Virus record (IMG/VR): IMGVR_UViG_2711768037_000005
Span: 1 to 64,000 of that record
Source of the DNA: a virus
Taxonomy: Duplodnaviria; Heunggongvirae; Uroviricota; Caudoviricetes
DNA: 64,000 nt
Reading direction: 5' to 3' (one strand)
The position numbers and the translations under genes were made by a program. The notes below the pieces were generated by a model. The model had not been told where the DNA came from, did no database searches, and was given only the letters and a program-made list of their open reading frames with translations. Numbering within the stretch: the stretch's first letter is position 1; each line of letters begins with the position of its first letter. This document shows positions 1-64,000 of this stretch, piece by piece.

Positions 1-142
1 GATCCTGGCATACAGGGTTGGTGTGTGAAAATAACTGATTAAGTGAGGAGGATGGTGTTGAAAAATAGGTAATCATATAACTATATAAATATGATGTGTG
101 ATATTAATTCACCATCCCGATTTGGCTTTTCATGGAGGAAAT

Positions 143-466
143 ATGTCGAACGAGATGGCGAGCGTGACAACAGAGCAAGTTGAGCGCATTGCCGCGATCG
201 TTGCTAGGGAAGTTGTTGGCAAATTAGGTAAAGAGCTACGAGAAGAAATTGGCCAAGAGGTCAACGACCAGCTTAAAACCTACTTTGGTGACATGACCCC
301 TGCGCAACATAGTATTCAACACTCTAATCTGGACAAACTCCTTAACCGGTTAGATTCCATCTCCAGTGGGTTCTTTGGCGGCATTGTATCTAAAATAACG
401 TCGTTCATTATTACCGCACTGCTTTTGGGGTTAGCCGCGTATGGCGTAAAAAATGGACTGCAATAA
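143..466 (+). CDS. hypothetical membrane protein with single C-terminal TM helix; possible holin or lysis regulator
   Basis: ORF track 98..466; ATG at 143 preceded by GGAGG; hydrophobic C-terminus ITSFIITALLLGLAAYGV; sits immediately upstream of the putative lysis genes. Confidence 0.3.
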   Translation: MSNEMASVTTEQVERIAAIVAREVVGKLGKELREEIGQEVNDQLKTYFGDMTPAQHSIQHSNLDKLLNRLDSISSGFFGGIVSKITSFIITALLLGLAAYGVKNGLQ

Positions 467-479
467 CAGGAGATCAAGG

Positions 480-1172
480 ATGAAGACTCCGAGAGGCATT
501 CGTAATAATAACCCCGGTAATCTGGATAAAGGATCACCGTGGCAAGGTCTGGTTGCGAATCCAGACGAACCGCGCTTTTGCACGTTTAAAGACCCTGTTT
601 GGGGGATTCGTGCGCTGGCGGTGACTCTAATTACCTACCACGACAAACGTCGCGCAAAAGACGGCTCAAGTATCGATACCATTCGTGAAGTTATTGAACG
701 TTGGGCACCGCCGAATGAAAACAACACTGACGCCTACATTAATGAGGTGTCTAAAGCCGTTGGTGTAACCGCAGACATGATCATCGATCTGCATGATTAC
801 GACATCCTTCGACCTTTGGTTGAGGCAATCATTCGCCACGAGAATGGTCGAGGTCCACTAAAAACGCTGAATACCTGGTATGCGGCAGAAGTTATTGAGG
901 AAGGTCTGCGTCGAGCTGGCGTCGTTAAGCCGGTGAAAACCGTGAAGGCTGTTCCTGTAACTAAAGAAACCGCAGGCGCAACTGTCACAGCAGGTATTGG
1001 TCTGGCGCAGCTTGCCGATGTTATGCCGCAGGTTTCCGCAGCTATGGATAAAGCACAAGGTCATATCTCTAGCGGGGATACAGTACGCATCATCTTCGGT
1101 ATTGCCACTATTGTTGTAGCAGGATTCATTGCCTGGTCGCAGGTAAGAAAACACCAGAAAGGGATGGTCTAA
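480..1172 (+). CDS. putative cell-wall hydrolase or lysis protein with conserved RNNNPGN motif and C-terminal TM anchor
   Basis: ORF 453..1172; likely ATG at 480 after CAGGAG; motif GIRNNNPGNL near N-terminus; hydrophobic segment IIFGIATIVVAGFIAW near C-terminus; position directly upstream of the spanin pair. Confidence 0.35.
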   Translation: MKTPRGIRNNNPGNLDKGSPWQGLVANPDEPRFCTFKDPVWGIRALAVTLITYHDKRRAKDGSSIDTIREVIERWAPPNENNTDAYINEVSKAVGVTADMIIDLHDYDILRPLVEAIIRHENGRGPLKTLNTWYAAEVIEEGLRRAGVVKPVKTVKAVPVTKETAGATVTAGIGLAQLADVMPQVSAAMDKAQGHISSGDTVRIIFGIATIVVAGFIAWSQVRKHQKGMV

Positions 1173-1173
1173 T

Positions 1174-1425
1174 ATGCTAGGCAGCCTGATGACAAAGCTA
1201 AAAGTTGCTTTGATTACGCTGGCTGCCGTTCTTTTCGTTCTGGTCGGCGCTTACACGATGGGCGGAAATGCGGCGCGACGAGCAATAGAAGAGAAGGCAA
1301 AACAGGAAGACAGGAAACGACTTCAAAGCACAGTGGACGTCAAAAATGAAACACTTGATGAGTTACGGAGCAAGGATGCTTCTACTGTTCATCATGAGTT
1401 GCACAATAAGTGGTTGCGTGATTAA
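1174..1425 (+). CDS. i-spanin (Rz-like)
   Basis: N-terminal TM LKVALITLAAVLFVLVGAYT followed by charged coiled-coil-like region; overlaps a lipoprotein ORF in another frame. Confidence 0.5.
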   Translation: MLGSLMTKLKVALITLAAVLFVLVGAYTMGGNAARRAIEEKAKQEDRKRLQSTVDVKNETLDELRSKDASTVHHELHNKWLRD

Positions 1426-1576
1426 GCCTCAACCCGCTGGTGTGCTTTTCTGCGATGCGGCTACACCGCTATACATCAGCCGTGATGATCTCATGACCGA
1501 AGAGACTGAAAGAGAGGTGCTTTTTCACAATATGATAGGGGAGCGATTGTGTGGATGGGGCAGAAAAGTACCATAA
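1346..1576 (+). CDS. o-spanin (Rz1-like) lipoprotein, overlapping the i-spanin gene out of frame
   Basis: Signal-like LLLFIMSCTISGC with lipobox-like cysteines, proline-rich mature part; overlapping Rz/Rz1 architecture; start may be the internal Met. Confidence 0.45.
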   Translation: MKHLMSYGARMLLLFIMSCTISGCVIKPQPAGVLFCDAATPLYISRDDLMTEETEREVLFHNMIGERLCGWGRKVP

Positions 1577-1753
1577 CAGAAGAGGAGTTTTCTAACATAA
1601 AATTTGCATATTATTAGAGCACAAGGTAGATTTGGCACATGGATGTCAAGTAAATCATCCCTTGCATTAATGCTGCGACGCATACTCGTAGCCTCTAAAC
1701 CCTGATAAGGGTCGCCGCTATGACATTAAGTTAATACCGGCTAAGGTGGACAC

Positions 1754-2137
1754 ATGCTGAACGAAAAACGTTCTATACAAACAATTCGCGATTGCACGAG
1801 TGTTATCGCAACTCATGTGCTGAATAAGCGCAAACTTGAGGTGCGTAAACTTAACAACGATGCGACTGCGCCAAAAGACACTCGCTTCATCGTAACTTTC
1901 AAAGACGATGTTGAGAATGCTGGTGCCAGTGTAAAACCGTTGGCTGAAGCGATTTTCCTGAACGATCGTGTTCGTTTCATTGTGAAGCCAGCAAAACAAT
2001 ACCCTGAATTAGCACGGTTTAGTGACCAATTCTCTGAAATTATTGAGAGTGCAATTCGCCGCTTTCTTAATACACATGGTAGCATTGTCAGCAATACAAC
2101 TGCTGATGGTACTGCTCTAAGATGGCACCTACACTAG
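1754..2137 (+). CDS. hypothetical protein
   Basis: ORF track; no recognisable motif. Confidence 0.4.
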   Translation: MLNEKRSIQTIRDCTSVIATHVLNKRKLEVRKLNNDATAPKDTRFIVTFKDDVENAGASVKPLAEAIFLNDRVRFIVKPAKQYPELARFSDQFSEIIESAIRRFLNTHGSIVSNTTADGTALRWHLH

Positions 2138-2874
2138 AACGCACATACTCTAAAAATCTTTATGAGTTTCCTCACCGTGGGGAAACTCGCGTTTCACGTT
2201 TTGGCTACCTCATCAACGAAGCATCGCTTTTCAAAATATCCGAAATAACCATTATCGAGCCTGATGATGATATCTGTCTGTATATCCTGATGGAGAAAGT
2301 TGGAGCACGAGATCAGGGTGAACTGATGGACTTCATTCTGGACAGAGGCGAAGATGGAATGTCTGATTCGGACATTATTCAAGCAATTCTGCGTTCCGAC
2401 ATGCTCGATCAGAGTAGAAACACGATAGCAGGCAGAATTGCCTTGCGTGAATACACATTCATCGAGGATGGGGTAGAGATTGACTGCTATCAGATTGCAG
2501 GTGTTGAGACAGAAAGAGCAATAAGGCAAAGGGGACTATGCAACCTCACGTATCGCTTCCTCCTTCATTGGTACGAACATCTTGTCTGTGATTACAATCA
2601 GACCATTCCTGGCGCAAAAATCTGGGCCGGTCCATTAATGCGAACAGGTGATGTAAGAATTTACAACGCAAAAACTGAGATGTTCGAGGATGTGTTAGGC
2701 GAATATGGGATGGGAAAAGAAACCGGCTTTTTGCCGTGGAACAGAGGATTGTTACTTGATCCAGAATTAAGCTCTTGGTTTCCAAATAAGGTGCAAGTTA
2801 ACGTTGAGAAATTTATCGTACTTATCATCTCCCGCAAAACAAGAACCCCAGTTGGTTTATATCTAAAAGATTAA
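2122..2874 (+). CDS. hypothetical protein
   Basis: ORF track; followed by an intrinsic terminator. Confidence 0.45.
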   Translation: MAPTLERTYSKNLYEFPHRGETRVSRFGYLINEASLFKISEITIIEPDDDICLYILMEKVGARDQGELMDFILDRGEDGMSDSDIIQAILRSDMLDQSRNTIAGRIALREYTFIEDGVEIDCYQIAGVETERAIRQRGLCNLTYRFLLHWYEHLVCDYNQTIPGAKIWAGPLMRTGDVRIYNAKTEMFEDVLGEYGMGKETGFLPWNRGLLLDPELSSWFPNKVQVNVEKFIVLIISRKTRTPVGLYLKD

Positions 2875-2879
2875 CAATT

Positions 2880-2903
2880 AGGCGACTTCGGTCGCCTTTT
2901 TTG
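2880..2903 (+). terminator. rho-independent terminator
   Basis: Hairpin AGGCGACTTCGGTCGCCT followed by TTTTTT. Confidence 0.5.
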
Positions 2904-3050
2904 TTAACAGCCATTGATTCTCGCCTAAAAATTCTAAGGCAGCACCAACCATTTAACCTTTACACAGCAGCCGTAGGCATTTAGGCTATATCACATATAA
3001 GAAAACAAGTTGTTTCAGACAATAATAATAGACGCAAAGGGAACTCTCCA

Positions 3051-3719
3051 ATGACCAAGATCTTTGTGGTTGGCGGCACAAAGGGCGGGCCTGGCAAATC
3101 CACCGTTGCCCAGCAAATTGCCGTTTGCCTGAAAGTCAAAAAGAAGAAGAAGGTTTATATTACCGATATAGATATTCAGCGCACGACAACGAGCTGGTGT
3201 GAAGACCGTCGACAGAACGAAAACCTTGAGCTGATTCCTTTTGCATATGTTCAGGATGACATCATTAAGCATCTAAAATCGCTTCAGGGTAGAGCTGAGT
3301 TTGTAGTGGTAGATGCTGGTGGCTTCGACTCCGAAATTCAGCGACAAGCGATGCTGATGGCTGACGTTATCATTATCCCGCTGCGTCCTAAGCGTCGTGA
3401 TTTGAAATCTTTACGTGACATCGATCCTATTATCGACAATGTTCGCAATGTAAACGATAAAGTGAAGGTCCGTGCGGTCATGAACCAGTGCCCGGCTTTG
3501 CCATCACAAGTGTCTCGCATTCTGGCGGCTAAAGAGATTGTCGAGACGTTTGGCATCGAGCCTGCGCCTGTCAATCTATATAACCGCAACGTCTACGATG
3601 ATGCGGAAGAGTCTGGTCGTTCTATCTTTGAAATGACCGGTAGCGAGCGCGACAAAAAGGCGGAAGCCGAGTTTGAAGAATTTGTAGATTATCTATTGAG
3701 TCTGGAGGAAGAAGAATAA
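3051..3719 (+). CDS. parA: ParA/MinD-family partition ATPase (small ParA type)
   Basis: Deviant Walker A GGTKGGPGKST at N-terminus; 222 aa; stop overlaps start of a small downstream gene. Confidence 0.75.
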   Translation: MTKIFVVGGTKGGPGKSTVAQQIAVCLKVKKKKKVYITDIDIQRTTTSWCEDRRQNENLELIPFAYVQDDIIKHLKSLQGRAEFVVVDAGGFDSEIQRQAMLMADVIIIPLRPKRRDLKSLRDIDPIIDNVRNVNDKVKVRAVMNQCPALPSQVSRILAAKEIVETFGIEPAPVNLYNRNVYDDAEESGRSIFEMTGSERDKKAEAEFEEFVDYLLSLEEEE

Positions 3720-4078
3720 TGTCCATGAAAATGGGTGACCTAGCAAAGCGCAAAGAACCAGATGCACTGGCCAAGAACACAACTCCTTTGCGCCAACCAG
3801 TCAGACCACAGGGACGCCCGACTCGTGGCAAAGAGAAAATTAAAAGCCGCACAATGTCGCTGGAGGACGAATACTTTGAACTTCTGGAAATGATGAAGTG
3901 TATCCCTCGCTTCGAGAAGTTCACCCGTTCTGATGTGATTCGCGCAGCCATTTTCCATCTGGCAGAGAAGTCACCGCAGGAAATCGAGGACATTGTGAAA
4001 CTTAACGAGGCGATCACAGCTGCCGATGTAACGATGCGTACCGATGAAATCAAGCGAGAACTCATGAAAAAAGGCTGA
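3719..4078 (+). CDS. small ribbon-helix-helix-like partner protein (ParG/ParB-like centromere binder), putative
   Basis: Translationally coupled to parA (TAATG overlap); 119 aa with basic N-terminus and RHH-like segment MSLEDEYFELLEMMK. Confidence 0.4.
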   Translation: MSMKMGDLAKRKEPDALAKNTTPLRQPVRPQGRPTRGKEKIKSRTMSLEDEYFELLEMMKCIPRFEKFTRSDVIRAAIFHLAEKSPQEIEDIVKLNEAITAADVTMRTDEIKRELMKKG

Positions 4079-4108
4079 CAACTTCCGGTCTGGCAGCTTC
4101 AATCAGAA

Positions 4109-4166
4109 CCTGTTTCTGTATATAAATAATAAGTAACTTATTATTTATACGGAAGCAGGTCTTTTA
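4109..4166. terminator. large AT-rich hairpin with T-run; likely bidirectional terminator
   Basis: CCTGTTTCTGTATATAAAT ... ATTTATACGGAAGCAGG inverted repeat then TCTTTT; near-identical element at 50821-50893. Confidence 0.45.
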
Positions 4167-4267
4167 AAAGAAACCCACCAGAACAACTCCCTTCCGTTTT
4201 CACTTCCAAAAACTGACACCAGTCGCTATCATCCGCTCATTGCAATAAGTAAGTAACAACCTACCTG

Positions 4268-5017
4268 GTGAGCCACATGAGCCAAATCTTTTTCGATACC
4301 ATCGACAACGACCAGTACGACTTCATGACAGAGTGGAATACCGCTGTTATGGACAAGTGGGTCGCTGAAAACATTGGTTTGTCGCGCTGTAAAGACGAGG
4401 CTGAACTCTTCGAGACGAAGTGGTTTGATTACCGCGACATGCATCCTCTGATGGCCACCTGTCTTTTTACGGAGGCATACAAACGTCAGTACTCAAATAT
4501 CATGCTGACGCACGGTCGTGAACACTTTGAAACAGCTCCGTTCACCACCGGGTTAAAACGCCTGCCTTATCAGGAGTTGTCGACTGCTAATAAAACGTCG
4601 CTATGGAAAGCACGCCAGTTTGCGGATCGCTATTGCTGCTCATACGACTACTTTATCTCCACCGTTCTTTCCGCAGCTGCACGACGGCTGTGGGACAAGC
4701 TGCCGCGCCCACAGCATTTATGGCAGCCAGAGCTGGTTGAGATATTCGAAGAGAAATTAGCCAGACGCGCAACAACACGTCTAGATGATTCTCTGATTAG
4801 CTTTAAGCATATGGGAGACATGCAGTTCAACCCGATTCAGGAAAGCTATTTTGAGTGGATTCTGGAGCGTTTGCGCACTATCCCTCGCAGCAAGCGCATA
4901 CGCGCAATTTTCTCCGCTATCTGGTTAATGGAAATCGTTCCAGAACGCCTTATTTCCGCCCACTTTCCAGAAGAACTGGAAGAAGCACGGCGGTTTATTG
5001 ATCCCCTATCTAATTAA
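4268..5017 (+). CDS. hypothetical protein (position suggests a helicase-associated factor)
   Basis: ORF track; immediately upstream of the helicase gene. Confidence 0.45.
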   Translation: MSHMSQIFFDTIDNDQYDFMTEWNTAVMDKWVAENIGLSRCKDEAELFETKWFDYRDMHPLMATCLFTEAYKRQYSNIMLTHGREHFETAPFTTGLKRLPYQELSTANKTSLWKARQFADRYCCSYDYFISTVLSAAARRLWDKLPRPQHLWQPELVEIFEEKLARRATTRLDDSLISFKHMGDMQFNPIQESYFEWILERLRTIPRSKRIRAIFSAIWLMEIVPERLISAHFPEELEEARRFIDPLSN

Positions 5018-5060
5018 CTAATGCTAGAAAACAATTTGTTTAAAAAACAAAGGAAAGCAC

Positions 5061-6401
5061 ATGACAGAACTTTGCCATACAGGACGCGGGCTGTCCGAAG
5101 AATTTGATGAAGATTTTCAGAACAGATTGACGGCCTATTTTTGTCGTGATCACGAGTTTCTTACTCGTGCGGGAGATCTTGTTGTGCCTAGCCAATTTGC
5201 CAATGCGGCCAATGCCATATTGGTTAATATGGTTTCGGGCTATTATCGTATGTACAAGAGCGCGCCCTCTTCATCTGCAATTCTGGATATGCTTAAGCGT
5301 GCGAAACGCGATAAGACTATCCGTGAGGAACTATTCGCCGATGTTGTTGCTGCGTTTAAGCGCATTCTTGCAGAAAAATTGTCCGATACCTCGTACATGG
5401 TTGACCAGGTATCAACCTTCGCAAAAAGCGTAGCGTTTGATGATGCTCTGATTAAGGCTGCTGAACTGAAAGAGAAAGGCGACTTTCAGGGGGCGATGGC
5501 AATCATGGCCAAGGTTCAGCAGATTGGATCGAACGAAGCGACCGGAATCTATGACTACTACACCTCCGCAAGTGAGCGATTGAAAGCGCGTGAATATGAG
5601 GCTTCAGAGGAGTATGTGCCAAACAGCATTACAACTGGACTCCCTCTGCTCGATAGGTTGCTGTACCAAAAAGGCTGGGCGAAGCGTGAAATGGTGCTCT
5701 TCATGGGGTTCGCTAAATCCGGTAAATCGACCGCAATGGGTGAGTTTTCCATAAACGCAACGCTTGCTGGCTACAATGTTCTGTATCTCTCGCTGGAGGT
5801 TCACACCAACATTTTGTCCGACCGTTTTGATGCAAGATTGTCGGAGACGGAAATGTCCAAGTTGGTGGAACGGCGCGATGAAGTTCATCGTAAGTTGGCA
5901 GAGTTGGGAGCCTCTAAGGGGATTGGTAGTTTGTGGGTTGTTGAGCGTCCGTCAGGAAGTATGTCACCGGCAGATCTGGACCGTATGCTTAACAGTATGA
6001 AAGCCAATGGCATGGTGCCTGACATGGTTGTTGTCGACTACGCAGATTTGATGCGTGCCAGTTATGACCTTCGTGATGATCGCGCCAACATTCGTAGTAT
6101 CTACACCGATTTACGTGCTCTTTATGACAAGCATAACGTTGCTGGGATCACGGCATCGCAGACAAACCGTGAAGGTGGCGCGTCAGAAGTTGCCACAATG
6201 ATGCACGCTGCTGACAACATCGAAAAAGTACGTATTGCTGACCTGGTAATAACGATCAATAAAACCGAAGAAGAAGAAGCGAAAGGAGAGGCTCGTCTCT
6301 ACTTTGCCGGTTCACGTAACCAGCAGGGAGGGATCAGCATTCGCGTTAAACAAAACCTCGAACAAATGCGCTTCATTCAGCGAATCTTAGACGTTACCTA
6401 A
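5061..6401 (+). CDS. DnaB-family replicative DNA helicase
   Basis: Walker A GFAKSGKST and RecA-like C-terminal domain; 446 aa; followed by primase. Confidence 0.6.
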   Translation: MTELCHTGRGLSEEFDEDFQNRLTAYFCRDHEFLTRAGDLVVPSQFANAANAILVNMVSGYYRMYKSAPSSSAILDMLKRAKRDKTIREELFADVVAAFKRILAEKLSDTSYMVDQVSTFAKSVAFDDALIKAAELKEKGDFQGAMAIMAKVQQIGSNEATGIYDYYTSASERLKAREYEASEEYVPNSITTGLPLLDRLLYQKGWAKREMVLFMGFAKSGKSTAMGEFSINATLAGYNVLYLSLEVHTNILSDRFDARLSETEMSKLVERRDEVHRKLAELGASKGIGSLWVVERPSGSMSPADLDRMLNSMKANGMVPDMVVVDYADLMRASYDLRDDRANIRSIYTDLRALYDKHNVAGITASQTNREGGASEVATMMHAADNIEKVRIADLVITINKTEEEEAKGEARLYFAGSRNQQGGISIRVKQNLEQMRFIQRILDVT

Positions 6402-6481
6402 AAAATAAGCGTGGAGAACACCTCCACGCTTGATTCATTGGTGAAACAACTTTTCTTTTGCCAAACCACAAAAGAAAAACA

Positions 6482-7664
6482 CATGAGCCTTTATGTTATA
6501 TCAACATTTAGGTTGGTCACAATATTGCCTGTTAAAAGTGGAATTATCGTGAGCGAGCTGAAAGAGCTAATTGCCGAATTAGATTTTGAACAATGGTTGG
6601 ATACTGAAGGTATCGTTTATCGACGTGGAGGCGTGAGTGCTCGCGGTCGTGAAGTGAATATCAAGGAGTGTCCGGTATGCGGCAGCTCCAACTGGAAGGT
6701 ATATTTCAATCTGACCAGTGGCGTCGGCAAATGCTTCGCTGGTGATCATCCCGAAGAGATTCAGTTCAATAAGCTGGTCTTCCTCAAGCACTACAGCGGT
6801 AAATCACGACGACAGTTCGAGGAATATGTGCAGAACGCTCTTCTTTCCCAGGGGTGGGCACCAAAGAAAGAAGAGATAGTGCTTGCAAGCACAGTCGAGT
6901 TAGAGGGACCACTTGCACTCCCTCGTCATTACGAACTTCCTATAGATGGCCGTCTTCCAGACTATCTGGTTGAACGAAACATATCGCCTGAAATGGCAAA
7001 GTATTTTGACCTACGATACTGCGTCGAAGGCAAGCACGCTTATGTAGATCCGTATACAGATCAGGTTAAAGGACAGATATTCGATATGCGAATACTGATA
7101 CCGGTTTACGATCTGGATGGGGTAATGAAGACATTTCAGGGACGAGACATTACCGGTACAGCAGAACGCCGCTACCTCTTTCCTATGCAGCTTCCAGCTT
7201 CAGGTAAGTTTCTCTACAACGGCCATAATGCAGTCGGCAAACAGACTGTAGTTGTCTGTGAGGGGGCGTTCGATGTTATGGGGGTTAAACGAGCTATTTT
7301 TTACGAAGAAACATTACGTGATTACGTGGAACCAATAGGAACGTTCGGGATGCATCTATCTGGTAACACCACTCAGGATGCAGAAGATCAGTTAGGCGCG
7401 TTCCTGACGCTCAAGGCGCGTGGGTTACGTAATGTGATCATGATGTGGGATAGTGAAAAGCAAGCTATACGCAACACTATGGCCGCAGCCAGGCGACTGA
7501 CCAGTATCGGTCTTAATGTCAAAGTTGCGTGTTTGGGTGAGGAAGGACTCGACCCGGGCGGTGCAACGCCAGAACAAATTATCAAAGCCTATTATCGGGC
7601 AAAACCGTATACCAAACAGTTGGAGTTGCAAAGCAAGATTTTGGGCATTAAGGCGCTATCGTAA
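6482..7664 (+). CDS. DNA primase (zinc-ribbon plus TOPRIM)
   Basis: CPVCGSSNWKVYFN zinc-binding motif; TOPRIM-like VVVCEGAFDVMGV and MMWDSEKQ; ATG at 6482 has the conserved AAAGAAAAACACATG context (ORF track start 6411). Confidence 0.6.
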
Positions 7665-7739
7665 CAAGCGCCGCCAAAATAAGTAGATGGTTACTTATCT
7701 TTCTGTAAGAATACTTTCATCTGTTAGCTAGGAGTTGGT

Positions 7740-8522
7740 ATGAAAGACGAAATTCAGAAATTAGCCTGCGACATCATTGATAAAACTGGTTTAGAAATCA
7801 GCGAGAGCAATCGGCTAGACATCATTGAAAAAGCCGTCAATACGGCAATGGATCATATCGCCACTCGTTTGGTCGAGATCCCGCTACCGGGGCTACCTTA
7901 TCTGAAGGTTAAGTTGTGCGTATGGGGCGAACCTGCACATGCACGACGTTCTGCATTAGTTGTTTTTGTACGCAAAGAAAACTTACGAACTCTAAAAGTG
8001 CAGGTTGGGGCGTGGTTTGATGGCAGAGTCATCTATACAGATACCATTATCTGTCCTCCAGGTGACGAACATATTGAAGCCGTCATTCGAGAATCAATTC
8101 GAGCTATGCGCAGTTTAGCTTTGCTGGAAGACAAGCAAAACTTTGAAGATTACTTGCTGTCGGTAAAAGCTGAACCAACATTGTCTCTGAAAGCCGATTT
8201 CGTAACTCCGACAAACCTGTTGGATGTTTTGATTAATAAAGGTGCTAGTGATGCCGTAAATGTAATCAGGGAGAGCGAATATTCGACTCTTTGCGACATG
8301 TGCAGAAGTCAGTTGGATCTTGTGCATATCGTTGTTGATGCGGGGAAGGCATGTGATGGAGTAATAGCGGAATTTGCTGGGAAGATGGTCAGGATTGCTA
8401 ACGAATTACCGATGATAGAGCAAGAGGCTAAATCATACGCCACCAATCATGTCACAGAGCTTCTTGCCCCCTATCGCTTAGAAAGCGATCAGCGCAAGAT
8501 GATTAGCTGGGGAAGTTGGTAA
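7740..8522 (+). CDS. hypothetical protein
   Basis: ORF track. Confidence 0.45.
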   Translation: MKDEIQKLACDIIDKTGLEISESNRLDIIEKAVNTAMDHIATRLVEIPLPGLPYLKVKLCVWGEPAHARRSALVVFVRKENLRTLKVQVGAWFDGRVIYTDTIICPPGDEHIEAVIRESIRAMRSLALLEDKQNFEDYLLSVKAEPTLSLKADFVTPTNLLDVLINKGASDAVNVIRESEYSTLCDMCRSQLDLVHIVVDAGKACDGVIAEFAGKMVRIANELPMIEQEAKSYATNHVTELLAPYRLESDQRKMISWGSW

Positions 8523-8589
8523 GCTCTCTGTGTGTCGTTTTTTACGCAAATAATGATAGGTAAGCACAAGATTATTTCTGGCGGTAATT

Positions 8590-9060
8590 GTGAAAGCTGA
8601 TTTGTCAAAAATCCCTTCTATTTCAGGAAATAACGGTTATTCACTTCGTTGTGAGGAAGTAAAGATAAACGGTGAGTCGGCATATTGCAGCTATTCCGTT
8701 TGCCAGCACACCATTCTTGCCTTCAAAGAAAACCGTCTTCCTCGAACTTCTTTCCAGTCGTGCGCAACCGCTATTAAAGCAGGCAAATGCAAGGCGTTAA
8801 AAATGATGGTTGAAGAGATTCGTAAAGGAGAATCTCTGTATTTCGAAGATATGACCGCACTCATTAAGGAGGTTGAAGAACGGAATAAACAAGCCAGAAC
8901 TATAAAACGAAAACGTGACAGTGTAACGATTAATGACATGGTTAAGAAGAGCGCCACATCACAAACAACGATCACTGACGTGTATGCGGCGTTGCTTGAA
9001 GAAACAACAAAAGAAACACATGAGCAAATCGATCAACATATGGAGGCAAAACAACAATGA
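8590..9060 (+). CDS. hypothetical protein
   Basis: ORF track; start uncertain. Confidence 0.35.
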   Translation: MKADLSKIPSISGNNGYSLRCEEVKINGESAYCSYSVCQHTILAFKENRLPRTSFQSCATAIKAGKCKALKMMVEEIRKGESLYFEDMTALIKEVEERNKQARTIKRKRDSVTINDMVKKSATSQTTITDVYAALLEETTKETHEQIDQHMEAKQQ

Positions 9061-10379
9061 AAAAGTTGATCGCACTTAAGCATAAGCTGGACGAAATGAA
9101 AGCTATGGGAACCAATGCAAAAAAAGAGGCATTGGCCAACATGGATGACTTTGAACAAAGCATGGTTTCATTGATGCTCAACCCTTTCATCCGTTTTGGG
9201 GTAAAGAAATACAAAGTGGCAGAGCCGCTTAGTGAGTCCGTCCCAAGTGACGAAAAAGCCATTGATATACTGAATAAGCTGGCCTCTCGCGAGCTGACGG
9301 GGAACGCAGCAATAGCAGCTGTTGAGTCTATCGTGGCGTCAATGTGCGCCGATGGGCAGGACGTGTTCCGTCGTTTCCTCTTAAAAGACCCGAAAGCAGG
9401 TGTTGGGATTAGCCTATGCAACAAGGTTTTTGAAAATCCCATTCCGAAATTCGAGGTGCAGCTGGCGTCACCGTATAAAGAAAAAGGCGACAAATACCCC
9501 TTCAAGCCAAATGCTAAAGCAAAATGGCCGATGATTGGCAGTCTTAAGCTCGATGGTTTGCGAGTAATTTGCGAGGTTATTGTTGACGAGGAAGAGGTTA
9601 ACTTCCTTTCTCGTACTGGTAATCCAATCACGTCTCTCGATCACCTAAAGCCAGCCATGCTCGAATTAGGCAAACTTTCAGGCCACAAACACATCTTCTT
9701 CGATGGTGAAGGAACTGCCGGTTCATTTAACCAGTCCGTATCTGCATTGCGCAAAAAGAACGTGCAGGCAATTGGCGCTATTTATCATGTTTTCGACTTC
9801 TTCCTACCGGAATGGCGAGCACAGGCTAAATCCAAAGAGTATGCAAAGACAGGTATGAAGCTGAAAGAGCGCCTGGCTATGCTGGTGGCGTTGTTCAAAA
9901 ACGATCGCAGTGAAGGCTACACACAAGACATTCACCTGCATCCGTTCTATATCATCCATAGCCACGAAGACTTCATCGAACGCTTCATGAAACGCCTGGA
10001 CGATAACGAAGAAGGGGAGATGGGCAAAGATCCGAACTCTGTTTACGAGTTTAAACGTACCCGCAGCTGGTGGAAGTTAAAAGACGAAGATTCAGAAGAT
10101 GGTGAAATTATCGACTTTGAGCCGGGCGATCCGGACTCTGGTTTTGCCAACACGCTTGGAAAAATTGTTATTCGTCTTGAAAACGGCGTCATCGTTCGTG
10201 CGAGCGGTATTAAGCATAAATATCTGGACGAGATCTGGAACAACAAAGAGAAGTACCGTGGTCGTATTGTTGAGGTTCATTGTCACGAGAAAACACCGGA
10301 TGGCAGCTTACGCCACCCACGACTGAAATGGCCGCGTTGCTTACGCGATACAGAAGATCGAATCGGAGATAAAGAATGA
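9057..10379 (+). CDS. ATP-dependent DNA ligase
   Basis: Adenylation motif I KLDGLR in SLKLDGLRVICEV; 440 aa. Confidence 0.7.
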   Translation: MKKLIALKHKLDEMKAMGTNAKKEALANMDDFEQSMVSLMLNPFIRFGVKKYKVAEPLSESVPSDEKAIDILNKLASRELTGNAAIAAVESIVASMCADGQDVFRRFLLKDPKAGVGISLCNKVFENPIPKFEVQLASPYKEKGDKYPFKPNAKAKWPMIGSLKLDGLRVICEVIVDEEEVNFLSRTGNPITSLDHLKPAMLELGKLSGHKHIFFDGEGTAGSFNQSVSALRKKNVQAIGAIYHVFDFFLPEWRAQAKSKEYAKTGMKLKERLAMLVALFKNDRSEGYTQDIHLHPFYIIHSHEDFIERFMKRLDDNEEGEMGKDPNSVYEFKRTRSWWKLKDEDSEDGEIIDFEPGDPDSGFANTLGKIVIRLENGVIVRASGIKHKYLDEIWNNKEKYRGRIVEVHCHEKTPDGSLRHPRLKWPRCLRDTEDRIGDKE

Positions 10380-10555
10380 TGCTCGGCTGGATGATTGCAT
10401 TTTTAGCAGTTGGTTTTTTCATAGGTATTGTGGTGATGTCCAGTTGCATCAATGACTACATTAAAAGCGGTGTTATAGAAAGACGCGGTCGTATTTATCG
10501 CATTGTAGAAATAACCAACACCCTGAAGGAGATTAAGGATGATCGTATTAAGTAA
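10376..10555 (+). CDS. small membrane protein (59 aa), hypothetical
   Basis: ATGA overlap with ligase stop; hydrophobic MMLGWMIAFLAVGFFIGIVVM; below the ORF-track length cutoff, translated by hand. Confidence 0.25.
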   Translation: MMLGWMIAFLAVGFFIGIVVMSSCINDYIKSGVIERRGRIYRIVEITNTLKEIKDDRIK

Positions 10556-10899
10556 ACGGGAGAAGGAAACGCTTCATGAAATCAGTAAGTGGCCGGAGTT
10601 CCCTGAGTACTGGAAGCCTAAAACGCGAGCTTAGTTAGAGCGTTTAGGGTTGGTTGCAAACGTTTCTGAAACGTGGTGTTCGGCCAACTACCAGTTAACT
10701 GATAAAGGGAAAGTATTGCTACAGCAATTAGTAGAATCAGGAGCGTTAAAATGATTCCATATATCTCATTAGCTTTTATGGGGCGCTTCCTTATCGGCTT
10801 CGGCATCTGTCGTGACTTAATTAAGCAGGAACTTAAAACCAAAACACTGTGCATCGGAAAGCGTGTGTATCGGGTAGTTCATGAAACAAAGGTTAGAAA

Positions 10900-11190
10900 A
10901 TGAGCAATTTAACTTCTTGGGACCGGTGGTTGGCCACCTATTTCTTAGCGGCCGGAGTCGCATTCGCCTTTTACGTAGGTCAGTTAGTCGTAAAACTGTT
11001 GCTGATTAAATTTGCTAGTCATAAACGTATCGATGATGGTCTGTGGCGTCTTGGCACCCTGGTGGAAACTCGCTACGGGCAACTTAAGGAGAACGAAACC
11101 ATTACTATCCAAGCGAAACGATTCACTGCCACCATCACAAGAACACCTAGTCGTAGAGTGGCCTTGATCAAAAAAGTTACAACCGAATAA
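10900..11190 (+). CDS. hypothetical membrane protein
   Basis: ORF track; TM-like WLATYFLAAGVAFAFYVGQLVV. Confidence 0.3.
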   Translation: MSNLTSWDRWLATYFLAAGVAFAFYVGQLVVKLLLIKFASHKRIDDGLWRLGTLVETRYGQLKENETITIQAKRFTATITRTPSRRVALIKKVTTE

Positions 11191-11957
11191 AAACATATCG
11201 ATAAGTGTTTACTTACTTATCCTTTGTGTATAAGATGACTTTGTTTTCGTTGAGACGCGACTGTTTGAACTTAAATACAAGTGCAAACGAAGAAGTCTAT
11301 CTGGCAGTAGCCTAATAAGCCAAACACCAGCGAGGTCAGTTTCCAGCCTCGTTACCGAAATGGGACACACTGAGCGAGTGTGATTGCAGAACGCAGGAGG
11401 GAACATGAGTGTTCCCTCCGATGAAGTAACAAAATGGGCGGTCGGTATATTTTCAACTCCATATGACTCCCGGATTCTTAGCCACTGACCGCCCATTCTG
11501 TTACGTCATTTTGTTCAATTATGTCGTTTATACTGGGTTAAAAAGCGGCGACGTAGCCCGGCTGGTATGGTTAGCCAGCACACAACGTTGAGGCCATTAC
11601 ATTTTTATCAATTCTAAGGTTCTATTCACAGAGATACCGGCGAGCGTTGATATGTAACATGTTGGGCAAACATTTAATCGGAGTAGTGGCCTCAACATTG
11701 TGAAGACGGGATTGTTGTGTAGGTTTAACCACTGTTGCCTGTTTTCACAACAAATGATTCCATACATCACATTGTATAAATTACAAAGTAGGTGCTGTCC
11801 TCAGAAACATCATCTACTTAAAGATTTAGCCTTCTATTGAGCGAAGTCGAAAGCGTCTGGCACTAACGAAAAGTGCAAGTAGCGGTGCGTTTCCTGGCAG
11901 AAACTAACACCGCCGCGATTAGCACTGTTGAGTAATAAATACTGTCAGTGCTGAATT

Positions 11958-12029
11958 GATGGTGTAGCTCAGCGGTAGAGCAGTTGGCTGTTAACCAACT
12001 GGTCGGTGGTTCGAATCCACCCACCATCG
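11958..12029 (+). tRNA. tRNA-Asn (anticodon GTT)
   Basis: Acceptor GATGGTG/CACCATC, D-arm TAGCTCAGCGGTAGAGCA, anticodon loop CTGTTAA, T-loop GGTGGTTCGAATCCACC, CCA encoded. Confidence 0.8.
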
Positions 12030-12037
12030 CCAATTTA

Positions 12038-12121
12038 GGGGAGTTAGTCCGTAGAGGTAGCGGTGTAGACTGTAAATCTACTGTCATGGCGACTCGGGTG
12101 GTTCGACTCCATCACTCCCCA
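12038..12121 (+). tRNA. tRNA-Tyr (anticodon GTA), long variable arm
   Basis: Acceptor GGGGAGT/ACTCCCC, anticodon stem-loop GTAGA-CTGTAAA-TCTAC, long variable arm, T-loop TTCGACT, CCA encoded. Confidence 0.75.
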
Positions 12122-12128
12122 CCAAATT

Positions 12129-12201
12129 GCCGGTTTAGCTCAGTTGGTAGAGCGGCTGCCTTGTAAGCAGGATGTCAGCGGTTCGAGTCCGTTAACCGGC
12201 A
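12129..12201 (+). tRNA. tRNA-Thr (anticodon TGT)
   Basis: Acceptor GCCGGTT/AACCGGC, D-arm TAGCTCAGTTGGTAGAGC, anticodon loop CTTGTAA, T-loop GGTTCGAGTCC, CCA encoded. Confidence 0.75.
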
Positions 12202-12695
12202 CCAACATAATATTGAGAACATTGGCGTAACGGGTTCATATCCCAATTTATGAATAAATGTTGCGTTGCCGCGTGACAACCAGTGTTCTCAACATTGTGG
12301 TGAATGCACAGGCTGATGTGCCGCAACTACAGTAGTGCGCGCTTTGCGGGGCTTGCTACAACCCTGTGTCGGAGATCAGCGCCGACCATCACAATTTGGC
12401 TCTCTTGCAACAGCATAACGCTGAAATATGTCCAATCTGGTGCGGCCTGTTCACCCGCCGTTAGCTCCACGAAACGGAGCGCACAACAGGAAAGAGCATT
12501 GAGAACCGCCGACTGCCCTGTTTGAAGCGTAAGTCCGTGCAAACGTCATACAGTGCTCTTTTCGTTGTGGTTGATGCGCAGACTGATGCGCGGAAAGAAA
12601 TGCCCCAGCGACACACGAGGCGAGTTCACACACTGCATTGCAGTCAGTAGCCGGGGTCGCTAAGCCGGAGATCAGTACCGGTAACCACAACAATT

Positions 12696-12779
12696 GGAGA
12701 GTAGGGAGCATGGTGCTCAAGCGGTCTTGAAAGCCGTCCCATTGCGCAAGCGATGATGGTTCGATTCCATTACTCTCCG
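12696..12779 (+). tRNA. tRNA-Ser (anticodon TGA), type II, putative
   Basis: Acceptor GGAGAGT/ACTCTCC, anticodon loop CTTGAAA, long variable arm, T-loop GGTTCGATTCC, CCA encoded; D-arm is atypical so the call is tentative. Confidence 0.55.
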
Positions 12780-13008
12780 CCAGACACAGCGTTGAGCGGT
12801 TTGGCCTTTTAATCAACCAGATTAAGACTCCGCTAACATAAACCAAACCGCTCAACGCTGTGTGTGAAATTCCACATATTTTATACATATCCATTTACGC
12901 AATTTTTTATTGTTCTTTCATACATTACTCTTATATTTTATTGTCGTTTTTTAACTGCTAAAATCGTATCGATTTTAGCTAAAGTTTATCGTTAAAGGAG
13001 TAACGATT

Positions 13009-14922
13009 ATGTCATTCATTGACTATGATATTTTGTCAGCATCATCAAGCAAAGAGCTTAGAGAAAAACTTGCGGAGAAAATCGCAGAGGGTTGGCAACC
13101 TTTCGAGTCACCAAACATTGTTGAACCAAGTAAGGGCGGACCAAATGCGTACAATCAAGCAATTGTGCGATCTGGTGATTTATCACAATTGCCCACACCG
13201 GTATCAAATGAAGATGAAGAGCCTGACTATTATTATGTAGTTACTATCGCAGGTCAATCTAACTCAATGTCATACGGCGAAGGACTGCCTATGCCAAAAA
13301 CTTTTGATCGGCCACATCCTCGCGTAAAACAGTTAGCTCGACGCAGCAATATTAAACCTGGTGGTTTTGCCTGTAAGTACAATGAAATAATTCCCGCTGA
13401 TCACTGTCTTCATGATGTACAAGACATGACTAAATTAAAGCATCCAAAAGCAAACGACTCTGAATATGGATGTGTTGGTCAGGGATTACACATTGGCAAA
13501 AAACTATTACCATTCATTCCAGCAAACGCAGGTATTTTGCTTGTTCCTTGCGGAAGAGGTGGTTCTGGTTTCACTGTTACAGGCTCTGAAGGCCAATATT
13601 ATGAAGAGTCAGGTGCAATCGAATCATCTTTAAAATGGGGATTAAATACTCCTTTGTATAAGGATATTGTAGCCAGAACAAAAGCGGCCTTAAGTAAAAA
13701 CAAAAAGAATGTATTTCTTGGTGTTGTCTGGATGCAAGGCGAAGCTGATTTGGCAACTGGCAAGCACTCGCAGCATAACGAACTGTTCCTCAAGATGGTC
13801 GAAGGTTTCAGAAAAGAGCTATCTCAATACGACGCACAATGTGTTTTCGGAAGTGCTGCAAATGTACCCTGGATTTGTGGCGATACGACCTACTGGTGGA
13901 AAAACAAATATCCAGAACAGTACGAAATTGTTTATGGTGGTTATAAGGGAAAAACCGCACAAGCAATTTATTTCGTTCCATTCATGAAAGATGAGAATGA
14001 TAATAACGTATTAACCAATAGCCCTACAGATGATCCAGACATCACATCTATTGGCTATTATGGTTCCGGTCATCGCAAGGATAATAAAACATGGACTTCC
14101 GAGAGTAGAGAGAGTCATTTTGGTTCATGGCAGCGACGCGGAATAATATCTGATCGTCTCGCAACTGCGCTCCTTGAACATTCAGCGAAATCATCTGCTT
14201 TTGTGAATGGCGTTACAGGTGAGATTATTAAACAAGAACAACCTACTCAACCTAAAAATGACAACATTGTCACAACTCCAACCCCGCGAACGGTTATTTC
14301 CTTAACTGGAGCAGGTGGTGATGTCGCTACTGAACAAGGATGGACTGTAACTGGTGCAAATATTCAGTCAGTTGAAAACGGAAAAGCAATTGCTTTAACT
14401 AAAGCGGTTTCTAACAAAACCTGGACGATCAGTAAAACTACTGACATAGCACAGGCTCTTCTTGAGAATGGAGGTAAATTACTTTGTAAGTTTAAATTAT
14501 CTGGAAACCCCGATCCCAAAAAAGCCAAGTTTGGCTTTGGTATATATTACAAAACCAGTAAACCTGTTGCTGACGATATATCATTCGACGGTACTGGGAG
14601 CCTGTTTCTGGCTAACTTCTTCCTTCAAACAATTGGAGGCAAGTTGAACATTATGATGCACAAGACAGGCAATAATCAAAATGTTCAGATAGACTCATAT
14701 GGTGACTACGACAACAATTGGCACACTCTTGAGTTGCAATATGAGAAAGGCACAGGAACTGTAATTCCCGTTCTCGATGGCAAGGCGGGAGGTAAATTCA
14801 AGCTGGTTAAAGACAATATTGCTCTTGGTGATGAGGCTTTTGTTTTAACAGATATAACAAACAACCAAACTCATGATCTTGCTATCGAAACACTTACCAT
14901 TAGCATCAACAACCCAACCTAA
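13009..14922 (+). CDS. SGNH/SASA-type carbohydrate esterase domain fused to a C-terminal beta-sandwich (lectin-like) domain
   Basis: GQSNSMSYGEG signature of sialate O-acetylesterase-like domains; Thr/Gly-rich beta-strand-like C-terminal half; gene visibly AT-rich; lies between the tRNA island and the recombinase. Confidence 0.5.
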   Translation: MSFIDYDILSASSSKELREKLAEKIAEGWQPFESPNIVEPSKGGPNAYNQAIVRSGDLSQLPTPVSNEDEEPDYYYVVTIAGQSNSMSYGEGLPMPKTFDRPHPRVKQLARRSNIKPGGFACKYNEIIPADHCLHDVQDMTKLKHPKANDSEYGCVGQGLHIGKKLLPFIPANAGILLVPCGRGGSGFTVTGSEGQYYEESGAIESSLKWGLNTPLYKDIVARTKAALSKNKKNVFLGVVWMQGEADLATGKHSQHNELFLKMVEGFRKELSQYDAQCVFGSAANVPWICGDTTYWWKNKYPEQYEIVYGGYKGKTAQAIYFVPFMKDENDNNVLTNSPTDDPDITSIGYYGSGHRKDNKTWTSESRESHFGSWQRRGIISDRLATALLEHSAKSSAFVNGVTGEIIKQEQPTQPKNDNIVTTPTPRTVISLTGAGGDVATEQGWTVTGANIQSVENGKAIALTKAVSNKTWTISKTTDIAQALLENGGKLLCKFKLSGNPDPKKAKFGFGIYYKTSKPVADDISFDGTGSLFLANFFLQTIGGKLNIMMHKTGNNQNVQIDSYGDYDNNWHTLELQYEKGTGTVIPVLDGKAGGKFKLVKDNIALGDEAFVLTDITNNQTHDLAIETLTISINNPT

Positions 14923-14933
14923 CACAAAGTAAC

Positions 14934-14960
14934 AGCCAGGCATGAAATTGCCTGGTTTCA
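14934..14960 (+). terminator. putative intrinsic terminator
   Basis: Hairpin CCAGGCATGAAATTGCCTGG followed by TTT. Confidence 0.35.
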
Positions 14961-15130
14961 ACATCGAATCAAATATTTAAAACTAGCTCTACAGAAAAAA
15001 ATGATTCCATACTCCTTAGGTATGGAATCATTTCCCGCATGAAAGATTTTAGCTTGATTCCAAAAGAATCAATGCCTAATATACTGGTTACTTATACAGG
15101 TAATCAGCGTAACTAGGTGAATACCAATAA

Positions 15131-16234
15131 ATGAAAAATAGCTTTGACAGAGCACGCGCAGCAGAAAACACCTCAAAAGAGGCAATTGAGTATCTCGAAA
15201 GAGCATCTCAAATGCAGGCCATTATGATCTCACAGATCAACAATAACATGATATTCTCGGACGCATTCATGTTATTCACTCGCTTATCTCTGCTGATAAC
15301 AAGACGTCGCCCAGAGATCGCTGTTCACTGTATTTTGATACATGTTTTACCGCACATTGCCGATATAAAAGTAAGTGACATTAATCGGTTCATGGTGAAC
15401 CAACTGGTAAACCCGTTAATACTGGATGGCAAAATTGTCATGGGCCGCCGCGTTTTCTCTCTGATGAAGCAGTTCCTTAGCTGGTGCGCCTTCCAGGGGA
15501 TGATAGACGTGTCACCGTTAAACGATATGTCACTAAACAAAGTTGCCGGTGGCGCAAAGCCCACACCTCGCGAGCGTAAGCTGACCGACGCAGAGGTATG
15601 GGTGTTCTGGAATATATGGGACTACTTCAATGTGTGCGCTGGTACAAAATGGGCGGCTAGGCTGTGTCTTGTATCAGCAAGACGACCTGACGAAGTACTG
15701 CGGGCTAAAAAAAGTGAGTTCAATCTTAAGCGTGGGGTTTGGAATCAAGGCAAGAGAAACAAGTCAGCACGTGAGCATTCGCTGCCTTTAAGCACATTAA
15801 TGCGCACATGCATTGAAGAGTTGTTCGAATACGGTAAAGACAGCCAGTGGCTCGTGCCTTCAAATAAAAAAATCGGGAAAGACCTTCCTATGTCTAAAGT
15901 GGCAATAGCACAGGCATTACGTCGTATTCTTGAACGGCCAGAACTGATGGAGCTTGAGCCATTTACACCCCGAGATTTGCGCCGTACTGCGCGTAGTTAC
16001 TTCCCAGCATTAGGCATAAGCCAGGAGGTATCACGCAAAATCATGAACCACAGTCTTGAGGGGATAGATCGGGTCTACGACCGGCACGATTATATGGACG
16101 AGATGCGAGACGCCTTAGAAAGTTTCTCGACGTACATCGCATCAATCGTAGAGCAACCGGATTTAGACGAAATTGACCACAAATTCAAGGGAGATCGTCT
16201 ATCAACAGAGCTTATTCGTGTAAATTTTTCATAG
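15131..16234 (+). CDS. tyrosine site-specific recombinase (integrase or dimer-resolution recombinase)
   Basis: C-terminal catalytic pattern: ARRPDEV (Arg), HSLEG (His), LRRTARS (Arg), YDRHDY (Tyr). Confidence 0.75.
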   Translation: MKNSFDRARAAENTSKEAIEYLERASQMQAIMISQINNNMIFSDAFMLFTRLSLLITRRRPEIAVHCILIHVLPHIADIKVSDINRFMVNQLVNPLILDGKIVMGRRVFSLMKQFLSWCAFQGMIDVSPLNDMSLNKVAGGAKPTPRERKLTDAEVWVFWNIWDYFNVCAGTKWAARLCLVSARRPDEVLRAKKSEFNLKRGVWNQGKRNKSAREHSLPLSTLMRTCIEELFEYGKDSQWLVPSNKKIGKDLPMSKVAIAQALRRILERPELMELEPFTPRDLRRTARSYFPALGISQEVSRKIMNHSLEGIDRVYDRHDYMDEMRDALESFSTYIASIVEQPDLDEIDHKFKGDRLSTELIRVNFS

Positions 16235-16615
16235 AGACTTTATGGCCTCAACAACCTTTTGTGATGCGCCTTTCTCTTTACCGAATCGCTCGTTATATGC
16301 AGCAAGAACCTGTTTTTCGTCCTCGTTAAGAGGAGCGGTGCCTTCTTTGTATAAAAATGCTGCGAGTTCAGGTTGGCGTTCTTCCAGCACCATCATCATA
16401 AGACGACTTGGCTCAATACCCAGCGCCAACGCCAGCGGACGAACCTTATCGATAGGCAAAGGAATTTTGCCACTTTTAATTAAAGAAAGGTTGTTGGCAT
16501 TTTTATAACCAATAAGTCTGGCTATTTGGGCCTGACTCATAGGCGAGGATTCAATCAGCCCTGCGATAAAAGCAGCATAGCGACTTTCTATAAATTCAAT
16601 GTTGTTGTCAGACAT
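16229..16615 (-). CDS. XRE-family helix-turn-helix transcriptional regulator
   Basis: HTH segment SQAQIARLIGYKNANNLSLIKSGK; only sizeable minus-strand gene besides rep; palindrome GGTAAGTGCTTACC about 30 bp upstream of its start. Confidence 0.65.
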   Translation of the reverse strand: MSDNNIEFIESRYAAFIAGLIESSPMSQAQIARLIGYKNANNLSLIKSGKIPLPIDKVRPLALALGIEPSRLMMMVLEERQPELAAFLYKEGTAPLNEDEKQVLAAYNERFGKEKGASQKVVEAIKSL

Positions 16616-16644
16616 TATTGCGACCTTTGCGCGTTAAACTCTCT

Positions 16645-16658
16645 GGTAAGTGCTTACC
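16645..16658. promoter_or_regulatory. candidate operator palindrome GGTAAGTGCTTACC in the divergent control region
   Basis: Perfect 6-2-6 inverted repeat; same core GTAAGTGCTTA recurs at 40641-40651 and, reverse-complemented, at 28410-28420. Confidence 0.4.
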
Positions 16659-16862
16659 GATATTACATCAAAGGTTAGGGTTGTAAAGATATAATCATTT
16701 TTTCTATAGGCACAAATATTAACCAATCAGCATTCATTAATGGAGAAAAACGACTAATAACATGTAACAAAACCAACTCAGATATGATATAGATAAGTTC
16801 AATTATGATATAAGATTTAATAGTACTCCCTACCATACTTTAAGTTAGAATGGATTGATTGA

Positions 16863-17075
16863 ATGAAAACAACTATTTCCAGCCTAATCACTCTTGAGAT
16901 CGGACACGTTGAAAAATTAGCTGATGAATGTGTAGCTGACATTCTCACCGAATTACCAAATGAGCAGATTCAGGTTGGTATGCATGACGCAACAGCCTTT
17001 ATATTCCTACTTAATAACAAACGCTTCACGCTTATCAATACCGGCTCTGGCTCTTTAGCCGTCAGAATCTGTTAA
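16863..17075 (+). CDS. hypothetical small protein
   Basis: ORF track; AT-rich surroundings. Confidence 0.25.
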   Translation: MKTTISSLITLEIGHVEKLADECVADILTELPNEQIQVGMHDATAFIFLLNNKRFTLINTGSGSLAVRIC

Positions 17076-17174
17076 CCCCCTCTGCTCCCTGCGCGAATGG
17101 CTTAGTCCCCTGTTCGCGCAGCGCTACATTAAACACACTAGTAAATAATTTGTTTTCACAACAAAGGATTAACC

Positions 17175-19283
17175 ATGTCTAAAAAACGATCTATCAAAGA
17201 GATTCAAGACTTCCGTGACAGTGTAAAACGAGTAGTCGCTCTTCTTTCTGGTAAAAACATCCCTGTTGCAGAACGAGGGGACGACGCTTATGTACGCTAT
17301 AACGATGATGGAGAGCCAATTCTCGTAAACATCCCATCAATCCCGGATAACGCAACACCGGCATTGATGAATGCTGTGCGCGGATTTCTCGATCATGAGG
17401 TTGCTCACATTTTGTTTACCGATATTCGTGTGTCCAACAAAATGAGAGAAAAAGGACGCGTTCCTTCCTGGTCGCTATGGAATGCCTTAGAAGACGTGTT
17501 CATCGAGCGAAAAATGGGGCAGGTCTTTAACGGAACAAGACGTAATCTGATGGCAACTCAGCGCCTTATAATCGAAAAAGTCTTTAAACCAAAGGCTTCA
17601 GAGGCTATTGCTTATTGTGGCAAAGATCAGCGCGCGCTTTTTCTAAACTTCTTTCTCTGTCCGGTTGTAAGAGCCTGGGATGGCCAAGCACCGTTCGTTG
17701 ATTTCATGGATGAATACTGGCCTGTCATTGAGAAACCAATTTCATTATTAAAAGAACATGGTATCGATGTGGCCGTGCGTAACATGTCTTGCACCGAGGA
17801 TTGTGTAAAGGTGGCTGCGACCATAGCTAAGATCCTCAAAGACACTGAAAGTGAAAGCAAAGGTAAGGAGTCAGCTCCGGGAAAAACTTCCGATCCTTCA
17901 GACGCTGACCAAACGGATGCCTCTGGAGAAAACAATGAAGACAACGGAGATCATGAGACACCCAAGGCGTTAGATAATCACAAATCTATCAAACCAGAAT
18001 CGAACAGTAACCACAAACATGATAATAACGACAGTGATGATTCAGATAATTCTGAATCATCAGAAACAATATTCGATGATACAGAAAATGATAACGAGGT
18101 ATCAGATTCTGATGCTTCTGATAACGCGGCGTCAGAATCATTAACCGCTGACCACGAAAAAAGAAAAACGACAGAAGACGGCTCTTCAGATATTCCAACT
18201 CCGTCAAAAATGAGTCTGGAAGAGGCTTTAGAGGAGCTGGATAGCATAGAAGATGAAGTCGGAGGCATGACAGAAGATGCTCTATCCGAAACGATTAAAA
18301 GCGAGTTAACAGAAAGCTCGAAAAGCGAATACAGGCCATACAATCGCTCATACGACTTCATCGGCTCGATTGATCAGGCAGAAGCCCATATCAAACGGCT
18401 TATTAAAACATTCTCCGATATTGATTTAGGAGAATATCCAATCAGCCGCTATCGCATCGTTCCTGAAGGCAACCAGCTCTTCGACAAATATATTGAAAAG
18501 CATCTTTCGTCAGGTGTTTCGTCGACGCTGGCAAAAGACCTGGAGCGAGCAATAGCAAGCAGAAACAGAGTTCAGTTTATACCGGGCCAGCGTCGGGGGC
18601 GCATTCATGGTTCTAGTATCTACAGATTAGCAATGAATGATGATCGCGTGTTTCGTAAAAAAGAAGAATCTAAAGCCGTTAACGCCTGTGTTCAACAAGT
18701 GATTGATTTATCAGGTTCAATGAGTGGTATAACGATACAGTTGGCTCTTGCAAGTGCATATACCATCGCCGATGCCCTTGATCGAATAAATGTTCCCAAC
18801 ATTATCACCGGCTTCACTACATTTGGTAGTCATATGGCGGCAGGAGAACTTAAGGCTGTCAAGTATGAGTTCTCTCGCTTTGAATCTTTAATGCTACCTG
18901 TCATCAAAAATTGGAATGAAAAGGTAAATTCTCGCGAAGTTCGCTCACGTATGGGGTGCGTAGGCTACACATTCCCACTTCTTAATAACGTGGATGGTGA
19001 AAGCATAGCCAGCCTTGCATCGTTATTTTCAGGTCGCATGGAGGACAGGAAGATCATGCTTGTTCTGAGTGATGGCGCGCCGTGGGCTGTTGGGAGAGGT
19101 TTTGACGCCCATTTGCGTTCGGTTGCTAAGCAAATTGAAACGCAGACTGACATTGATTTGATGGCAATTGGCATCATGACTGACGCACCGGAGAGATTTT
19201 ACTCAAATCATGCCCTGGTAACGAGCGTTGATAGTCTTGGTTCATCTGTAGTTACTGAACTATCTCGTATCATTTTGAAGTGA
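17175..19283 (+). CDS. vWA-domain protein with acidic low-complexity centre (CobT-like)
   Basis: MIDAS-type DLSGSMSG; long D/E/S-rich linker DNNDSDDSDNSESSE...; paired with the downstream AAA+ ATPase. Confidence 0.6.
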   Translation: MSKKRSIKEIQDFRDSVKRVVALLSGKNIPVAERGDDAYVRYNDDGEPILVNIPSIPDNATPALMNAVRGFLDHEVAHILFTDIRVSNKMREKGRVPSWSLWNALEDVFIERKMGQVFNGTRRNLMATQRLIIEKVFKPKASEAIAYCGKDQRALFLNFFLCPVVRAWDGQAPFVDFMDEYWPVIEKPISLLKEHGIDVAVRNMSCTEDCVKVAATIAKILKDTESESKGKESAPGKTSDPSDADQTDASGENNEDNGDHETPKALDNHKSIKPESNSNHKHDNNDSDDSDNSESSETIFDDTENDNEVSDSDASDNAASESLTADHEKRKTTEDGSSDIPTPSKMSLEEALEELDSIEDEVGGMTEDALSETIKSELTESSKSEYRPYNRSYDFIGSIDQAEAHIKRLIKTFSDIDLGEYPISRYRIVPEGNQLFDKYIEKHLSSGVSSTLAKDLERAIASRNRVQFIPGQRRGRIHGSSIYRLAMNDDRVFRKKEESKAVNACVQQVIDLSGSMSGITIQLALASAYTIADALDRINVPNIITGFTTFGSHMAAGELKAVKYEFSRFESLMLPVIKNWNEKVNSREVRSRMGCVGYTFPLLNNVDGESIASLASLFSGRMEDRKIMLVLSDGAPWAVGRGFDAHLRSVAKQIETQTDIDLMAIGIMTDAPERFYSNHALVTSVDSLGSSVVTELSRIILK

Positions 19284-19378
19284 ATAAAACAGCCTTAACG
19301 ATAAGTAACTACTTACGATAGCTAATGGTATATTTATATAAGAAGTTGAACGCTCATTAGAGAACAAAGGAAAAACGC

Positions 19379-20614
19379 ATGACGACTACTGCACTGCAAA
19401 ATGAAAAAAATCCTTCTGATTACCTTGTTTGCAAGTGGTGCGGCAAATCATTTCACTATTTTAAGTCCCATGTAGCCAATGGTAATTGCGAGGGCATTCC
19501 TGAGTCAGTAAAAGATGCCGATCCTGACACCGTACTGAAAATGTACACAACGCAGTTTCCAGATGAGCCAACGCTATCGAAAAAGGCACTTGATGCAATT
19601 CAAGCTAAACGTGCCGAGCAAAAAAGCGAAATGGCCAAATCTTCTGGCTTGACCAGTAGCCCTGGCTACACAGGCACAGTTGAGTACAAGACAGATCTGG
19701 TCGCAGCTCACGAACTGCTAAACGTAACAGTGGAAGAACTCGGAACAAAACGTGGGACGCCGCTCATGGTTAGCGTCAACGTCAATACGCCGTATCCAGA
19801 GTTCGTTCCAGAAGTGAAGAAGGGCTACGTATATGGCGACTTCGAACTGATCAAAGATATTTTCATGATGCTTGAACTTGGCATACCTGGCTATTTGTGG
19901 GGTCATGCAGGAACAGGCAAATCGTCATTGCCTACACAGCTATGTGCTTTGCTCAATCGTCCGTTGATCCGTGCCCAACATACAGCATCAATGGAAGAGA
20001 CACATGTTACGGGGCAAATTCTGGCGCGTGATGGCTCTACGTATTTCGAGCCTGGCTTGCTTGCGCTCGCAATGAAGCATGGCTGGGTTTACCTCGCGGA
20101 TGAATACGACTTTGCGTTTCCACAGATTCTTGGCGTGTATCAGCCAGTGCTGGAAGGTGAAGCGTTGGTCATCAAAGAGGCGACTCCAGAATGGCGTCGC
20201 ATTACTCCGCATGAACGGTTTGCTTTCATTGGCACTGGCAACACGAACGGATCTGGTGATGAAACCGGCTTGTACCAGGGTACAAACATCCAGAACGCCG
20301 CGAACTTTTCGCGTTTTGGCATCGTTTCGAATGTGAAATACATGAGCAAAGAGGCAGAGATCAACATGTTGATAAATGCCGGTATCGTGGATGAATACGC
20401 AGAAAAGATGGTTAAGTTTGCCGGTATCGTTCGCGATGGATACGAAGAACACCTTATCAGTCAGCCAATTGGCCCTCGTGAACTTTTGTTGTCGGCCAAG
20501 ATTGGAATGATGCGAGGCGACTTTGTGACAGGTATTGAACGTTCTTTCATTAACAAACTCCCTTCAGCTTCTGCACAAGCGGCTCGTGAAGTTGTTCAAA
20601 AAATATTTGGTTGA
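19379..20614 (+). CDS. AAA+ ATPase of MoxR/CobS type
   Basis: Walker A GHAGTGKSS, Walker B VYLADEYDF; N-terminal Cys/His cluster CKWCGKSFHYFKSH; conserved AAAGGAAAAACGCATG start context. Confidence 0.65.
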   Translation: MTTTALQNEKNPSDYLVCKWCGKSFHYFKSHVANGNCEGIPESVKDADPDTVLKMYTTQFPDEPTLSKKALDAIQAKRAEQKSEMAKSSGLTSSPGYTGTVEYKTDLVAAHELLNVTVEELGTKRGTPLMVSVNVNTPYPEFVPEVKKGYVYGDFELIKDIFMMLELGIPGYLWGHAGTGKSSLPTQLCALLNRPLIRAQHTASMEETHVTGQILARDGSTYFEPGLLALAMKHGWVYLADEYDFAFPQILGVYQPVLEGEALVIKEATPEWRRITPHERFAFIGTGNTNGSGDETGLYQGTNIQNAANFSRFGIVSNVKYMSKEAEINMLINAGIVDEYAEKMVKFAGIVRDGYEEHLISQPIGPRELLLSAKIGMMRGDFVTGIERSFINKLPSASAQAAREVVQKIFG

Positions 20615-20794
20615 TCGTGCGTAAAGGATGTTTCGGCTCTCTTATCGCTGCTTCTGAAACTGGTAAGGCTTGTCTGGTGTGTCCAGACAAGCCCGATTGT
20701 CACCAATCAGCAAAAGAAGTTGCGATTTCGATGCATGGGAAGTTCGTAGGCTTCCCCAATGACAAAATCAAAAAAACCAGAAAGGTAAAAACAC

Positions 20795-23700
20795 ATGAAG
20801 GCACTGATGGTTCGAACTGACTTCTCACTTGGGGAGTCGGCTTTAAAAGCAGAAAACGCGGTGAAGATTGCCAGAGAAGCTGGCTACACCGCTGTAATTT
20901 CAGCAGATAGCATGAATATTGCGAGTGTTATTCCACTACAACGTGCCGCTGGTGACGACATGGCGGTTATTTGTGGTGTGAAACTAAACATCGTTGATGA
21001 TCCCACATACGAGCACCGAGCTAAACTTGCTAAAGAATCTAAGAGGTGTATGGAATCATTAGAGCGAGGACGCAACTACTCGTTTACCGCTCTAATTAAA
21101 AATGAGCAAGGATATCGCGACATCTGCGAACTAATGACGGTGGCCAACACACGAGAACAGTTCTACTTTGTACCGCGTCTCTCGCTCGAACAGTTGGTTT
21201 CTACATATGCCAAAGGCAACATCATCCTGCTCACTTCCGACATCGGTAGCGTGTTCCAACGCAACGATTTTGCAAAAATCATAAGCACACTGATTACAGC
21301 GGGTGGAAAAGACAACTTCTATAGTGTGGTTTATCCGCACCCTACCCCATTCTACGACCAGATTAACGTCCGGGCGATGAAAGTTGCCAGCGCACTGAAA
21401 ATAGAGCCAGTAGCGTTTTATCCCGCTTATTACGAATCGATCGACGATGCTGACATTAAAGACATTGCGCACATGGTTACGAACAACATCAAAATCGACC
21501 AGCCGCATCGTCTGCGTATCCCCCACCAGCGAGATAACGCCATCAATGGTCGCCGCCATCTCCTTGAGGCGCTTAAAACCTTCTCCGTTCGCATGGATGT
21601 GCCGGTAACAGCTGCAATGGCCTCAACAACGCAGGATACCATTATCGATGCCTGCACATGGCGCTGGCATGAATTGCCGCCAGCACTGCCAAAGATGGCA
21701 GACGACGAGCCTGCAACGCTGATGAAACTGGCTGTTGCAGGGCTGCGTAAACGTCTTACCACAAAAGAGTTTGGCTACACACCACCTGCTTCTGAGAACA
21801 GGGTTTATGTTGAGCGGCTAAAGTACGAAATGGACACGCTGACTCGCCTGGGATTCTGTGGTTACTTCCTGATGGTGCGCGATCTGATGAATCATAGTCG
21901 TGAAACTGGCATTCCCGTTGGGCCTGGTCGTGGTTCCTCTGCCGGTTCTCTGGTGGCGTGGTGCATAGGCATAACCAACGTCGACCCAATCCGTCACGGT
22001 CTTCTGTTTGAGCGTTTCATCAACCCTGAGCGTCTCGACTTGCCGGATGCGGACTTGGACTTCAGCCAGGCACGTCGCCATGAGGTGATCGAGTATCTGA
22101 ATGAACGCTACGGCGAAGATTACGTTGCAGGCATTCCGAACTTCACCTACCTGGGCGCCGCCTCTGCACTACGTGACACCGCTCGTATTTATGGTGTGGA
22201 GTCCGCAGATATGGCGGTATCAAAAGAACTGAAGAACGTCGAGGATGATAGCCTTCCATTGGAAGAACTGCGCGAACAACTGGCAAGTCTCGACAAATAC
22301 GCAACAAAATATCCTGATGCATTCAATGCAGCCTGCAAGTTACAAAGCCTTATGCGTGGCTTTGGTAGACATGCGGCAGGGATGATCGTAGCAGGTGTTC
22401 CTCTGACAGAACGTACACCGGTTGAGCGCCGTGGTGACGCGCGTTGTATCGCATTTGACAAGCGTTACTGCGAGGCTATGGGCCTAATTAAACTGGACGT
22501 GCTTGGTCTGGCAACTCTCGATTTGCTCGATAGTGCAAAACGCTACATCAAAGAGAGTACCGGGGAAGACATCAATCTTGATGCCATTTCTCTTGAAGAT
22601 CGCAAGGTGCTGGATGGTTTTGCTGCTGGGTACACTCAAGGTGTTTTCCAGCTTGAATCAGGCCCAATGCGCAAGCTGCTTAAAGATTTAGGTGGTGGAA
22701 TTGAGCCAATGAGCTTTAAAACGGTCGTCGCTACAACTGCGCTCTTCCGGCCGGGGCCAATTCAATCAGGCATGTTGGATGACTATGTTTCTGTCGCCAA
22801 AGGCTTTATGACGCCGGAATCATTACACCCCGTTCTTGATGAACTTACCGCGGAAACAAATGGCGTGATTCTCTATCAGGAACAGACGATGAACGCGACT
22901 CGATTGCTTGCCGGCTTCACAATGGCTGAAGCTGACGGTGTGCGTTCCGCAATCGGTAAGAAGAACATGGAAAAAATGAAGAGCATGGGCGAGAAGTTCA
23001 TCGTTCAGGCTCAAGCTGGCTGGATAGACGTTGAGCTGGAAGATGGCACTACACAGCGCATTCACCGTGCGGAACATTTTAAATGCGAAGACGGAACTCT
23101 GAAAACTGTCGAAGAGGCACTTGAGTACGGCGCAAAACTACCTATAAACGCAGTACGCGTTACAGCGTCACATCCAGGGCTATCAGAGATGAAAGCGAAG
23201 GAGATCTGGACCGCATTCGAAAAGAATGGTGCCTACCAGTTCAACAAATCACACTCTGTTGCTTACTCCTTAATCAGTTATCAATCTATGTGGTTGAAAA
23301 CTCATTATCCCGCAGAGTTTTTCGCTGCTGCTCTCACTATTCTTGGCGAAGATAAACACCAGGGGCTGGTTAAAGATGCGCTGACCTATGGTATTCGCGT
23401 ATTACCACCAGACGTTAACATGTCATCTAACCGAATCGAGATCCGCACGCTTGAAGATGGCAGCCAGGTGCTGTATGCGCCCTTCTCTGCTGTGAAAGGT
23501 TGTTCTGAGAATGGCTGCCAGGCCATCATGAGAGCACGAGAAAAAGTTGGCGGCAAATTCGAGTCACTGGCGCAATTCGAAGAAGCTGTCGAGAAACGTG
23601 CCTGTAATAGTCGAGTGCGCGAATCGCTGCAAAAAGTAGGGGCGTTTGCATCCATCGAGCCAGGTAGTCTGCCAGCAACTGATCCAGAGCGCCTACGCGA

Positions 23701-24313
23701 CCAGGCTGAATTGATGGGAAACCTTGTCATAGACGCAGTTAAAGCCTCACGTCCGTTTGAGATGAACCCCAAACGTTCGGCTGAAATTAACGTACTCATG
23801 ACGCGGATGGCGGCTGAAATGGGCTTAGGTGATGAACTAATCCGCCCCAGCATTGGTATTAAGCCGAAAATCATGATCATTCTGGACAATGCGAACGGCA
23901 ATGATACTCGAACCGGTTACTTCATGGAAAACGGATACGACGATTTTAAGGCCAAGCTATTGACGGCTGGAGATTTACGCATGGGCGATCTCTATGTCAC
24001 AGGAGTTTGCAAGAAGGTTAAAGACAAAGAAAAAGACTACACCAAAGACGAGATCGGCCAGTTCACCGACTTTATGCGTGAAGAGATCAATCTGGTGCGT
24101 CCGACCTATGTGCTGACGTGTGGCAGCCGGGCAACTTCATTGTTTAACAACAAAAACAAGCCATCCGATTTGGTCGGCAGGAAGGAGTATCTTCCAGACC
24201 TTGACGTTACTGTCTTTTACGGGTTTAACCCCAACATTCTTTACTTCAGACCTGAAGAGGGAGAACGACTAGAAGCTATATTAGCCGACGTAGCAGAAAC
24301 TATTAAGACGTGA
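20795..24313 (+). CDS. dnaE: DNA polymerase III alpha subunit (DnaE-type, PHP domain)
   Basis: N-terminal PHP-like MVRTDFSLGESALK; palm motif GPGRGSSAGSLVAWCIGITNVDPI; 1172 aa. Confidence 0.85.
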   Translation: MKALMVRTDFSLGESALKAENAVKIAREAGYTAVISADSMNIASVIPLQRAAGDDMAVICGVKLNIVDDPTYEHRAKLAKESKRCMESLERGRNYSFTALIKNEQGYRDICELMTVANTREQFYFVPRLSLEQLVSTYAKGNIILLTSDIGSVFQRNDFAKIISTLITAGGKDNFYSVVYPHPTPFYDQINVRAMKVASALKIEPVAFYPAYYESIDDADIKDIAHMVTNNIKIDQPHRLRIPHQRDNAINGRRHLLEALKTFSVRMDVPVTAAMASTTQDTIIDACTWRWHELPPALPKMADDEPATLMKLAVAGLRKRLTTKEFGYTPPASENRVYVERLKYEMDTLTRLGFCGYFLMVRDLMNHSRETGIPVGPGRGSSAGSLVAWCIGITNVDPIRHGLLFERFINPERLDLPDADLDFSQARRHEVIEYLNERYGEDYVAGIPNFTYLGAASALRDTARIYGVESADMAVSKELKNVEDDSLPLEELREQLASLDKYATKYPDAFNAACKLQSLMRGFGRHAAGMIVAGVPLTERTPVERRGDARCIAFDKRYCEAMGLIKLDVLGLATLDLLDSAKRYIKESTGEDINLDAISLEDRKVLDGFAAGYTQGVFQLESGPMRKLLKDLGGGIEPMSFKTVVATTALFRPGPIQSGMLDDYVSVAKGFMTPESLHPVLDELTAETNGVILYQEQTMNATRLLAGFTMAEADGVRSAIGKKNMEKMKSMGEKFIVQAQAGWIDVELEDGTTQRIHRAEHFKCEDGTLKTVEEALEYGAKLPINAVRVTASHPGLSEMKAKEIWTAFEKNGAYQFNKSHSVAYSLISYQSMWLKTHYPAEFFAAALTILGEDKHQGLVKDALTYGIRVLPPDVNMSSNRIEIRTLEDGSQVLYAPFSAVKGCSENGCQAIMRAREKVGGKFESLAQFEEAVEKRACNSRVRESLQKVGAFASIEPGSLPATDPERLRDQAELMGNLVIDAVKASRPFEMNPKRSAEINVLMTRMAAEMGLGDELIRPSIGIKPKIMIILDNANGNDTRTGYFMENGYDDFKAKLLTAGDLRMGDLYVTGVCKKVKDKEKDYTKDEIGQFTDFMREEINLVRPTYVLTCGSRATSLFNNKNKPSDLVGRKEYLPDLDVTVFYGFNPNILYFRPEEGERLEAILADVAETIKT

Positions 24314-24438
24314 TCCAATAAACATGGCCTCTATGGCCATGTTTTCCCTTATCCCCTCATATCCCCTATCCTCGAACTCCTTGCCTTATCATCACAATGA
24401 TATAATCAATATAAAATGATAAGTAAAAAGGAAAGCAC

Positions 24439-24870
24439 ATGATCACCGATATTTACGAGAAAATAATGTCTGATCTCGAGTTTGACCGAGACAATCTGGA
24501 GGAAGTCTGGCGTAGACAACCCCGCCTTTTAATGGAGTATGGCTCAAAACTCGCTCATGCAGAAAGAAGTGTCGCAGAGGCAAAACTTAACCTTGAAGCT
24601 GTTGAAGCAAAGCTATACGACACAGAGCGTAAGAACTTGAGTATGAACGGCATTAAGTTCAACGAGTCTGTACTGGACGCTAAGGTTAAAACAAACCCAC
24701 AGTATCTGTCTAAACGGCAGAAGTTGGATGAAGCACGGCACATCGCAGACATATACAAACATGCTGTCGCCGCCTTTTCGCATCGCCGAGACATGATCGT
24801 TCAGGCGTCAAAGATGGCCATCGTTGAATTAGAGCGATTAGGCTCTGAACGCTTTATTACCCCCCGTTGA
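24439..24870 (+). CDS. hypothetical protein, coiled-coil
   Basis: ORF track. Confidence 0.45.
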   Translation: MITDIYEKIMSDLEFDRDNLEEVWRRQPRLLMEYGSKLAHAERSVAEAKLNLEAVEAKLYDTERKNLSMNGIKFNESVLDAKVKTNPQYLSKRQKLDEARHIADIYKHAVAAFSHRRDMIVQASKMAIVELERLGSERFITPR

Positions 24871-24987
24871 TTTTTGATAGATAATAAGTAAGTACTGATC
24901 TATCATTTAACAACTCAAAAGAGCCACGAATGAACGAAAGCCCAACGCGCATAGCGCCATCGGCCAAATCACAACAAGGAGAAACAC

Positions 24988-26016
24988 ATGTCTAAGACAT
25001 TACTTGATTTGCTTAACAAAACTCGTGAAGACATTGCCGCCAAACGTGGTAACAACGTTGATCTGACTCGTTTAAAAGATGGCGTCAACTATATCCGTAT
25101 CTTCCCGAATAAAGACGACCCAAACGGTAAGTTCTTCCAGACTTTCGGTATGCACTACGTTAAGTATCAGAACGAGGAAGGTAAAGAAGCAACCAACGCT
25201 TATATTTGTGAGCAACATACTCACGGTCGCGCTTGTCAGCTATGCGAAATGGTGATGGAAGGTCGCGCTCGTCACAAGGGTAACAAAGCAATGGAAGAAC
25301 GCATCGGTCAAATGCGTGCCACTCCTCGCTACCTGGTCAACGGCATTCTTTCTGCTCGTGAGGATTTCGCAGATGCTGAGAAATGCCAGTTAATCGAGCT
25401 GCCGTCTACTGTATTCGATGATATCTGCAAAGCAATCACCGAAGACATCGCTGATGATATCGGCAATCCACTGAGCAAAGAGGAAGGCTACGCATTCCTG
25501 ATTAAACGTACTGGCTCTGGTCGCGATACCAAATATGACGTCTCGCCTAAGCGTAAAGTCTACAAAGGCGATATCGAAGATAAATTCTGGAACACCCAGC
25601 ATGATCTGATCGCATACGCAAATCAGGCTGATGAAACTCGTCTTCTGTCGACAGTTCGCACTATGGGTCGTCTGATTGGCATCGCTGCACCAACTGCCGC
25701 AGCATCTGCACCAGCAATTTCCTCAACCGCGAAAACATCGGCCGCGGCACTGCCTGGATTTGGCTCTGTCACTGGTCATACGGAGGGTGCGACTGCTGTA
25801 GCTACCGCTCACACCCCAGCTTCTGAACCAACCAGTCTGGTTGATGAAGAAATCCTCCGTGCCGTTGAAACTGAATTTAAACCAGAAGCAAGTTCCGCTG
25901 CCGTTGCAGTATCAGTCAAAGAGTCTGAAGCAGTCGCAGCGACATCTGTAGCAGCCGCATCTGCGACGGAAGATGAAGGTCTGGATGACCTACTGAGAGA
26001 GCTGGACTCTCTGTAA
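24988..26016 (+). CDS. single-stranded DNA-binding protein, T4 gp32-like (putative)
   Basis: IRIFPNKDDPNG resembles gp32 IRFLPSKNDE; Cys/His cluster CEQHTHGRACQLC; Ala/Ser-rich linker and acidic C-terminal tail. Confidence 0.5.
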   Translation: MSKTLLDLLNKTREDIAAKRGNNVDLTRLKDGVNYIRIFPNKDDPNGKFFQTFGMHYVKYQNEEGKEATNAYICEQHTHGRACQLCEMVMEGRARHKGNKAMEERIGQMRATPRYLVNGILSAREDFADAEKCQLIELPSTVFDDICKAITEDIADDIGNPLSKEEGYAFLIKRTGSGRDTKYDVSPKRKVYKGDIEDKFWNTQHDLIAYANQADETRLLSTVRTMGRLIGIAAPTAAASAPAISSTAKTSAAALPGFGSVTGHTEGATAVATAHTPASEPTSLVDEEILRAVETEFKPEASSAAVAVSVKESEAVAATSVAAASATEDEGLDDLLRELDSL

Positions 26017-26043
26017 TCCCATTACGTGACCAGTAAGGCGTCT

Positions 26044-26073
26044 ACGGACGCCTTACTTTTTGGAAGGAATGTA
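26044..26073 (+). terminator. rho-independent terminator
   Basis: GTAAGGCGTCTACGGACGCCTTAC then TTTTTGG; member of the GGCGTC...GACGCC hairpin family. Confidence 0.4.
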
Positions 26074-26076
26074 CCG

Positions 26077-27021
26077 GTGAATTATCTCTTCGTAGATGGC
26101 AATAGCCTGGGTTATTACCACCAACAATCTGACAAATTGCACAACGGCGAAATGGAAGTACAGGCTGCTTTCGGCTTTGTTAAGAACGTCCGTCGTTATG
26201 CCTCCATCCTCCATGCCCGACCTATGATTCTTTGGGATGGATTTAGTGACAAGCGTCGCGACTTTTACCCGGACTACAAAGCAAATCGCGACGACGATCC
26301 TGATATGAAAAAGATGAAGGAAGGCTTTGCTATCCAGAAGCCATACATCCTCAAAATGATGACCGCGCTTGGAGTTACCCAACTCATTGCAAAAGATGCA
26401 GAAGCGGATGATCTGGCCGGGCTGCTGGTAGCCAGCATTGCACCGCAGCCAATCGTTGAACACATCTATCTGTTAACAGGCGATAGCGACTGGCTTCAGT
26501 TAGTTCGCGAAAACGTAAGCTGGGTAAGCCTGCGCGAAGACGCCAAAAACAAGCAGGTTAATTTTGAGCAATTTGCGGAGCTGACAGGATTCGCTACTCC
26601 TCGCGCATTTTTGGAAGCAAAAGCATTACAAGGCGATAAATCGGACAACATTAGCGGTGTTGGTGGCATTGGTGCTGGCGGTGCGAAAGAGCTGCTGCAT
26701 GAATGGGGAAGTGTCGCAACGATGGTACGCGGCATCAACGACGGCTCAATCGTGGTTAATAAAGGGCGTCATAAGACCGCCTTCAACAAACTAGCGAAGA
26801 ATGCCTTCAACGAGAAAACAGGCTGTCGAATGCTCGAAGCGTTCAAGAGAAACATCACGCTAATGAACCTGATTGAGACGAAGTTTCCGCCTACCGAAAT
26901 CGAAACAATCAAAGGCAATCGTGACGTGAAAGCATTCGAGCAACTGTGCTACGAGCTGAATTTCCGTTCGTTCCTTGAAGACCTTGAAGTGTTTGTTCTT
27001 CCATTCGAAAGGTATTGCTAA
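26077..27021 (+). CDS. 5'-3' exonuclease / flap endonuclease (FEN family)
   Basis: N-terminal VDGNSLGYY; H3TH-type LQGDKSDNISGVGGIG; ORF-track ATG at 26026 lies inside the upstream terminator hairpin, so GTG at 26077 is the likelier start. Confidence 0.7.
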   Translation: MNYLFVDGNSLGYYHQQSDKLHNGEMEVQAAFGFVKNVRRYASILHARPMILWDGFSDKRRDFYPDYKANRDDDPDMKKMKEGFAIQKPYILKMMTALGVTQLIAKDAEADDLAGLLVASIAPQPIVEHIYLLTGDSDWLQLVRENVSWVSLREDAKNKQVNFEQFAELTGFATPRAFLEAKALQGDKSDNISGVGGIGAGGAKELLHEWGSVATMVRGINDGSIVVNKGRHKTAFNKLAKNAFNEKTGCRMLEAFKRNITLMNLIETKFPPTEIETIKGNRDVKAFEQLCYELNFRSFLEDLEVFVLPFERYC

Positions 27022-27287
27022 TGCTTAAATCGATTATTAATGGCGCTACAACCACCCCTGCCCAACTGGCAAAAGAGATTGTCTTTTATCACGGTGAGTA
27101 CGCTGTCATCGCACTGCCGTCAATTCTAGGCGCTGCCGGAATGAAAGCGACAGATCGCGAGTTTGGATTAGTCAGCGAGCAGGTCGTAAAAATCCTCGCT
27201 CGTGTATCCAGACTCCTTAACCACGATGCGATTGTATTCGACGAATCCGTCGCTTTAAAACGAATCAACGAAACAAAAGGAGCCTGA
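27015..27287 (+). CDS. hypothetical protein
   Basis: ORF track. Confidence 0.3.
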   Translation: MLMLKSIINGATTTPAQLAKEIVFYHGEYAVIALPSILGAAGMKATDREFGLVSEQVVKILARVSRLLNHDAIVFDESVALKRINETKGA

Positions 27288-27289
27288 TC

Positions 27290-28363
27290 ATGGCAAAAGC
27301 AAAATCCGCACTGGCACTTGCTCTGAAAAAGAAAATCGGTAGCAACGACGAAATTCAGAAAGTAACTCATTGGATTGATACAGGCTTTCCACCGTTAAAC
27401 AAAGCTATTTCTGGTCGTTACGATGGCGGCTTCCCATGTGGTCGTATCGTCGAAGTATTCGGTCCTCCAAGTGCAGGGAAAACGTTCCTTGCAACAGCAG
27501 CGATGATCTCCGCTCAAAAACAAGATGGTCTGGCGGTATTCCTCGATCATGAAAACAGTTTTGACGTTGGCCTGGCTGTAGCCAATGGCCTGAACGCAGA
27601 TGAGGATGACGGTCAGTGGGTATACAAGCAGCCTGACACCTTCGAAGACTCTGTAGAGTTGATCGGCACAATACTTAAATTGGTACGTGATGAAGAGCTT
27701 ATCCCTGAATCAGCACCTATCTGTATCGTGGCTGACTCTCTTGCGTCTATGGTTCCGAACTCCAAAGCCGAGAAGTTCGAAAAGATGGCTGAAGGCACTG
27801 CCAAAGACAAAGATCAGCTAAACATGAACGACAATACGGCACTGGCTCGTGCGACGAGTGCGAACTTCCCTACTCTGGCTTTGTGGGCACGCAAATACAA
27901 CGCCTGCATCATATTCTTGAATCAGGTTCGCACAAAAATCGGTGTAATGTTTGGCGACCCTACTACGTCGCCAGGTGGAGATTCACCGAAGTTCTACGCT
28001 TCTGTACGTATCCGTCTTGGTGCATCGGTGATGAAGGATGGTAAAGAGAAGATCGGCCAGGACGTAGGCGCAGAGTGCATCAAAAACAAAGTTGCACCAC
28101 CTTATGGCAAATGCACCTGGAAATTCTACTTCGATCCTACTCGTGGCCTCGACGTTATCGAATCGCTCGTCGAGTACATGCTGGAAGAAGGATACCTGCC
28201 AAAGAACGCCAGCGGGCGAGTTGAAATTGGTGACAAGAAATACACCAAATCGCAGATCGTCGAGATGTATCGGGAGAAGCCACTGGCTGAAATCATTGCG
28301 GCTTTGCAGGCAATCGACGACCGAAGAGCAAAAGACAACCCCACCGAGTCAGTAGAAGAGTAA
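27290..28363 (+). CDS. RecA/UvsX-family recombinase
   Basis: GRIVEVFGPPSAGKTFLATAAM matches the RecA Walker A region (E. coli GRIVEIYGPESSGKTT). Confidence 0.8.
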   Translation: MAKAKSALALALKKKIGSNDEIQKVTHWIDTGFPPLNKAISGRYDGGFPCGRIVEVFGPPSAGKTFLATAAMISAQKQDGLAVFLDHENSFDVGLAVANGLNADEDDGQWVYKQPDTFEDSVELIGTILKLVRDEELIPESAPICIVADSLASMVPNSKAEKFEKMAEGTAKDKDQLNMNDNTALARATSANFPTLALWARKYNACIIFLNQVRTKIGVMFGDPTTSPGGDSPKFYASVRIRLGASVMKDGKEKIGQDVGAECIKNKVAPPYGKCTWKFYFDPTRGLDVIESLVEYMLEEGYLPKNASGRVEIGDKKYTKSQIVEMYREKPLAEIIAALQAIDDRRAKDNPTESVEE

Positions 28364-28368
28364 ACACA

Positions 28369-28393
28369 AGGCGTCCATAGGACGCCTTTTTTA
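28369..28393 (+). terminator. rho-independent terminator
   Basis: AGGCGTCCATAGGACGCCT followed by TTTTTT. Confidence 0.5.
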
Positions 28394-28455
28394 TCTCTTG
28401 AAAATATATAAGCACTTACTTATTATTTTCGCATAACAACCACATAGGAAAACAC

Positions 28456-28656
28456 ATGATCAAAATCTATCTATTGGCAGTAGCCACAGGCCTTTCAGTG
28501 GCTCTCATCTACGGTTTACTGGTTCCGTCGCTGATTTCTACCAAGAGTGATTTAGCCGTCATGTTTGGAGTTATCGTTGGTTTTGGTGCTCCTGTAATCG
28601 GTCTTATTGCTGGTCGTAAGTTTATCAACTCATTAATCAAAGCAAAGGGGAAATAA
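28456..28656 (+). CDS. small two-TM membrane protein (NfeD-like partner?)
   Basis: 66 aa, two hydrophobic segments; directly upstream of and nearly abutting the SPFH gene. Confidence 0.4.
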   Translation: MIKIYLLAVATGLSVALIYGLLVPSLISTKSDLAVMFGVIVGFGAPVIGLIAGRKFINSLIKAKGK

Positions 28657-28659
28657 GTA

Positions 28660-29490
28660 ATGAAGAAAGGTTTACTTGCAGTTGCTCTGGCGGCTATTTG
28701 CACAATGGGTCTTACTGGCTGCGATCGCGTGGAGCCTGGATACGTTGGCATCAAAGTAAACAAATTAGGTGAAGACAAAGGGATTGGTGAAGTAGTTGGC
28801 GTTGGTCGCCAATGGACAGGTCTTAACACCGAACTTTACGTATTCCCGACCTTCAAACAAATGAAGACCTACGACGAGCCGTTCACATTCCAGATGAGTG
28901 ACGGTACTGCTATTGGTCACAAAATTGGCGTTGCGTATCTGGTTAATCGTGACAAGGTAACGACGGTGTTCCAGACCTATCGCAAAGGCGTAGACGATAT
29001 CACCGAATCAGATCTGCGTCAGAAAATTGCCGACTCTCTAAACCGTTTGGCAAGCCGTATGACCACTGACTCATTTATCGACGGTGGTAAGGCGCAATTG
29101 CTGGACAACGCACTGAAAGATATTCAGAAAGAGATGTCTCCGGTTGGTATTGAGGTACTGAGCCTGTCATGGGTTGGAAAGCCTGATTACCCAAAAACCG
29201 TCATTGAATCTATCAACGCCAAAGTAACGGCTAACCAGCGTACTCTGCAACGTCAGCAGGAAGTTGAACAGCGTAAAGCTGAGGCGAATATGCTACGTGA
29301 ACAGGCTAATGGTGAAGCTGATGCTATCCGTGCTCGTGCGCAAGCAGAAGCCGACGCCATTCGTCTGCGCGGTGAAGCTCTGCGTCAAAACCCGAACGTT
29401 ATGGAGCTGGAAGCCATCAATAAATGGAATGGCCAGTTACCGCAGTACATGACTCAAGGGGCTAACACTCCTTTCATTACAGTGAAATAA
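28660..29490 (+). CDS. SPFH/band-7 (HflK/HflC-, stomatin-like) lipoprotein
   Basis: Signal plus lipobox LTGC; SPFH-like core; C-terminal coiled-coil EADAIRARAQAEADAIRLRGEA typical of HflC/prohibitin. Confidence 0.65.
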   Translation: MKKGLLAVALAAICTMGLTGCDRVEPGYVGIKVNKLGEDKGIGEVVGVGRQWTGLNTELYVFPTFKQMKTYDEPFTFQMSDGTAIGHKIGVAYLVNRDKVTTVFQTYRKGVDDITESDLRQKIADSLNRLASRMTTDSFIDGGKAQLLDNALKDIQKEMSPVGIEVLSLSWVGKPDYPKTVIESINAKVTANQRTLQRQQEVEQRKAEANMLREQANGEADAIRARAQAEADAIRLRGEALRQNPNVMELEAINKWNGQLPQYMTQGANTPFITVK

Positions 29491-29506
29491 CTCTCATTAA
29501 GAAGAT

Positions 29507-29534
29507 CAGGCGTCCAGTTGGACGCCGTTTTATT
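29507..29534 (+). terminator. rho-independent terminator
   Basis: CAGGCGTCCAGTTGGACGCCG then TTTTATT. Confidence 0.5.
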
Positions 29535-29585
29535 CTCGTTATTATCACACACAAGAAAACAATTTGTTAAAAGGTTAAGTTAATT

Positions 29586-30410
29586 ATGCCCAACCACATT
29601 ACAAACGAAATCCGAGTCATAGGTGGTACAAATAAACAACGCTTAGATTTCATACGTTCCATAACTAACAAAAAAGGTCTAATTGACTTTAATACCATTT
29701 GCAGACGTCCGAAAAGTATAGAAATGGAAGAAAACAATCATATCAGGCGCATGGCCTCTGCAATGGCGGGCGAAACAGTTTACGACCACATGTTCGGTGA
29801 ATTAAAGACTCCAGAACAGGTCGAATTAGCTATGCGTGAATCAGGAATGACACGCAAGGAAATTCGCAAAATCAAAGAGCAGGCTCTTATGCGGCTTGAG
29901 AATTATCGTCGCTATGGCTATTACTCATGGTTTGACTGGTCGCGAGCTAATTGGGGAACAAAATGGAATGCCTACAACATCGAAATGCCCGTAAAACGTA
30001 TCCCTACACGTATTAAGTACGGCCATAATTTCCGCCATACACACGTTCGAGCATATGCAAAACGAATCTATAAAAAACGTCTTGCAAGACATGCCGCAAC
30101 TGGTGGTGAGTTGGTGATTCGCTTTGAAACAGCCTGGTCTATGCCAAAACCAATTTATCAAGCGATGGCTAGAAAGTTCCCGCACCTTGAGTTTGTAATA
30201 CGTTATGCAGACGAAGACTTCGGCAATAACTGCGGATTCATTTTACTTCGCAACGGCAAATGGGAATATGACTACATTGCACCGGCGAATAACAAACAAT
30301 CGTCAGAAGAAAAAATCAAATGGCGCAAGTTCGCCTTTGAGTTATGTTGTCCTGGTATCACTCCACAAGAATACGGTCTAAATGAAGAATACGAATACGC
30401 CGGATATTAA
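29586..30410 (+). CDS. hypothetical protein
   Basis: ORF track; preceded by the AACAATTTGTT palindrome. Confidence 0.5.
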   Translation: MPNHITNEIRVIGGTNKQRLDFIRSITNKKGLIDFNTICRRPKSIEMEENNHIRRMASAMAGETVYDHMFGELKTPEQVELAMRESGMTRKEIRKIKEQALMRLENYRRYGYYSWFDWSRANWGTKWNAYNIEMPVKRIPTRIKYGHNFRHTHVRAYAKRIYKKRLARHAATGGELVIRFETAWSMPKPIYQAMARKFPHLEFVIRYADEDFGNNCGFILLRNGKWEYDYIAPANNKQSSEEKIKWRKFAFELCCPGITPQEYGLNEEYEYAGY

Positions 30411-30457
30411 AAAAAATTGTCATTTAGCTTTACGCATGAAGCATAGAGGTTAATAAG

Positions 30458-31198
30458 ATGAAAAGAAAAATTGAAGAACCAAAAACGACCCTTAATAAAC
30501 ATGGGGAAAAAATTCAAACACATCCAGCGTTCGGTCTTGTGAAAACAAGCCGTGTTAGCACAACTGGCATTCGCCTATTTGATTCAGAACTGGAACATAG
30601 AGACTATATTGAAATAGGCGTTTACGAGGCGGAACTGTCCTTAGACAATGAACGAACCCGCCCACAAAGAAGTTGCAATAGACGGCCTTTAGTTGAAATT
30701 AGACTTAGCCAGGCACAATGGGCTGCTATGGTTAGCAGTTTTGGAGTGGGCGAAGGTGTGCCATGCACTATTTCATATAAAACCATTGGAGACTCAATTA
30801 GAGTTCATGATATTGCCGAGCAAAAAAGTATTCGGCAAAAATTCAACGATCAAATAAAGGCCGCTACGAATAGTGAGATTGATCGACTTAATCAGCAAGT
30901 TTCAGAGCTAGGTGAACTTGTGAAAAAAGGAAGAGCTGGAAAACGTGACCTTGAAGAACTATATAGAAAACTAGCATCTGCTGTAGCTAACCTTCCTGAA
31001 AATCTGTGCTTTGCTACCGAATTAATGCAGGAACAAATGGATGAAATTGTCTCATCTGGAAAGGCGGAGATTGAGGCGTATGTTGCGGGCACGGTTATGC
31101 GTAAAGGGTTAGCAGCATTAGGCACAGAATCATGCATTAACGATGATCCTACTGTCTCTATCACCAAAATGGAAAGCGGTAAAGAATTACTGCCATAA
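30458..31198 (+). CDS. hypothetical protein
   Basis: ORF track. Confidence 0.5.
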   Translation: MKRKIEEPKTTLNKHGEKIQTHPAFGLVKTSRVSTTGIRLFDSELEHRDYIEIGVYEAELSLDNERTRPQRSCNRRPLVEIRLSQAQWAAMVSSFGVGEGVPCTISYKTIGDSIRVHDIAEQKSIRQKFNDQIKAATNSEIDRLNQQVSELGELVKKGRAGKRDLEELYRKLASAVANLPENLCFATELMQEQMDEIVSSGKAEIEAYVAGTVMRKGLAALGTESCINDDPTVSITKMESGKELLP

Positions 31199-31218
31199 AT
31201 GCATCTGAGGTACTGACA

Positions 31219-31608
31219 ATGCTTTTAATTCAACCTGGGTTCGGTTTAAAGATAAAAAAAGGACATATGTTCGGTTTCAAAGAATCGAAACGAAAAATTC
31301 TGTCCATTAGATTGCCGTTTATCACCATTCATTGGTTAAACAGAGAGTCAACCGATTATTGGTATAAATGTGCTCTGGCCGCATTTAACGACCCTGACTG
31401 GTTTATAAAAAACCACCATGCTGTTCGTCAGGCAAAGAGAAAAGCTAATACGACATACATGAAGGCGTATCGGAAGGCATGGAAAGAACACCGCGATCGA
31501 TACCAAAAAGACATGGAGAAACTTGAATTGGAAAATATGGATCTAAGAAGGAAGCTCGGTGAAGCACGGCGAGATATTGAAGCATATAAACGTCTTGTAT
31601 CGGAGTGA
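31219..31608 (+). CDS. hypothetical protein
   Basis: ORF track; start uncertain. Confidence 0.35.
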   Translation: MLLIQPGFGLKIKKGHMFGFKESKRKILSIRLPFITIHWLNRESTDYWYKCALAAFNDPDWFIKNHHAVRQAKRKANTTYMKAYRKAWKEHRDRYQKDMEKLELENMDLRRKLGEARRDIEAYKRLVSE

Positions 31609-31671
31609 ATATATCTTTGCTTTATTTTTTTCAAAGGTGATTATTTTCCTATTTATAAGGAGAAGTAAAAC

Positions 31672-32133
31672 ATGGCAGCAATTAAGAAACTCTACGATGC
31701 CGCAAACGCGGCTCTGGATGTTATTGATGATGAAGTATCAAAAGGCTTTCCTGAACCTGATTGGGCGCATCAGCTACGAAACGCTATCGCCGAAATGAAT
31801 CCACCAAATCCGACAACCGACGAGACAGACTGGCAGCGATTTATCCGTATGTACGCTCAGGAAATAGGTCCAACGCCAACGGCAGAGCAAGCAATGCTGC
31901 TGAAATACTTCAAAGAGGCGGGAAAGGATTTACCAATTGATGACTCAGCATATTGGTTCCACTGCGCATGGCGTAAGTTTGACGTGATATTCACACAAGG
32001 CATGGGGAGCAAAGATATGGTTGTGTGGCATCTACTCCATATAGACACAGCCGTTGACAGAGTTATTGAACAGTTTTCCCTAAACAAGAAGATTGATCGC
32101 CTATTCATAACTAACAAAATAAGTAAACACTAA
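31672..32133 (+). CDS. hypothetical protein
   Basis: ORF track; AGGAG-type RBS. Confidence 0.45.
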   Translation: MAAIKKLYDAANAALDVIDDEVSKGFPEPDWAHQLRNAIAEMNPPNPTTDETDWQRFIRMYAQEIGPTPTAEQAMLLKYFKEAGKDLPIDDSAYWFHCAWRKFDVIFTQGMGSKDMVVWHLLHIDTAVDRVIEQFSLNKKIDRLFITNKISKH

Positions 32134-32151
32134 CCACAAAAGGAAAAACAC

Positions 32152-32427
32152 ATGAGAGTTTTAGTTCGAATCGTTACCAGCACTGTCTATGACGCATTTC
32201 CGCTTTTTATCGTCAAAGCCGATGGCCTTAACGACGAAGAAACTGACGCGCTGATCCAGCGTATTCTCGTTGAATATACAGGTCATGACGCTGATTCAGT
32301 GATGGTTGATGATGATGGTGTTTGTTGGCATAACGGCAACTGTTGGTACGTAGAAGAGACTCAACAAATCAGTGATGAAGATGCCGCACATATTGAGCGT
32401 ATTTTAAGCATCAGCACTTTTGAGTGA
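32152..32427 (+). CDS. hypothetical protein
   Basis: ORF track; AAAGGAAAAACACATG start context. Confidence 0.4.
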   Translation: MRVLVRIVTSTVYDAFPLFIVKADGLNDEETDALIQRILVEYTGHDADSVMVDDDGVCWHNGNCWYVEETQQISDEDAAHIERILSISTFE

Positions 32428-32642
32428 GTTTACAGTAAAATTTATATAAGTTAGTATCTACCTATCATGAAGATTTTTATTGAATACTTGTTGCTCATCG
32501 TATCAATAGCTTTTGTCATCGACTGCATTTTCACTGGTGTCATTCGTAAAGTCTTTTCCCCGGTGAACGACGTAGTCATAAACGCTTTGGCTATCGTGCT
32601 CGTATTTAATTCAGCATTTGATGTAATCAAAGAGGTGGCAGC

Positions 32643-32978
32643 ATGAAGGCCATCCCATTCGCGCTGTTGTTCCTTTCTTCGATCGTTGTGGCCGACACCA
32701 CTGTTTATCAGTGTGAAATGTCTGTAGCCGACGTTAAGAATGGCGCTCTTACCGACGTCATAAAAGCACCATATGGAGCGATGGTCGTAGACAGCGGCGA
32801 CCAGTTCTATGTTGTGCGTGACGATCGAGTATTGTCATCCCCATATCTCACAAACCGTAATGGCAAATTAACCGGCGTCGGAGAAGACCACTTCGTATAC
32901 AACAAATACAAGGGCTTCTATGGCGTTCACGCTTCTCAGCAAAGCTACCTTTTCGATGACTGCAAGGAGGTTGGATAA
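32643..32978 (+). CDS. hypothetical secreted protein
   Basis: N-terminal signal-like MKAIPFALLFLSSIVVA. Confidence 0.4.
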   Translation: MKAIPFALLFLSSIVVADTTVYQCEMSVADVKNGALTDVIKAPYGAMVVDSGDQFYVVRDDRVLSSPYLTNRNGKLTGVGEDHFVYNKYKGFYGVHASQQSYLFDDCKEVG

Positions 32979-33190
32979 TGGCATTAACACTGGCAGGTCT
33001 GGAAATCGAGAAAACAAGCGGATACTGGCGTGCTAAGGGTTTCAAGCAGCCTGGCATTCTTGAGCGTCTGGAACGTGAAGATGGGTATATCGTCCACCAG
33101 CGGCGTGAATGGCGTATGTACGATCCAGAAACAGGAAAACTGACTACAAAAGCCGGAACACTTTGGGGTCTGTTGAAGAAAATACACTAA
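32978..33190 (+). CDS. hypothetical protein
   Basis: ORF track; ATGA overlap with upstream gene. Confidence 0.3.
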   Translation: MALTLAGLEIEKTSGYWRAKGFKQPGILERLEREDGYIVHQRREWRMYDPETGKLTTKAGTLWGLLKKIH

Positions 33191-33237
33191 ATGCAAACTG
33201 ACTGCGGCACGTTCCGCAGTCATATTTCATAGTCGTC

Positions 33238-33770
33238 ACCGCTGACAGCATACACAATCAACTGCCGCTGATAGCATATCGAGAGTCTATCTCACCGCTC
33301 ACAGCATACTTTACTCGATTTTTTACCGCTGACAGCATACTTAAGACATTGCATGAATAATGTGTACCGGTATGGGTATAACCAGAACAAAATTACCGCT
33401 GGCAGCATACGAAGGTCTGACATATGCCATTAATTACCGCTGATAGCATATCCAAACAAAAATTCCTCAATAAAACACCGCTGACAGCATACGTTCTATC
33501 AGGGAGCAGCAGGCAATAAATGCCTTTCACTACAAGCAATCAGCGCAATAGCAATAGAATGTTAGTGAGCGCAAACCTATATGGAATGCACTCTTCGAGG
33601 TTAGTAACCACTGGGGAGGTATGACAGAGCATTGAGTGGTGATAGATGATTTACCGCTCACAGCATACGTTCATCTCACTATACCGCTGGTAGCATATCT
33701 TTAACCGTTCACAGCATACATTTCAGAAAAATAGCCGCTGATAGCATACATTTCACCGCTGACAGCATAT
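33238..33770. repeat. iteron array downstream of rep: 12 copies of a 16-bp repeat ACCGCTGACAGCATAC (variants) in two clusters
   Basis: Copies start at 33238, 33264, 33294, 33325, 33395, 33436, 33477, 33653, 33683, 33704, 33734, 33755; irregular spacing; last copy overlaps the rep stop codon. Confidence 0.7.
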
Positions 33771-34864
33771 CAAAGCAGTTTGAGACTATTGGAAAGGATC
33801 TCAATCATCTTGATATTTTCAGGCGTCAAATTCTGCGAAAGTTCAGTTATCTTGTTGATAATGTTCTGTTTAGCATCAATTTCCCCGGCTTTCTCATCTG
33901 GTTTTTTGGGTTCGATGTCTTCAGGTTTTGGCGGTGCGACTTTAAGTTTTGGATTACGGCTGTGAATCTGGATATAGATCGACCGCCCTCGCTTAATCTC
34001 GCTGTATTCGAGATAGCCCAAATCTTGGAGAGCTTTTAAGCCGTTACGTATAGTCTGATTCTGCGAGCTTACATTCCTGCTACTCAAATTGAGTCGCGCA
34101 CGCAATCGAGCAAGCGATACCGGCGCAGGCTTGGTTGGAAGACTTTCGATGAAGGTGTACAGAGCCTGTGCTGTTTCTTTGCGTGGTAGCTTATTGATAA
34201 CCTTTAACTGCAAAAGAACCTTATGGTCAAAGCGATATAGTTCGGCCAGCTTCGGTTCTGCATAGAACACCACCGTATCTTTCTGCTCGTTGTAGTCCAC
34301 GCTATTGATGAGGTGCACCATCAGAAGCGAGATCTTGTTAGAGCCGTCGACGTTCTTTTCTTCATACGTTCTCTGGAAAGACAGAGTTGTACGCATGATC
34401 TTCAAAAGACTGTTTGTAAGCCGGTCGCGGAGTGTTTTGCGGATCTGTGACGATGGATAGCCACAAAACTTCGCAAATTTCGTGATGCTTAACTCGACAC
34501 GACCATTAGGTTCGCCGTATTCTGCCAGCGAACGCACAACGCCCACCCACGTTTTGAAATCATGATCCATGTCCAGGCGAGGACCGGTTATCTTGATATC
34601 GGAATAGCCTTCAGAACGGGCTACTTCGAGCTGGACAAGCTCCTTTGAAGCATCGATCTCATTTGGCTTGTTACGTTTACTGTATTTTGTTCCCTTAAGC
34701 GTGGGGACGAACAACCCCAGTCGCATCAACGCAATTGGTTGGACTGTATTGTTGCTATTAGGGACAAGTTCCCCTGTGTACAATTCAAGGGAACCTTCTT
34801 CAAAGTTGTCGATGTTATCTTCTACTTCTTTGTTATTTTTACCTTTTTTATTTTTTGTGGACAT
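33770..34864 (-). CDS. iteron-binding replication initiator (Rep), putative
   Basis: Only large minus-strand gene; flanked on both sides by iteron arrays; start taken at Met of MSTKNKKGK because the longer ORF-track N-terminus runs into the upstream iterons. Confidence 0.65.
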   Translation of the reverse strand: MSTKNKKGKNNKEVEDNIDNFEEGSLELYTGELVPNSNNTVQPIALMRLGLFVPTLKGTKYSKRNKPNEIDASKELVQLEVARSEGYSDIKITGPRLDMDHDFKTWVGVVRSLAEYGEPNGRVELSITKFAKFCGYPSSQIRKTLRDRLTNSLLKIMRTTLSFQRTYEEKNVDGSNKISLLMVHLINSVDYNEQKDTVVFYAEPKLAELYRFDHKVLLQLKVINKLPRKETAQALYTFIESLPTKPAPVSLARLRARLNLSSRNVSSQNQTIRNGLKALQDLGYLEYSEIKRGRSIYIQIHSRNPKLKVAPPKPEDIEPKKPDEKAGEIDAKQNIINKITELSQNLTPENIKMIEILSNSLKLL

Positions 34865-34884
34865 GTGGACACCTTTGTCATTCA

Positions 34885-34986
34885 ACCGCTGACAGCATAC
34901 TTGATTTGCCGCTGACAGAATACCAAAAACAGTTGGCAGCATACGGTGAACCGCTGACAGACTATCAATTACCGCTGACAGCATAC
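34885..34986. repeat. iteron array upstream of rep (about 5 copies, one degenerate)
   Basis: ACCGCTGACAGCATAC at 34885 and 34971; variants at 34908, 34931 and 34950. Confidence 0.65.
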
Positions 34987-35017
34987 ATGAACATGGCTTC
35001 AGACCAGTCGTGGCGCG

Positions 35018-35102
35018 GCTTACAGCGATCGGGGATCTTATTTGATCTATACAAGGATCTATCTATGGATCTCTTTATTAGGATCTATCCTGTGGATATG
35101 TG
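35018..35102. promoter_or_regulatory. candidate replication origin core: AT-rich stretch with clustered GATC sites and a DnaA-box-like sequence
   Basis: Six GATC within about 80 bp (CGATCGG, GGATCTT, TGATCTA, GGATCTA, GGATCTC, GGATCTA); TGTGGATAT resembles DnaA box TGTGGATAA; adjacent to iterons. Confidence 0.45.
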
Positions 35103-35185
35103 AATAATTAAAACAGGCATTTACTACCTTCGGCGCACCTGGTGGGTTATCGTTGCCTCGGCTAACAATCACAGAAAAATGACAT

Positions 35186-35830
35186 ATGGATCTAAAACGC
35201 ACGCGCTGGTTTCGTCGTCTTGAAGACGGCTCCTACACTATCGAATCAAATTCCAACCTGAATAAGCAGAAATTGCTTTGTGACATCTGCGGTATAGCGG
35301 CGAAGTGCCCGATCTACGAAACCAGAATTAAACTTGATAAGGCTGGTGTGAATTTTCATTTAAACAGTTGCATCAGGTACGTTCCATTACTCGCATTTCG
35401 TAAACCGATCATCGGATTGGATGCTCCCTACTTCAACACACTCCGTTCAGGTGTGACGTGGCGAGATCGTTTATCACCAGACAAGCTGATTTGCCTCGTA
35501 TCCGCAGACACAGGGAAAATCATCCGTTTTGGGAAAGTAGACAAGGTTTACTCAGGCCCAGTAGACGAAATGTTGCGGAAACACAGCCGGTTTAATCATC
35601 TCTGTATGGGTGGTGAGAAAATCGAGAAGGTAGAAGAAGTGATCCGCAAATCCTACGGACACTTTCTGACCAAAGATAGCCTGCTCACCGCAATCTACAT
35701 CAGACATGTAAAACGTGAGTTCGACCTCGAATACCACAGCGAAGAAGAGCTTAACCTTGTTGACCCACGTCCAAAAGCTGGCGTCATAAGCATAAACGCA
35801 GCGCGTAAAAAGCCCACTGACGCGCTGTAA
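35186..35830 (+). CDS. hypothetical protein
   Basis: ORF track. Confidence 0.5.
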   Translation: MDLKRTRWFRRLEDGSYTIESNSNLNKQKLLCDICGIAAKCPIYETRIKLDKAGVNFHLNSCIRYVPLLAFRKPIIGLDAPYFNTLRSGVTWRDRLSPDKLICLVSADTGKIIRFGKVDKVYSGPVDEMLRKHSRFNHLCMGGEKIEKVEEVIRKSYGHFLTKDSLLTAIYIRHVKREFDLEYHSEEELNLVDPRPKAGVISINAARKKPTDAL

Positions 35831-36084
35831 CCCTCCAGATCGTATATTGGCGTAGATAGAATCTACGCCCCCTCAAAATAGCTCTCATAGCGTTCTACAG
35901 TGATCCTGTCTTATTTTTAGTCATACAGACAAGCAAAGTTGCGCCACGATAAATAGGTATATACTTACTTATAAATTTTGTATATTAAGGCGCTCGTTTC
36001 ATTCCTAACATACCGTTATGCATAGTTGTTTACCTCCTCATTGCTCTTAGAATTTGTATCAAAATAAACACAAAGGAAAAATAC

Positions 36085-37170
36085 ATGACTTTGCCATACG
36101 GCGTCATTTCTGACTGCCACTACCACAAATGGGATGCGTTCTCCACGACGAACGCTGAGGGGCTTAACTCCAGACTTGAAATACAGTTGGAAGCAACGAA
36201 AGAAGCAGCCATCGCCATGAAGAAGGCCGGTTGTAAGTACATGTTGGTTGCCGGTGATACATTTCACGTCCGAGGAACTGTGTCCCCTTCTGTTTTGCAT
36301 TACGTAACTGAAACGTACAAGTGGATTATCAACGAGCTTGATCTGACAGTAGTAATGCTGGCCGGTAATCACGATCTTGAAACCAACGATTCAGTATATA
36401 GCGCCAACGCAGCAGCATCGCTGAGTTCTATCGGCGTGGTAATCGTATGTGGCAAGCGCCCACACTCAATAAAAATTGGTGATGTAACTGTCCACCTGAT
36501 TAGCTGGCGTAACAATCATGCAGAGCTTATCAGCGATCTGAAAGCATTACGTAAGAGCGTAGAAGGTGATAATCATGACGTTGTTATCCATACATCCATT
36601 AACAAAGCCATTCCAACAATGCCTGACGTCGGTATCGATGCGCAGGAGTTAAAGGATATCGGCTTTCGTCTCGTGCTTAGTGGGCATTACCACAACCACA
36701 AAGAGGTCATTCCTGGAGTTATCAGTGTCGGTGCACTGACCCATCAAAATTGGGGAGATGTTGGATCTCTGGCTGGTTACATGATCGTAAACCCGGACGG
36801 CAGTTTCAGTCACTACGAAACCAGTGCGCCTAAATTCATTAACCTAGAAGATTATGTTGCCGATGACCAAATTCGCGGCAACTACGTGCGTTTCCGCGCC
36901 GTAATTGAGAACGATGAAGAAGGCATTAAGTACCAGAATATCCTCAAAACAATGGGCGCAAAAGGTGTCGTGTGCAACTTCATCCGTAAGTCATCAATGA
37001 TGGAAGGTACAGCAAGCACAACGGAAACCAGCAAAATCGATAGCTTGGGAGAGTCGGTATCTGCTTATTGCAAGATTGTCCACGATACTGACGGCGGATT
37101 TGATCTGAGCAAGTTGGATATTTTGTGTCAGGAAATCCTCACCGAAGCGGAGAGTTCGGAGTCTGTGTGA
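36085..37170 (+). CDS. SbcD/Mre11-family metallophosphoesterase nuclease
   Basis: Calcineurin-like motifs VISDCHYH, VAGDTFH, LAGNHDL, GHYHNH. Confidence 0.75.
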   Translation: MTLPYGVISDCHYHKWDAFSTTNAEGLNSRLEIQLEATKEAAIAMKKAGCKYMLVAGDTFHVRGTVSPSVLHYVTETYKWIINELDLTVVMLAGNHDLETNDSVYSANAAASLSSIGVVIVCGKRPHSIKIGDVTVHLISWRNNHAELISDLKALRKSVEGDNHDVVIHTSINKAIPTMPDVGIDAQELKDIGFRLVLSGHYHNHKEVIPGVISVGALTHQNWGDVGSLAGYMIVNPDGSFSHYETSAPKFINLEDYVADDQIRGNYVRFRAVIENDEEGIKYQNILKTMGAKGVVCNFIRKSSMMEGTASTTETSKIDSLGESVSAYCKIVHDTDGGFDLSKLDILCQEILTEAESSESV

Positions 37171-37399
37171 GGCAAAGTCGTTATGGAAGCTTTCGAGACT
37201 TTGCCATCACGATGAAAAGACTTGAACGAGGCCAGACGGTGATGTTTCACAAGCCCTACCCGCCACAAGGAAATCCCGTAGCGTTTTATCTTGGAAGGTT
37301 AACCAGAAAAGGCGTATTGAGGCGCAGATCCTTCCCAGCGCATACGGAGTTCAGATTGAAAGAAGGCCAAAAACTAACACACGGTATCAGAGGTGTTAT

Positions 37400-39316
37400 A
37401 TGAAGTTTTTAAAACTCCAGGTTGAGAATTTTATGGCTATCGCCAGCGCGGAGGTCGAGTTAGATCAGCGTGGTTTAGTGCTCATTCAGGGTGTTAATAG
37501 TGATGATAGTTCCGCATCAAGTAATGGCTCTGGGAAGTCAACTCTAATGAATAGCCTGATGTGGTGTCTTTATGGCGAAACAGCTCATGGTGTGAAGGGT
37601 GACGATGTGTTGTCTACCGACCATGAAAAGAACTGTCGTGTTGCAGTAACCATCGAGGATGAAGGCAAGAGATATGCGATCATTCGTCACCGTAAACACA
37701 AAGAGTTCAAAAATCGTCTTATCGTTCGTGGTGAAGATGGCGATATGACGAAAGGCAAAGATGCGCTGACGCAGGAGTTCGTCGAGCGTCTGATCGGTGC
37801 ATCTAAAGAGGTTTTCATGGCTTCCATCTATGCGAGCCAAGAAGCTATGCCAGATCTACCTGGAATGTCCGACAAAAACCTCAAAACCATCGTAGAAGAA
37901 GCCGCTGGCGTTGACAGACTGACACGCGCCTACGCTATTGCTCGTGAGCGAGCTAATGCAGCTGCCGCACGTATGGATGTGGTTAAAACCAAATTGGAGT
38001 CGACAATCTCGACCATTGAGGCAACACAGTCAGAAATTGAGTCCGCGAAAGCCTCCTCTGAATCATGGGAACAAGAGCGTTCTAAACGTTATGACGATGC
38101 CTTGGCTGGGCTGGCAAGTGCCGAAGTTGAGTTAACGGAAGTTGAACTTGAGATCCGCACTCTTCCCGAACAGATCCGTGATACCGAGAAGGCAATCGAA
38201 AGTGAGCGCAAAAAGTTAGCCTCAAAAGAAGAACATGACGCCAAGTTGCTCAAAGTGCGTGGTGCGATAACTGATATTCGGGCAAGCATCAAAGCTACAG
38301 AAAATAGTCAGGCTGATGCAATGAACCGCGCGCGTAATTTTAAGACCAAAGCAGAAGAGGTTGGTACTAAAGTGGGATCACCATGCCCTACTTGTGGCAA
38401 AGCCTACTGCGAAGAAGATCTATCAACGGTGAAGGAGAATTTCATTGAACAAGCACGTCAGGAAATTGGTCAGGCGAAGACACTTGCAGAGGCAATGGCT
38501 AAACACAAAACGAATCTTGAGAAAGCGTTAAGCATTGAGTCTGCCCTTGTTAAAACGACACCTGATGTAACGGCTATCATTGCCCGGATTGAAGAGCTTA
38601 CGAAACAACTCTCATCTTTGCGTCATCGTGAGAAGGAGGTTGTTGCTATTGAGTCTCTTGTGACTCGTGCTCGTACTGAGGTCGATCGTATATCAAAAGA
38701 GATTAATCCGTTTATTGCTCTTATCGCCAGACACGAAGATAACTTGGTATCCAGTAAGTCTACCTTCAAGTCCTTAAAAGATGAGTTGAAGGCTATTCAG
38801 GAACAAACGTTGCTATTGGAAAAAGCTCGTCAGGTCTACTCTCCTGCCGGGGTGCGTTCTCATATTTTGACGTCTGTTACGCCTTTCCTGAATACACGCA
38901 CTGCCGAGTATCTCAATACGTTGTCTGACGGGAATATTACTGCTGAGTGGTCGACGATGGATGTCACTAAAAAAGGTGAGTATCGCGACAAATTCAACAT
39001 TAGTGTGCAGAAGAAAGGTTCAAGTAAGTCGTTCCAGACCCTCTCTGGTGGTGAGAAGCGGAAGGTTCGCATTGCGTGTTCTTTGGCATTGCAGGATCTG
39101 GTTAGTAACCGGGCGAGTAAAAACATCGATTTGTTTATCGGCGACGAAATTGACGATGCACTCGATACAGCCGGTCTTGAACGCCTCATGGGTATTCTGG
39201 AGTCCAAAGCTCGCGAGCGAGGTACTGTGCTGATTATCTCCCATAAAGAGATGAAGTCATGGTTCCGGGAAACTATTACGCTGGAAGTTAAAGAGGGGCG
39301 CAGCTATGTCGTTTAA
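37400..39316 (+). CDS. SbcC/Rad50-family ATPase
   Basis: N-terminal Walker A NGSGKSTLMNSLMWCLYGE; central coiled coil with CPTCGK zinc-hook-like motif; C-terminal signature LSGGEKRKVRIACSLA and Walker B FIGDEIDDALD. Confidence 0.75.
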   Translation: MKFLKLQVENFMAIASAEVELDQRGLVLIQGVNSDDSSASSNGSGKSTLMNSLMWCLYGETAHGVKGDDVLSTDHEKNCRVAVTIEDEGKRYAIIRHRKHKEFKNRLIVRGEDGDMTKGKDALTQEFVERLIGASKEVFMASIYASQEAMPDLPGMSDKNLKTIVEEAAGVDRLTRAYAIARERANAAAARMDVVKTKLESTISTIEATQSEIESAKASSESWEQERSKRYDDALAGLASAEVELTEVELEIRTLPEQIRDTEKAIESERKKLASKEEHDAKLLKVRGAITDIRASIKATENSQADAMNRARNFKTKAEEVGTKVGSPCPTCGKAYCEEDLSTVKENFIEQARQEIGQAKTLAEAMAKHKTNLEKALSIESALVKTTPDVTAIIARIEELTKQLSSLRHREKEVVAIESLVTRARTEVDRISKEINPFIALIARHEDNLVSSKSTFKSLKDELKAIQEQTLLLEKARQVYSPAGVRSHILTSVTPFLNTRTAEYLNTLSDGNITAEWSTMDVTKKGEYRDKFNISVQKKGSSKSFQTLSGGEKRKVRIACSLALQDLVSNRASKNIDLFIGDEIDDALDTAGLERLMGILESKARERGTVLIISHKEMKSWFRETITLEVKEGRSYVV

Positions 39317-40049
39317 ATTAAGCCGCTCGCAGTTTTTGCAGGTATTTGCAGTGATGCAGTCGATAAAACTGATCAATGGGCATACTTCCAATGGTGCGGC
39401 TCCACGTATTCTGTGGGGCAGCAACAATATTGACGGAGTACAATTCGCCGCGTTGCTTGGTCTAATATCCGAGACACCATTGATGCAAAGTTTGAAATCA
39501 CTACCACCTGGATGTATTGCGCCGATCCTGATTAATCCTTTTGTTGAGGGGGGATATCTTCCCAACGTCGGGCCTGGGTTTATTGCATCCCATGAAACTG
39601 AAGATCTTAACATTAATAGCGAAGGGTTCTTTGGGGGAATGGGTGCGCATCACTGTATGGCTTTCACGAACCTTATTCGACTTGCCAATAAGCGGGTGGA
39701 TAGTTTGGCATCGCCAGGTGATGCTTTTACTGGTTTCCTTATCCAAAGGAGGGATAAAAAGTACAGTGCGGACAAACTACAGTTTGTTGGTAAGTATGGA
39801 GAAATGGTAGAAATCGAACTTCAGCTCCCTCATGTTTTAGCAAACGATAGTGCAGACAGTCGGAGGCTGTTGGGCATCATGCGTCATTTCATAGCAAGTG
39901 GCGTTAAACATGCCGTAGATAAACGTGTCACGCAGGAAAATGAGTATTCAGACTTTGCAAACTATCCCCAACCAACGTTGCAAACGGCAATAGTAACCAA
40001 TTCGTTGGAGGCGAGATTATTGGAAAACCCTATATGGGGAACATGGTAA
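39306..40049 (+). CDS. hypothetical protein
   Basis: ORF track; overlaps SbcC stop. Confidence 0.45.
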   Translation: MSFKLSRSQFLQVFAVMQSIKLINGHTSNGAAPRILWGSNNIDGVQFAALLGLISETPLMQSLKSLPPGCIAPILINPFVEGGYLPNVGPGFIASHETEDLNINSEGFFGGMGAHHCMAFTNLIRLANKRVDSLASPGDAFTGFLIQRRDKKYSADKLQFVGKYGEMVEIELQLPHVLANDSADSRRLLGIMRHFIASGVKHAVDKRVTQENEYSDFANYPQPTLQTAIVTNSLEARLLENPIWGTW

Positions 40050-40058
40050 GGAGACTAT

Positions 40059-40628
40059 ATGAGTAAAAAAATCAGCGTAGTTGGTGTTGATCCCTCAATG
40101 AGTAACTTTGGGCTTGCTGTGGGCACTTTAGACCTTGAAACGGACGAACTTGAGATTCACGGCCTTACTCTTGTTGAGACTAAAGCGGGGAGTAACAAAA
40201 AGACAGTTCGTGTGAATAGCGACGATCTGCGCCGTGCCAGTGAAATATGGCGTGTTGCGAAGCCAATCATTGATAAGGCAAATATGGTTTTTTGTGAGCT
40301 ACCGGTTGGGAGCCAAAACTCTCGTTCGCAGACGTCTTACGGTATTTGTATCGGTGTACTTGCGTGTGTGGATAAGCCATTGATCCAGGTCACTCCAAAC
40401 GAAATCAAGCATTTTGTTGGCAATAAACTTACTACATCGAAAGAAGAGATTATCCAGTGGGCTACGAAAAAACACCCTAAAGCACCGTGGCTGCGTCGTA
40501 AGCAATCGGGACAGGATGTTCTCGTGAACAAAAACGAACATTTGGCTGATGCGGTGGCTGCCATCCATACCGGTATGCAAACGGATCAGTTCCGCCAGGT
40601 GCGCGATGTTCTTAAGTCTCTCATTTGA
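40059..40628 (+). CDS. RuvC-like Holliday junction resolvase (RNase H fold), putative
   Basis: N-terminal VVGVDPSMSNFGLAV resembles RuvC ILGIDPGSRVTGYGV; acidic CELPVGS; C-terminal EHLADAVAAIHTG resembles RuvC ADALAIAITH. Confidence 0.5.
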   Translation: MSKKISVVGVDPSMSNFGLAVGTLDLETDELEIHGLTLVETKAGSNKKTVRVNSDDLRRASEIWRVAKPIIDKANMVFCELPVGSQNSRSQTSYGICIGVLACVDKPLIQVTPNEIKHFVGNKLTTSKEEIIQWATKKHPKAPWLRRKQSGQDVLVNKNEHLADAVAAIHTGMQTDQFRQVRDVLKSLI

Positions 40629-40701
40629 TTTCATTGATAGGTAAGTGCTTATCTATTAACATGGGCCACTATATTTAGTGGCCCTCTTTATTTGGTGATA
40701 C

Positions 40702-43017
40702 ATGATAAGCATCGTAAAACGTAACGGCCAAACAGAGCCGTTATCCGAAGAAAAATACAACCGCGTCGTAATGTATGGCGTAGAAGGCATTCGTGGCGTA
40801 AGCGCATCCGCTGTAGCAATGGGAGCTGCGACCAGCATTTTTGATGGGATGACCACCAGCCAGTTGCATGAGGCTTTGGTTAAATCTGCCGCTGATTTGA
40901 TCTCACCAGAAGCACCAAATTACTCACAGGTGGCTGCCTGCCTGAACATTTTTAAAATCCGCAAAGATGCCTTCGGTCGTTACGACTATCCGAACTTCTA
41001 CCAACACATTGTCAAGAACGTTAACAAGGGCGTTTATGACAAGGATTTGCTGACACATTATTCGTTTGAAGAGATCGAAGAACTCGGCAATTACATTAAG
41101 CCGAAACGTGACGATCTTTTTGGCTATGCAGCTACGGTGCAGTTGCAAAGCAAATACCTCGTTCAAAACCGTGTTACAGGTGAGATTCATGAGGGGCCGC
41201 AACATATCTATATGCTGGTAGGCATGTGTCTGTTCCAGAATTGGGAAGACGACTGCGCTGGCAAAACACGTATGGAGATGGTCAAAGGTTTCTATGACGT
41301 TACAAGTACGTTCAAACTGTCTCTGCCTACACCAATCATGGCCGGCGTCCGTACTCCAACCCGTCAGTTCTCCAGTTGTGTGCTGATTGAGTCTGGCGAT
41401 AGTCTGAAAGGGATTAGTGCAGCTTCAGCCGCAATTATCGACTACGTTTCACGTCGTGCTGGAATTGGTATTGGTTTTGGCCGTATCCGTGCGCTGGGCA
41501 GCGAGATCCGCAATGGTGAAGCCACCCATACCGGAGTTATTCCATTCCTGAAGCATTTCCAGACGGCTGTTAAATCTTGTTCGCAAGGTGGTGTTCGTGG
41601 TGGCGCAGCAACAGCGTTTTACCCGATCTGGCATCTTGAAGTTGAAAGTCTGCTGGTGGTGAAAAATAACCGTGGTATTGATGAAAACCGCGTTCGCCAT
41701 CTTGATTACGGCGTCATGAGTAACCGTCTAATGTACCGTCGACTCGTCAGAAGCGAGAACATCACTCTGTTCAGCCCGCATGATGTGCCTGATATGTACG
41801 AAGCCTTCTTCACAGACCAGGATCTGTTTGAAAAGCTGTACCATAAATACGAAGCCGATGATTCAATTCGCAAGAAGTCAGTACCTGCCATTGAGCTGTT
41901 CTCATCTCTGATGCAGGAACGAGCGTCCACGGGCCGAATTTATATTGCGAACGTCGATCATATTAATGAGCATGGCGCTTTCATTCCTGCTCTTGCACCT
42001 GTCCGCCAGTCAAACCTGTGCATGGAGATCACTCTACCCACTCGTCCACTGGCATTTACCGACGACCCGAACGGTGAGATCGCGCTATGCACTTTATCCG
42101 CTTTTAACCTCGGAGCCATCCGTTCACTGGAGTCTCTTAAAGAGGTGGCGTTCTATGCCGTTGCTGCACTGGATTCGTTACTGGATTATCAAGACTATCC
42201 GATGGAGGCAGCCGAAGTGCCTGCCAAAGCTCGTCGTAGCTTGGGAATTGGTGTAACCAACTTTGCTTATTACCTGGCAAAGAATGGCGTTCGTTATTCT
42301 GATACCGCTGGCAATAAACTGGTGCATGAAACGTTCGAAGCTATCCAGTATTACCTTCTTGACGCCAGCTGCCGACTTGCCGAAGCAAAAGGTGAGTGTG
42401 ACTGGTTTGAGCAGACCAAGTACGCAATTGGTCAGTTGCCGATCGACCATTACCGTTCTTCATTAGACGAAAGTGGCGAAACCAACTTTGAGTTAAAGAT
42501 GCCGTGGGAAGAACTGCGTGAACGTATTGCAAAATACGGCCTTCGCAACTCCACACTGACGGCACAAATGCCATGCGAGACTTCCAGCCAGATCACTAAT
42601 TCCACCAACGGCATCGAACCGCCTCGTGGCCCGGTGTCAGTGAAATCTTCTAAGGACGGCATCGTCAAGATGGTCGTGCCTGAGTTTGAAAAACTGAAGG
42701 AACAGTATGAATACCTGTGGGATATGCCGGACAACCGCGGCTATCTGACAAAGGTGGCGATCATCCAGAAGTTCTTTGACCAGGCTATTTCAGCCAATAC
42801 CAACTATGACCCTTCTCGCTTTGAAGGCGATAAAGTCCCAATGATGACGCTACTGTCAGATTTGCTTCTCGCCTACAAGATGGGAGTTAAAACGCTTTAC
42901 TACCACAACACCAGAGATGGGGCAGGAAAGCGTGATGACGACGAACCGCAGAATCCACTGACGCAAGCTGTAGCCGTCGAGCCAGAAGATGAGTGCGACG
43001 GGGCCTGCAAAATCTGA
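40702..43017 (+). CDS. nrdA: ribonucleotide reductase class Ia alpha subunit
   Basis: Near-colinear with E. coli NrdA by eye (e.g. LVQNRVTGEI, QFSSCVLIE, GGVRGGAATAFYPIWHLEVESLL, C-terminal CxxxxACKI tail); 771 aa. Confidence 0.9.
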   Translation: MISIVKRNGQTEPLSEEKYNRVVMYGVEGIRGVSASAVAMGAATSIFDGMTTSQLHEALVKSAADLISPEAPNYSQVAACLNIFKIRKDAFGRYDYPNFYQHIVKNVNKGVYDKDLLTHYSFEEIEELGNYIKPKRDDLFGYAATVQLQSKYLVQNRVTGEIHEGPQHIYMLVGMCLFQNWEDDCAGKTRMEMVKGFYDVTSTFKLSLPTPIMAGVRTPTRQFSSCVLIESGDSLKGISAASAAIIDYVSRRAGIGIGFGRIRALGSEIRNGEATHTGVIPFLKHFQTAVKSCSQGGVRGGAATAFYPIWHLEVESLLVVKNNRGIDENRVRHLDYGVMSNRLMYRRLVRSENITLFSPHDVPDMYEAFFTDQDLFEKLYHKYEADDSIRKKSVPAIELFSSLMQERASTGRIYIANVDHINEHGAFIPALAPVRQSNLCMEITLPTRPLAFTDDPNGEIALCTLSAFNLGAIRSLESLKEVAFYAVAALDSLLDYQDYPMEAAEVPAKARRSLGIGVTNFAYYLAKNGVRYSDTAGNKLVHETFEAIQYYLLDASCRLAEAKGECDWFEQTKYAIGQLPIDHYRSSLDESGETNFELKMPWEELRERIAKYGLRNSTLTAQMPCETSSQITNSTNGIEPPRGPVSVKSSKDGIVKMVVPEFEKLKEQYEYLWDMPDNRGYLTKVAIIQKFFDQAISANTNYDPSRFEGDKVPMMTLLSDLLLAYKMGVKTLYYHNTRDGAGKRDDDEPQNPLTQAVAVEPEDECDGACKI

Positions 43018-43122
43018 CATATGGTGGGGTATAACCCCACCTTCTCTTTGATTTGTAAGCCTTGTTTAAACAAATAAGATAACAACTTGTTTAAACACAT
43101 CAAAAAGCAAAAGGAAAAACAC

Positions 43123-44265
43123 ATGTCATATTCAACGTTCCGTTTGGGTGCTAATGATGCAACCAAAGAGCCTATGTTCCTCGGACAATCTGTCAACGTG
43201 GCACGTTACGATCAGCAAAAATACCGTGATTTTGAAAAGTTGATTGAACGTCAATTGTCTTTCTTCTGGCGGCCGGAAGAAGTTGATATTTCGAGCGATC
43301 GTATCGACTTCAACACGAAGCTGCGGGACCACGAACGTCACATTTTTCTGAGCAATCTCCGTTATCAAACGTTACTCGATTCAGTTCAGGGACGTAGCCC
43401 AAATGCAACGCTGCTGCCGCTTATCTCTATTCCTGAACTGGAAACGTGGGTTGAAACATGGTCTTTCTCTGAGACTATCCATAGCCGCAGCTACACCCAC
43501 ATTATTCGTGGCATGGTGGACGATCCGAGCATTGTTTTTGACGGTATTGTTACGGATGAAGAAATCATCAACCGAGCGATCAGTATCTCTGCTGAATATG
43601 ACAGGCTTTATGGGATGACCTGCGAGCGCCAGTCGTTAGGTGAGAAAGAGTTTGAACGTCTGTACGTAAATGAATATGGCTGGGAGCCATATCCTTTGCA
43701 CCGTCAGCTTTTCCGCACGTTGGTGTCCATTAATGCGCTTGAGGCGATCCGTTTCTATGTAAGTTTTGCATGTACGTTTGCCTTTGGCGAACGGAAGTTG
43801 CTTGAGGGTAACACCAAAATTATGCGCTTTATTGCCCGTGATGAAGCTCTGCATTGCGAAGGAACTGAACGCATGATCCGCTTCATGCGTACCGGTCGCG
43901 AAGGTTTATTGTGGAAAGAGATTGCTGCTGATGAAGAAAACGTCATTTACGACACCATGAAATCAGTCGCCGAACAAGAAATGAACTGGGCAGACTATCT
44001 CTTCAAAGACGGTTCGATGATTGGTTTAAACGCGGATATTCTCAAAACCTATGTAAAATACCGCACCAATCTGGCTATGAATCGTCTTGGCCTGAAGGCT
44101 TTATTTCCAGAAGTTACCACTGATCCGCTGGTCTGGATGAACAAGTGGTTGTTAACCGACACACTGCAAATTGCACCACAAGAGGCAGAGCAAAGCACAT
44201 ATCTGGTAGGTCAGATCGATTCTACCGTGGATAAGGCTTCTCTAAGCCAGTTTGCAGACCTGTAA
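43123..44265 (+). CDS. nrdB: ribonucleotide reductase class Ia beta subunit
   Basis: Very close to E. coli NrdB ([38 protein letters not shown]); start at MSYSTF with AAAGGAAAAACACATG context, not the ORF-track 43087. Confidence 0.9.
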
Positions 44266-44342
44266 ACCGATACAAAGCATTATGTGGCCTGGCAACGCTG
44301 GGCCACAATGGATCACAAGAATTAAGAAGGAACAAAACTAGC

Positions 44343-45221
44343 ATGAACTTTACCAAACTGACTGACCACCTGAAACTTGCCACCGATCGACTCATTGGAT
44401 TTAAGCCAGAACCATATGAGTTGCATGAAGGTCATGGTGTAGCTACTGAAAGTATTTACAAGATGGTCGATCAGTTTCATGAACTCTTCCAGCATCCGAG
44501 ACGCGTTATGCCGACACCAGAGCTGCTTCGTCTCCGTGCAAGCCTGATTCATGAAGAAGCTGTAGTGGAAGGTATTCCAGCCGCAATGAATGGGGATATT
44601 GAGCAACTGCTGGATGCAATGGCCGACTTTTTATACGTTGGTATTGGTACGATGGTCGCCATCAAAGGTGGTATTTCTACCGGCATGACCTATTACACGC
44701 AGGAACAGAGCATTGATCGCTTTATGCAGACAATTTTTGTGCCTGGTAACACTGTTTTCGATGATATGGCAATGCCATTTCAGGAAGCTCGTGAGGCGTC
44801 ATGTATGCTCGAAGAGCTGGCAGATAAACTTGAGAACAAGACTGTTAAGGATTCTGAGCTGATTCAGGAACTGCGCCGTGTCATGAACAAAATCTATGTG
44901 GCGTGCATGATGACCTATCGACTGGCTGATTTCCTCGGTATCAATGTAGTTGAGCTGGTTGGCGAAATTCATCGGTCTAACATGACAAAATTATGGCCTG
45001 CTGATGTCGAGGAACGTCGCCAGGCTGTGGCCAACTGCAAATACGACTCTTCAGATCTGGGATTCCGCCATGCTGATGGCACCGATAAGATGATCGGTTT
45101 TCGAATTTCCGATGGAAAGATTCTGAAGTCTCCAACCTATAGTGATGTAGATTTATCCTCCTTTGTTGAGCAAGCTAAAGCCTCTGCAATGTATGAAATG
45201 ATAAAAAATAATTGTAGGTGA
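44343..45221 (+). CDS. hypothetical protein; possible MazG-like all-alpha NTP pyrophosphohydrolase
   Basis: Weak resemblance of IHEEAVVEGIPAAMNGDIEQLLDAMADFLYVG to MazG EExxE...D metal-binding helix pair; sits in the nucleotide-metabolism block. Confidence 0.3.
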   Translation: MNFTKLTDHLKLATDRLIGFKPEPYELHEGHGVATESIYKMVDQFHELFQHPRRVMPTPELLRLRASLIHEEAVVEGIPAAMNGDIEQLLDAMADFLYVGIGTMVAIKGGISTGMTYYTQEQSIDRFMQTIFVPGNTVFDDMAMPFQEAREASCMLEELADKLENKTVKDSELIQELRRVMNKIYVACMMTYRLADFLGINVVELVGEIHRSNMTKLWPADVEERRQAVANCKYDSSDLGFRHADGTDKMIGFRISDGKILKSPTYSDVDLSSFVEQAKASAMYEMIKNNCR

Positions 45222-45354
45222 TTATCTATTAGTGTATATTTGATTTGCGTATAAAACTCTGGAACGACTATTCTTTTTGGTGGCCTATGGCCACCATTTT
45301 TTTTATCTATCTGGCCTTGTTCCCTCAATAAATGTAAACTCACGCAATGAATAA

Positions 45355-46485
45355 GTGGTTACTTATCTTTGTGAGGTTTTTGTGTCACTCCTTTTGAATC
45401 GTGAGCATACGAACGGTCAGGTAACAAACGCATCGTATGCAAAAGTTATTGAGACGGTGCTTAAAAGCGGCGTGCAGGCTGATGATCGCACAGGCACTGG
45501 TACTTTAAGCACCTGCTACGTTCCCTCTTACTACATGCTTACTGGTGGGACTGTGCCGCTTATTTCTGGAAAGGCGGTAAATCTTAAGCCACTGCTTGTC
45601 GAACTTGAGTGGTATCTGAAAGGCACGGGCAACATCCAATTTCTCAAGGATAACGGCGTTAAGATTTGGGATGCATGGGCCGATGAGAATGGCGATTTGG
45701 GGCCGGTTTACGGTAAGCAGTGGCGTCGATGGGAAGATACCCGCATCGTGAGCCATAGTGAATATCTGAGCAAGATCGCTACTTTCCGTGAACGCGGGTA
45801 CAAAGTCGAGGGATACCTGGGTATCAGTGAAGATCGCGTAGTGCTGTCCCGTGAAATCGATCAGCTACAGCGTATTGTCGATACACTGCGCACGAACCCT
45901 ACCGATCGTCGCATCATGCTTAACGCATGGAACGTAGGCGAGCTTGAGGATATGAAACTGCCACCTTGCCACTTTGTCTTCTCTTTGTGGAGTCGTGAGC
46001 TGGATTTTGAAACCCGTTTAACGATGGCAACTGACATTGGTCTTCAACACAGTCGCCTCGGTTACGAGTCTATCTACACCAAGATGCTATACGATCTGGA
46101 GATGGACGGCAGTGTTACTGAAGCTGAACTGGATGAACTTGGAATCCCCAAACGCATCCTCAACTCCTGCCTCGTACAGCGTAGCGTAGACACTTTTGTT
46201 GGTATGCCATTCAATATTGCTGGCTATGGCATTCTCACTCATTTTCTCGCGAAGATTACGGGTCACATGGCCGGTGCATTTGTGCATTTTGGCTTTGACG
46301 TGCATTTGTACAACAACCACATGGAAGGTGTGTGTGAGCTAATGAAACGACAGGCTCCAGAGCATTCAGATCCGGTCGTTATTTTCCCTCATGAATGGTC
46401 AGAGTTGGATGATTTCAAATGGGACGAGGTTTTAATTCTTGGCTATGACCCTCTACCGTGGATCAAGGTTCCAGTGGCGGTGTGA
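45355..46485 (+). CDS. thyA: thymidylate synthase (ThyA family) carrying two internal insertions
   Basis: DRTGTGT, WDAWADENGDLGPVYGKQWRRW, RRIMLNAWNVGEL, catalytic LPPCH, C-terminal GYDPLPWIKVPVAV all align with E. coli ThyA; about 30 and 50 extra residues at two sites; start codon ambiguous (GTG 45355 or 45382). Confidence 0.85.
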   Translation: MVTYLCEVFVSLLLNREHTNGQVTNASYAKVIETVLKSGVQADDRTGTGTLSTCYVPSYYMLTGGTVPLISGKAVNLKPLLVELEWYLKGTGNIQFLKDNGVKIWDAWADENGDLGPVYGKQWRRWEDTRIVSHSEYLSKIATFRERGYKVEGYLGISEDRVVLSREIDQLQRIVDTLRTNPTDRRIMLNAWNVGELEDMKLPPCHFVFSLWSRELDFETRLTMATDIGLQHSRLGYESIYTKMLYDLEMDGSVTEAELDELGIPKRILNSCLVQRSVDTFVGMPFNIAGYGILTHFLAKITGHMAGAFVHFGFDVHLYNNHMEGVCELMKRQAPEHSDPVVIFPHEWSELDDFKWDEVLILGYDPLPWIKVPVAV

Positions 46486-46486
46486 T

Positions 46487-46900
46487 ATGGCAAGAGGTAT
46501 GTATGTCTTATGCGAAATTGAAGGTGTGCTGGCAAATGCCAGCCATCGTAAATCAGTATCTGACGCGGATGCAGGCCAGCTCATTGCCGGTGATGAACTC
46601 ATTTTCCCCACCAGCCGTATGTTGCGTGGTTTTGCTCGCTCAGGGGCTGAAGTGGTGCTTATCAGTAGCCGCTCTGAAACTCTTGAAGCGCCAACTAAAC
46701 GATGGCTGAAAGATTTTGGCGTTGATTATGACTGGCTTCATCTCGTACCGAATGGCACCAGTTATGAGAAGCATATTAAGCGCACATTAGCGGAGCATAA
46801 AGGCGATCTGCTTATCGCTGCGCTGGTGCACGATCCTCGACTCCGTGCCGCTTTAGCCGACTCTCACCATCGACCGGTCATCTATGAGGTGAGCAAATGA
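46487..46900 (+). CDS. hypothetical protein
   Basis: In-frame ATG at 46487 just after thyA stop (ORF track 46439); translationally coupled to DHFR gene. Confidence 0.3.
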   Translation: MARGMYVLCEIEGVLANASHRKSVSDADAGQLIAGDELIFPTSRMLRGFARSGAEVVLISSRSETLEAPTKRWLKDFGVDYDWLHLVPNGTSYEKHIKRTLAEHKGDLLIAALVHDPRLRAALADSHHRPVIYEVSK

Positions 46901-47373
46901 AGATGATCGCTGCTGTTGGCCGTAACTATGAGATCGGCATAGCGAATGAACTCCCCTGGCGTTGTTCTACCGATCTGAAGCTATTTAAGAGACTCACCAA
47001 AAACGCCACTGTCGTTATGGGGCGTAAAACGATGGAAAGTCTCAAACGCCCTCTTCCAGAGCGTCATAACCTCGTTTTGACGCGCTCTCATGGCTTTGTA
47101 CCAAATGGATTCTACCCTGCTGGTGTGGATGATGTGTTGCGATTACCAGAGCCTGTGTGGGTGATTGGCGGGGAACAAATTTACTCGCTATTCATGCCGC
47201 ATGTTGAAGAGATTTGGCTCTCCCACATCGGCGTTGATGTACCAAACGCCGATGCATTCTTCCCGGCAAGCATGATGCGTAACTTAGGCTTTGTGCCTGT
47301 TGAAACAGCTTATACCCAACGAGCCAGCGAGGAAGAGCCTGGCTTTTCGCAGATCGTATACAGAAGGTCGTAA
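46897..47373 (+). CDS. dihydrofolate reductase
   Basis: MIAAVGRNYEIGIANELPW and VVMGRKTMESLKRPLPER match the DHFR N-terminal fold; 158 aa; adjacent to thyA. Confidence 0.8.
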   Translation: MKMIAAVGRNYEIGIANELPWRCSTDLKLFKRLTKNATVVMGRKTMESLKRPLPERHNLVLTRSHGFVPNGFYPAGVDDVLRLPEPVWVIGGEQIYSLFMPHVEEIWLSHIGVDVPNADAFFPASMMRNLGFVPVETAYTQRASEEEPGFSQIVYRRS

Positions 47374-48017
47374 TGGATTACCGGATTGGGATCACTGGTG
47401 CTCAGGGCAGTGGGAAAACAACCCTGGCTAAATATATCGACAAACATTACGGAATCCCTTACGTGGATGCTGGTGTCGGAAGTTTGATGAGCCGCCTCGG
47501 TGTTCGAGTAGGTGATTCTATGCCTCTATATGAGCGGCTTCAGATTCAAATGGAAATAGCAAAGCATATAGAGCTACTTACGCGTGGTGTTGAAGGCTTT
47601 GTTATCGATCGCACACCTGCTGATGTTATGGCCTACACGTTGGATTTGGTCGGCCATACAAATGAAGATCGGTGTATTGAGTTAGCCCTCGATATCGAAA
47701 AGTTTTGCCACAAAACTGCTATTTCAAACTTTAACGCCATTGCTGGCCTACGTCCGGGGGTCGCTCTCTCAGAGCGAGATTACTTGCGGTCACAACGAGC
47801 ATCATTAGACCGTCTGTATGTCGCTCGTATTGATGCGTTGATGTGCGGGGAACTGACAAAAATTCACCTGCATCCGCAAAGGGGAGATCTGCAAACCTTC
47901 GTCGTTTCCAACCGGTATCGCACAGTTGAAGCAAGAGCCAGATCAGTGATGAGAATGCTAGATAACGCTGTAGAAAAGATAGAAAACCGGTTCTGTGGCC
48001 GAGTGACCGTTCATTAG
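47373..48017 (+). CDS. P-loop NTPase, probable (deoxy)nucleotide kinase
   Basis: N-terminal Walker A IGITGAQGSGKTTLAK; size and context within nucleotide-metabolism genes. Confidence 0.4.
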   Translation: MDYRIGITGAQGSGKTTLAKYIDKHYGIPYVDAGVGSLMSRLGVRVGDSMPLYERLQIQMEIAKHIELLTRGVEGFVIDRTPADVMAYTLDLVGHTNEDRCIELALDIEKFCHKTAISNFNAIAGLRPGVALSERDYLRSQRASLDRLYVARIDALMCGELTKIHLHPQRGDLQTFVVSNRYRTVEARARSVMRMLDNAVEKIENRFCGRVTVH

Positions 48018-48078
48018 AAATTGTTCGCCTCTTCGACATTGCGACAATAAAACTCTCAAAATGGGTTAAGGATAAAAA

Positions 48079-48498
48079 ATGTTTAGTGAAATGTTGCTTG
48101 AAGATGAACTGGATCGGAAAACAACAGAGGCTTTGATTCGTGTAGCGGACGAACATTCCCGGTCGCTTATGAGCGATCGAGAGGCTCGTCTGGCTATTCG
48201 TGCCATATTCGAAACTGCGCAGGGGCTTGTTGGTACACAAGTGGGTGAAGCCATTAACATCGCCATGTCTCAGTTCAGTGAAGGCAGTAAAAAGCCTCTG
48301 TTTCCTATGCATTTGATGCTGGCTGGTGGCACGGTGCTTTATATCTCTGTTTGTCTGGATAGCAACCAAATCAATATTCTCAACACTGTGTCAGGTAAGT
48401 GGAAAGATCCGATTGTCTGTGAAACCAGTGAAGAAACTTTGAAAAAAGCGGCTCAATTTGTACGTAGCGCACTACTTAAGGGCGCTAAGAAGTTGTAA
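48079..48498 (+). CDS. hypothetical protein
   Basis: ORF track. Confidence 0.4.
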   Translation: MFSEMLLEDELDRKTTEALIRVADEHSRSLMSDREARLAIRAIFETAQGLVGTQVGEAINIAMSQFSEGSKKPLFPMHLMLAGGTVLYISVCLDSNQINILNTVSGKWKDPIVCETSEETLKKAAQFVRSALLKGAKKL

Positions 48499-48507
48499 GG
48501 AGTTCTG

Positions 48508-49062
48508 ATGACAACGATTGTTGCAGGCATCGATATCGAGTCTACGGGACTGGATTTCCTTGCTGGTCATAAAATTATTGAAATCGCAATTACCCGCTAT
48601 GAACTGGAGACACAGAGACATATTGATAGTTTTGTAATGCGGTTCAACCCGCGTCGCAGTATCGATCCGAAAGCGCAAGCGGTACACGGCATCAGTCTTG
48701 AAGATTTAGCCGCCGAGCCGTTACTAGCCGATCACGCTTCATCTGTCGCTTCGTACCTCTCTTCTTCCGATATTTGGATAGCCCACAACGGCGAAGCGTT
48801 CGATATTCCGTTTATTAGGCATGAGCTGAAAAGTTACGGTTTTTCGCTTCCAGACATCCCATTGATTGACACTCTATTTTCCCTGTGGGCCACAGAAGAC
48901 GGTAAACGTCCCCGCCTTGAAGAGTTGGCCTTCTCTCTTGGCTTTATATACGATCATGCCAAAGCACATAGTGCCTTATATGACACAAACTTAATGATGC
49001 AATGCTTCTTTAAGGCACGTAATAAGTACGGATTTTTTAAATTACCCTCTGAAATTGTGTAA
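48508..49062 (+). CDS. DnaQ-like DEDDh 3'-5' exonuclease (proofreading epsilon-like)
   Basis: Exo I GIDIESTGLD, Exo II AHNGEAFDIPF, Exo III HSALYDT. Confidence 0.7.
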   Translation: MTTIVAGIDIESTGLDFLAGHKIIEIAITRYELETQRHIDSFVMRFNPRRSIDPKAQAVHGISLEDLAAEPLLADHASSVASYLSSSDIWIAHNGEAFDIPFIRHELKSYGFSLPDIPLIDTLFSLWATEDGKRPRLEELAFSLGFIYDHAKAHSALYDTNLMMQCFFKARNKYGFFKLPSEIV

Positions 49063-49067
49063 AGCAA

Positions 49068-49106
49068 AAGCCTACTTTAAAGAGAGTTTAAAGTAGGCTT
49101 TCTTTT
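49068..49106 (+). terminator. rho-independent terminator
   Basis: AAAGCCTACTTTAAA...TTTAAAGTAGGCTTT followed by CTTTT. Confidence 0.5.
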
Positions 49107-49222
49107 AAAGAACAGTCGCCTTTCAATCATTTCCTGCCTGTATTTAATACTTTTCCGCCTGACAGGTTTAGTCAAAATGTAGCCATCGAAACGCAAATGT
49201 AACCAAACAGAAGGAGACTTAC

Positions 49223-50032
49223 ATGAGTTCGGTTGAAAATGTAATGACAAATGATGATCTGGACGAGCTGACAGCCATGTTGCAATCACTTGATGAACCA
49301 GTAAAAAAAGCTGCACAGGTTGAAAATACTGATGATATTGACGATCTGCTGCTCGGCCTCGATGCTGGCGTAGCCATGAGTTCTGATGATGTTGCCGAAG
49401 AACTGTTCAATGAAGAAAAAGCAGGTGATTTCAGCTCTGCTTTAAATGAGTTGGAGTTAGCGCATGAGCCTATAAACGTAATTAACGCTGAAAGTGTTGA
49501 ATCTGCCGAAAACGAGCCAGAACAATTGGGATTGATTGAGGTTGAAGACTGTGTTGAGGTTAATGATGAATTAAAAGTTCAACAGTCAAATGATAGCAAT
49601 ACAAATAAAAAAGCTCGTACTGCAAGAGGTCCTCGTTTTACTTTAAGTGATAAAGATGATTCGTTTTTCAATAAAGCAGGCTTAGAAAAAGATATTTTCT
49701 TAGACGCTTACGATAACGCGCCTGTCAAAGCAAAGGATAAGATATTAAACCTTCTTAATTGGTTTAGCGGAGGTCCAGATATTAGTGTTTACACGGTAAT
49801 TTCCATGAGACACCTTCTCACAGAAAAGAAGGCTACAAGTAATAGTATTAAGATTGCTTTAATGAGCAATCCAGAAAAACCGTATCCGCTTAACACTGCG
49901 TCAACTCAGGCTGGGCAAATGATGGCTGTATTTCCAGCGACAGGAATTGCTGTTAGAGACGGTGGAAATCTAACATTGAACGAAGAATCACCGATCGTTA
50001 AGAAGTTTGTCGCGGAGTACACTATTGGATGA
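49223..50032 (+). CDS. hypothetical acidic protein
   Basis: ORF track; Asp/Glu-rich N-terminal half. Confidence 0.45.
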   Translation: MSSVENVMTNDDLDELTAMLQSLDEPVKKAAQVENTDDIDDLLLGLDAGVAMSSDDVAEELFNEEKAGDFSSALNELELAHEPINVINAESVESAENEPEQLGLIEVEDCVEVNDELKVQQSNDSNTNKKARTARGPRFTLSDKDDSFFNKAGLEKDIFLDAYDNAPVKAKDKILNLLNWFSGGPDISVYTVISMRHLLTEKKATSNSIKIALMSNPEKPYPLNTASTQAGQMMAVFPATGIAVRDGGNLTLNEESPIVKKFVAEYTIG

Positions 50033-50110
50033 TGTTCCCCTACTGAAAATAAAGCCCATAGAGAGCTTTATAGTGCTGGGTACGCTAACCCATACCCAGC
50101 ACCACAAAAA

Positions 50111-50154
50111 CGCGCCAGAGAGCTTCTTGTTCGCATTTCTGGCGCGTTTTATTT
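50111..50154 (+). terminator. rho-independent terminator
   Basis: CGCGCCAGA...TCTGGCGCG hairpin followed by TTTTATTT. Confidence 0.45.
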
Positions 50155-50214
50155 GATTGCCATACATAAAATCAAATGCAAAAATAGGTAATCACTTACC
50201 TATTGATAAAGAAG

Positions 50215-58635: not shown

Positions 58636-59277
58636 ATGTCTAGTATTTCCGAAGCACATATGTTCGCCGCTGGCGCTCATGGTGGCGTTGGTCAGAAAAG
58701 AAAATATACCGGCGAAGACTACATCAACCACCCGGTTGCTGTCCGAGATATTGTTGCATTGCATGACGGAACCGTGGAGATGCAGATCGCGGCGCTTCTG
58801 CATGATGTGGTCGAAGACACCAATGTAACCATAGAGATGGTTCGTGATCACTTCGGTGAGCGCGTAGCTGAAATGGTTCAGGCTCTGACCAACATTGCAA
58901 GGTCAGAAGACGGCAATCGAATACAGCGTTTCATCATCAATGTCCGGGAGCTGGAGCAAAATCTCGACATGCAGACGCGCATGATCAAGCTGGCTGACCT
59001 GCTCGACAATACCTCTTCTATTGTGAGTCGCGATCCTGAGTTTTCAGCTATCTACCTTGCAGAGAAAGAGCTGATGCTGGACGTACTTTTTAACGGGAAG
59101 GAGATTGGTGCCAACGCTGATGTTGTCGAGTACATGGAGAGGATAGGTATAGAACACCCGTTGTTATTAAGCGCAAAGGCGAAAGTCACTGAAGGTATTG
59201 CGCTTCTGAAACCGGTACACATCAAACGTTATGAAAAACACAAATCGCTGATCTGGAGCGCGTGGGAGGCTGCATGA
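58636..59277 (+). CDS. HD-domain phosphohydrolase of SpoT/Rel hydrolase type (small alarmone hydrolase), putative
   Basis: GQKRKYTGEDYINHPVAV ... AALLHDVVEDT ... IKLADLLDN aligns with the (p)ppGpp hydrolase HD domain of SpoT. Confidence 0.7.
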   Translation: MSSISEAHMFAAGAHGGVGQKRKYTGEDYINHPVAVRDIVALHDGTVEMQIAALLHDVVEDTNVTIEMVRDHFGERVAEMVQALTNIARSEDGNRIQRFIINVRELEQNLDMQTRMIKLADLLDNTSSIVSRDPEFSAIYLAEKELMLDVLFNGKEIGANADVVEYMERIGIEHPLLLSAKAKVTEGIALLKPVHIKRYEKHKSLIWSAWEAA

Positions 59278-59816
59278 AGGTAGAAAAAATAGATGTTCTT
59301 TCCTTTGTGTTGACAGAGCTGGAGCGTCTCGATCCGGTTCGAGTGATGATTGAAAACTACGAACCTGGTAAGGGAAGAATCACCATCACCTGCTACGGAA
59401 AAGCCTGGACAGCGGCTTGGTTTGCTATGGGCGGTGATGATGTGCAGACGTTCATTAAGCGAGTTAGCAACGACTATCTAATCGACAATTTCGACCCTCA
59501 ACTGCTAAGCACGGTCGACGATGACAACGATGCAAATCTGCTTTTCGTGAAGTCAGAAATCATAAAGTTACGAAGAGAGAGAGAAATCGACGCCGTACAG
59601 GCTCGCGAAATGTGGGACGAGGCGGAAAACGCTGATGACGTAAAAGAAAGCTGCTGTTGTTTCGGCGTCGGTAACAAACTGCTGAATCTCTTTGGTGATG
59701 ATCCGTGGTATGCCGACTGGCCAACTGTACCAAACCCGAAATACCAGTATCTGGAACGCATTGTGAACGCGGTACGTGAAGGGCTGAAAGAGTTAGACAA
59801 GTTAGAGGCATCGTAA
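59262..59816 (+). CDS. hypothetical protein
   Basis: ORF track. Confidence 0.4.
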   Translation: MGGCMKVEKIDVLSFVLTELERLDPVRVMIENYEPGKGRITITCYGKAWTAAWFAMGGDDVQTFIKRVSNDYLIDNFDPQLLSTVDDDNDANLLFVKSEIIKLRREREIDAVQAREMWDEAENADDVKESCCCFGVGNKLLNLFGDDPWYADWPTVPNPKYQYLERIVNAVREGLKELDKLEAS

Positions 59817-60352
59817 TGAGAGAGAAAATCAAGAACCCGGTCGTCGTATTGTATAAACGGGAAACCAGCGATTCTTATGCGGTATCCATCACTGATGGAA
59901 GCCAGAACATGCACGATGGTCTGCTAATGGCCTCCGTATCTCCTGATGATTCGGACTACCCTTTCGCCACTTTCGCTATGGTTGGTTACTACATGGCTGC
60001 CGAAATTGAGAAGTTGCGGGCGCAGAGAGACGCATTAGCGGCGGAGAATGTGGCATTGCGATCTAAGGCTGCGGAACTGGCACATGAAGCGTCAAAAATT
60101 TACTCGGCATATAACGCCACTATCACAGAGCCTGACGGGGATTTTATGGACATGCAGACATTGCATGAAATGCAGTGCATAGAAACCCCAGCCACCGATG
60201 CTTTCCTGGCTGAAATTGAACGCAAAGCAATCCGCAAGTTCATTAACAGCATTGAACACATCCTGCGTGACAAGCTGTCACCGTATGACACCGAAGAGAT
60301 GCTTGAGGCTATGCGTATTTTTCTGGAAGAACAGGGAGGTGAGCAAAAATGA
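59816..60352 (+). CDS. hypothetical protein
   Basis: ORF track. Confidence 0.4.
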   Translation: MREKIKNPVVVLYKRETSDSYAVSITDGSQNMHDGLLMASVSPDDSDYPFATFAMVGYYMAAEIEKLRAQRDALAAENVALRSKAAELAHEASKIYSAYNATITEPDGDFMDMQTLHEMQCIETPATDAFLAEIERKAIRKFINSIEHILRDKLSPYDTEEMLEAMRIFLEEQGGEQK

Positions 60353-60663
60353 CAATCACAAAACAACGGGTAGAAAAAATCATATATCGCCATGAAATGG
60401 GACTGAACAGCGATGTCACTGCCGAAGAGGTTTATGACCTAGCTGTACTGGCGCTGAATTTATCAAATATCGCAAACCTGAAGCGATACGAGCTTGATAT
60501 GGATGGTTGCGACTCGTGCGGTCAGGATTGTGGCGCTGACATGACTGAAGATCCTGATGGTGATTATGTCCTGTTTGATGACGTGGTTAAGTTGTTTGAA
60601 TTTGATACAACCACTCAAAAGTTAGAAAGCCCAGCAAAGGAGTCATCCAGTGAGCAAGATTGA
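60349..60663 (+). CDS. hypothetical protein
   Basis: ORF track. Confidence 0.35.
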   Translation: MTITKQRVEKIIYRHEMGLNSDVTAEEVYDLAVLALNLSNIANLKRYELDMDGCDSCGQDCGADMTEDPDGDYVLFDDVVKLFEFDTTTQKLESPAKESSSEQD

Positions 60664-61165
60664 CTATCAGGCACTGCGTGAGGCGGCAGAGCGTGCAATT
60701 CCGGCAATGGAACGCCTGTTAATGTTGCCAGTTGATGATGAGCTGATAAGCGAACAGGAACTTAAAGATAGCGGTGTTGATATTGATGCGCTCAACGCCT
60801 TCAAATTTCTGGCCGGACCAGAAACCGTGCTGGCGCTACTGGATGAGAGCAACGCATTAGAGGAAACGCGTATCAACGATGTTTGTCGTATTGCAGAACT
60901 AACAAAACAACTGGAGTTGGCAAAATCAAAACTCAACGAGCAGCGTGAGTATTACGAGGGCGTTATCTCGGATGGAAGTAAGCGTATTGCTGAACTGGAA
61001 GCGCGGGAAGTTCAATTACCGACTCGCTACGACCTTCGATATGGACACCCGATAAATGCAGATGAGCGACATGTCATGATACCTAAAGAAAATGGCAGTT
61101 GGCTTTACCTGATTGACCTAGAACACGCATTACGCGTCGCTGGCATTCGCATCAAAGGAGAGTGA
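60650..61165 (+). CDS. hypothetical protein
   Basis: ORF track. Confidence 0.4.
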
Positions 61166-61166
61166 G

Positions 61167-61490
61167 ATGGCCACATCGCATTATGCAATCACCCAGGAAA
61201 AAGTATTTCGCTTGCTCGAACGTCTGGAGGCGCTCGCCACGGAGGAAGATATATCCCCGGAGATGCTGGTTGAGTGCAGCCGTGTGATATTGCGTCACAA
61301 GAACGACATCGCGCGGCTGACATCTGGCGCACCATCCGTATCAGCCAGTCCAACGCTTTATTGCAGCTTCTGCAACAAATCCCAGCACACCGTTAAAAAG
61401 TTAATTGCCGGGGACAACGTTTTCATCTGCAACGAGTGCGTGAAAGATTGCAACAACATTATCCAGGAAGATCAAAGGGAATCAGCATGA
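61167..61490 (+). CDS. small protein with C-terminal ClpX-type zinc-binding domain
   Basis: [39 protein letters not shown] is nearly colinear with the E. coli ClpX N-terminal zinc-binding domain; no AAA+ module follows. Confidence 0.6.
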
Positions 61491-62041
61491 AATTTTCCAA
61501 ATTTTCTGAGTTGGTGAATCGTATTTTGTCCAACAACCACAGCCATCGTCGCGATATGGATGTAACGATCGTTGTTCATTCGCCTGGTCGCATCGGTTCA
61601 ACACCATCAGTTGAGGTTCAGTCAATTCAGGCGGGTTTTGATTGGGATGCCGGGCAAGTGATGATTTTTCCAGCACAGCCACTGACCACGCTAACACCAG
61701 AGCAGGTTGCTGATATCACTGATAGTGTGCGCAAAGGTCAGTCTTGGCACGCGTATCAGGAATACAAGAAGCATAAAGAGCAGTTGGAAAAATTGTCGAT
61801 GGAGTTGGAAGCCGCTAAACAGCGGGAAAAAGATCTGTTTATGGAAAATGTTCGACTTAAGTCAGGTATAGCCGGTCTGATACACCTCGGTATTCGATAT
61901 GCGGATGTTGAGGTCATGAAAATTGCTGGAGATGCCCAGCTTTCTACTCCATGCACTGACAGCATCATAAACAGCATTGCAGCAGGCATTTTCACCAAAG
62001 AGGGGGGTCAGCACGATGAGAACACTAGAAGTTCGCGCTGA
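61488..62041 (+). CDS. hypothetical protein
   Basis: In-frame ATG within ORF-track 61436..62041; ATGA overlap with upstream stop. Confidence 0.35.
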
Positions 62042-62201
62042 AGACGTAATCCCTGGTGATGTGCTCATAACATCTAAAGGTCAACAATGTGCGGTTAAAT
62101 CTTTTTGGATGGAAGATGACAAAGTGACTCTGTTCGGTACGGATGGTTCCGAAACTGATTATGACTACGACGAATTGCTTGTTGTTGAGAGAGCTGCCTA
62201 A
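62016..62201 (+). CDS. hypothetical small protein
   Basis: Internal ATG of ORF-track 61977..62201. Confidence 0.3.
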   Translation: MRTLEVRAEDVIPGDVLITSKGQQCAVKSFWMEDDKVTLFGTDGSETDYDYDELLVVERAA

Positions 62202-62623
62202 TGACCACCTTAACCAAAGAACAGTTAATCTCCCATGCACGCGAAAGCGTTAGTTATCTGGAAGACTTGAAAGGACGTGTTAGTAAAGAAGGTGCGGACT
62301 GCAAAGTTGTTATTGAGATGGTTGAACGAGATCTAAAACTGGCACGAATTGCACTGGCCTCGCTGGAAGCAAAACCAATAGGTGCTTTCCACATTGCAGA
62401 ACAGCAGGTCGATGGCACAAGTGACTACATCAAGGATGGAGAATGGCCTATTGATAATGGAATTATTGAGGTCTACGCCGCTCCACCCGTTCCAGTAGTA
62501 CCGGAAGAAAAACCAATGCCTAATCCTCTTAGCATGTACGCGGTTGATGCTGTTGCCGCTATTGCAGAGGTGAGAGGCTGGAACGCCTGCCGTGCCGCTA
62601 TGCTTCAGGGAAAAGGAGAGTGA
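62201..62623 (+). CDS. hypothetical protein
   Basis: ORF track. Confidence 0.4.
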   Translation: MTTLTKEQLISHARESVSYLEDLKGRVSKEGADCKVVIEMVERDLKLARIALASLEAKPIGAFHIAEQQVDGTSDYIKDGEWPIDNGIIEVYAAPPVPVVPEEKPMPNPLSMYAVDAVAAIAEVRGWNACRAAMLQGKGE

Positions 62624-62624
62624 T

Positions 62625-63200
62625 ATGACCACTATAACCGATAAGAAACAGTATCCAGGCGAGCAATATCTTAATGAGCTGATCACCAACATAGAGTTTG
62701 CTGCAAGGGCACCAGTTGAAGTCGTGAGAGCAATGGCAGCAGAGCTACAGAAGCGGCGCGAAGCTGATAGTGCCGAACCTGCAAGTAATCATGAAGAGTT
62801 GCCGCTTGATTATCTCCAAGGTCAAAAAGATGGTCTTGAATGGGCTGCGCAGCTTGCAGAAGCAAATCACCCACAAACTGGCGACTGGCTTTACGATGAC
62901 CCGCTGGAGCTGGCTAAAGCTATCAGAAAAGGTCCTGACATGCCCGAATTCGATGGACCAACTCCGGTAACTCCGGATGGCTGGATAAGCTGTAGTGAGC
63001 GAATGCCGAAAAAGAATCAGAACGTACTTATTTCGGTGAATTTCGATAGTGATCTGGTTGAGCCGCTAATATGCTCCGCACGCTATACCGGAAGCACCTT
63101 TCGGCGAGGAGAAGCAACGATTAAGCCGGGCAATGGTGTTGAGCAGGTAACACACTGGATGCCGCTACCAGAACCGCCGCAGGAGTCGAAGAGTGAATAA
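62625..63200 (+). CDS. hypothetical protein with C-terminal W-x-P-L-P-E-P-P motif
   Basis: In-frame ATG 62625 after GGAGAG; C-terminal motif HWMPLPEPP. Confidence 0.35.
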   Translation: MTTITDKKQYPGEQYLNELITNIEFAARAPVEVVRAMAAELQKRREADSAEPASNHEELPLDYLQGQKDGLEWAAQLAEANHPQTGDWLYDDPLELAKAIRKGPDMPEFDGPTPVTPDGWISCSERMPKKNQNVLISVNFDSDLVEPLICSARYTGSTFRRGEATIKPGNGVEQVTHWMPLPEPPQESKSE

Positions 63201-63414
63201 AGCAGAGTTATTTCAGAAAATATCGGCTCTCGCGACTGAATGCCACGCTATAGCATCTGAGCTTGATGTTGGCGATGAACGAACCGAGATGTTCGAAATA
63301 TACAGTGTGCTGCGCAATCTCTGTCGGCGTGGCTACGCCACTCAGGTAGGGCGAATAACTAACCCACTGCTCACCTCCTTTGGTGATGATGACTCGAATG
63401 AGGATGAAGAATGA
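63193..63414 (+). CDS. hypothetical protein
   Basis: ORF track. Confidence 0.3.
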   Translation: MNKAELFQKISALATECHAIASELDVGDERTEMFEIYSVLRNLCRRGYATQVGRITNPLLTSFGDDDSNEDEE

Positions 63415-64000
63415 TGCATAAATCATTAGCCGGTGAGCTTCAGGAGGAAGTAGATAATACTACCGTTCTATTGGACGATATTATAAGCATTCTTGCGCTT
63501 CTTGAGGCTGGCGATTGGTCAGAACATTGCACTAAAACAGAGCTAGGCGGTCGGCTTGAAAGAGAGATTACACGACTTATTGATGATGCGCAGGAAGCTA
63601 CAGTCACTAGTTATGAGTTAATCGCTGAAGCCTGGCGTTTGATGGATGGACAAGATCCTAAAACCAGCGATTGGCATAGCAAGGCTTCGAAGTATTTAAA
63701 TTCCGATAGGGTAGAAAAAGTTGATGATGTGAAACCGAAGCCAGTAGACCACGGTTTCCGCGATAACTGCGAATGCTCTAGTTGCCAGACCACGGCCCGT
63801 ATTTGTTCCGAATTGACAGATAAGTCCAGCCTAATCTACGAAGTTAATGTAGGCGGTAATACATGGGGCGAATGCACAAGAGCTGCATACGTAAGAGCAA
63901 AAGACAAGGGTGAATTAACCAGAGTTGTTACCCATCACCCAAATAATGAGCTTAAAGATCAACAGATTAGAGAACTGGTGAACGAGTTGCGGGATATTGC
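63411..64000 (+). CDS. hypothetical protein, 3'-truncated at window edge
   Basis: ATG 63411 overlapping upstream stop; reading frame open to the end of the window by manual translation. Confidence 0.3.
   Translation, partial: MMHKSLAGELQEEVDNTTVLLDDIISILALLEAGDWSEHCTKTELGGRLEREITRLIDDAQEATVTSYELIAEAWRLMDGQDPKTSDWHSKASKYLNSDRVEKVDDVKPKPVDHGFRDNCECSSCQTTARICSELTDKSSLIYEVNVGGNTWGECTRAAYVRAKDKGELTRVVTHHPNNELKDQQIRELVNELRDI

Follow-up and report, generated by a model that had tools for sequence, protein, structure and literature searches.

A probable late lysis cassette with a predicted C-terminally anchored endolysin in an SSU5-like phage-plasmid

Gene content and genomic context

Four closely packed open reading frames occupy positions 143-1576 of the window, the 64,000-nucleotide stretch of viral DNA analyzed here (Table 1). 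In order, they encode a 107-aa protein (p107), a 230-aa predicted peptidoglycan hydrolase, and a candidate pair of spanins. A sequence-only reading had proposed a lysis cassette at these same coordinates. The window is an SSU5-like phage-plasmid, with DNA identities of 82-96% to phages PhiR41_1, Cyrano and SSU5, and the region is matched by 735 plasmid records. The corresponding genes of SSU5 (SSU5_026-030) and Cyrano (CYRAN_22-25) lie directly 3' of tail fibre genes and are annotated as holin, endolysin and spanins.

Table 1. Features of the lysis cassette region
Feature	Position	Strand	Basis
Shine-Dalgarno GGAGG of the first cassette gene	134..138	+	Read from sequence; 4 nt upstream of ATG 143
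p107, 107 aa, tail-anchored, in holin position	143..466	+	phrog_5093 E=1.4e-68; TM ~81-102 = nt 383-448
Enc34/M4Lys-type endolysin with C-terminal anchor, 230 aa	480..1172	+	PDB 7Q47 E=2.6e-54; phrog_873 'endolysin' E=3.4e-88
Endolysin enzymatic domain	residues 1-146, nt 480-917	+	
Endolysin RNNNPGN motif	residues 8-14	+	
Endolysin catalytic Glu121 codon	nt 840-842	+	
Endolysin linker	residues 147-163	+	
Endolysin weakly hydrophobic helix	residues 164-190, nt 969-1049	+	
Endolysin strong TM, then basic tail	residues 202-222, nt 1083-1145	+	
i-spanin, 83 aa	1174..1425	+	phrog_1026 'Rz-like spanin' E=9.1e-23; TM 11-29 = nt 1204-1260
o-spanin lipoprotein, 76 aa from ATG 1346	1346..1576	+	phrog_1275 'Rz-like spanin' E=8.8e-23
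o-spanin lipobox ISGC	nt 1406-1417; lipidated Cys24 at 1415-1417	+	

The order of the cassette is identical in the window, SSU5, Cyrano and chi, with the endolysin gene placed between a first gene in the holin position and the spanins. All four genes are found in this order at 78 of 80 IMG/VR loci, and the remaining two loci are cut by contig ends. Together with the conservation of transmembrane (TM) segments and the recurrence of a lipobox-bearing +1 ORF (see below), this retention argues that the cassette recognized on first reading is not a product of chance. A search for related loci with a narrower p107 alignment returned only near-identical SSU5-like loci, and is informative about synteny rather than diversity.

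Scans of all four proteins against Pfam and NCBIfam produced only sub-threshold noise. There is no Pfam-A or NCBIfam model for any of them, which explains why they appear as 'hypothetical protein' in the RefSeq plasmid records inspected. A scan of the region for promoters and terminators gave results no better than those for shuffled sequence. Literature searches found no experiment on the 230-aa protein or on any SSU5-like cassette.

The endolysin and its membrane anchor

The second gene had been read as encoding a membrane-anchored hydrolase, and its relationships uphold that assignment. Residues 3-151 match the Enc34 catalytic domain (PDB 7Q47) by phmmer, and a Foldseek search with the AlphaFold2 model returns the same structure as its top match (E=1.2e-14, TM-score 0.79, 60% identity). 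The profile search suggested in the sequence-only reading places the protein in the phrog_873 'endolysin' family. Chi gp38 is 56% identical over residues 4-228. This alignment extends to the end of the C-terminal region, which indicates homology of the anchor as well. In 182 phage records, matches span at least 80% of the protein.

Residues W75, Y86 and E121 are invariant across 33 homologues and align with Trp79, Tyr95 and Glu131 of Enc34, where Glu131 is catalytic and the two aromatic residues position the substrate (PMC8943055). Invariant positions in the same 33 proteins also extend through the anchor region (P159, T161, E163, A167, G174, Q177, P183, A188, S198, A218 and Q221). When the 22 most divergent of the aligned homologues are compared with the window, identity averages 0.59 for the second TM segment and 0.63 for the enzymatic domain. 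The TM regions of the endolysin are thus about as conserved as its catalytic domain.

The protein begins MKTPRGIRNNNPGN and lacks an N-terminal signal or hydrophobic segment. Its N-terminus (MKTPRGIRNNNPGNLDKGSPW) is hydrophilic, and the first hydrophobic window occurs at residue 164 or later. The C-terminal TM helix proposed earlier is present, with a Kyte-Doolittle (KD) value of 2.07 and a basic tail (SQVRKHQKGMV) after it, but the anchor is a two-helix module rather than a single helix. The additional helix, which the sequence-only reading had not mentioned, has a KD value of ~1.1 and consists of 52% G, A, S or T residues. AlphaFold pLDDT is below 50 at residues 159-196, so the model does not support the predicted membrane hairpin. 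These comparisons support a view of the 230-aa protein as a PHA02564/Enc34-type peptidoglycan hydrolase, with a predicted all-helical, lysozyme-like catalytic domain and a C-terminal two-helix membrane anchor.

Membrane-anchored endolysins of this type are already known and have been partly characterized in chi-like phages. The architecture was reported in 2019 for phage Siskin (PMC6498227), biochemical and genetic characterization of M4Lys followed in 2020 (PMC7143992), and the structure of the Enc34 endolysin was solved in 2022 (PMC8943055). 'C-terminal anchor (CTA)' endolysin is a class name reported by way of a 2026 preprint. The tail-anchored lysin, which the sequence-only reading considered an unusual export or activation route, had thus already been described for Siskin, M4Lys and Enc34. 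The Enc34 authors considered the architecture to be confined to Chivirus and certain of its relatives (PMC8943055). It is also widespread in SSU5-like plasmids from Escherichia, Klebsiella, Salmonella, Cronobacter, Xenorhabdus, Providencia and Photorhabdus.

Experiments on these homologues indicate what the anchor might contribute. Enc34 ORF39 is muralytic when its C-terminal part is missing, and the full-length protein is toxic. M4Lys lyses E. coli by itself, and removal of its TM domain abolishes lysis (PMC7143992). The TM domain alone is bacteriostatic. By analogy with Enc34 ORF39 and M4Lys only, the 230-aa protein would be muralytic and would depend on its TM region for lysis.

An overlapped spanin pair

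The third gene starts 1 nt past the endolysin stop codon. Its product carries an N-terminal TM segment (residues 11-29, KD 2.38) followed by a charged, helical domain that is predicted to be periplasmic. Its identity to SSU5_028 is 80%, and it shows weak similarity to chi gp39. The fourth gene starts inside the third, in the +1 frame relative to it (1346 mod 3 = 2, 1174 mod 3 = 1), and runs past its stop codon. This bears out the out-of-frame overlap at the 3' end of the i-spanin gene noted from the sequence alone. The overlap is 80 nt if translation begins at 1346, and 68 or 50 nt if the start codon is ATG 1358 or ATG 1376. The last of these has GGAG 5 nt upstream.

The product of the fourth gene has a lipoprotein signal, MLLLFIMSCTISG|C, with a lipobox cysteine at residue 24. 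It is 49% identical to chi gp40 (E=1.7e-18), and lipobox-bearing +1 ORFs occur at the same overlapped position in three divergent loci (L005, L008 and L010). Accordingly, genes 3 and 4 are supported, from sequence features, as a putative overlapped two-component spanin pair. Two genes inserted in the cassette of L008, from Providencia, have no significant similarity to a pair of genes located upstream of the p107 gene in L005.

Overlapped spanins are the most common architecture, accounting for 228 of the 528 systems surveyed by Kongari et al. 2018. The pair described here is of the same overlapped type as P2 LysB/LysC, but differs in its short i-spanin (83 aa) and in its membership of phrog_1026 and phrog_1275, which are common to chi-like phages.

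p107 and its family

p107 is the only poorly understood part of the cassette. Its N-terminal domain is acidic and helical, it contains the motif FGDMTPAQHSIQH, and its single hydrophobic stretch at residues ~77-102 (best 19-mer 81-99, KD 2.02) leaves a C-terminal tail of 5-8 residues. AlphaFold2 predicts two long helices (residues 10-48 and 53-104) with a pLDDT of 85.6 and a low pTM of 0.36, such that neither helix packing nor oligomer state can be read from the model. Hydrophobicity, this model and comparison with relatives all agree with the initial description of the 107-aa protein as C-tail-anchored, and not a multi-TM holin.

Translation of p107 most likely begins at ATG 143. An in-frame GTG at 98 was rejected as the start because ATG 143 is closely preceded by GGAGG and homologous proteins start with MSNE. 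A lambda-like dual start (Met1/Met5, MSNEM) was also rejected, because relatives at 63-68% identity do not have the second Met.

The protein belongs to phrog_5093, which is annotated 'unknown function', and 30 of 30 family members match only phrog_5093. The family comprises ~55 representative clusters, all of one architecture. G49, H56 and H60 are invariant in 30 diverse members, and in 29 of the 30 the tail that follows the TM segment is 5-18 residues long with a net charge of 0 to +2. A family profile found nothing among PDB sequences. Two distant relatives compared by tblastn to 50,697 phage records identified only the same 12 SSU5-like records, and by this measure p107 is confined, among sequenced phage isolates, to SSU5-like phage-plasmids.

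Some attributes of p107 are those of a holin. As expected for such proteins, it is small, has at least one TM segment and adjoins an endolysin, and its SSU5 counterpart is annotated as 'putative holin' and its Cyrano counterpart as 'Holin'. The charged, hydrophilic C-terminal domain that is typical of holins was not found in p107, where the hydrophilic domain is N-terminal. Nor did p107 match any described holin family in Pfam or NCBIfam.

Members of the family are the first genes of cassettes with five types of endolysin: Peptidase_M15_3, Amidase_2, GH108, phrog_669 and the Enc34 type. They combine interchangeably with soluble enzymes (M15 peptidase, amidase and GH108) and C-terminally anchored ones. 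In L014, a p107 relative is located directly upstream of a phrog_8226 'holin', and in three further loci (L012, L016 and L101) p107 relatives share the cassette with 2-TM proteins of 83-91 aa. The presence of a second, multi-TM holin-like gene in several metagenomic cassettes suggests that p107 may not be the hole-former.

Relation to known lysis systems

The 230-aa endolysin shares with Enc34 ORF39, M4Lys and chi gp38 a catalytic domain, linker, two-helix module and basic tail, as well as a similar length (230 versus 237 aa). It also shares a location between a first gene and overlapped spanins, both of which are homologous in the two groups. The endolysins are ~56-60% identical, and the first cassette genes are unrelated. 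The host elements differ as well, since SSU5-like elements are ~108-kb temperate phage-plasmids whereas chi-like phages are ~60-kb flagellotropic phages.

The putative 'class IV' holins of Siskin and chi (gp37; ORF_37 of BSPM4) resemble p107 in general design. Both are small single-pass proteins (~110 aa) whose soluble domain of ~70 aa is helical, and both are encoded immediately upstream of an anchored endolysin. However, the TM segment of p107 is at its extreme C-terminus, whereas that of chi gp37 is near the N-terminus, giving the two proteins mirrored polarity. No significant BLASTP match connects them, and hhalign assigns a probability of 0.7% to their relationship. The distinctness of p107 from the chi-type holin, and the position of its unannotated family at the head of cassettes with five endolysin types, seem to be new.

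Other phages also tether their endolysins to the membrane. LysAP of Acidovorax phage AP1 is a GH24 lysozyme with a C-terminal TM domain that is required for membrane localization and lysis. LysAP alone lysed E. coli, and co-expression of HolAP enhanced lysis. Its catalytic domain, with an E/D/T triad, is unrelated to that of the 230-aa endolysin, which suggests an independent origin of the anchored architecture. In SAR endolysins such as P1 Lyz and Mu gp22, a TM segment likewise keeps the enzyme at the inner membrane. These proteins have a weakly hydrophobic, Gly/Ala-rich helix like that of the 230-aa protein. In contrast to the C-terminal anchor and hydrophilic N-terminus described here, the SAR anchor is N-terminal and Sec-exported.

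Models for the control of lysis

The sequence comparisons establish homology and architecture, show that catalytic residues and synteny are conserved, and reveal a modular pairing of parts. Taken together, they make it very probable that positions 143-1576, directly after the tail-fibre genes, constitute the cassette for late lysis in an SSU5-like siphovirus whose prophage persists as a plasmid, with a CTA endolysin, p107 as its partner and overlapped spanins. Lysis functions are demonstrated in homologues only. Topology and trigger are inferred from work on those homologues, and what p107 does from its position and gene neighborhoods.

In the course of lysis that seems most likely, the endolysin would build up at the inner membrane while its catalytic domain stays in the cytoplasm, held by an N-in/C-in hairpin of the kind predicted by the Siskin authors. 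The membrane module, which follows a linker of ~17 residues, would consist of a SAR-like weak helix and then a strong TM segment with a basic cytoplasmic tail. The enzyme would gain access to the cell wall only once the membrane has been breached, a step for which its own membrane module would be needed and to which that module may contribute. p107 would act as a timing or permeabilizing partner, whether as a holin or as a regulator resembling one. The spanin pair would then disrupt the outer membrane.

Tentatively, the p107 family may be a new class of holins or lysis-timing proteins with a tail anchor. The class would be defined by an acidic two-helix cytoplasmic domain, an invariant G-x6-H-x3-H pattern, a single C-terminal TM segment and almost no periplasmic tail.

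It is also conceivable, if somewhat doubtful, that p107 is a regulator (an antiholin, a timer or a 'releasin'-like protein) whose acidic domain, tethered to the membrane in the cytoplasm, delays or promotes a lesion made by the endolysin's own two-helix module. Such a role would fit the behavior of M4Lys, which lyses cells without a partner and whose TM domain is inhibitory by itself. Its partner BSPM4 ORF_37, which is not homologous to p107, was dispensable for lysis in vitro and slightly delayed M4Lys lysis when co-expressed, but holin-independent lysis by M4Lys was observed only under overexpression. Mu releasin gp25 offers a precedent for a membrane-tethered protein with an acidic cytoplasmic domain that controls an anchored endolysin and is not a holin. 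However, p107 is unrelated to the DUF2730 family of gp25 (hhalign probability 0.2%), its TM segment is C-terminal rather than N-terminal (N-out, C-in), and its profile has no detectable similarity to gp25 or chi gp37. The PHROG-annotated holin beside the p107 relative in L014, the 2-TM proteins in other cassettes, and the invariant His56 and His60 in the soluble part, which would be unusual for a pure pore-former, all favor a regulator. On the other hand, L018 encodes a GH108 endolysin and has no multi-TM holin candidate among the genes examined. This enzyme is soluble and needs a hole-former, which argues against p107 as a regulator.

Less likely is an arrangement (N-out, C-in) in which the catalytic domain crosses to the periplasm and is kept inactive at the membrane like a SAR endolysin, with p107 serving as a pinholin-like depolarizing trigger that releases or activates the enzyme. 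The M4Lys authors predicted a periplasmic N-terminus using Phobius and Phyre2, the Enc34 authors raise the analogy to SAR endolysins and pinholins, and both the basic tail and the SAR-domain-like composition of the weak helix would be compatible with this topology. Export is difficult to reconcile with an endolysin that has no signal or hydrophobic segment at its N-terminus. In addition, the Sec inhibitor sodium azide (NaN3) delayed but did not prevent lysis when M4Lys was overexpressed.

A role for the 230-aa protein as a virion-associated, entry-stage peptidoglycan hydrolase is highly improbable. The same domain does occur in tape-measure, T7-like internal virion and head proteins and in the 1295-aa Gp29 of PDB 9vvp, and the NCBI conserved-domain name of PHA02564 is 'virion protein', but this copy is a stand-alone anchored protein embedded between a holin-position gene and spanins. 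Its full length is homologous to proteins with demonstrated lysis from within, and neither the SSU5 flanks nor the first 50 kb of Cyrano contain another gene annotated as endolysin. The condition that the sequence-only reading had set for its own refutation, a virion structural protein without muralytic activity, does not overturn it, given the proven muralytic and lytic activity of relatives of this cassette-embedded form.

Significance of the SSU5-like cassette

Recognition of an anchored lysin is in itself of little consequence, given the crystal structure and lysis genetics already available from chi-like phages. This combination of anchored endolysin and spanins is found behind first genes of three unrelated kinds, which are of the chi gp37 type, p107 or Phage_holin_3_3. 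If the proposed reading of p107 is true, the SSU5 cassette would thus be a natural swap experiment on the triggering of CTA endolysins. SSU5-like elements would provide a genetically tractable E. coli/Salmonella system, with the same endolysin and a different partner of mirrored topology, for examining the route by which CTA endolysins reach the wall. Several SSU5-like phage-plasmids also carry resistance genes, for example CTX-M-15 (PMC5427194).

The cassette and its source

The window is an SSU5-like phage-plasmid, as shown by its DNA identity to three phages (Escherichia phage PhiR41_1, 96%; Cyrano, 93%; Salmonella phage SSU5, 82%) and by matches of the region to 735 plasmid records. Most of these records are non-mobilizable plasmids from Klebsiella, Escherichia, Enterobacter and Salmonella, and the best matches are usually near 110 kb in length.

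Four open reading frames occupy window positions 143-1576, all in one direction and with nearly no gaps between them. The sequence-only reading had proposed a lysis cassette here, with a membrane-anchored putative hydrolase and overlapping spanins. The observation was confirmed and its interpretation supported, and the proposed membrane layout of the four proteins matches hydrophobicity analysis. The genes very probably form a functional lysis cassette that combines an Enc34-type anchored endolysin with an overlapped two-component spanin.

Genes of the lysis cassette in the window
Gene	Positions	Strand	Product	Remarks
p107 gene	143-466	+	107 aa	GGAGG at 134-138 ahead of start
Endolysin gene	480-1172	+	230 aa	
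i-spanin gene	1174-1425	+	83 aa	Start 1 nt past endolysin stop
o-spanin gene	1346-1576	+	76 aa	+1 frame relative to i-spanin gene

The feature is already known. The SSU5 and Cyrano records name the four genes as putative holin, endolysin and Rz/Rz1 spanins, located after the tail-fibre genes and before parA, and for the endolysin class a structure, enzymology and lysis genetics have been published. In the eight best-matching RefSeq plasmid records of the 735 (H79-H86), genes of this region are almost all labeled 'hypothetical protein', in keeping with the absence of a Pfam-A or NCBIfam model for any of the four proteins. Annotation of this common family of phage-plasmids has a gap here.

The stretch between the cassette and parA (3051-3719), window 1577-3050, is variable and looks like a cargo hotspot. 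It is occupied in the window by two open reading frames without Pfam matches (1754-2137 and 2122-2874), in Cyrano by a KacT toxin with its antitoxin, and in SSU5 by other hypothetical genes.

An anchored endolysin of the Enc34/M4Lys type

Sequence and modeled structure both assign the 230-aa protein to the endolysin type represented by Enc34 and by M4Lys of phage BSPM4. Its AlphaFold2 model (residues 20-150 at pLDDT 78-96) has a single significant PDB match, the Enc34 catalytic domain (7Q47, E=1.2e-14, TM-score 0.79). In an alignment of 33 homologues with identity down to 56%, residues W75, Y86 and E121 are invariant and align with Enc34 Trp79, Tyr95 and the catalytic Glu131 (PMC8943055). The RNNNPGN motif cited in the sequence-only reading proves to be the conserved N-terminal signature of the catalytic domain, with R8, N11, P12, G13 and N14 invariant.

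Hydrophobicity analysis places a strong transmembrane (TM) segment at about 202-222; the residues after it, SQVRKHQKGMV, form a basic tail. It also adds a feature absent from the earlier description, a weakly hydrophobic helix rich in Gly, Ala, Ser and Thr at 164-190. The endolysin of phage chi, gp38, aligns from residue 4 to 228 (56% identity), so the membrane module is homologous and not the enzyme alone. This C-terminal module is constrained about as much as the enzyme: the 22 most distant rows have a mean identity of 0.63 in the catalytic domain and 0.59 in the TM, and invariant anchor residues include P159, T161, E163, G174, Q177, P183, S198, A218 and Q221.

The catalytic domain (PHA02564, window 480-900) also occurs inside large virion proteins, such as T7-like internal virion proteins and tape-measure proteins. 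For example, the 1295-aa Gp29 (PDB 9vvp) contains it (E=5.6e-22). One wall-cutting domain therefore serves both phage entry and exit.

A tail-anchored lysin had been regarded as an unusual export or activation route. The anchor is real, but the arrangement is not new. The 2019 announcement of phage Siskin reported an endolysin that carries two TM domains at its C-terminus and is predicted to lie N-in/C-in, and flagged a possible 'class IV' holin (PMC6498227). Without its TM domain, M4Lys cuts peptidoglycan, and glucosaminidase activity was suggested. On its own at full length it lyses E. coli, and NaN3 slows but does not stop this lysis (PMC7143992, 2020). M4Lys no longer lyses cells when its TM domain is truncated, the isolated TM domain is bacteriostatic, and ORF_37, the partner encoded upstream, is not needed in vitro (PMC7143992). 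The fold of the Enc34 catalytic domain is all-helical and related, in permuted form, to the lysozyme alpha-lobe; the domain shows muralytic activity against permeabilised E. coli, Pseudomonas and Hafnia cells, and the full-length endolysin is toxic (PMC8943055, 2022). Similar behaviour is seen in LysAP of phage AP1, a GH24 endolysin that is unrelated and has its TM domain at the C-terminus. According to a 2026 preprint, 'C-terminal anchor (CTA) endolysins' have been put forward as a third major class, whose mechanism is still open.

An ordinary spanin pair

The i-spanin has an N-terminal TM segment, and the signal sequence of the o-spanin closes with the lipobox I-S-G-C. Both proteins match Rz-like spanin PHROGs (phrog_1026, E=9.1e-23, and phrog_1275, E=8.8e-23, respectively). 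Among the chi proteins, gp40 shares 49% identity with the o-spanin, and gp39 shows weak similarity to the i-spanin. In divergent loci a +1-frame lipobox reading frame again spans the end of the i-spanin gene, and the mature o-spanin conserves C-V-x-K ... F-C-D ... P-I-Y-I ... E-T ... H-N ... L-C-x-W. This pair is ordinary. Overlapped genes are more frequent than any other spanin arrangement (228 of 528 systems; Kongari et al. 2018), and those of Enc34 overlap in the manner of phage P2.

Annotated o-spanin starts are inconsistent among records (window 1346-1576; 4347-4466 in locus L002; 4262-4492 in L001). The Cyrano 'Rz1' is annotated from a GTG that corresponds to window 1442 (VLFCDAA...) and lacks the signal peptide and ISGC lipobox, and the SSU5 RefSeq record carries two nested coding sequences. 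The lipobox-bearing frame must start at 1346, 1358 or 1376. The gene overlap is 80 nt from the first of these and 68 or 50 nt from the ATGs at 1358 or 1376; of these starts, 1376 has the best Shine-Dalgarno sequence.

In a Providencia phage-plasmid (L008), two added genes (3731-4725) between the anchored endolysin and the i-spanin split an otherwise conserved cassette. Their products (103 and 227 aa) have no TM segment or Pfam match, and are not significantly similar to the two proteins (100 and 231 aa) encoded upstream of p107 in L005.

The p107 family and its partners

The one component that the chi-like precedent does not explain is p107, which shows no similarity to the chi holin-position protein gp37 by BLASTP or profile comparison, nor to Mu releasin gp25. 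It had been described as C-tail-anchored, and hydrophobicity analysis agrees: its single hydrophobic stretch lies at the extreme C-terminus (best 19-mer 81-99) and is followed by a very short tail.

All that a word-indexed search recovered were close relatives in SSU5-like elements; a profile search run exhaustively over 1.84 billion representatives yielded about 55 clusters of 94-143 aa with a shared layout. Alignment of 30 members shows invariant G49, H56 and H60 within the motif F-G-D-M-T-P-x-Q-H-x-I-Q-H-x-R, an acidic or neutral N-domain (net charge 0 to -7) and a single hydrophobic segment, at the C-terminus, with a tail of 5-18 residues in 29 of them. All 30 match phrog_5093 ('unknown function') and none a Pfam family. 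AlphaFold2 predicts two long helices for p107, 10-48 and 53-104 (mean pLDDT 85.6). This uncharacterised family is part of what remains new about the cassette.

A family member heads the lysis cassette in eight neighbourhoods with enough flanking DNA. Directly downstream lies an Enc34-type endolysin (member P0018), a Peptidase_M15_3 enzyme (P0151, P0161, P0176, P0201), an Amidase_2 enzyme (P0186) or a GH108 enzyme with PG_binding_3 (P0170); at P0155 a phrog_8226 'holin' precedes a phrog_669 endolysin. The M15, amidase and GH108 enzymes of these cassettes have no TM segment. Conversely, three first genes that are unrelated to one another accompany the Enc34-type anchored endolysin: those for chi gp37, for p107 and for a Phage_holin_3_3 protein. 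Each module is therefore independent of the other.

The Phage_holin_3_3 protein is a third kind of partner, found on a 444-kb contig (L010/L011, 1911-3947). There the anchored endolysin (232 aa, 59-60% identical) lies downstream of this protein and a LysC-like lipoprotein; genes of the p107 or gp37 type are absent.

Role of p107 and route of the endolysin

Participation of p107 in lysis is supported by the usual positional evidence. These neighbourhoods do not prove that it forms the hole. Several cassettes also contain a multi-TM holin-like protein, and the charged C-terminal domain that holins typically have is absent from p107. Roles as a holin or as a regulator are close to evenly weighted.

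For the endolysin, published topology predictions disagree between Siskin (PMC6498227) and M4Lys (PMC7143992). The Enc34 authors stated that no route is known for export of an N-terminal domain by a C-terminal signal, and raised a SAR-like tether-and-release idea (PMC8943055). We favour a cytoplasmic catalytic domain that an N-in/C-in hairpin would keep tethered until a breach of the membrane, because the protein has no N-terminal signal, a basic tail after the TM segment and the weakly hydrophobic helix at 164-190. The AlphaFold model contains no confident hairpin. For this endolysin class, whose activation still lacks an explanation, SSU5-like elements offer a second setting that is tractable.

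Three metagenomic cassettes with a p107 relative encode a two-TM protein of 83-91 aa after a soluble endolysin (L012, 4791-5066; L016, 3800-4057; L101, 3766-4017). These proteins have weak matches to PHROGs of unknown function, or none, and could be the real holins there. In the GH108 cassette (L018), a second small tail-anchored protein, of 71 aa, is encoded at 2683-2898, just upstream of the p107 relative; it matches no family and has an acidic N-domain and a C-terminal TM segment.

Follow-up and report, generated by a model that had tools for sequence, protein, structure and literature searches.

SSU5-type phage-plasmids form a defined group of elements (PMC7969092). One of their members, Cyrano, was studied in its lysogen, where it is present at 5.5 episome copies per chromosome, gives rise to siphovirus particles and transcribes the homologue of the 119-aa open reading frame discussed below at 9-fold over background (PMC9928086). 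For S. Agona, there is one report of a chromosomally integrated remnant with the repB-parA region. Besides Cyrano/pLF82, the group includes SSU5, pHCM2 and the pWPMR2-like Shigella plasmids.

The partition systems with which such an element can be compared fall outside this group. In the type Ib system ParF-ParG-parH of plasmid TP228, the ATPase is a small Walker protein that lacks an N-terminal DNA-binding domain; a small protein whose basic N-terminal tail is disordered follows it, and the sequence upstream of the operon, overlapping its promoter, contains the centromere and operator. P1 follows the same plasmid-prophage logic as the element described here and combines active partition (ParA-ParB-parS), a tyrosine recombinase whose 13/14-bp inverted-repeat site serves multimer resolution (Cre/loxP), an iteron replicon and scattered repressor-type boxes (the dispersed C1 operators). 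Partition proteins can double as global regulators, examples being delta/omega of pSM19035 and KorB of RK2, where an operator-like box is common to par and many other promoters.

We analyzed a stretch of 64,000 nucleotides (positions 1 to 64,000 of IMG/VR record IMGVR_UViG_2711768037_000005), hereafter the window. Judged by its nucleotide matches, the element carrying it is an SSU5-type phage-plasmid. The window has the gene order of the SSU5 group (lysis, cargo, parA-parB, helicase-primase, ligase, integrase, DnaE, and Rep with iterons) at 85-98% nucleotide identity, and the cargo on either side of the par cassette is the only difference: Cyrano has a KacT toxin-antitoxin pair where the window has two ORFs (1754-2874), and both Cyrano and SSU5 carry extra ORFs after parB that the window lacks. 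The par region is 95-96% identical to those of Escherichia phages CMS-2020a, PhiR41_1 and Cyrano, 85% identical to that of Salmonella phage SSU5 and 79% identical to those of Klebsiella phage-plasmids. Positions 1-25000 match pOkiPb01698_2, a circular E. coli plasmid of 108,543 bp, with 98.4% identity over 94%. Phage functions and plasmid replication and partition functions occur together in the window, namely a lysis cassette, a Rep3 initiator with iterons, and parAB; structural genes, which the window does not include, are carried by the near-identical plasmid.

A previous reading of the window, made from the sequence alone, had proposed a phage-plasmid lifestyle, with an extrachromosomal rather than an integrated prophage. 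The distribution of its relatives agrees with this proposal. Overall, 1,366 plasmid records match the element, and 1,303 of them are typed as non-mobilizable. Among complete E. coli genomes (n = 5,426), the par cassette was found in 265 places, all 265 plasmid-borne and none chromosomal, and a backbone probe (the cobT region) was found in 225 places, again all plasmid-borne (225); for Cyrano, the episome itself has been measured. The proposal is right, yet it restates family knowledge and is not new, because the SSU5-like family of enterobacterial viruses is already well known as free circular plasmids. The gene identities, conserved synteny, plasmid-only distribution and selection on a 59-nt promoter block were established in the present analysis, and the episomal state and lysogenic transcription of Cyrano are taken from the literature, as the work of other groups. 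Phage-plasmids of the SSU5 type occur commonly in clinical E. coli, Shigella, Salmonella and Klebsiella, where they act as carriers of resistance genes; the DHFR encoded in the window differs at 2 of 158 residues from a protein named DfrA51 in RefSeq. The stable inheritance of these elements probably rests on the par cassette, whose adaptor is listed as of "unknown function" or mis-named as a toxin. The features discussed below are collected in Table 1.

Table 1. Positions of the par cassette and other features in the window.
Feature	Position	Strand	Basis or description
Lysis cassette: holin, endolysin, Rz, overlapping Rz1 spanin	~98..1576	+	ORFs and synteny
Predicted sigma-70 promoter of the par operon	2959..2987	+	-35 TTTACA (2959-2964), 17-nt spacer, -10 TAGGCT (2982-2987)
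Invariant non-coding block, candidate operator/centromere (parS)	2959..3017	.	Conservation
Dyad box GAAAACAA-G-TTGTTTCA	3001..3017	+	~13 nt past the par -10; operator-like
parA	3051..3719	+	222 aa, type Ib (ParF-like) deviant Walker A ATPase
parB / 119-aa partner, putative centromere-binding adaptor	3719..4078	+	Always directly after ParA
Long hairpin CCTGTTTCTGTATA...TATACGGAAGCAGG, AT-rich top, then TCTTTT	4109..4165	+	Predicted terminator
Lox-like core site AAATGATTCCATAC-TCCTTAG-GTATGGAATCATTT (14-7-14)	14999..15033	.	Perfect arms, single copy
Tyrosine recombinase, candidate multimer resolvase	15131..16234	+	PF00589, PHROG 1
Plasmid replicon: Rep3/RepB-type initiator and flanking iterons	33234..34990	-	Repeats, Rep3_N

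The ParA ATPase and its 119-aa partner

Positions 2959-4078 probably constitute the partition cassette of an SSU5-type phage-plasmid, in which a type Ib ParA is translationally coupled to a small adaptor under one sigma-70 promoter. Profile and structure comparisons identify the first protein as a small ParF-like (type Ib) Walker ATPase and not MinD. Its deviant Walker A motif (GGTKGGPGKST, residues 8-18) aligns with that of ParF, and the protein matches PHROG 164, "ParA-like partition protein" (E 2e-51), as well as the Pfam P-loop families MipZ, AAA_31, CbiA and ParA. The nearest solved structures are TP228 ParF (4dzz, E 4e-10) and ParA 5u1g; although nearest, ParF is only remotely similar. 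ParA residues 9-199 align to ParF residues 8-189 of 206, and there is no N-terminal HTH domain. The NCBIfam model NF041546 (ParA_partition) is matched over its full length (residues 9-213 to model positions 6-202 of 203; E 4e-33) at 114.7 bits, below its curated cut-off of 180. P1 differs in that its ParA, a type Ia protein, has an N-terminal HTH, its ParB is large and of the HTH kind, and its parS is located downstream; beyond the P-loop, the P1 proteins are unrelated in sequence to those of the window.

The same earlier reading had raised a MinD-type cell-division protein as the alternative that would speak against partition, and this alternative fails. Compared with the 114.7 bits of the partition model, the MinD model TIGR01968 reaches 27.7 bits (cut-off 212.9), and PRK10818 reaches 19.9 (cut-off 508); moreover, in place of the C-terminal amphipathic membrane helix and the minC/minE neighbors of MinD, the protein has an acidic C-terminus (...DYLLSLEEEE), and its gene adjoins the 119-aa ORF and phage genes. 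The SSU5 and Cyrano records already label ParA a partition protein. The label "MinD" does appear in Cyrano, where it is attached to CYRAN_99, an ApbC/Mrp-type cargo gene that falls outside the window.

The parA stop codon (TAA, 3717-3719) overlaps the ATG of the second ORF by one A (TAATG), with a GGAGG at 3703-3707. In the closest relative, RefSeq places the start two codons downstream (117 aa, same frame), and the translational coupling predicted from this arrangement holds as tight with either start. Of the earlier description of a ParA coupled to an RHH-like protein, the two ORFs and their overlap stand, and "RHH-like" is a putative label. The 119-aa protein has a full-length match to PHROG 5111 (E 2e-78), which is labelled "unknown function", and domain searches gave no recognised DNA-binding domain. 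An RHH fold is plausible in light of two weak matches, RHH_1 on the family member P0027 (17.1 bits, cut-off 20.5) and the RHH family aCcr1 on the 119-aa query (20 bits).

The protein begins with a conserved peptide, MGDLAKR, which a disordered basic linker joins to a C-terminal domain that is helical and RHH-like in its sequence pattern. Its AlphaFold2 model (pLDDT 70) has four helices, with residues 1-45 disordered (low pLDDT). Family alignments retain G-[DG]-L-[AG]-K at the N-terminus and, further on, [KR]SRTxS[LMI]E[DE]E[YF]...[ST]R[ST]DV; the linker is variable, with a conserved stretch RPQGRPTRGKxKIKSR. A flexible basic N-terminal tail ahead of a C-terminal domain is also the arrangement of the ParG/omega class. 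Compared with TP228 ParG, however, the 119-aa protein shows no significant similarity (hhalign P 0.13), and its C-terminus has two additional helices. It belongs to an orphan family, with 25 matches in 5.8 billion proteins and 19 representatives in 1.84 billion, that always directly follows a ParA of 221-229 aa. Seven diverged lineages retain the gene pair, adjacent and tightly coupled in each.

The absence of a recognised DNA-binding domain in the small protein, together with the known ability of ParA-family ATPases to position non-DNA cargo, would also fit a pair that serves as a non-partition ParA-like positioning or regulatory module, acting in lytic DNA organisation or exclusion, or a small ORF that encodes a toxin, as its name in Cyrano ("RelE/ParE putative toxin") suggests. 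We consider this extremely unlikely. Neither Pfam, NCBIfam nor PADLOC yields a ParE/RelE family match, and we reject the toxin identity on that ground. The order of the two genes, a small ParA gene and then a small one coupled to it, is the layout of type Ib plasmid partition, and the cassette is confined to low-copy extrachromosomal elements that need partition. Furthermore, the Yersinia pestis plasmid pMT1, which is free of the cassette, has a P1/P7-type ParAB pair, as if the one had been swapped for the other.

Our model of the partition cassette takes its steps from the behavior of type Ib systems, and the parts that we infer are accordingly the binding of DNA and its site, the stimulation of the ATPase, and autoregulation. 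Dimers of the 119-aa protein would bind the invariant promoter block (~2965-3017), thereby repressing the operon and forming the partition complex. The flexible N-terminal peptide (MGDLAKR and the basic linker) would contact nucleoid-spread, ATP-bound ParA dimers and trigger their ATPase, and the ParA gradient would space the approximately five plasmid-prophage copies such that each daughter cell receives one, with the Cre/lox-like recombinase and its site keeping the copies monomeric. The cassette is flanked by two cargo-insertion hot spots, and the iteron replicon lies ~30 kb away. In the literature searched, we found no experiment on partition by an SSU5-type parA/119-aa cassette.

The par promoter block and candidate centromeres

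Type Ib centromeres are usually repeat arrays. The sequence-only reading had noticed no direct-repeat centromere beside parA, an observation that we reproduced: Tandem Repeats Finder reported none, and no significant repeat family adjoins parA. Nor is there a short-repeat array of the type Ib style at or near the par promoter, where, unlike in TP228, one finds a TAGGC-N3-TAGGC direct repeat (2974-2978 and 2982-2986; 8-bp phasing) and one dyad. A sliding conservation profile across parA and parB, inspected for an internal parS, had no peak beyond the Walker and other protein motifs. An adjacent downstream cis site has no room either, because the next gene or a hairpin abuts the parB stop: at most 4 nt separate it from the start of the next gene in SSU5 and pJN2-26 (TGATATG), and in Cyrano a short hairpin directly follows it.

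The strongest non-coding conservation was found at the promoter. A consensus promoter scanner missed the par promoter, whose -10 is too weak, but its hexamers and spacing recur in diverged lineages, as TTTACA/TAGGCT (L009 and L096), TTGTCA/TAGGCT (L005) and TTTACA/TAGTAT (L097). The 59-nt block that begins at the -35 and holds both the TAGGC doublet and the dyad box is nearly invariant across 46 distinct upstream variants, whereas the DNA just 5' of the -35 is unrelated. It is identical at 58/59 positions to SSU5 and at 57/59 to Klebsiella pJN2-26 (97-98%), compared with identities of 57% and 39%, respectively, at the 4-fold sites of parA, where silent sites are saturated. Where ParB is 63% and 50% identical, the block falls to 41/59 and 34/59; across the lineages aligned, it thus changes along with the ParA/ParB type. 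Both the block and the TAGGC doublet occur once in the window and once in one whole relative genome.

On these grounds, the promoter block is the best candidate for the par operator and parS, and most likely the missing site. Two points complicate this reading. The SRTxS residues, which are the expected DNA contacts, are conserved across lineages with differing blocks, and this sits awkwardly with type-specific recognition. In addition, the conservation of the block could stem from the binding of another regulator and not of the adaptor. Narrowing parS to a 59-nt candidate block that varies with the ParA/ParB type provides a target for incompatibility typing and curing strategies.

Centromeres can also follow their operon, as do P1 parS, F sopC and pB171 parC2, and the most striking symmetric element near the par operon is indeed a large palindrome downstream of parB (4109-4159). 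Its inner arms (4121-4149) form a perfect 14+1+14 palindrome, and it is kept in all SSU5-type lineages examined. Placing parS there is nevertheless very unlikely, and we rejected the palindrome as a candidate. Between parB and the palindrome lie from 0.03 to ~2 kb of variable cargo, whereas the distance to the next backbone gene is fixed: the homologue of gene 4277 always follows the hairpin at ~130 nt, whether or not other genes intervene after parB, and the hairpin thus moves with the backbone. Nearly all of the 14 outer pairs are Watson-Crick or T.G in the 35 distinct variants compared, such that arm variation preserves pairing through T.G intermediates, and on the plus strand only. The plus-strand RNA folds with -26.7 kcal/mol (z -7.8), compared with -19.0 for the minus strand. 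The AT-rich center is not conserved in sequence, and a T-run follows the palindrome, as in an RNA terminator. The hairpin is therefore probably a rightward intrinsic terminator, predicted from its folding and position, at the start of the conserved replication backbone.

Dyad boxes shared with other promoters

Unlike the TAGGC doublet, the dyad box of the par promoter has counterparts across the element. With up to three mismatches allowed, the window contains 8 dyad boxes where 0.73 are expected, a count reached by 0 of 100 shuffles. All of them are intergenic, 15-54 nt ahead of start codons, and oriented with the downstream genes, and the boxes of the element follow closely on a -10 element. 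In one whole relative genome we counted 22 matches on both strands, a few near-symmetrical sites being counted twice, and the box upstream of the helicase gene keeps its orthologous position in all lineages. LexA boxes are not enriched in the window (15 sites vs 14.8 expected). The boxes extend to pMT1, which has 7 (0.37 expected), among them the ortholog of the box ahead of cobT; neither tblastn nor an unfiltered profile search of all ORFs detected ParA-Ib or 119-aa protein homologues in this plasmid. We therefore rejected the dyad box as a ParB-specific centromere in our main reading, since at least 20 copies occur genome-wide and the box is kept in pMT1 without the protein. As a second test of box independence, we sought E. 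coli relatives without parAB; there were none, as backbone and cassette co-occur.

These boxes admit another view of the adaptor, in which the 119-aa protein is itself a global regulator acting on the scattered GAAAACAA-N-TTGTTTAA boxes, which would then serve both as operators and, together, as a dispersed centromere. Precedents are omega of pSM19035, KorB of RK2 and, with four scattered sites, SopB of N15. The par promoter itself has a box, the boxes are strongly enriched, lie between genes and point the way of the gene that follows, and the putative DNA-reading residues of the 119-aa protein are conserved family-wide. Moreover, the half-site AAACAA is the widest-shared upstream 6-mer, present in 6 of 7 ParB-family loci (4 of 200 shuffles reach this). 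If true, the adaptor would be a dispersed centromere protein that also switches globally between maintenance of the plasmid and the early genes of the phage, and the pMT1 boxes would be held by a replacement factor. We regard this as unlikely, however, as pMT1 has its 7 boxes with both par homologues missing, two remote ParB-family loci (L096 and L100) have dyad-free par promoters, and the Cyrano lysogen transcribes the parB homologue but not most box-bearing genes. The likeness to delta/omega and KorB is accordingly limited, since boxes of the window type persist in the adaptor-free pMT1. For N15, a passage of PMC11652158 (citing its reference 39) has the partition protein of this phage-plasmid bind four sites scattered among phage genes; SopAB is F-type (Ia), and the dispersed boxes of the window are independent of the partition adaptor.

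Returning to the adaptor as a dedicated partition protein, the global regulator that reads the boxes is probably another protein, because the boxes persist in pMT1 without the adaptor. Since the par promoter carries this genome-wide box, par expression is probably wired into the phage regulatory circuit through that second protein, for which a 128-aa HTH protein encoded at 16229-16615 (minus strand) is the first candidate. In a weaker version of the regulon reading, which would be independently new, one repressor may control the partition, helicase, nucleotide-metabolism and other operons through a shared operator. We found no description of such a regulon in the literature searched.

Replicon, recombinase, lysis and replication genes

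The remaining modules named in the earlier reading were largely recovered. For the iteron replicon, at least 13 copies of the repeat ACCGCTGACAGCATA in total flank the initiator gene, at 33234-33774 and 34885-34990. This gene (33770..34984, minus strand) encodes a WH1 domain protein with a Rep3_N match (E 5e-9), whose homologue is named "RepB family plasmid replication initiator protein" in RefSeq.

The tyrosine recombinase is likewise present, with 40 bits to Pfam PF00589 (Phage_integrase; cut-off 27.1) and a match to PHROG 1, "integrase"; its protein is 85% identical to the pMT1 counterpart. The lox-like core site lies ~100 nt upstream of the gene. Compared across the window, pOkiPb01698_2, Cyrano and pMT1, the arms do not vary, and the 7-nt spacer and the flanks do. 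The suggestion that the recombinase resolves dimers rather than integrates, with which the absence of chromosomal matches among the complete E. coli genomes would agree, gains support from this conserved 14-7-14 inverted repeat beside the gene.

The spanin-containing lysis cassette is supported by its synteny with the cassettes that are annotated in Cyrano, SSU5 and pJN2-26. As for the replication genes, which had been described as T4-like, the replisome and recombination genes are present. Of these, only the accessory genes resembling UvsY, gp32 and UvsW answer to "T4-like", since the polymerase is a DnaE of the bacterial type; the three names are the depositors' own.

Identity and extrachromosomal state of the element

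The sequence-only reading had proposed an extrachromosomal prophage, and database comparisons support this interpretation as correct, ordinary and already known for the SSU5 phage-plasmids (PMC7969092; PMC11652158), the group to which the element belongs. The first 25 kb of the window matched 1,366 plasmid records, of which 1,303 are non-mobilizable, with the top match to pOkiPb01698_2, a circular E. coli plasmid of 108,543 bp (98.4% identity). The par region was 95-96% identical to the Escherichia phages CMS-2020a, PhiR41_1 and Cyrano, 85% to Salmonella phage SSU5, and 79% to Klebsiella phage-plasmids. Across 5,426 complete E. coli genomes, all 265 places carrying the par cassette (2945-4078) and all 225 places matched by a backbone probe (17000-19283) were on plasmids. 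In Cyrano, the episome was measured by qPCR at 5.5 copies per chromosome, and virions were observed (PMC9928086). The sole counter-example we met was a remnant carrying the repB-parA region, reported as integrated in the chromosome of Salmonella Agona (bioRxiv 10.1101/2025.09.12.675607).

Based on the annotation of pOkiPb01698_2 and Cyrano, the gene order begins with the lysis cassette, cargo and parA-parB, followed by a DnaB-like helicase, primase, ligase and tRNAs; a tyrosine recombinase with a divergent HTH regulator; CobT-like and AAA proteins; DnaE; recombination genes named by the depositors as UvsY-like, gp32-like and RecA; a RepB/Rep3 initiator; and finally SbcCD, RuvC, NrdAB, ThyX and DHFR. 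The window does not extend to the siphovirus structural genes. The iteron replicon claimed earlier was confirmed. The DHFR differs at 2 residues from the RefSeq-named DfrA51 of pOkiPb01698_2, a trimethoprim-resistant DHFR; PMC12217456 deals with genes of this kind in phage-plasmids. Outside the window, two adjacent proteins with ParB/Srx N-terminal domains adjoin the packaging genes (pOkiPb01698_2 60914-62262; CYRAN_119/120 in Cyrano). This pair, which has no relation to the 119-aa protein described below, is also present in pMT1 of Yersinia pestis.

Features located in the window
Feature	Coordinates	Strand	Description
Upstream cargo hot spot	1577-2958		two ORFs, unknown function, PHROGs 2594 and 3307
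parA	3051-3719	+	222 aa, ORF call
119-aa ORF (parB)	3719-4078	+	119 aa, ORF call
Downstream cargo hot spot	4079-4108		without the extra ORFs of relatives
Palindrome after parB	4109-4159		inner arms a perfect 14+1+14 repeat
tRNA cluster	11958-12782		Asn, Tyr, Thr, Ser (four genes), between the ligase region and the DUF6645/SASA esterase gene
Lox-like inverted repeat	14999-15033		perfect 14-7-14, about 100 nt 5' of the recombinase gene
LexA-box-like sequence	15078-15100		ATACTGGTTACTTATACAGG, ~35 nt 5' of the recombinase start
DHFR gene	46897-47373		158 aa
17-bp dyad boxes	3001-3017, 5027-5043, 17141-17157, 29555-29571, 43078-43094, 53294-53310, 54023-54039, 58566-58582		8 in the window
Second dispersed motif	4128, 4244-4257, 7690, 15087, 19300, 24883, 28415, 45358		approximate starts

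A type Ib ParA coupled to a small protein of a rare family

Both genes of the reported pair are present and tightly coupled: the last base of the parA stop codon (TAA) is the first base of the ATG of the 119-aa ORF, and a GGAGG lies 11 nt 5' of that start. In the closest relative, RefSeq places the start of the small gene two codons downstream in the same frame, and the coupling holds with either choice. Both are real genes and are conserved. ParA matched PHROG 164, “ParA-like partition protein” (E 2e-51), and the small protein matched PHROG 5111, a phage family without an assigned function, over its whole length (E 2e-78). A gene of the 119-aa family lies directly 3' of a ParA of 221-229 aa in all the lineages examined, four of them remote.

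ParA is assigned by its sequence to type Ib rather than MinD because of its deviant Walker A motif (GGTKGGPGKST), its closest solved structures (TP228 ParF, 4dzz, and ParA 5u1g; E 4e-10, almost full length), its end-to-end alignment to the NCBIfam ParA_partition model (E 4e-33; 114.7 bits, not reaching the curated cut-off of 180), a low MinD score and an acidic C-terminus. A MinD-type identity, the alternative named in the sequence-only reading, was dropped: the MinD model scored 27.7 bits against a cut-off of 212.9, and no amphipathic membrane helix was found at the C-terminus. In mode of working, the closest likeness is to systems of the kind of the type Ib ParF-ParG-parH of TP228; the cassette's own family is the SSU5 group, in which existing annotation already names ParA a partition protein.

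The family of the 119-aa protein is tiny, with 25 matches among 5.8 billion proteins and 19 representatives among 1.84 billion, and no Pfam domain was found in the protein. Family alignments revealed four features: the peptide G-[DG]-L-[AG]-K, conserved at the N-terminus; a linker that varies; a basic stretch with [KR]SRTxS[LMI]E[DE]E[YF] at its end; and an [ST]R[ST]DV.RA motif. This layout would correspond to the strand, helix A and helix B of a ribbon-helix-helix (RHH) fold. RHH, as in the earlier description of the protein, is a plausible candidate fold: the RHH matches are weak, yet their register is consistent. RHH_1 scored 17.1 bits on one family member (cut-off 20.5), the RHH family aCcr1 scored 20 bits on the query, hhalign gave P 0.13, and three fold searches returned no matches. 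The AlphaFold2 model (pLDDT 70) comprised four helices, with residues 1-45 disordered.

The Cyrano homologue, CYRAN_29 (4776-5135 of the Cyrano locus), is labelled “RelE/ParE putative toxin” and is transcribed in the lysogen 9-fold over the prophage background (PMC9928086). We found no toxin family match in Pfam, NCBIfam or PADLOC, leaving the toxin reading unsupported; CYRAN_29 is probably a mis-annotated partition adaptor.

A candidate centromere and dispersed intergenic motifs

In line with the earlier remark that no obvious direct-repeat centromere accompanies parA, no repeat array was found next to the gene. Cargo hot spots border the cassette on either side, leaving it as an island. The DNA 5' of the -35 hexamer is unrelated among 46 upstream variants; in SSU5 and the Klebsiella phage-plasmid pJN2-26, the next gene begins at most 4 nt from the parB stop (TGATATG), and in Cyrano a short hairpin directly follows it. 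An adjacent cis site would therefore have to fall within about 2945-3050.

This interval contains a block (2959-3017) running from the -35 (TTTACA) through a 17-nt spacer and the -10 (TAGGCT) and ending with a 17-bp dyad, and comparison among relatives shows very strong selection on it. The block is kept at 58/59 positions in SSU5 (ParB identity 92%, parA 4-fold sites 57%) and at 57/59 in pJN2-26 (ParA 83%, 4-fold sites 39%). In two diverged relative loci, L009 (ParB 63%, 4-fold sites 36%) and L005 (50%, 32%), silent-site divergence is about as in pJN2-26, yet the blocks have changed (41/59 and 34/59) and only TAGGCT and the dyad are kept, so the block follows ParA/ParB type rather than elapsed time. 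The window has a single copy of the block and of its TAGGC-N3-TAGGC doublet, as does a whole relative genome, and the conservation profile showed no peak within the cassette genes that would point to an internal site. From these island limits, selection, uniqueness and lack of an internal peak, we tentatively put the putative operator and centromere at 2959-3017, an exact location that may well shift. Three points absent from the literature searched, namely what the 119-aa family does, where parS lies and the box regulon, are leads, not findings.

The dyad box, GAAAACAA-N-TTGTTT(A/T)(A/C), also written GAAAACAA-N-TTGTTTAA, recurs across the window in the leaders of many operons: 8 boxes at up to 3 mismatches (0.73 expected), and none of 100 shuffles reached 8. 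All are intergenic, 15-54 nt 5' of the start codons of genes that include parA, the helicase, cobT and nrdB. A complete relative genome has 22 matches with both strands summed (a few near-symmetrical sites enter the count twice), usually 9-13 nt 3' of a -10-like hexamer. The helicase-gene box is present in every lineage, its flanks drifting, and members of the supergroup conserve the box, pMT1 among them. There, a P1/P7-type ParAB pair stands in place of the ParA-Ib/119-aa pair and no member of either family was found, but 7 boxes remain (0.37 expected), one of them 5' of cobT. Since pMT1 keeps its boxes, they are independent of the 119-aa protein, and the box would be a backbone operator for another factor, with the par promoter in that circuit. 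It looks like the operator of some other phage regulator, with the HTH protein (16229-16615) as a guessed candidate; recognition of the boxes by the adaptor as well is improbable.

A second dispersed intergenic motif, (G/A)ATAAGTAAC, frequently followed by ACTTAT, had 14 sites with at most 1 mismatch (4.3 expected; 0/100 shuffles reach 14). The hairpin after parB has one copy at its centre, and in all lineages another copy lies ~20 nt 5' of the gene 4277 start.

The lox-like site near the recombinase and the surroundings of the cassette

The recombinase carries a tyrosine-recombinase catalytic domain. Among four elements compared (the window, pOkiPb01698_2, Cyrano and pMT1), the 14-nt arms of the nearby inverted repeat are identical and the 7-nt spacer and flanks vary, the signature of a simple lox/FRT/dif-type core. 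Such a site supports dimer resolution, the role suggested earlier, while leaving room for integration. The LexA-like box, a perfect CTGT-N8-ACAG in Cyrano and pMT1 with one mismatch in the window, hints that the recombinase promoter may be under SOS control; LexA boxes showed no enrichment over the window.

The cargo hot spots flanking the cassette vary in content. The upstream one holds a KacT toxin-antitoxin pair in Cyrano and unrelated DNA in other variants, and the downstream one has one to three extra ORFs in Cyrano, SSU5, pJN2-26 and L009. The spacing between the palindrome and the next backbone gene (the gene 4277 homologue) is constant, whatever separates the palindrome from parB. In 35 variants, its 14 outer pairs are Watson-Crick or T.G (position 9, for instance: TG 21, TA 6, CG 6, CA 2), and the T.G pairs permit wobble pairing on the plus strand only. 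Predicted RNA folding is -26.7 kcal/mol (z -7.8) on the plus strand versus -19.0 on the minus strand, and TCTTTT follows. The palindrome is best read as a putative long rightward terminator closing the par/cargo region. In the Klebsiella-type relatives L005 (4373-4700) and L097 (3442-3895), the simple hairpin after parB is replaced by a long inverted repeat, with ~63-bp arms around ~200 bp and its own terminator hairpin, which could be an invertible or mobile segment.

Follow-up and report, generated by a model that had tools for sequence, protein, structure and literature searches.

A putative operon of exchangeable non-coding RNA cassettes around the tRNA genes of an SSU5-like phage-plasmid

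The window, a stretch of 64,000 nucleotides, carries at positions 11208-12862 of its + strand a series of RNA elements that on balance probably forms a single non-coding RNA operon of an SSU5-like phage-plasmid, with interchangeable cassettes that would be co-transcribed and processed into tRNA mimics or scaffolded RNAs. The cassettes are a tmRNA-like tag module, four genuine tRNAs, the tRNA-shaped units U1, U2 and Ux, a module M, and the long spacer hairpins that stand between them, and every module is co-oriented with the tRNAs. Comparison with related loci suggests that this tRNA island is one end of a modular RNA operon common to many unrelated enterobacterial phages, including P1. As far as the sources searched go, the cassettes are neither annotated nor described, and no published description of these elements was found in the literature searched (the P1 genome paper lies outside that literature). 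The features of the region are the following.

11208-11234, + strand: promoter-like stretch (TTTACT, 15-nt spacer, TATAAG), read from the sequence, just upstream of the conserved RNA 5' end GUUUUCG.
11242-11396, + strand: tmRNA-like tag module, recognised from homologues and from weak Rfam hits in the mRNA-like part of tmRNA models.
11242-11282, + strand: 5' leader of the tag module.
11283-11318, + strand: tag reading frame GCA AAC GAA GAA GTC TAT CTG GCA GTA GCC TAA TAA, which reads ANEEVYLAVA, stop, stop (10 codons).
11330-11365, + strand: pseudoknot PK-A, paired in all of 135 loci, several compensated variants among them.
11366-11396, + strand: pseudoknot PK-B, likewise with compensated variants.
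11396-11419 and 11421-11509, + strand: two hairpins found only in the SSU5-like version of the tag module (fold z-score -7.4 for the pair).
11581-11702, + strand: hairpin HP1, with ends CACAACGTTGAGG ... CCTCAACATTGTG (inverted repeat, folding; z -4.9).
11697-11751, + strand: Ux, a hairpin-type unit, UUGUGAAGACGGG ... CCUGUUUUCACAAC (inverted repeat I14), whose 5' strand overlaps the 3' end of HP1.
11958-12032, + strand: tRNA-Asn(GTT), CCA encoded (ARAGORN; Rfam tRNA model RF00005, 75.5 bits, above the gathering score).
12038-12124, + strand: tRNA-Tyr(GTA), CCA encoded (ARAGORN; Rfam tRNA model, 41.6 bits, above the gathering score).
12129-12204, + strand: tRNA-Thr(TGT), CCA encoded (ARAGORN; Rfam tRNA model, 68.2 bits, above the gathering score).
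12206-12299, + strand: hairpin HP2, which starts 2 nt past the CCA of tRNA-Thr and contains a T-arm-like GGG-UUCAUAU-CCC (z -4.5).
12294-12395, + strand: U1, with closing stem AUUGUGGUG/CAUCACAAU, P2 GCACA-GGCUGA-UGUGC, P4 GUCGG-AGAUCAGCG-CCGAC and loop-loop pairing of GCUGA with UCAGC (comparative).
12396-12480, + strand: module M, with stem UUGG/CCAA, hairpin GCGG-CCUGUUCAC-CCGC and terminal hairpin GCUCC-ACGAAAC-GGAGC, followed by CACAAC (homologues).
12482-12569, + strand: hairpin HP2b, CACAACAGGAAAGAGCAUUG ... CAGUGCUCUUUUCGUUGUG (inverted repeat I25, direct repeat D3).
12564-12691, + strand: U2, with closing stem GUUGUGGUU/AACCACAAC, P2 GCGCA-GACUGA-UGCGC, P4 GCCGG-AGAUCAGUA-CCGGU and loop-loop pairing of ACUGA with UCAGU (comparative).
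12696-12782, + strand: tRNA-Ser(TGA), atypical class II, CCA encoded (ARAGORN).
12785-12862, + strand: terminal hairpin HP3, with a perfect stem of 21 bp (z -9.8).

A preliminary description of this DNA had called four tRNAs (Asn-GTT, Tyr-GTA, Thr-TGT and Ser-TGA) in a region with no credible protein genes, and ARAGORN calls exactly these four, all on the + strand. The Rfam check passes Asn, Thr and Tyr, but gives for Ser only a sub-threshold match to the tRNA-Sec model (42.3 bits, cut-off 47). In the D6 record, tRNAscan-SE gave no amino acid for the counterpart of tRNA-Ser. Between 11000 and 13100 no further tRNA-like match appears in the Rfam search at E-values up to 10. The hairpin at 12482-12569, the hairpin-type unit at 11697-11751, the module at 12396-12480 and the tag module at 11242-11396 were missed by that description. 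Its claim on protein genes holds as well: the open reading frames that overlap the region are short and none matches a Pfam family above threshold.

The promoter-like stretch at 11208-11234 is a weak candidate in the window itself, because a consensus scan of the region gives no promoter there; the same scan gives no relevant terminator. Homologous elements of other phages have a strong TTGACA-17-TAGATT or TTGACA-17-TATAGT at an equal distance from the RNA 5' end, and the corresponding stretch of P1 is situated within the ban operon, with the C1-controlled ban promoters on one side of it and ban on the other.

The tag module has the composition of the mRNA-like region of tmRNA: a resume codon, a short tag with a hydrophobic end and an in-frame stop codon within 11242-11396. 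Its Rfam scores lie below gathering, at 12.9-20.7 bits with the permuted model (cut-off 47) and 14.4-17.3 bits with the beta model (cut-off 84), and a related element of wV8 scores 15.4 bits. Tags of ten codons with the form AN[DE]xx[YF]LAVA are found in more than 119 viral loci, with 12 variants of that form, while the tag of P1 is ANDDLMMVAA. When sequences are gathered by a pattern that specifies only the flanks, the tag length is invariant, the stop is kept, frame 0 alone is open in all sequences, and the changes in the tag frame are synonymous or stop-to-stop. PK-A and PK-B are H-type pseudoknots, both located 3' of the tag and both with compensated variants in their two stems; the pair variants were counted by script, and MAFFT set two PK-A subtypes in different registers. 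A tRNA-like domain with G3:U70, T arm and CCA is absent from the tag module, and ARAGORN calls a tmRNA neither in the window nor in related loci. The tRNA-like element with G3:U70, A73 and CCA that follows the tag module in wV8 was considered as the missing tmRNA domain and rejected, since an ordinary tRNA-Arg(UCU) occupies this slot in sister phages; nothing comparable is present in the window. In species genomes the tag pattern is found only in three Enterobacteriaceae, and 691 of 5426 complete E. coli genomes carry the tag module. The further hairpins that had been noticed downstream, at 11393-11420 and 11432-11500, correspond to those at 11396-11419 and 11421-11509; the former keeps its structure with a different sequence in SSU5 and in Klebsiella relatives.

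U1 and U2 are the two units of about 110 nt that had been seen earlier as diverged copies. They are present at 12294-12395 and 12564-12691, but are not merely two copies, being two members of a large modular family; their common 5' motif occurs twice, with 0 occurrences expected. U2 adjoins tRNA-Ser, as had been noticed, although its end lies 4 nt before that gene. Each unit body has a constant, acceptor-like closing stem of 8-9 bp stacked on a T-arm-like P4 of 5 bp, which abuts the 3' strand of the closing stem, while the D-arm-like P2 follows a 3-nt link. The P2 loop pairs in Watson-Crick fashion with the P4 loop at the position of the tRNA elbow. The place of the anticodon arm is taken by an insert that differs between unit types and measures 0-90 nt, and the units lack an encoded CCA. 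In U1 and U2 an anticodon arm or 7-nt anticodon loop is matched by neither ARAGORN nor Rfam, even at E-values up to 10; the closing stems run into CACAAU-UUGG and CACAAC-AAUU in place of CCA, and G3:U70 is also absent. U1 and U2 lack T and D loops of canonical form. Such loops are found in sister types, in which the same GUUGUGG/CCACAAC stem bears canonical D arms together with canonical T arms (loops UUCGACU, UUCAAAU and UUCGAGU). Homologues of Ux come after HP1 in SSU5 and in Klebsiella phage-plasmids, and a 97% identical copy of U1 is present in P1, under the annotated ORF upl.

Single sequences of U1 (z -0.8) and U2 (z -1.35) fold no better than their shuffles, and the structural support is therefore comparative, not thermodynamic. 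Unit cores were gathered by pattern and by a closing-stem filter, with the P2, P4 and loop-loop pairs not forced, so the counts of the closing stem P1 are partly selected. Among 53 distinct cores, 98.2% of the cells are paired and 9 of the 24 pairs change on both sides. No shuffle out of 500 attains these values, and slid controls get no further than 25-53%; such shuffle tests overstate independence, because much of the diversity lies among closely related sequences. The loop-loop pair 19:42 is G-C in 45 cores, G-U in 4 and A-U in 3. The cores hold 55 G.U cells and 7 A.C cells, which identifies the + strand as the folded strand. A hammerhead or C/D-box reading of CUGAUG ... GAUCAG was rejected: Rfam gives no ribozyme match, and the motif is made of the two sides of the loop-loop pairing.

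The three long hairpins of the preliminary description are real: they have z-scores of -4.9, -4.5 and -9.8, and none of 200 shuffles matches their folding. The window contains 6 copies of the end motif that they share, CTCAACRYTGTG, where 0.04 are expected; five of the six lie inside this region, and the sixth (48379) is a chance match inside a coding stretch. HP2 has copies 94-98% identical in P1, P7, D6 and others, whereas HP3 is conserved in SSU5-like relatives and more distantly in Klebsiella; the commonest hairpin type of the family is CACAACAGGTAAGAGCATTG. In total, 170 distinct hairpins were gathered (293 instances, 247 loci), with interiors that fall in 83 clusters. Their stem has 6 + 13 positions, with at least 11 of the 13 paired and an optional bulge of one base, and its cells comprise 2869 Watson-Crick, 235 G.U and 20 A.C pairs. 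The stems, of about 19-20 bp, are conserved and G.U-rich, and the interiors are hypervariable. Double strand of about 20 bp or more, mostly uninterrupted, is what an RNase III substrate needs, and the hairpin stems provide it. Long hairpins stand between all modules, with tRNA CCA ends or module ends before them and the 5' strands of units after them, and GUUGUG is at once the last 6 nt of each hairpin and the first 6 nt of the closing stem of the next unit. Their place at each boundary between modules, together with the stems, fits a possible role of the hairpins as processing signals.

Module M has 21 distinct homologues, whose stems are compensated and whose ACGAAAC loop is invariant. Pairing of this loop with the invariant 5' end of the tag module, GUUUUCGU, was considered and rejected, as no more than 16 of about 145 tag modules have M with them and the variant in SSU5 lacks compensation. 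Rfam, at gathering and at permissive thresholds, gives no family for the units, the hairpins or module M, with micro-RNA and snoRNA noise only.

The modules are common to P1, P7, D6, SSU5-like and FelixO1-like phages, Klebsiella and Vibrio siphophages and lambdoid-type prophages. Among the closest relatives the differences are entire modules; Cyrano, for example, has the Asn, Thr and Ser tRNAs and no units. Units and tag modules are frequently found apart, and in FelixO1-like and SSU5-like tag modules neither CACAAC nor a unit follows. Such rapid gain and loss between near-identical phages fits RNAs that may have an accessory role in the interaction with the host. SSU5-like phage-plasmids are common in clinical Enterobacteriaceae.

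The preliminary description had offered small stable RNAs, processing signals or decayed tRNA-like genes, and this choice is partly supported: the units do have tRNA-like ancestry, which the canonical D and T arms of their sisters display, but mere decay does not explain them. Decay would make units and hairpins functionless remnants of duplicated tRNA genes or spacer DNA, carried along with the functional tRNAs. The clear tRNA derivation of the units, the T-arm-like fragments such as GGGUUCGAAUCCC in some hairpin interiors, the frequent lack of modules in close relatives such as Cyrano and the unremarkable folds of single units all agree with it. However, four helices are held by compensatory changes, among them the tertiary-like loop-loop pairing that replaces the lost contact of T loop and D loop, and unit cores stay 92% identical across unrelated phage families that have nothing else related in their genomes; conserved hairpin stems beside hypervariable interiors also speak against decay, which is unlikely. 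The hairpins may instead act as DNA, being recombination sites or miniature mobile elements that shuffle the cassettes, like integron attC sites (RYYYAAC ... GTTRRRY) or MITEs. Their ends have the form ...CACAAC | inner ... inner | GTTGTG..., where AAC and GTT take the positions known from attC, an unpaired A is conserved after CACAAC in 88 of the 170 hairpins, modules are exchanged exactly at hairpin borders, and some SSU5-like elements have integrase genes close to the array. The 235 G.U to 20 A.C cells of the stems are nevertheless expected of an RNA hairpin on the + strand and not of a symmetric DNA site, the hairpins keep one orientation with respect to transcription, and the P1-like, SSU5-like, FelixO1-like (virulent) and lambdoid carriers have no recombinase in common; a shared integrase is absent from the annotated neighbourhoods of the P1, FelixO1-like and siphophage loci. 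The motif is confined to this operon within the window, apart from the chance match, and dispersed REP- or MITE-like copies are absent from all 64 kb. Identity with attC was rejected, as the ends fit only loosely (ACACAAC / GTTGTGG) and the G.U:A.C ratio favours RNA; action as DNA sites is improbable.

Comparably improbable is a reading in which tag module and units form a split trans-translation RNA of the phage, whose two-piece tRNA-like domain brings the tag template to stalled ribosomes. After excision of the hairpin, the module 3' end (last hairpin + N + CACAAC) would pair with the GUUGUG of the next unit and its D-like hairpin. The resemblance to tmRNA lies in the frame of the tag, in the A-rich context of the resume codon, in a stop codon placed in a hairpin loop and in the two pseudoknots, and permuted tmRNA genes do yield two-piece RNAs held by base pairing (PMC11915505). 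Many loci have a module-end hairpin followed directly by (A/G)CACAAC-A and a long hairpin, and three-segment covariation of CCCAC / GUGGG / CCCAU is found in loci L053, L088 and L081. Against this stand the lack of a G3:U70 pair and of CCA, the FelixO1-like and SSU5-like tag modules with neither CACAAC nor unit behind them, the many units and tag modules that occur one without the other, and the self-contained folds of the units. Small proteins encoded on the minus strand, the reading implied by the annotation of P1, are scarcely credible. In P1 the CDS features plp (a putative lipoprotein) and upl cover the homologous hairpins and U1, and the window has minus-strand ORFs of 44, 71 and 147 aa. 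These ORFs have no Pfam match, the 147-aa ORF runs antisense through tRNA-Ser, and the plp ORF is not kept, because relatives replace its region module by module; the homologous region is unannotated in most records, and the G.U asymmetry favours RNA of the + strand. Short ORFs called across the cassettes are probably spurious.

For the preferred reading of a non-coding RNA operon, we infer the following course from the structures described. The operon would be transcribed as a single precursor, in which each long hairpin forms first and is then cut; the likeliest nuclease is RNase III, an enzyme that requires double strand of about two helical turns. This cut would release the 3' trailer of the tRNA or module that lies upstream, so that it can be trimmed, and would also free GUUGUG, which could then close the unit with the downstream CACAAC. 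RNase P may trim the 5' ends of tRNA-like elements, and its cut at tRNA-Ser would set the 3' end of U2; for both nucleases the involvement is suggested by shape alone. The products would be nuclease-resistant small RNAs that look like tRNA to the cell and are unable to decode. They may be tRNA mimics, serving as decoys where host enzymes or defence nucleases bind to the tRNA body, or natural tRNA scaffolds with the variable insert as cargo.

A bolder reading, to which a low probability is given, is that enterobacterial phages from at least five unrelated lineages, P1 among them, have in common a toolkit of translation-RNA look-alikes that they express from tRNA operons: tRNA bodies with a Watson-Crick kissing elbow and variable cargo, and a tmRNA-derived tag template minus its own tRNA-like domain, which would be read on stalled ribosomes with a partner and would relabel unfinished proteins with ...LAVA. 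The partner might be one of the units, the SmpB-tmRNA of the host, or a tRNA-like RNA of the phage, for which the G3:U70 element of wV8-type phages is an example, and the three-segment design of hairpin and unit could be an RNA switch triggered by processing. If the RNAs are made, they form a large unannotated class of phage non-coding RNA in P1 (partly under plp and upl), SSU5-like phage-plasmids, FelixO1-like therapeutic phages and lambdoid prophages, and they offer a natural case of the tRNA-scaffold principle in which base pairing replaces the tRNA elbow. It would then be testable whether phages tamper with ribosome rescue or tRNA-directed defence by means of RNA mimics.

Several known systems resemble parts of this region. 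The tRNA cluster of phage T4 contains two small stable RNAs, species 1 and 2 (rnaC and rnaD), which are co-transcribed with the tRNAs and matured by host tRNA-processing enzymes; species 1 RNA has been reported as an RNase III substrate, and T4 tRNAs that lack CCA need RNase BN and CCA addition. The likeness lies in phage tRNA genes beside small stable RNAs, the RNAs here being predicted. The constant acceptor-like stem, the Watson-Crick elbow, the hypervariable spacer hairpins and the tag module are not known from T4. In the tRNA scaffolds for recombinant RNA in E. coli, which Ponchon and Dardel reportedly described in 2007, the cargo is said to replace the anticodon arm and to be processed and stabilised like tRNA. 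The units likewise have an insert at that position, but the scaffold is a laboratory design, while these may be natural units, whose stem measures 8-9 bp, whose elbow is base-paired and which carry no CCA. Integron attC sites are similar in being imperfect palindromes of 60-160 nt between cassettes, with complementary conserved ends (...AAC / GTT...), an unpaired base and a variable centre; they differ from the hairpins here, whose stems are G.U-rich, which points to RNA, whose cassettes are RNA genes transcribed one way, and which have no IntI-type integrase alongside.

The TMERs of murine gammaherpesvirus 68 join a tRNA-like element and downstream hairpins in one transcript, which is split by tRNase Z and whose tRNA-like parts are non-decoding (PMC4838037). 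Both systems thus join viral tRNA-like elements to hairpins, but TMERs are eukaryotic pol III units with hairpins that are pre-miRNAs cut by Dicer (PMC4838037), whereas the window has a putative bacterial operon of sigma-70 type with several cassettes a transcript and candidate processing hairpins. The closest likeness of the tag module is to tmRNA (SsrA; RF00023, permuted RF04321), permuted genes of which give two-piece RNAs held by base pairing (PMC11915505). Both have a frame of ten codons that starts at GCA AAC GA. and ends hydrophobic before the stop; in both, A-rich sequence precedes the resume codon and pseudoknots follow further downstream. E. coli tmRNA reads ...AAUAGUC GCA AAC GAC GAA AAC UAC GCU UUA GCA GCU UAA UAA. 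The tag module differs in having two pseudoknots only and no tRNA-like domain, G3:U70 or CCA, and in being phage-borne and standing at the head of tRNA operons.

The region at 11200-12900 is more than a tRNA island, and the finding is real. Sequence comparison solidly supports the structures of its cassettes, which belong with tRNA-like RNAs, tmRNA-like RNA and putative processing hairpins. The four tRNAs named in the preliminary description are all called by ARAGORN, which calls no others in the 64 kb, and three of the four pass the gathering score in Rfam. The tRNA-Ser(UGA) at 12696-12782 is atypical, as it is called by ARAGORN and not reported by the Rfam tRNA model; its best Rfam score, which is sub-threshold, is with the tRNA-Sec model, and in the GenBank record of D6 its amino acid was left unassigned by tRNAscan-SE. 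The region's ORFs are short and have no Pfam matches, in agreement with the earlier view that it lacks credible protein genes. The three long hairpins already noticed fold far better than shuffled sequences (z-scores of -4.9, -4.5 and -9.8), the end motif they share is present 6 times with 0.04 expected, and the 5' motif of the repeated unit is seen twice with none expected. The sixth match of the end motif, at 48379-48390, lies within a coding stretch without an inverted partner and is a chance match. The parts listed earlier therefore stand, but the list was incomplete: repeats and the comparison of related loci added a fourth long hairpin, a hairpin-type unit and module M, and the tag module had also been overlooked.

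Elements of the array (window positions)
11242-11396: tag module, a tmRNA-like element that opens the operon, with its tag frame at 11283-11318
11581-11702: long hairpin HP1
11697-11751: hairpin-type unit after HP1
12206-12299: long hairpin HP2
12294-12395, + strand: tRNA-like unit U1
12396-12480: module M, conserved
12482-12569: fourth long hairpin
12564-12691, + strand: tRNA-like unit U2
12785-12862: long hairpin HP3

The layout is regular in the repeats and in nine related loci, with a long hairpin between every tRNA or module and the next. Many long hairpins run straight into a unit, so that the last six bases of the hairpin, GUUGUG, are the first six of the unit. A 637-aa ORF (13009-14922) lies directly 3' of the array, and its counterpart in a related plasmid (L014) is annotated as a DUF6645 domain protein.

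All unit types are built on a closing, acceptor-like stem GUUGUGGUG/CACCACAAC. A D-arm-like hairpin (P2) follows it after three bases, then comes a middle that varies from 0 to 90 nt, and a T-arm-like hairpin (P4) directly adjoins the stem's 3' strand. The loops of P2 and P4 are complementary, GCUGA with UCAGC in U1 and, with both sides altered, ACUGA with UCAGU in U2. Members were gathered by the 5' pattern from a viral contig collection, at more than 119 loci (a lower bound), and 53 distinct cores were aligned with the middle removed. Four helices including the loop-loop helix are paired in 98.2% of cells. Selection contributes to this value for the closing stem, as extraction demanded 8/9 pairs; the P2, P4 and loop-loop pairs are unforced. 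Two-sided changes occur in 9 of the 24 pairs, the observed pairing and covariation were reached by none of 500 shuffles, and pairing falls to 25-53% when the partners are slid. The cores hold 55 G.U pairs versus 7 A.C mismatches, which indicates that the + strand folds, the same strand as the tRNAs. A canonical D arm (AGCUC-AGCGGGUUA-GAGCU) and canonical T arms, with loops UUCGACU, UUCAAAU and UUCGAGU, occur in sister unit types built on this closing stem; the unit family thus appears as a continuum from near-tRNAs to forms like U1 and U2, in which five predicted Watson-Crick pairs stand in place of the D-loop/T-loop contact. Across the unit family there is no anticodon arm and no encoded CCA, and tRNA predictors reject the units.

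The long hairpins number 170 distinct forms in 293 instances of 66-165 nt among 247 oriented loci. Their basal helix is mostly CACAAC/GUUGUG, often followed by an unpaired A and about 13 more pairs, and the interiors of the 170 forms group into 83 unrelated clusters. In the stems 2869 cells are Watson-Crick, 235 G.U and 20 A.C, and this excess of G.U over A.C points to hairpins folded in + strand RNA. Each hairpin starts 1-2 nt 3' of a tRNA CCA, or 3' of the last hairpin of a module, and ends as the 5' strand of the following unit; GUUGUG has two possible partners, the upstream CACAAC or the downstream CACAAC of the unit. This overlap may reflect an order of processing: hairpin, cut, unit closure. 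Lambdoid-type loci follow the same three-part logic with other letters (CCCAC, GUGGG, CCCAU).

The tag frame reads GCA AAC GAA GAA GTC TAT CTG GCA GTA GCC TAA TAA (ANEEVYLAVA, stop, stop), and together with its A-rich lead-in closely resembles its E. coli tmRNA counterparts; the mRNA-like part of the Rfam tmRNA models aligns there, far below threshold. Over about 100 nt the module shares 76-86% identity with stretches that carry no annotation in FelixO1-like myoviruses, Klebsiella and Vibrio siphophages and other phage-plasmids. A tag pattern scan located more than 119 viral loci, and every one of them has a 10-codon tag AN[DE]xx[YF]LAVA. With only the flanks fixed and a gap free to vary from 27 to 40 nt, the length was constant in all 58 matches, frame 0 was the sole frame open throughout, and differences were limited to synonymous, conservative and stop-to-stop changes. 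Two H-type pseudoknots lie 3' of the frame; PK-A pairs in 135/135 loci, with at least 5 stem-1 and at least 6 stem-2 variants, and PK-B behaves likewise in pairing and variants.

The tag module looks translated, and a tRNA-like domain accompanying it, the part that would deliver it to the ribosome, is absent from every lineage examined. It may be read in a split arrangement together with a partner RNA, an idea with evidence against it. In phage wV8 (L016, 1702-1784) the tag module is followed directly by a tRNA-like RNA that lacks a D arm and has an anticodon loop with UCU, G3:U70, A73 and CCA. As the missing domain this RNA was rejected, because sister FelixO1-like phages have an ordinary tRNA-Arg(UCU) there; G3:U70 with A73 is the alanine identity set of tmRNA, and the match in wV8 may be coincidental.

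For module M there are 21 distinct homologues, in which the stems show compensatory changes and the ACGAAAC loop is invariant. Two 5-bp hairpins, at 11860-11876 and 12461-12477, have 7-nt loops (AACGAAA and ACGAAAC) which both hold ACGAAA and are complementary to the invariant 5' end of the tag module, GUUUUCGU (11243-11251). The M loop is invariant in the 21 homologues, and the other ACGAAA loop has an uncompensated change in SSU5.

Escherichia phage CMS-2020a matches 11200-12900 over its full length at 95.5% identity, other SSU5-like phage-plasmids match it only partially, and phages P1, P7 and D6 match pieces of it at 90-97%; these matches identify the window as an SSU5-like phage-plasmid of Enterobacteriaceae. 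Module-by-module comparison of nine related loci revealed whole-module differences between close relatives: Cyrano has Asn-Thr-Ser tRNAs without units, one CMS-2020a isolate has a different unit type 5' of tRNA-Ser, and in another plasmid a P1-type unit fills the U2 slot. The tag module is conserved in many unrelated phages and unannotated in all of them; most often it leads a tRNA operon, close behind a promoter. It is found in 691 of 5426 complete E. coli genomes, with an RNA annotation in none, and among one-per-species genomes in three Enterobacteriaceae only.

In P1 (L001, NC_005856) the parts concerned lie at 2575-3144 and 2019-2170. The counterpart of the array is flanked by the C1-controlled ban promoters on one side and by ban on the other, and the P1 tag module, with the tag ANDDLMMVAA, lies between a dicF-like region and tRNA-Asn. 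On the minus strand the annotated ORFs plp and upl exactly overlie hairpins, a minimal unit, U1 and module M; they have no Pfam support and are probably a mis-annotated + strand RNA array in the ban operon. Five lambdoid-type contigs from IMG/VR (L053, L088, L081, L035 and L051) carry a hairpin, the tag module, a hairpin, and M or a unit. In lambdoid-type prophages the tag module lies directly after a terminator and 5' of the lysis genes; these cassettes follow a terminator resembling tR', precede the holin and lysis genes, and take the position that tRNA genes have in Stx phages.

Structures, covariation, strand, order and cassette-like exchange among unrelated phages all emerge from sequence comparison. 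The array would give a single precursor transcript, whose hairpins of about 20 bp would be cut, with RNase III as the prime candidate. Cleavage would release the tRNA 3' trailers and free GUUGUG to close the unit. RNase P would trim the tRNA-like 5' ends, and its cut at tRNA-Ser would define U2 on the 3' side. Once mature, the units would resemble tRNAs and be stable but unable to decode; they could serve as decoys, engaging proteins for which the tRNA body is the recognised feature, or as natural tRNA scaffolds that display the variable middle. The quick gain and loss of modules between near-identical phages fits an accessory role in interactions with the host.

A description of these cassettes was not found in the literature searched, whose coverage was incomplete. 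The T4 tRNA cluster, which includes two stable RNAs of unknown function, is among the nearest analogues of the array, and engineered tRNA scaffolds are a further analogue of the units. The nearest analogue of the tag module is tmRNA. A recent tmRNA census demands a complete tRNA-like part with CCA positions (PMC11915505), and elements like the tag module would therefore be rejected by it. The TMERs of gammaherpesviruses, in which a viral tRNA-like element is joined to hairpins that the tRNA machinery sets free (PMC4838037), resemble the array in this linkage.

Follow-up and report, generated by a model that had tools for sequence, protein, structure and literature searches.

A diverged NanS-p esterase gene in a cargo slot of an SSU5-like phage-plasmid

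Introduction

What is an AT-rich esterase gene doing between the tRNA island and the integrase gene of a phage-plasmid? The gene is located on the plus strand at positions 13009-14922, stop codon included, of the window, by which we mean the whole 64,000-nucleotide stretch of viral DNA that was analyzed. An initial annotation had described the product as an esterase followed by a C-terminal beta-sandwich-like domain. It regarded the gene as acquired cargo and proposed that the enzyme acts on surface polysaccharide of the host bacterium or is a displaced receptor-binding enzyme. NanS-p enzymes, the characterized family to which we assign the protein and which that annotation had not recognized, have so far been studied almost only as companions of the Shiga toxin gene in lambdoid prophages. 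We consider it probable that the product is an intact, though diverged, NanS-p member which de-O-acetylates sialic acids, and that SSU5-like phage-plasmids of E. coli and Shigella sonnei carry its gene as exchangeable cargo in a hotspot.

Results and Discussion

Reading frame and composition

The reading frame at 13009-14922 starts with ATG, encodes 637 amino acids and is preceded by a ribosome binding site (AAAGGAG, 12994-13000) 8 nt before the start codon. As initially described, it contains the motif GQSNSMSYGEG, which spans residues 82-92 (nt 13252-13284). A chance reading frame is excluded by the full-length match of the protein to PHROG_143 (E=3e-271) and by the existence of more than 1500 homologues. 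A search of NCBIfam with the 637-aa protein assigned no family, and one GenBank record auto-annotates a plasmid-borne copy of the gene as 9-O-acetyl-N-acetylneuraminic acid deacetylase.

The gene is also richer in AT than its neighbors, as had been noted. The GC content is 0.408 for the reading frame and 0.395 for the cassette around it, as compared to a window mean of 0.456, and GC3 is 0.32 against 0.40-0.51 in the adjoining backbone genes. Among segments of 1914 bp taken across the whole window the reading frame falls in the lowest 3%; the regions at 49-50 kb and 54-56 kb are equally GC-poor.

Domain architecture and active site

Sequence and structure comparisons revealed three domains: an N-terminal DUF1737 domain, an SGNH/SASA esterase and a lectin-like jelly roll. 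The two-part layout proposed earlier was thus correct for both of its parts, but the N-terminal domain had been overlooked. DUF1737 comprises residues 1-57 (13009-13179, plus strand) and was recognized by Pfam PF08410 over residues 6-54 with 28.6 bits (cutoff 24) and by a family-specific HMM with 83 bits. In the AlphaFold2 (AF2) model it has a beta-alpha-beta-beta arrangement with strands at 5-11, 30-38 and 47-54 and a helix at 14-26. It is homologous to the domain by which phi24B gp84 is reported to be anchored to capsid hexons.

The esterase domain (residues 72-392; 13222-14184, plus strand) is of SGNH type II. Residues 67-390 align to the NanS structure 3pt5 with 54% identity (E=1.2e-115), and Pfam SASA scores 44 bits (cutoff 24.8). 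Structure prediction supported an esterase fold, the AF2 model matching 3pt5 with a Foldseek TM of 0.75, although the active-site loops were modeled with low confidence (pLDDT <50 at 83-98, 184-191 and 359-377). As catalytic residues we identify Gln83-Ser84 (nt 13255-13260) and His370 (nt 14116-14118), which correspond to Gln18, Ser19 and His301 of NanS and are invariant over 30-31 aligned homologues; their roles were assigned from the literature (PMC9063846). A catalytic Asp is absent, as in NanS. The surroundings of the active site are unlike those of all other sampled family members, with PCGRGGSGFTVTG in place of PCCRGGSAFT-TG, QGEAD in place of QGEFD, and RESH as block IV where the NanS-p family has RSSH or RASH. 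Because of these substitutions the substrate preference may differ from that of the relatives.

The C-terminal domain (DUF6645, residues 437-637; 14317-14919, plus strand) was detected by Pfam PF20350 (E=1.4e-15) and by similarity to 6yp6, the structure of a NanS-p C-terminal domain (E=1.5e-25). The HMM search proposed earlier for SASA and lectin-type domains thus found both. The predicted beta-sandwich jelly roll superimposes on 6yp6 with a Foldseek TM of 0.88 and an rmsd of 2.2 Å. It is a putative carbohydrate-binding module in which three of the four sugar-site aromatics are kept (F508, Y513 and F538), the fourth position being L606. Neither a signal peptide nor a transmembrane segment was found in the 637-aa protein. 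A profile search of the rest of the element and of the related phage-plasmid Cyrano for a second, stand-alone DUF1737 gene matched the esterase only.

Divergence, selection and distribution

Identity to NanS-p proteins of Shiga toxin (Stx) phages is 47-50% overall, with 26-44% for DUF1737, 60-65% for the esterase and 29-43% for the C-terminal domain. Base composition differs as well, with a GC of 0.41 and GC3 of 0.32 as compared to 0.55 and 0.59 in Stx-phage NanS-p genes. In a phylogenetic tree the allele branches as sister to all sampled prophage alleles. It is an old and distinct branch of the NanS-p family. Comparison with an 89%-identical allele (P0002) gave a dN/dS of 0.08 at a dS of 0.68, which excludes a pseudogene or decaying passenger. 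Values per domain were 0.065 (DUF1737), 0.04 and 0.09, with 0.12-0.26 for the linkers, indicating purifying selection on all three domains.

Full-length homologues occur in 351 phage records, nearly all of them Stx phages, where they are annotated as NanS or SASA esterase. The plasmid database PLSDB holds eight plasmids with the gene, five of which are from Shigella sonnei. The allele is present in four complete E. coli genomes, two of them O104:H4, and is plasmid-borne in all four with no chromosomal copy. Among the E. coli carriers are 2009EL-2050 and 2014C-3307. Further copies, 98-99% identical and in the same context, were found on one IMG/VR contig and three metagenome contigs. Scans for additional copies revealed no intermediate relatives and no donor lineage, and no earlier account of a plasmid-borne NanS-p was found in the literature collection searched.

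The cargo slot

The element belongs to the SSU5-like phage-plasmids, its type being that of p09EL50, and the gene occupies a hypervariable slot (12863-14998) between a tRNA-Ser gene and an integrase gene, in agreement with the location given earlier. The left flank is tRNA-Ser(TGA) at 12696-12782 on the plus strand, the last tRNA of the island (ARAGORN). An Rfam scan of 11000-15300 found four tRNAs and otherwise sub-threshold noise. The element is homologous to its relatives Cyrano and CMS-2020a SCU-107 through tRNA-Ser and as far as 12862. Directly after the tRNA gene lies an inverted repeat at 12781-12866 (24-nt arms, 38-nt loop, 96% complementary), the end of which is the left border of the variable cassette. 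The right flank is a tyrosine recombinase/integrase gene at 15131-16234 on the plus strand (Pfam Phage_integrase E=4.5e-10; PHROG_1 integrase). The esterase gene neighbors integrase and repressor genes, whereas its counterparts in Stx phages belong to a late operon.

The right border is marked by a perfect 14-7-14 palindrome (14999-15033), which precedes the integrase gene by about 100 bp. Its arms, ATGATTCCATAC, show no variation across 22 relatives, among them elements of Kluyvera, Yersinia and Buttiauxella, and the 7-bp spacer varies between lineages. The full site occurs once in the window and the arm alone again at 11754, 21048 and 10751. The palindrome is a candidate binding site for the recombinase or a regulator. 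The idea that cassettes are exchanged strictly by site-specific recombination at this palindrome was weakened by the 89%-identical allele of L004, which keeps about 30 bp of common sequence left of it; the right junction is consequently not always at the edge of the site.

Within the cassette, an AT-rich cassette-specific leader with the ribosome binding site (12863-13008, plus strand) precedes the gene, and over its final ~85 nt it is 87% conserved in the L004 allele. A simple promoter scan found no strong sigma-70 consensus on the plus strand upstream of the gene. A palindrome with 10-bp arms just 5' of the ribosome binding site was considered as an operator and dropped, as it is not conserved in the 89% allele. 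A GC-rich hairpin (CCAGGCA-TGAAAT-TGCCTGG, 14936-14955) lies 14 nt past the stop codon. It is a weak terminator-like element; the terminator scan placed its call on the minus strand, and on the plus strand side the hairpin is followed only by TTTC.

The claim of acquired cargo was borne out by the relatives. In Cyrano and CMS-2020a SCU-107 the same flanks enclose entirely different genes, which identifies the esterase gene as exchangeable cargo. Among 70 integrase-related viral contigs it fills the slot in one; the slot ranges from 0.8 to 4.1 kb, with at least 12 size classes, and its contents include glutaredoxin, Phage_gp49_66, AbiGi and unknown AT-rich genes. In Cyrano, the gene in this position has the highest expression of the morons in the lysogen (723x; PMC9928086).

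Probable function as a sialate O-acetylesterase

By homology to characterized NanS-p enzymes, the protein most likely removes O-acetyl groups from sialic acids or mucin glycans. For the NanS-p alleles of EDL933 and O104:H4 prophages, cleavage of Neu5,9Ac2 and of mucin glycans with one, two or three O-acetyl groups has been shown, and NanS-p supports growth of lysogens (PMC8065619). The identity to characterized esterase domains is only 60-65%. In the proposed mechanism Ser84 would act as nucleophile and His370 as base, with Gln83 and a backbone Gly forming the oxyanion hole and no catalytic Asp taking part. O-acetyl esters would be hydrolyzed on sialic acids such as Neu5,9Ac2 and on acetylated mucin O-glycans, to which the jelly roll would steer the enzyme. 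Since the protein has no signal peptide, contact with substrate outside the cell would require phage-induced lysis of a subpopulation or transport together with particles. The de-acetylated sialic acid could then pass through sialidases and the E. coli Nan pathway, with a gain for sibling lysogens in mucus. Homology to the characterized enzymes is the basis for the predicted substrate, host benefit and release by lysis. The nutritional benefit may be redundant in O104:H4-like hosts, which already have several prophage nanS-p genes (PMC8065619), and the AT-rich gene could be a target for H-NS silencing.

Possible display of the enzyme on the virion

A second explanation, compatible with the first, is that DUF1737 docks the protein on the hexons of the SSU5-like capsid, where lectin and esterase would form a 'bind and cleave' module that influences how the particle interacts with O-acetylated mucus sialoglycans. 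We consider this possible but rather unlikely. It derives from a preprint in which phi24B gp84 is described as decorating the capsid, with DUF1737 attaching it as a hexamer to the hexon centers (10.64898/2026.04.10.717836). The domain is retained here with the same beta-alpha-beta-beta layout in the model. It is also under purifying selection as strong as that on the catalytic domain in the phage-plasmid lineage (0.065, against 0.12-0.26 for linkers), which suggests that it still has some role there. Furthermore, the three capsid backgrounds in which NanS-p is found are unrelated, and each goes with an anchor loop of its own length and sequence (PSKGGPNAY here, TAGYGAEF in VT2-Sakai, TPYTL in YYZ-2008), as expected if the loop tracks the capsid. 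The missing signal peptide fits as well, particle association and lysis being the sole ways out of the cell.

Several observations argue against display. Tyr42, the 'tooth' of phi24B, aligns to Gly44 in a loop that is 2 residues longer, the closest Tyr (Y48) is aligned with Phe46, and none of the proposed SSP processing motifs is present. The element has a major capsid protein (306 aa; WP_106889102) in which BLASTP detected no similarity to the phi24B/VT2-Sakai type (E=0.5). This protein belongs to a Pfam family different from that of the VT2-Sakai protein, the phi24B type being Phage_capsid_3 of a T=9 podovirus. The gene lies outside the head module, which is located beyond the window, and adjoins integrase and repressor genes. 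Cyrano, which does not have the gene, still forms siphovirus particles (PMC9928086), so any capsid decoration would be optional. Finally, the co-variation of loop and capsid has n=3 and the phi24B finding is a preprint.

The initial annotation had held that its reading would be refuted if the protein were a tail component of the virion, a condition to which the report of gp84 on the capsid is in part relevant. That report leaves the esterase identity uncontradicted, but it shifts the picture from lysogenic conversion alone to an enzyme that may be displayed on the virion. Going further, we tentatively propose, as a speculative extension, that DUF1737 is a portable capsid-docking adaptor with a beta2-beta3 loop retuned per capsid lineage, which here would mount an esterase-lectin 'receptor-destroying' module on an unrelated siphovirus head. 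If so, NanS-p would be a widespread phage analogue of hemagglutinin-esterases for O-acetylated gut mucus, and a single-gene cassette swapped between phage families.

Improbable alternatives: action on the bacterial surface or in the tail

The proposal that the enzyme modifies the bacterial surface holds that it de-O-acetylates the sialic acid-containing O-antigen or capsule of its own host, leading to a serotype change and superinfection exclusion, or, when borne on the particle, aiding adsorption or release. The sialic acid of the O104 antigen is O-acetylated. Two of the four complete E. coli carrier genomes are O104:H4, and this antigen has internal sialic acid (PMC9631793); de-O-acetylation of LPS by NanS-p has been raised in a review as an untested possibility (PMC8065619). 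However, the substrates demonstrated for the family are host-derived sialoglycans, with O-acetylated sialic acids cleaved both free and on mucin (PMC8065619). The protein lacks a signal peptide or membrane anchor, which puts the outer surface of a living lysogen out of reach. Five of the eight PLSDB plasmids stem from Shigella sonnei, whose O-antigen to our knowledge contains no sialic acid. A comparison with PADLOC defence models gave no meaningful match, the only hit being a partial one to SspE (13 bits, E=0.004). Host surface polysaccharide as the target, one of the possibilities put forward earlier, is for these reasons improbable as the main function.

Some phage tailspikes have SGNH esterase domains, and residues 170-256 give a weak partial match to a PHROG 'tail protein' (phrog_25867, E=2.7e-4). 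The suggestion that the gene encodes a receptor-binding or depolymerase enzyme moved from the tail module is nevertheless very improbable, since the N-terminus is DUF1737 and no tail adaptor, the model has no trimeric beta-helix or coiled coil, the element has elsewhere, outside the window, a complete tail module that includes genes for a tip fibre and side fibres of its own, gene-less relatives are still particle-forming phages (PMC9928086), and the phi24B homologue is found on the capsid and not on the tail (10.64898/2026.04.10.717836).

Under the preferred explanation, a cargo-borne NanS-p sialate O-acetylesterase, the cargo of phage-plasmids gains a mucus-related fitness gene beside the known resistance genes. 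An old, compositionally distinct branch of NanS-p resides on SSU5-like phage-plasmids found in E. coli, O104:H4 among them, and in Shigella sonnei. The hotspot that it occupies is otherwise home to defence-like and moron genes. The branch offers a natural test case for docking of DUF1737 on capsids unrelated to that of phi24B and for the substrate preference of diverged NanS-p alleles.

Comparison with known systems

The closest known systems are the NanS-p proteins of Stx and other lambdoid phages (933W L0105/z1466, VT2-Sakai orf42, phi24B vb_24B_21/gp84). They have the same order of three domains at a similar length (611-658 aa, against 637 aa here), the same Gln-Ser and His residues with no catalytic Asp, and no signal peptide; the genes are likewise phage-borne and downstream of a phage tRNA cluster. 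The present protein differs by an anchor loop without the Tyr42 'tooth', by the missing SSP motifs and by the substitutions beside the active-site blocks. Stx-type genes lie in a late region ordered Q-tRNAs-stx-nanS-p-holin, whereas the present gene occupies the tRNA-Ser/integrase slot of an extrachromosomal SSU5-like phage-plasmid. Comparison with VT2-Sakai and YYZ-2008 revealed no such late-region context here. The late-operon location is a contextual habit of the NanS-p family and lies outside its molecular definition.

Chromosomal NanS of E. coli (YjhS, 3pt5) belongs to the nanCMS sialic-acid operon. It shares the SGNH type II fold and the Ser/His/Gln active site at 54% identity, but is a single-domain protein of 326 aa without DUF1737 or a lectin-like domain. 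The analogy to influenza C HEF and the HE proteins of coronaviruses and toroviruses is functional only. These are also virus-borne SGNH sialate O-acetylesterases with a lectin, which in mucus recognize O-acetylated sialic acid receptors and destroy them, but they are membrane glycoproteins of SGNH type I whose lectin is an insertion in the esterase (PMC9063846), have no DUF1737 and show no sequence relationship.

The location has its counterpart in the cargo hotspot of Cyrano and pLF82 (CYRAN_41-43), which is likewise bordered by tRNA-Ser and a hairpin on the left and by the palindrome and integrase on the right. Its contents are AT-rich (GC 0.33-0.44) and variable among otherwise near-identical elements. 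Most variants of the slot hold glutaredoxin and a minus-strand unknown or defence-like gene, instead of which a single plus-strand esterase gene is present here. The locus is thus no new kind of system, but a known enzyme in a new home, a plasmid-like phage and not a Shiga toxin prophage.

Domain organization and active site

The open reading frame at 13009-14922 on the plus strand starts with ATG and encodes 637 amino acids, as initially annotated. It is preceded by a well-matching ribosome binding site (AAAGGAG, 12994-13000, plus strand), and a short GC-rich hairpin (14936-14955) lies 3' of it. A simple promoter scan gave no plus-strand promoter for the gene.

The initial annotation described the protein as an esterase-lectin fusion. 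The esterase and the C-terminal β-domain were both recovered, but an N-terminal DUF1737 had been overlooked and the protein has three domains. Pfam searches placed DUF1737 at residues 6-54, SASA at residues 80-284 and DUF6645 at residues 485-600, all above the curated cut-offs, and PHROG_143 aligned over the whole protein (E=3e-271). Residues 67-390 matched the crystal structure of E. coli NanS/YjhS, a 9-O-acetyl-N-acetylneuraminic acid esterase (3pt5, E=1.2e-115), and residues 441-634 matched the crystallised C-terminal domain of NanS-p from phage phi24B (6yp6, E=1.5e-25). The protein was also modeled with AlphaFold2 from a shallow 30-sequence alignment; the mean pLDDT of 69 is moderate and the active-site loops are poorly resolved. 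The model comprises an N-terminal β-α-β-β element, an α/β core and an all-β C-terminal domain. Its best Foldseek matches were again 3pt5 (TM 0.75) and 6yp6 (TM 0.88, rmsd 2.2 Å), in agreement with the anticipated esterase and lectin-like folds, and lectin-type jelly rolls came next.

The active site of NanS consists of Ser19, His301 and the oxyanion residue Gln18, with no catalytic Asp (PMC9063846, citing Rangarajan 2011). The counterparts Ser84, His370 and Gln83 were invariant in alignments of 9, 31 and 30 homologues, and the GQSNSMSYGEG motif was found at residues 82-92. Substitutions flanking the active-site blocks (PCGRGGSGFTVTG, QGEAD and RESH) were unique to this allele among the sequences compared. 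Three of the four sugar-binding aromatics proposed for the phi24B C-terminal domain have aromatic equivalents (F508, Y513, F538), the fourth position being L606. No signal peptide or membrane segment was found, the first 50 residues peaking at a Kyte-Doolittle value of 0.2 (15-residue window). In view of the family, fold and active-site matches the protein is a member of the NanS-p family.

The host element is an SSU5-like phage-plasmid

The DNA around the esterase gene matches SSU5, Cyrano (pLF82) and SSU5-like elements of Klebsiella, and the window is part of an SSU5-like phage-plasmid. These plasmid and SSU5-like matches rule out a lambdoid prophage. The only close phage match to the gene was the 109-kb 'Escherichia phage CMS-2020a'. 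At 98.7-99.8% identity the gene occurs on eight plasmids of E. coli and Shigella sonnei, including p09EL50 from E. coli O104:H4 2009EL-2050; they measure 66-110 kb (seven of eight 107-110 kb) and all are classed as non-mobilizable. Of 5,426 complete E. coli genomes, 4 carry the gene, every copy on a plasmid. The annotation of the near-identical plasmid NZ_CP027369 lists a RepB replicon, ParB-family partition genes, a replication and nucleotide-metabolism block including dnaE, nrdAB, thyA and a CobT-like gene, and a complete siphovirus head and tail module; this structural module falls outside the window.

Three further features of the element were recorded. A dihydrofolate reductase gene (158 aa, 46897-47373, plus strand) lies amid the thymidylate synthase and nrdAB genes, and its NZ_CP027369 counterpart is annotated as trimethoprim-resistant DfrA51, described in PMC12217456 as a resistance gene recently reported from phage-plasmids. 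A 779-aa LAGLIDADG-family homing endonuclease is annotated in the replication block of NZ_CP027369 (88081-90420), corresponding approximately to 26-28 kb of the window, and is possibly an intein or intron-type insertion. In NZ_CP027369, the complete relative closest to the element (locus L007), the side-fibre (gp53-like) and tape-measure genes, both outside the window, are annotated as frameshifted pseudogenes (8692-10555 and 17805-22375); this copy may be defective for particles, or the frameshifts may be sequencing errors.

The cargo slot and its borders

The proposed location between the tRNAs and the recombinase was correct: a cluster of tRNA-Asn, -Tyr, -Thr and -Ser ends upstream with tRNA-Ser (12696-12782), and a tyrosine recombinase gene, the integrase, follows at 15131-16234. 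The suggestion that the gene is acquired cargo gained direct support, the flanks being shared and the contents swapped among relatives. In pairwise comparison, homology to Cyrano and to a second CMS-2020a isolate stops at 12862 and restarts at 14999/15000; in Cyrano the esterase is replaced by a glutaredoxin gene and two hypothetical genes, one of them on the reverse strand. No other moron of the LF82 lysogen is expressed as strongly as the Cyrano slot gene CYRAN_43, which lies 723-fold over the prophage background (PMC9928086).

With the integrase as query, 75 loci were collected from 70 viral contigs and 5 genomes and their slots compared. The slot spans 0.8-4.1 kb, falls into at least 12 size classes and has mostly AT-rich contents (GC 0.33-0.45), and a single one of the 70 viral contigs carries the esterase. 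Elsewhere the slot contains glutaredoxin, a Phage_gp49_66 protein, an AbiGi abortive-infection protein and several unknown proteins of 300-440 aa. In loci L014-L075 (about locus positions 1900-5870) the genes for 300-440 aa proteins are on the minus strand, have a GC content of 0.33-0.41, in several cases encode a hydrophobic N-terminus, and gave no Pfam or PADLOC matches. In locus L019 an AbiGi-family abortive-infection gene is accompanied by two partners of unknown kind. Overall, the slot resembles a hotspot for defence genes and morons, and several of the candidates in it are uncharacterised.

The right edge is marked by a perfect 14-7-14 palindrome, AAATGATTCCATAC-TCCTTAG-GTATGGAATCATTT (14999-15033), ~100 bp upstream of the integrase gene. 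Its arms (12-13 nt) are invariant in 22 relatives, including elements of Kluyvera, Yersinia pestis and Buttiauxella, whereas the 7-bp spacer is lineage-dependent (TCCTTAG, CTACTAT, CTATTAA, TTAATAG, TTGTAAG). Five arm matches occur in the window versus 0.36 expected, with isolated copies at 11754-11765, 21048-21059 and 10751-10762. The palindrome could represent the recombinase core and arm sites, an operator or, since T7 follows it on the minus strand, a minus-strand terminator. From the last bases of tRNA-Ser to the left border runs an inverted repeat (12781-12866; 24-nt arms, 96% complementary, 38-nt loop), conserved in relatives, which may serve as a hairpin for processing or termination, or mark a boundary for recombination.

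The tRNA island itself differs among close relatives. The tRNA-Tyr gene (12038-12124; variable stretch 12035-12124) is missing from Cyrano, and a ~440-bp stretch between tRNA-Thr and tRNA-Ser (12224-12660), with no Rfam match or convincing ORF, is shared with neither Cyrano nor CMS-2020a SCU-107. Upstream of the cluster, sub-threshold Rfam tmRNA matches at 11191-11366 on the plus strand (17-21 bits, E=0.02-0.3) are probably noise or a degenerate tRNA-like element.

Divergence and selection

Two protein clusters are close to the protein, P0001 (127 members) at 98% identity and P0002 at 89%, and P0002 occupies the same slot in another SSU5-like element; the next relatives reach at most ~50% over the full length. 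Identity to Stx-phage alleles is 26-44% in DUF1737, 60-65% in the esterase domain and 29-43% in the C-terminal domain, and identity to chromosomal NanS is 54%. In a neighbor-joining tree of the esterase domain rooted with NanS, the two phage-plasmid alleles group together, as sister to every prophage allele sampled. The noted AT-richness was borne out: the gene's GC content of 0.408 falls among the lowest 3% for stretches of its size (mean of the whole window, 0.456), a level that two other regions share. In the phage-plasmid alleles GC is 0.41 and GC3 0.32, as compared to GC 0.55 and GC3 ~0.59 for the VT2-Sakai and YYZ-2008 alleles and GC3 0.40-0.51 for backbone genes. This contrast in composition rules out recent copying from a prophage of E. 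coli; the source lineage is unsampled.

Between the two phage-plasmid alleles dN/dS was 0.08 at a dS of 0.68. The three domains gave 0.065, 0.04 and 0.09 and the linkers were relaxed at 0.12 and 0.26, ruling out a decaying gene. Selection for function is shown in this way; the intact catalytic apparatus and the lectin-like module are shown by the alignments and domain matches.

Possible roles of the esterase

Several prophage NanS-p alleles de-O-acetylate Neu5,9Ac2 and mucin glycans experimentally, and lysogens carrying them can grow on these compounds (PMC8065619). By analogy with characterised homologues, the phage-plasmid enzyme would most probably strip O-acetyl groups from free and mucin-borne sialic acids, reaching them through lysis of a fraction of the lysogens. 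The de-acetylated sialic acid would then be open to sialidases, and sibling cells could catabolise it through the Nan pathway. The substitutions beside the active-site blocks and the negative promoter scan call for some caution with this reading.

Another role is suggested by phi24B, where gp84 (NanS-p) was reported as a virion protein whose DUF1737 forms a hexamer at the centre of selected capsid hexons via a Tyr42-bearing loop, the catalytic part being cleaved off after binding (2026 preprint 10.64898/2026.04.10.717836). Display of the esterase on the SSU5-like capsid by DUF1737 appears doubtful to us. The DUF1737 fold elements are kept, but the anchor loop has two extra residues and Gly44 stands opposite Tyr42 in the alignment; the proposed SSP processing motifs are missing, and no similarity of the major capsid protein to that of phi24B/VT2-Sakai type could be detected. 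Against this, the domain is the only DUF1737 in the element, and among the phage-plasmid alleles it is under constraint as strong as that on the catalytic domain, pointing to some retained function. Furthermore, the capsids found together with NanS-p are of three kinds unrelated to one another, those of a Traversvirus podovirus, of a Pankowvirus siphovirus whose fused MCP has 645 aa and of the SSU5-like siphovirus, and the anchor loop differs between them in both length and sequence. These sequence differences (n=3) are consistent with DUF1737 being a retunable capsid adaptor. Cyrano forms siphovirus particles without any esterase (PMC9928086), so members of this family can assemble particles without the enzyme.

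Deacetylation of the host's own surface in the lysogen, as first proposed, is unlikely because the esterase has no export signal. Most carriers are Shigella sonnei. The sialic acid of the O104 O-antigen is probably O-acetylated. This O-antigen does contain sialic acid (PMC9631793). Action of a particle-borne esterase on such bacterial surfaces is possible. A displaced tailspike, in line with the other early proposal of a displaced receptor-binding enzyme, is very unlikely: the sole tail-related match is a weak, partial PHROG match, the protein has no adaptor or β-helix domain, and a complete tail module is located elsewhere on the element.

Comparison with known NanS-p systems

NanS-p is an established and well-studied molecular kind, and in one GenBank record the gene is labelled 9-O-acetyl-N-acetylneuraminic acid deacetylase. 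In the searchable literature we found no discussion of NanS-p on a phage-plasmid, and the original p09EL50 paper does not mention the gene. The esterase is best regarded as an AT-rich lineage of NanS-p that branches deeply and occupies a hotspot for cargo genes on SSU5-like phage-plasmids. In Stx phages nanS-p lies inside the Q-dependent late operon, whereas the phage-plasmid gene adjoins the integrase gene and a divergently transcribed HTH repressor-like gene.
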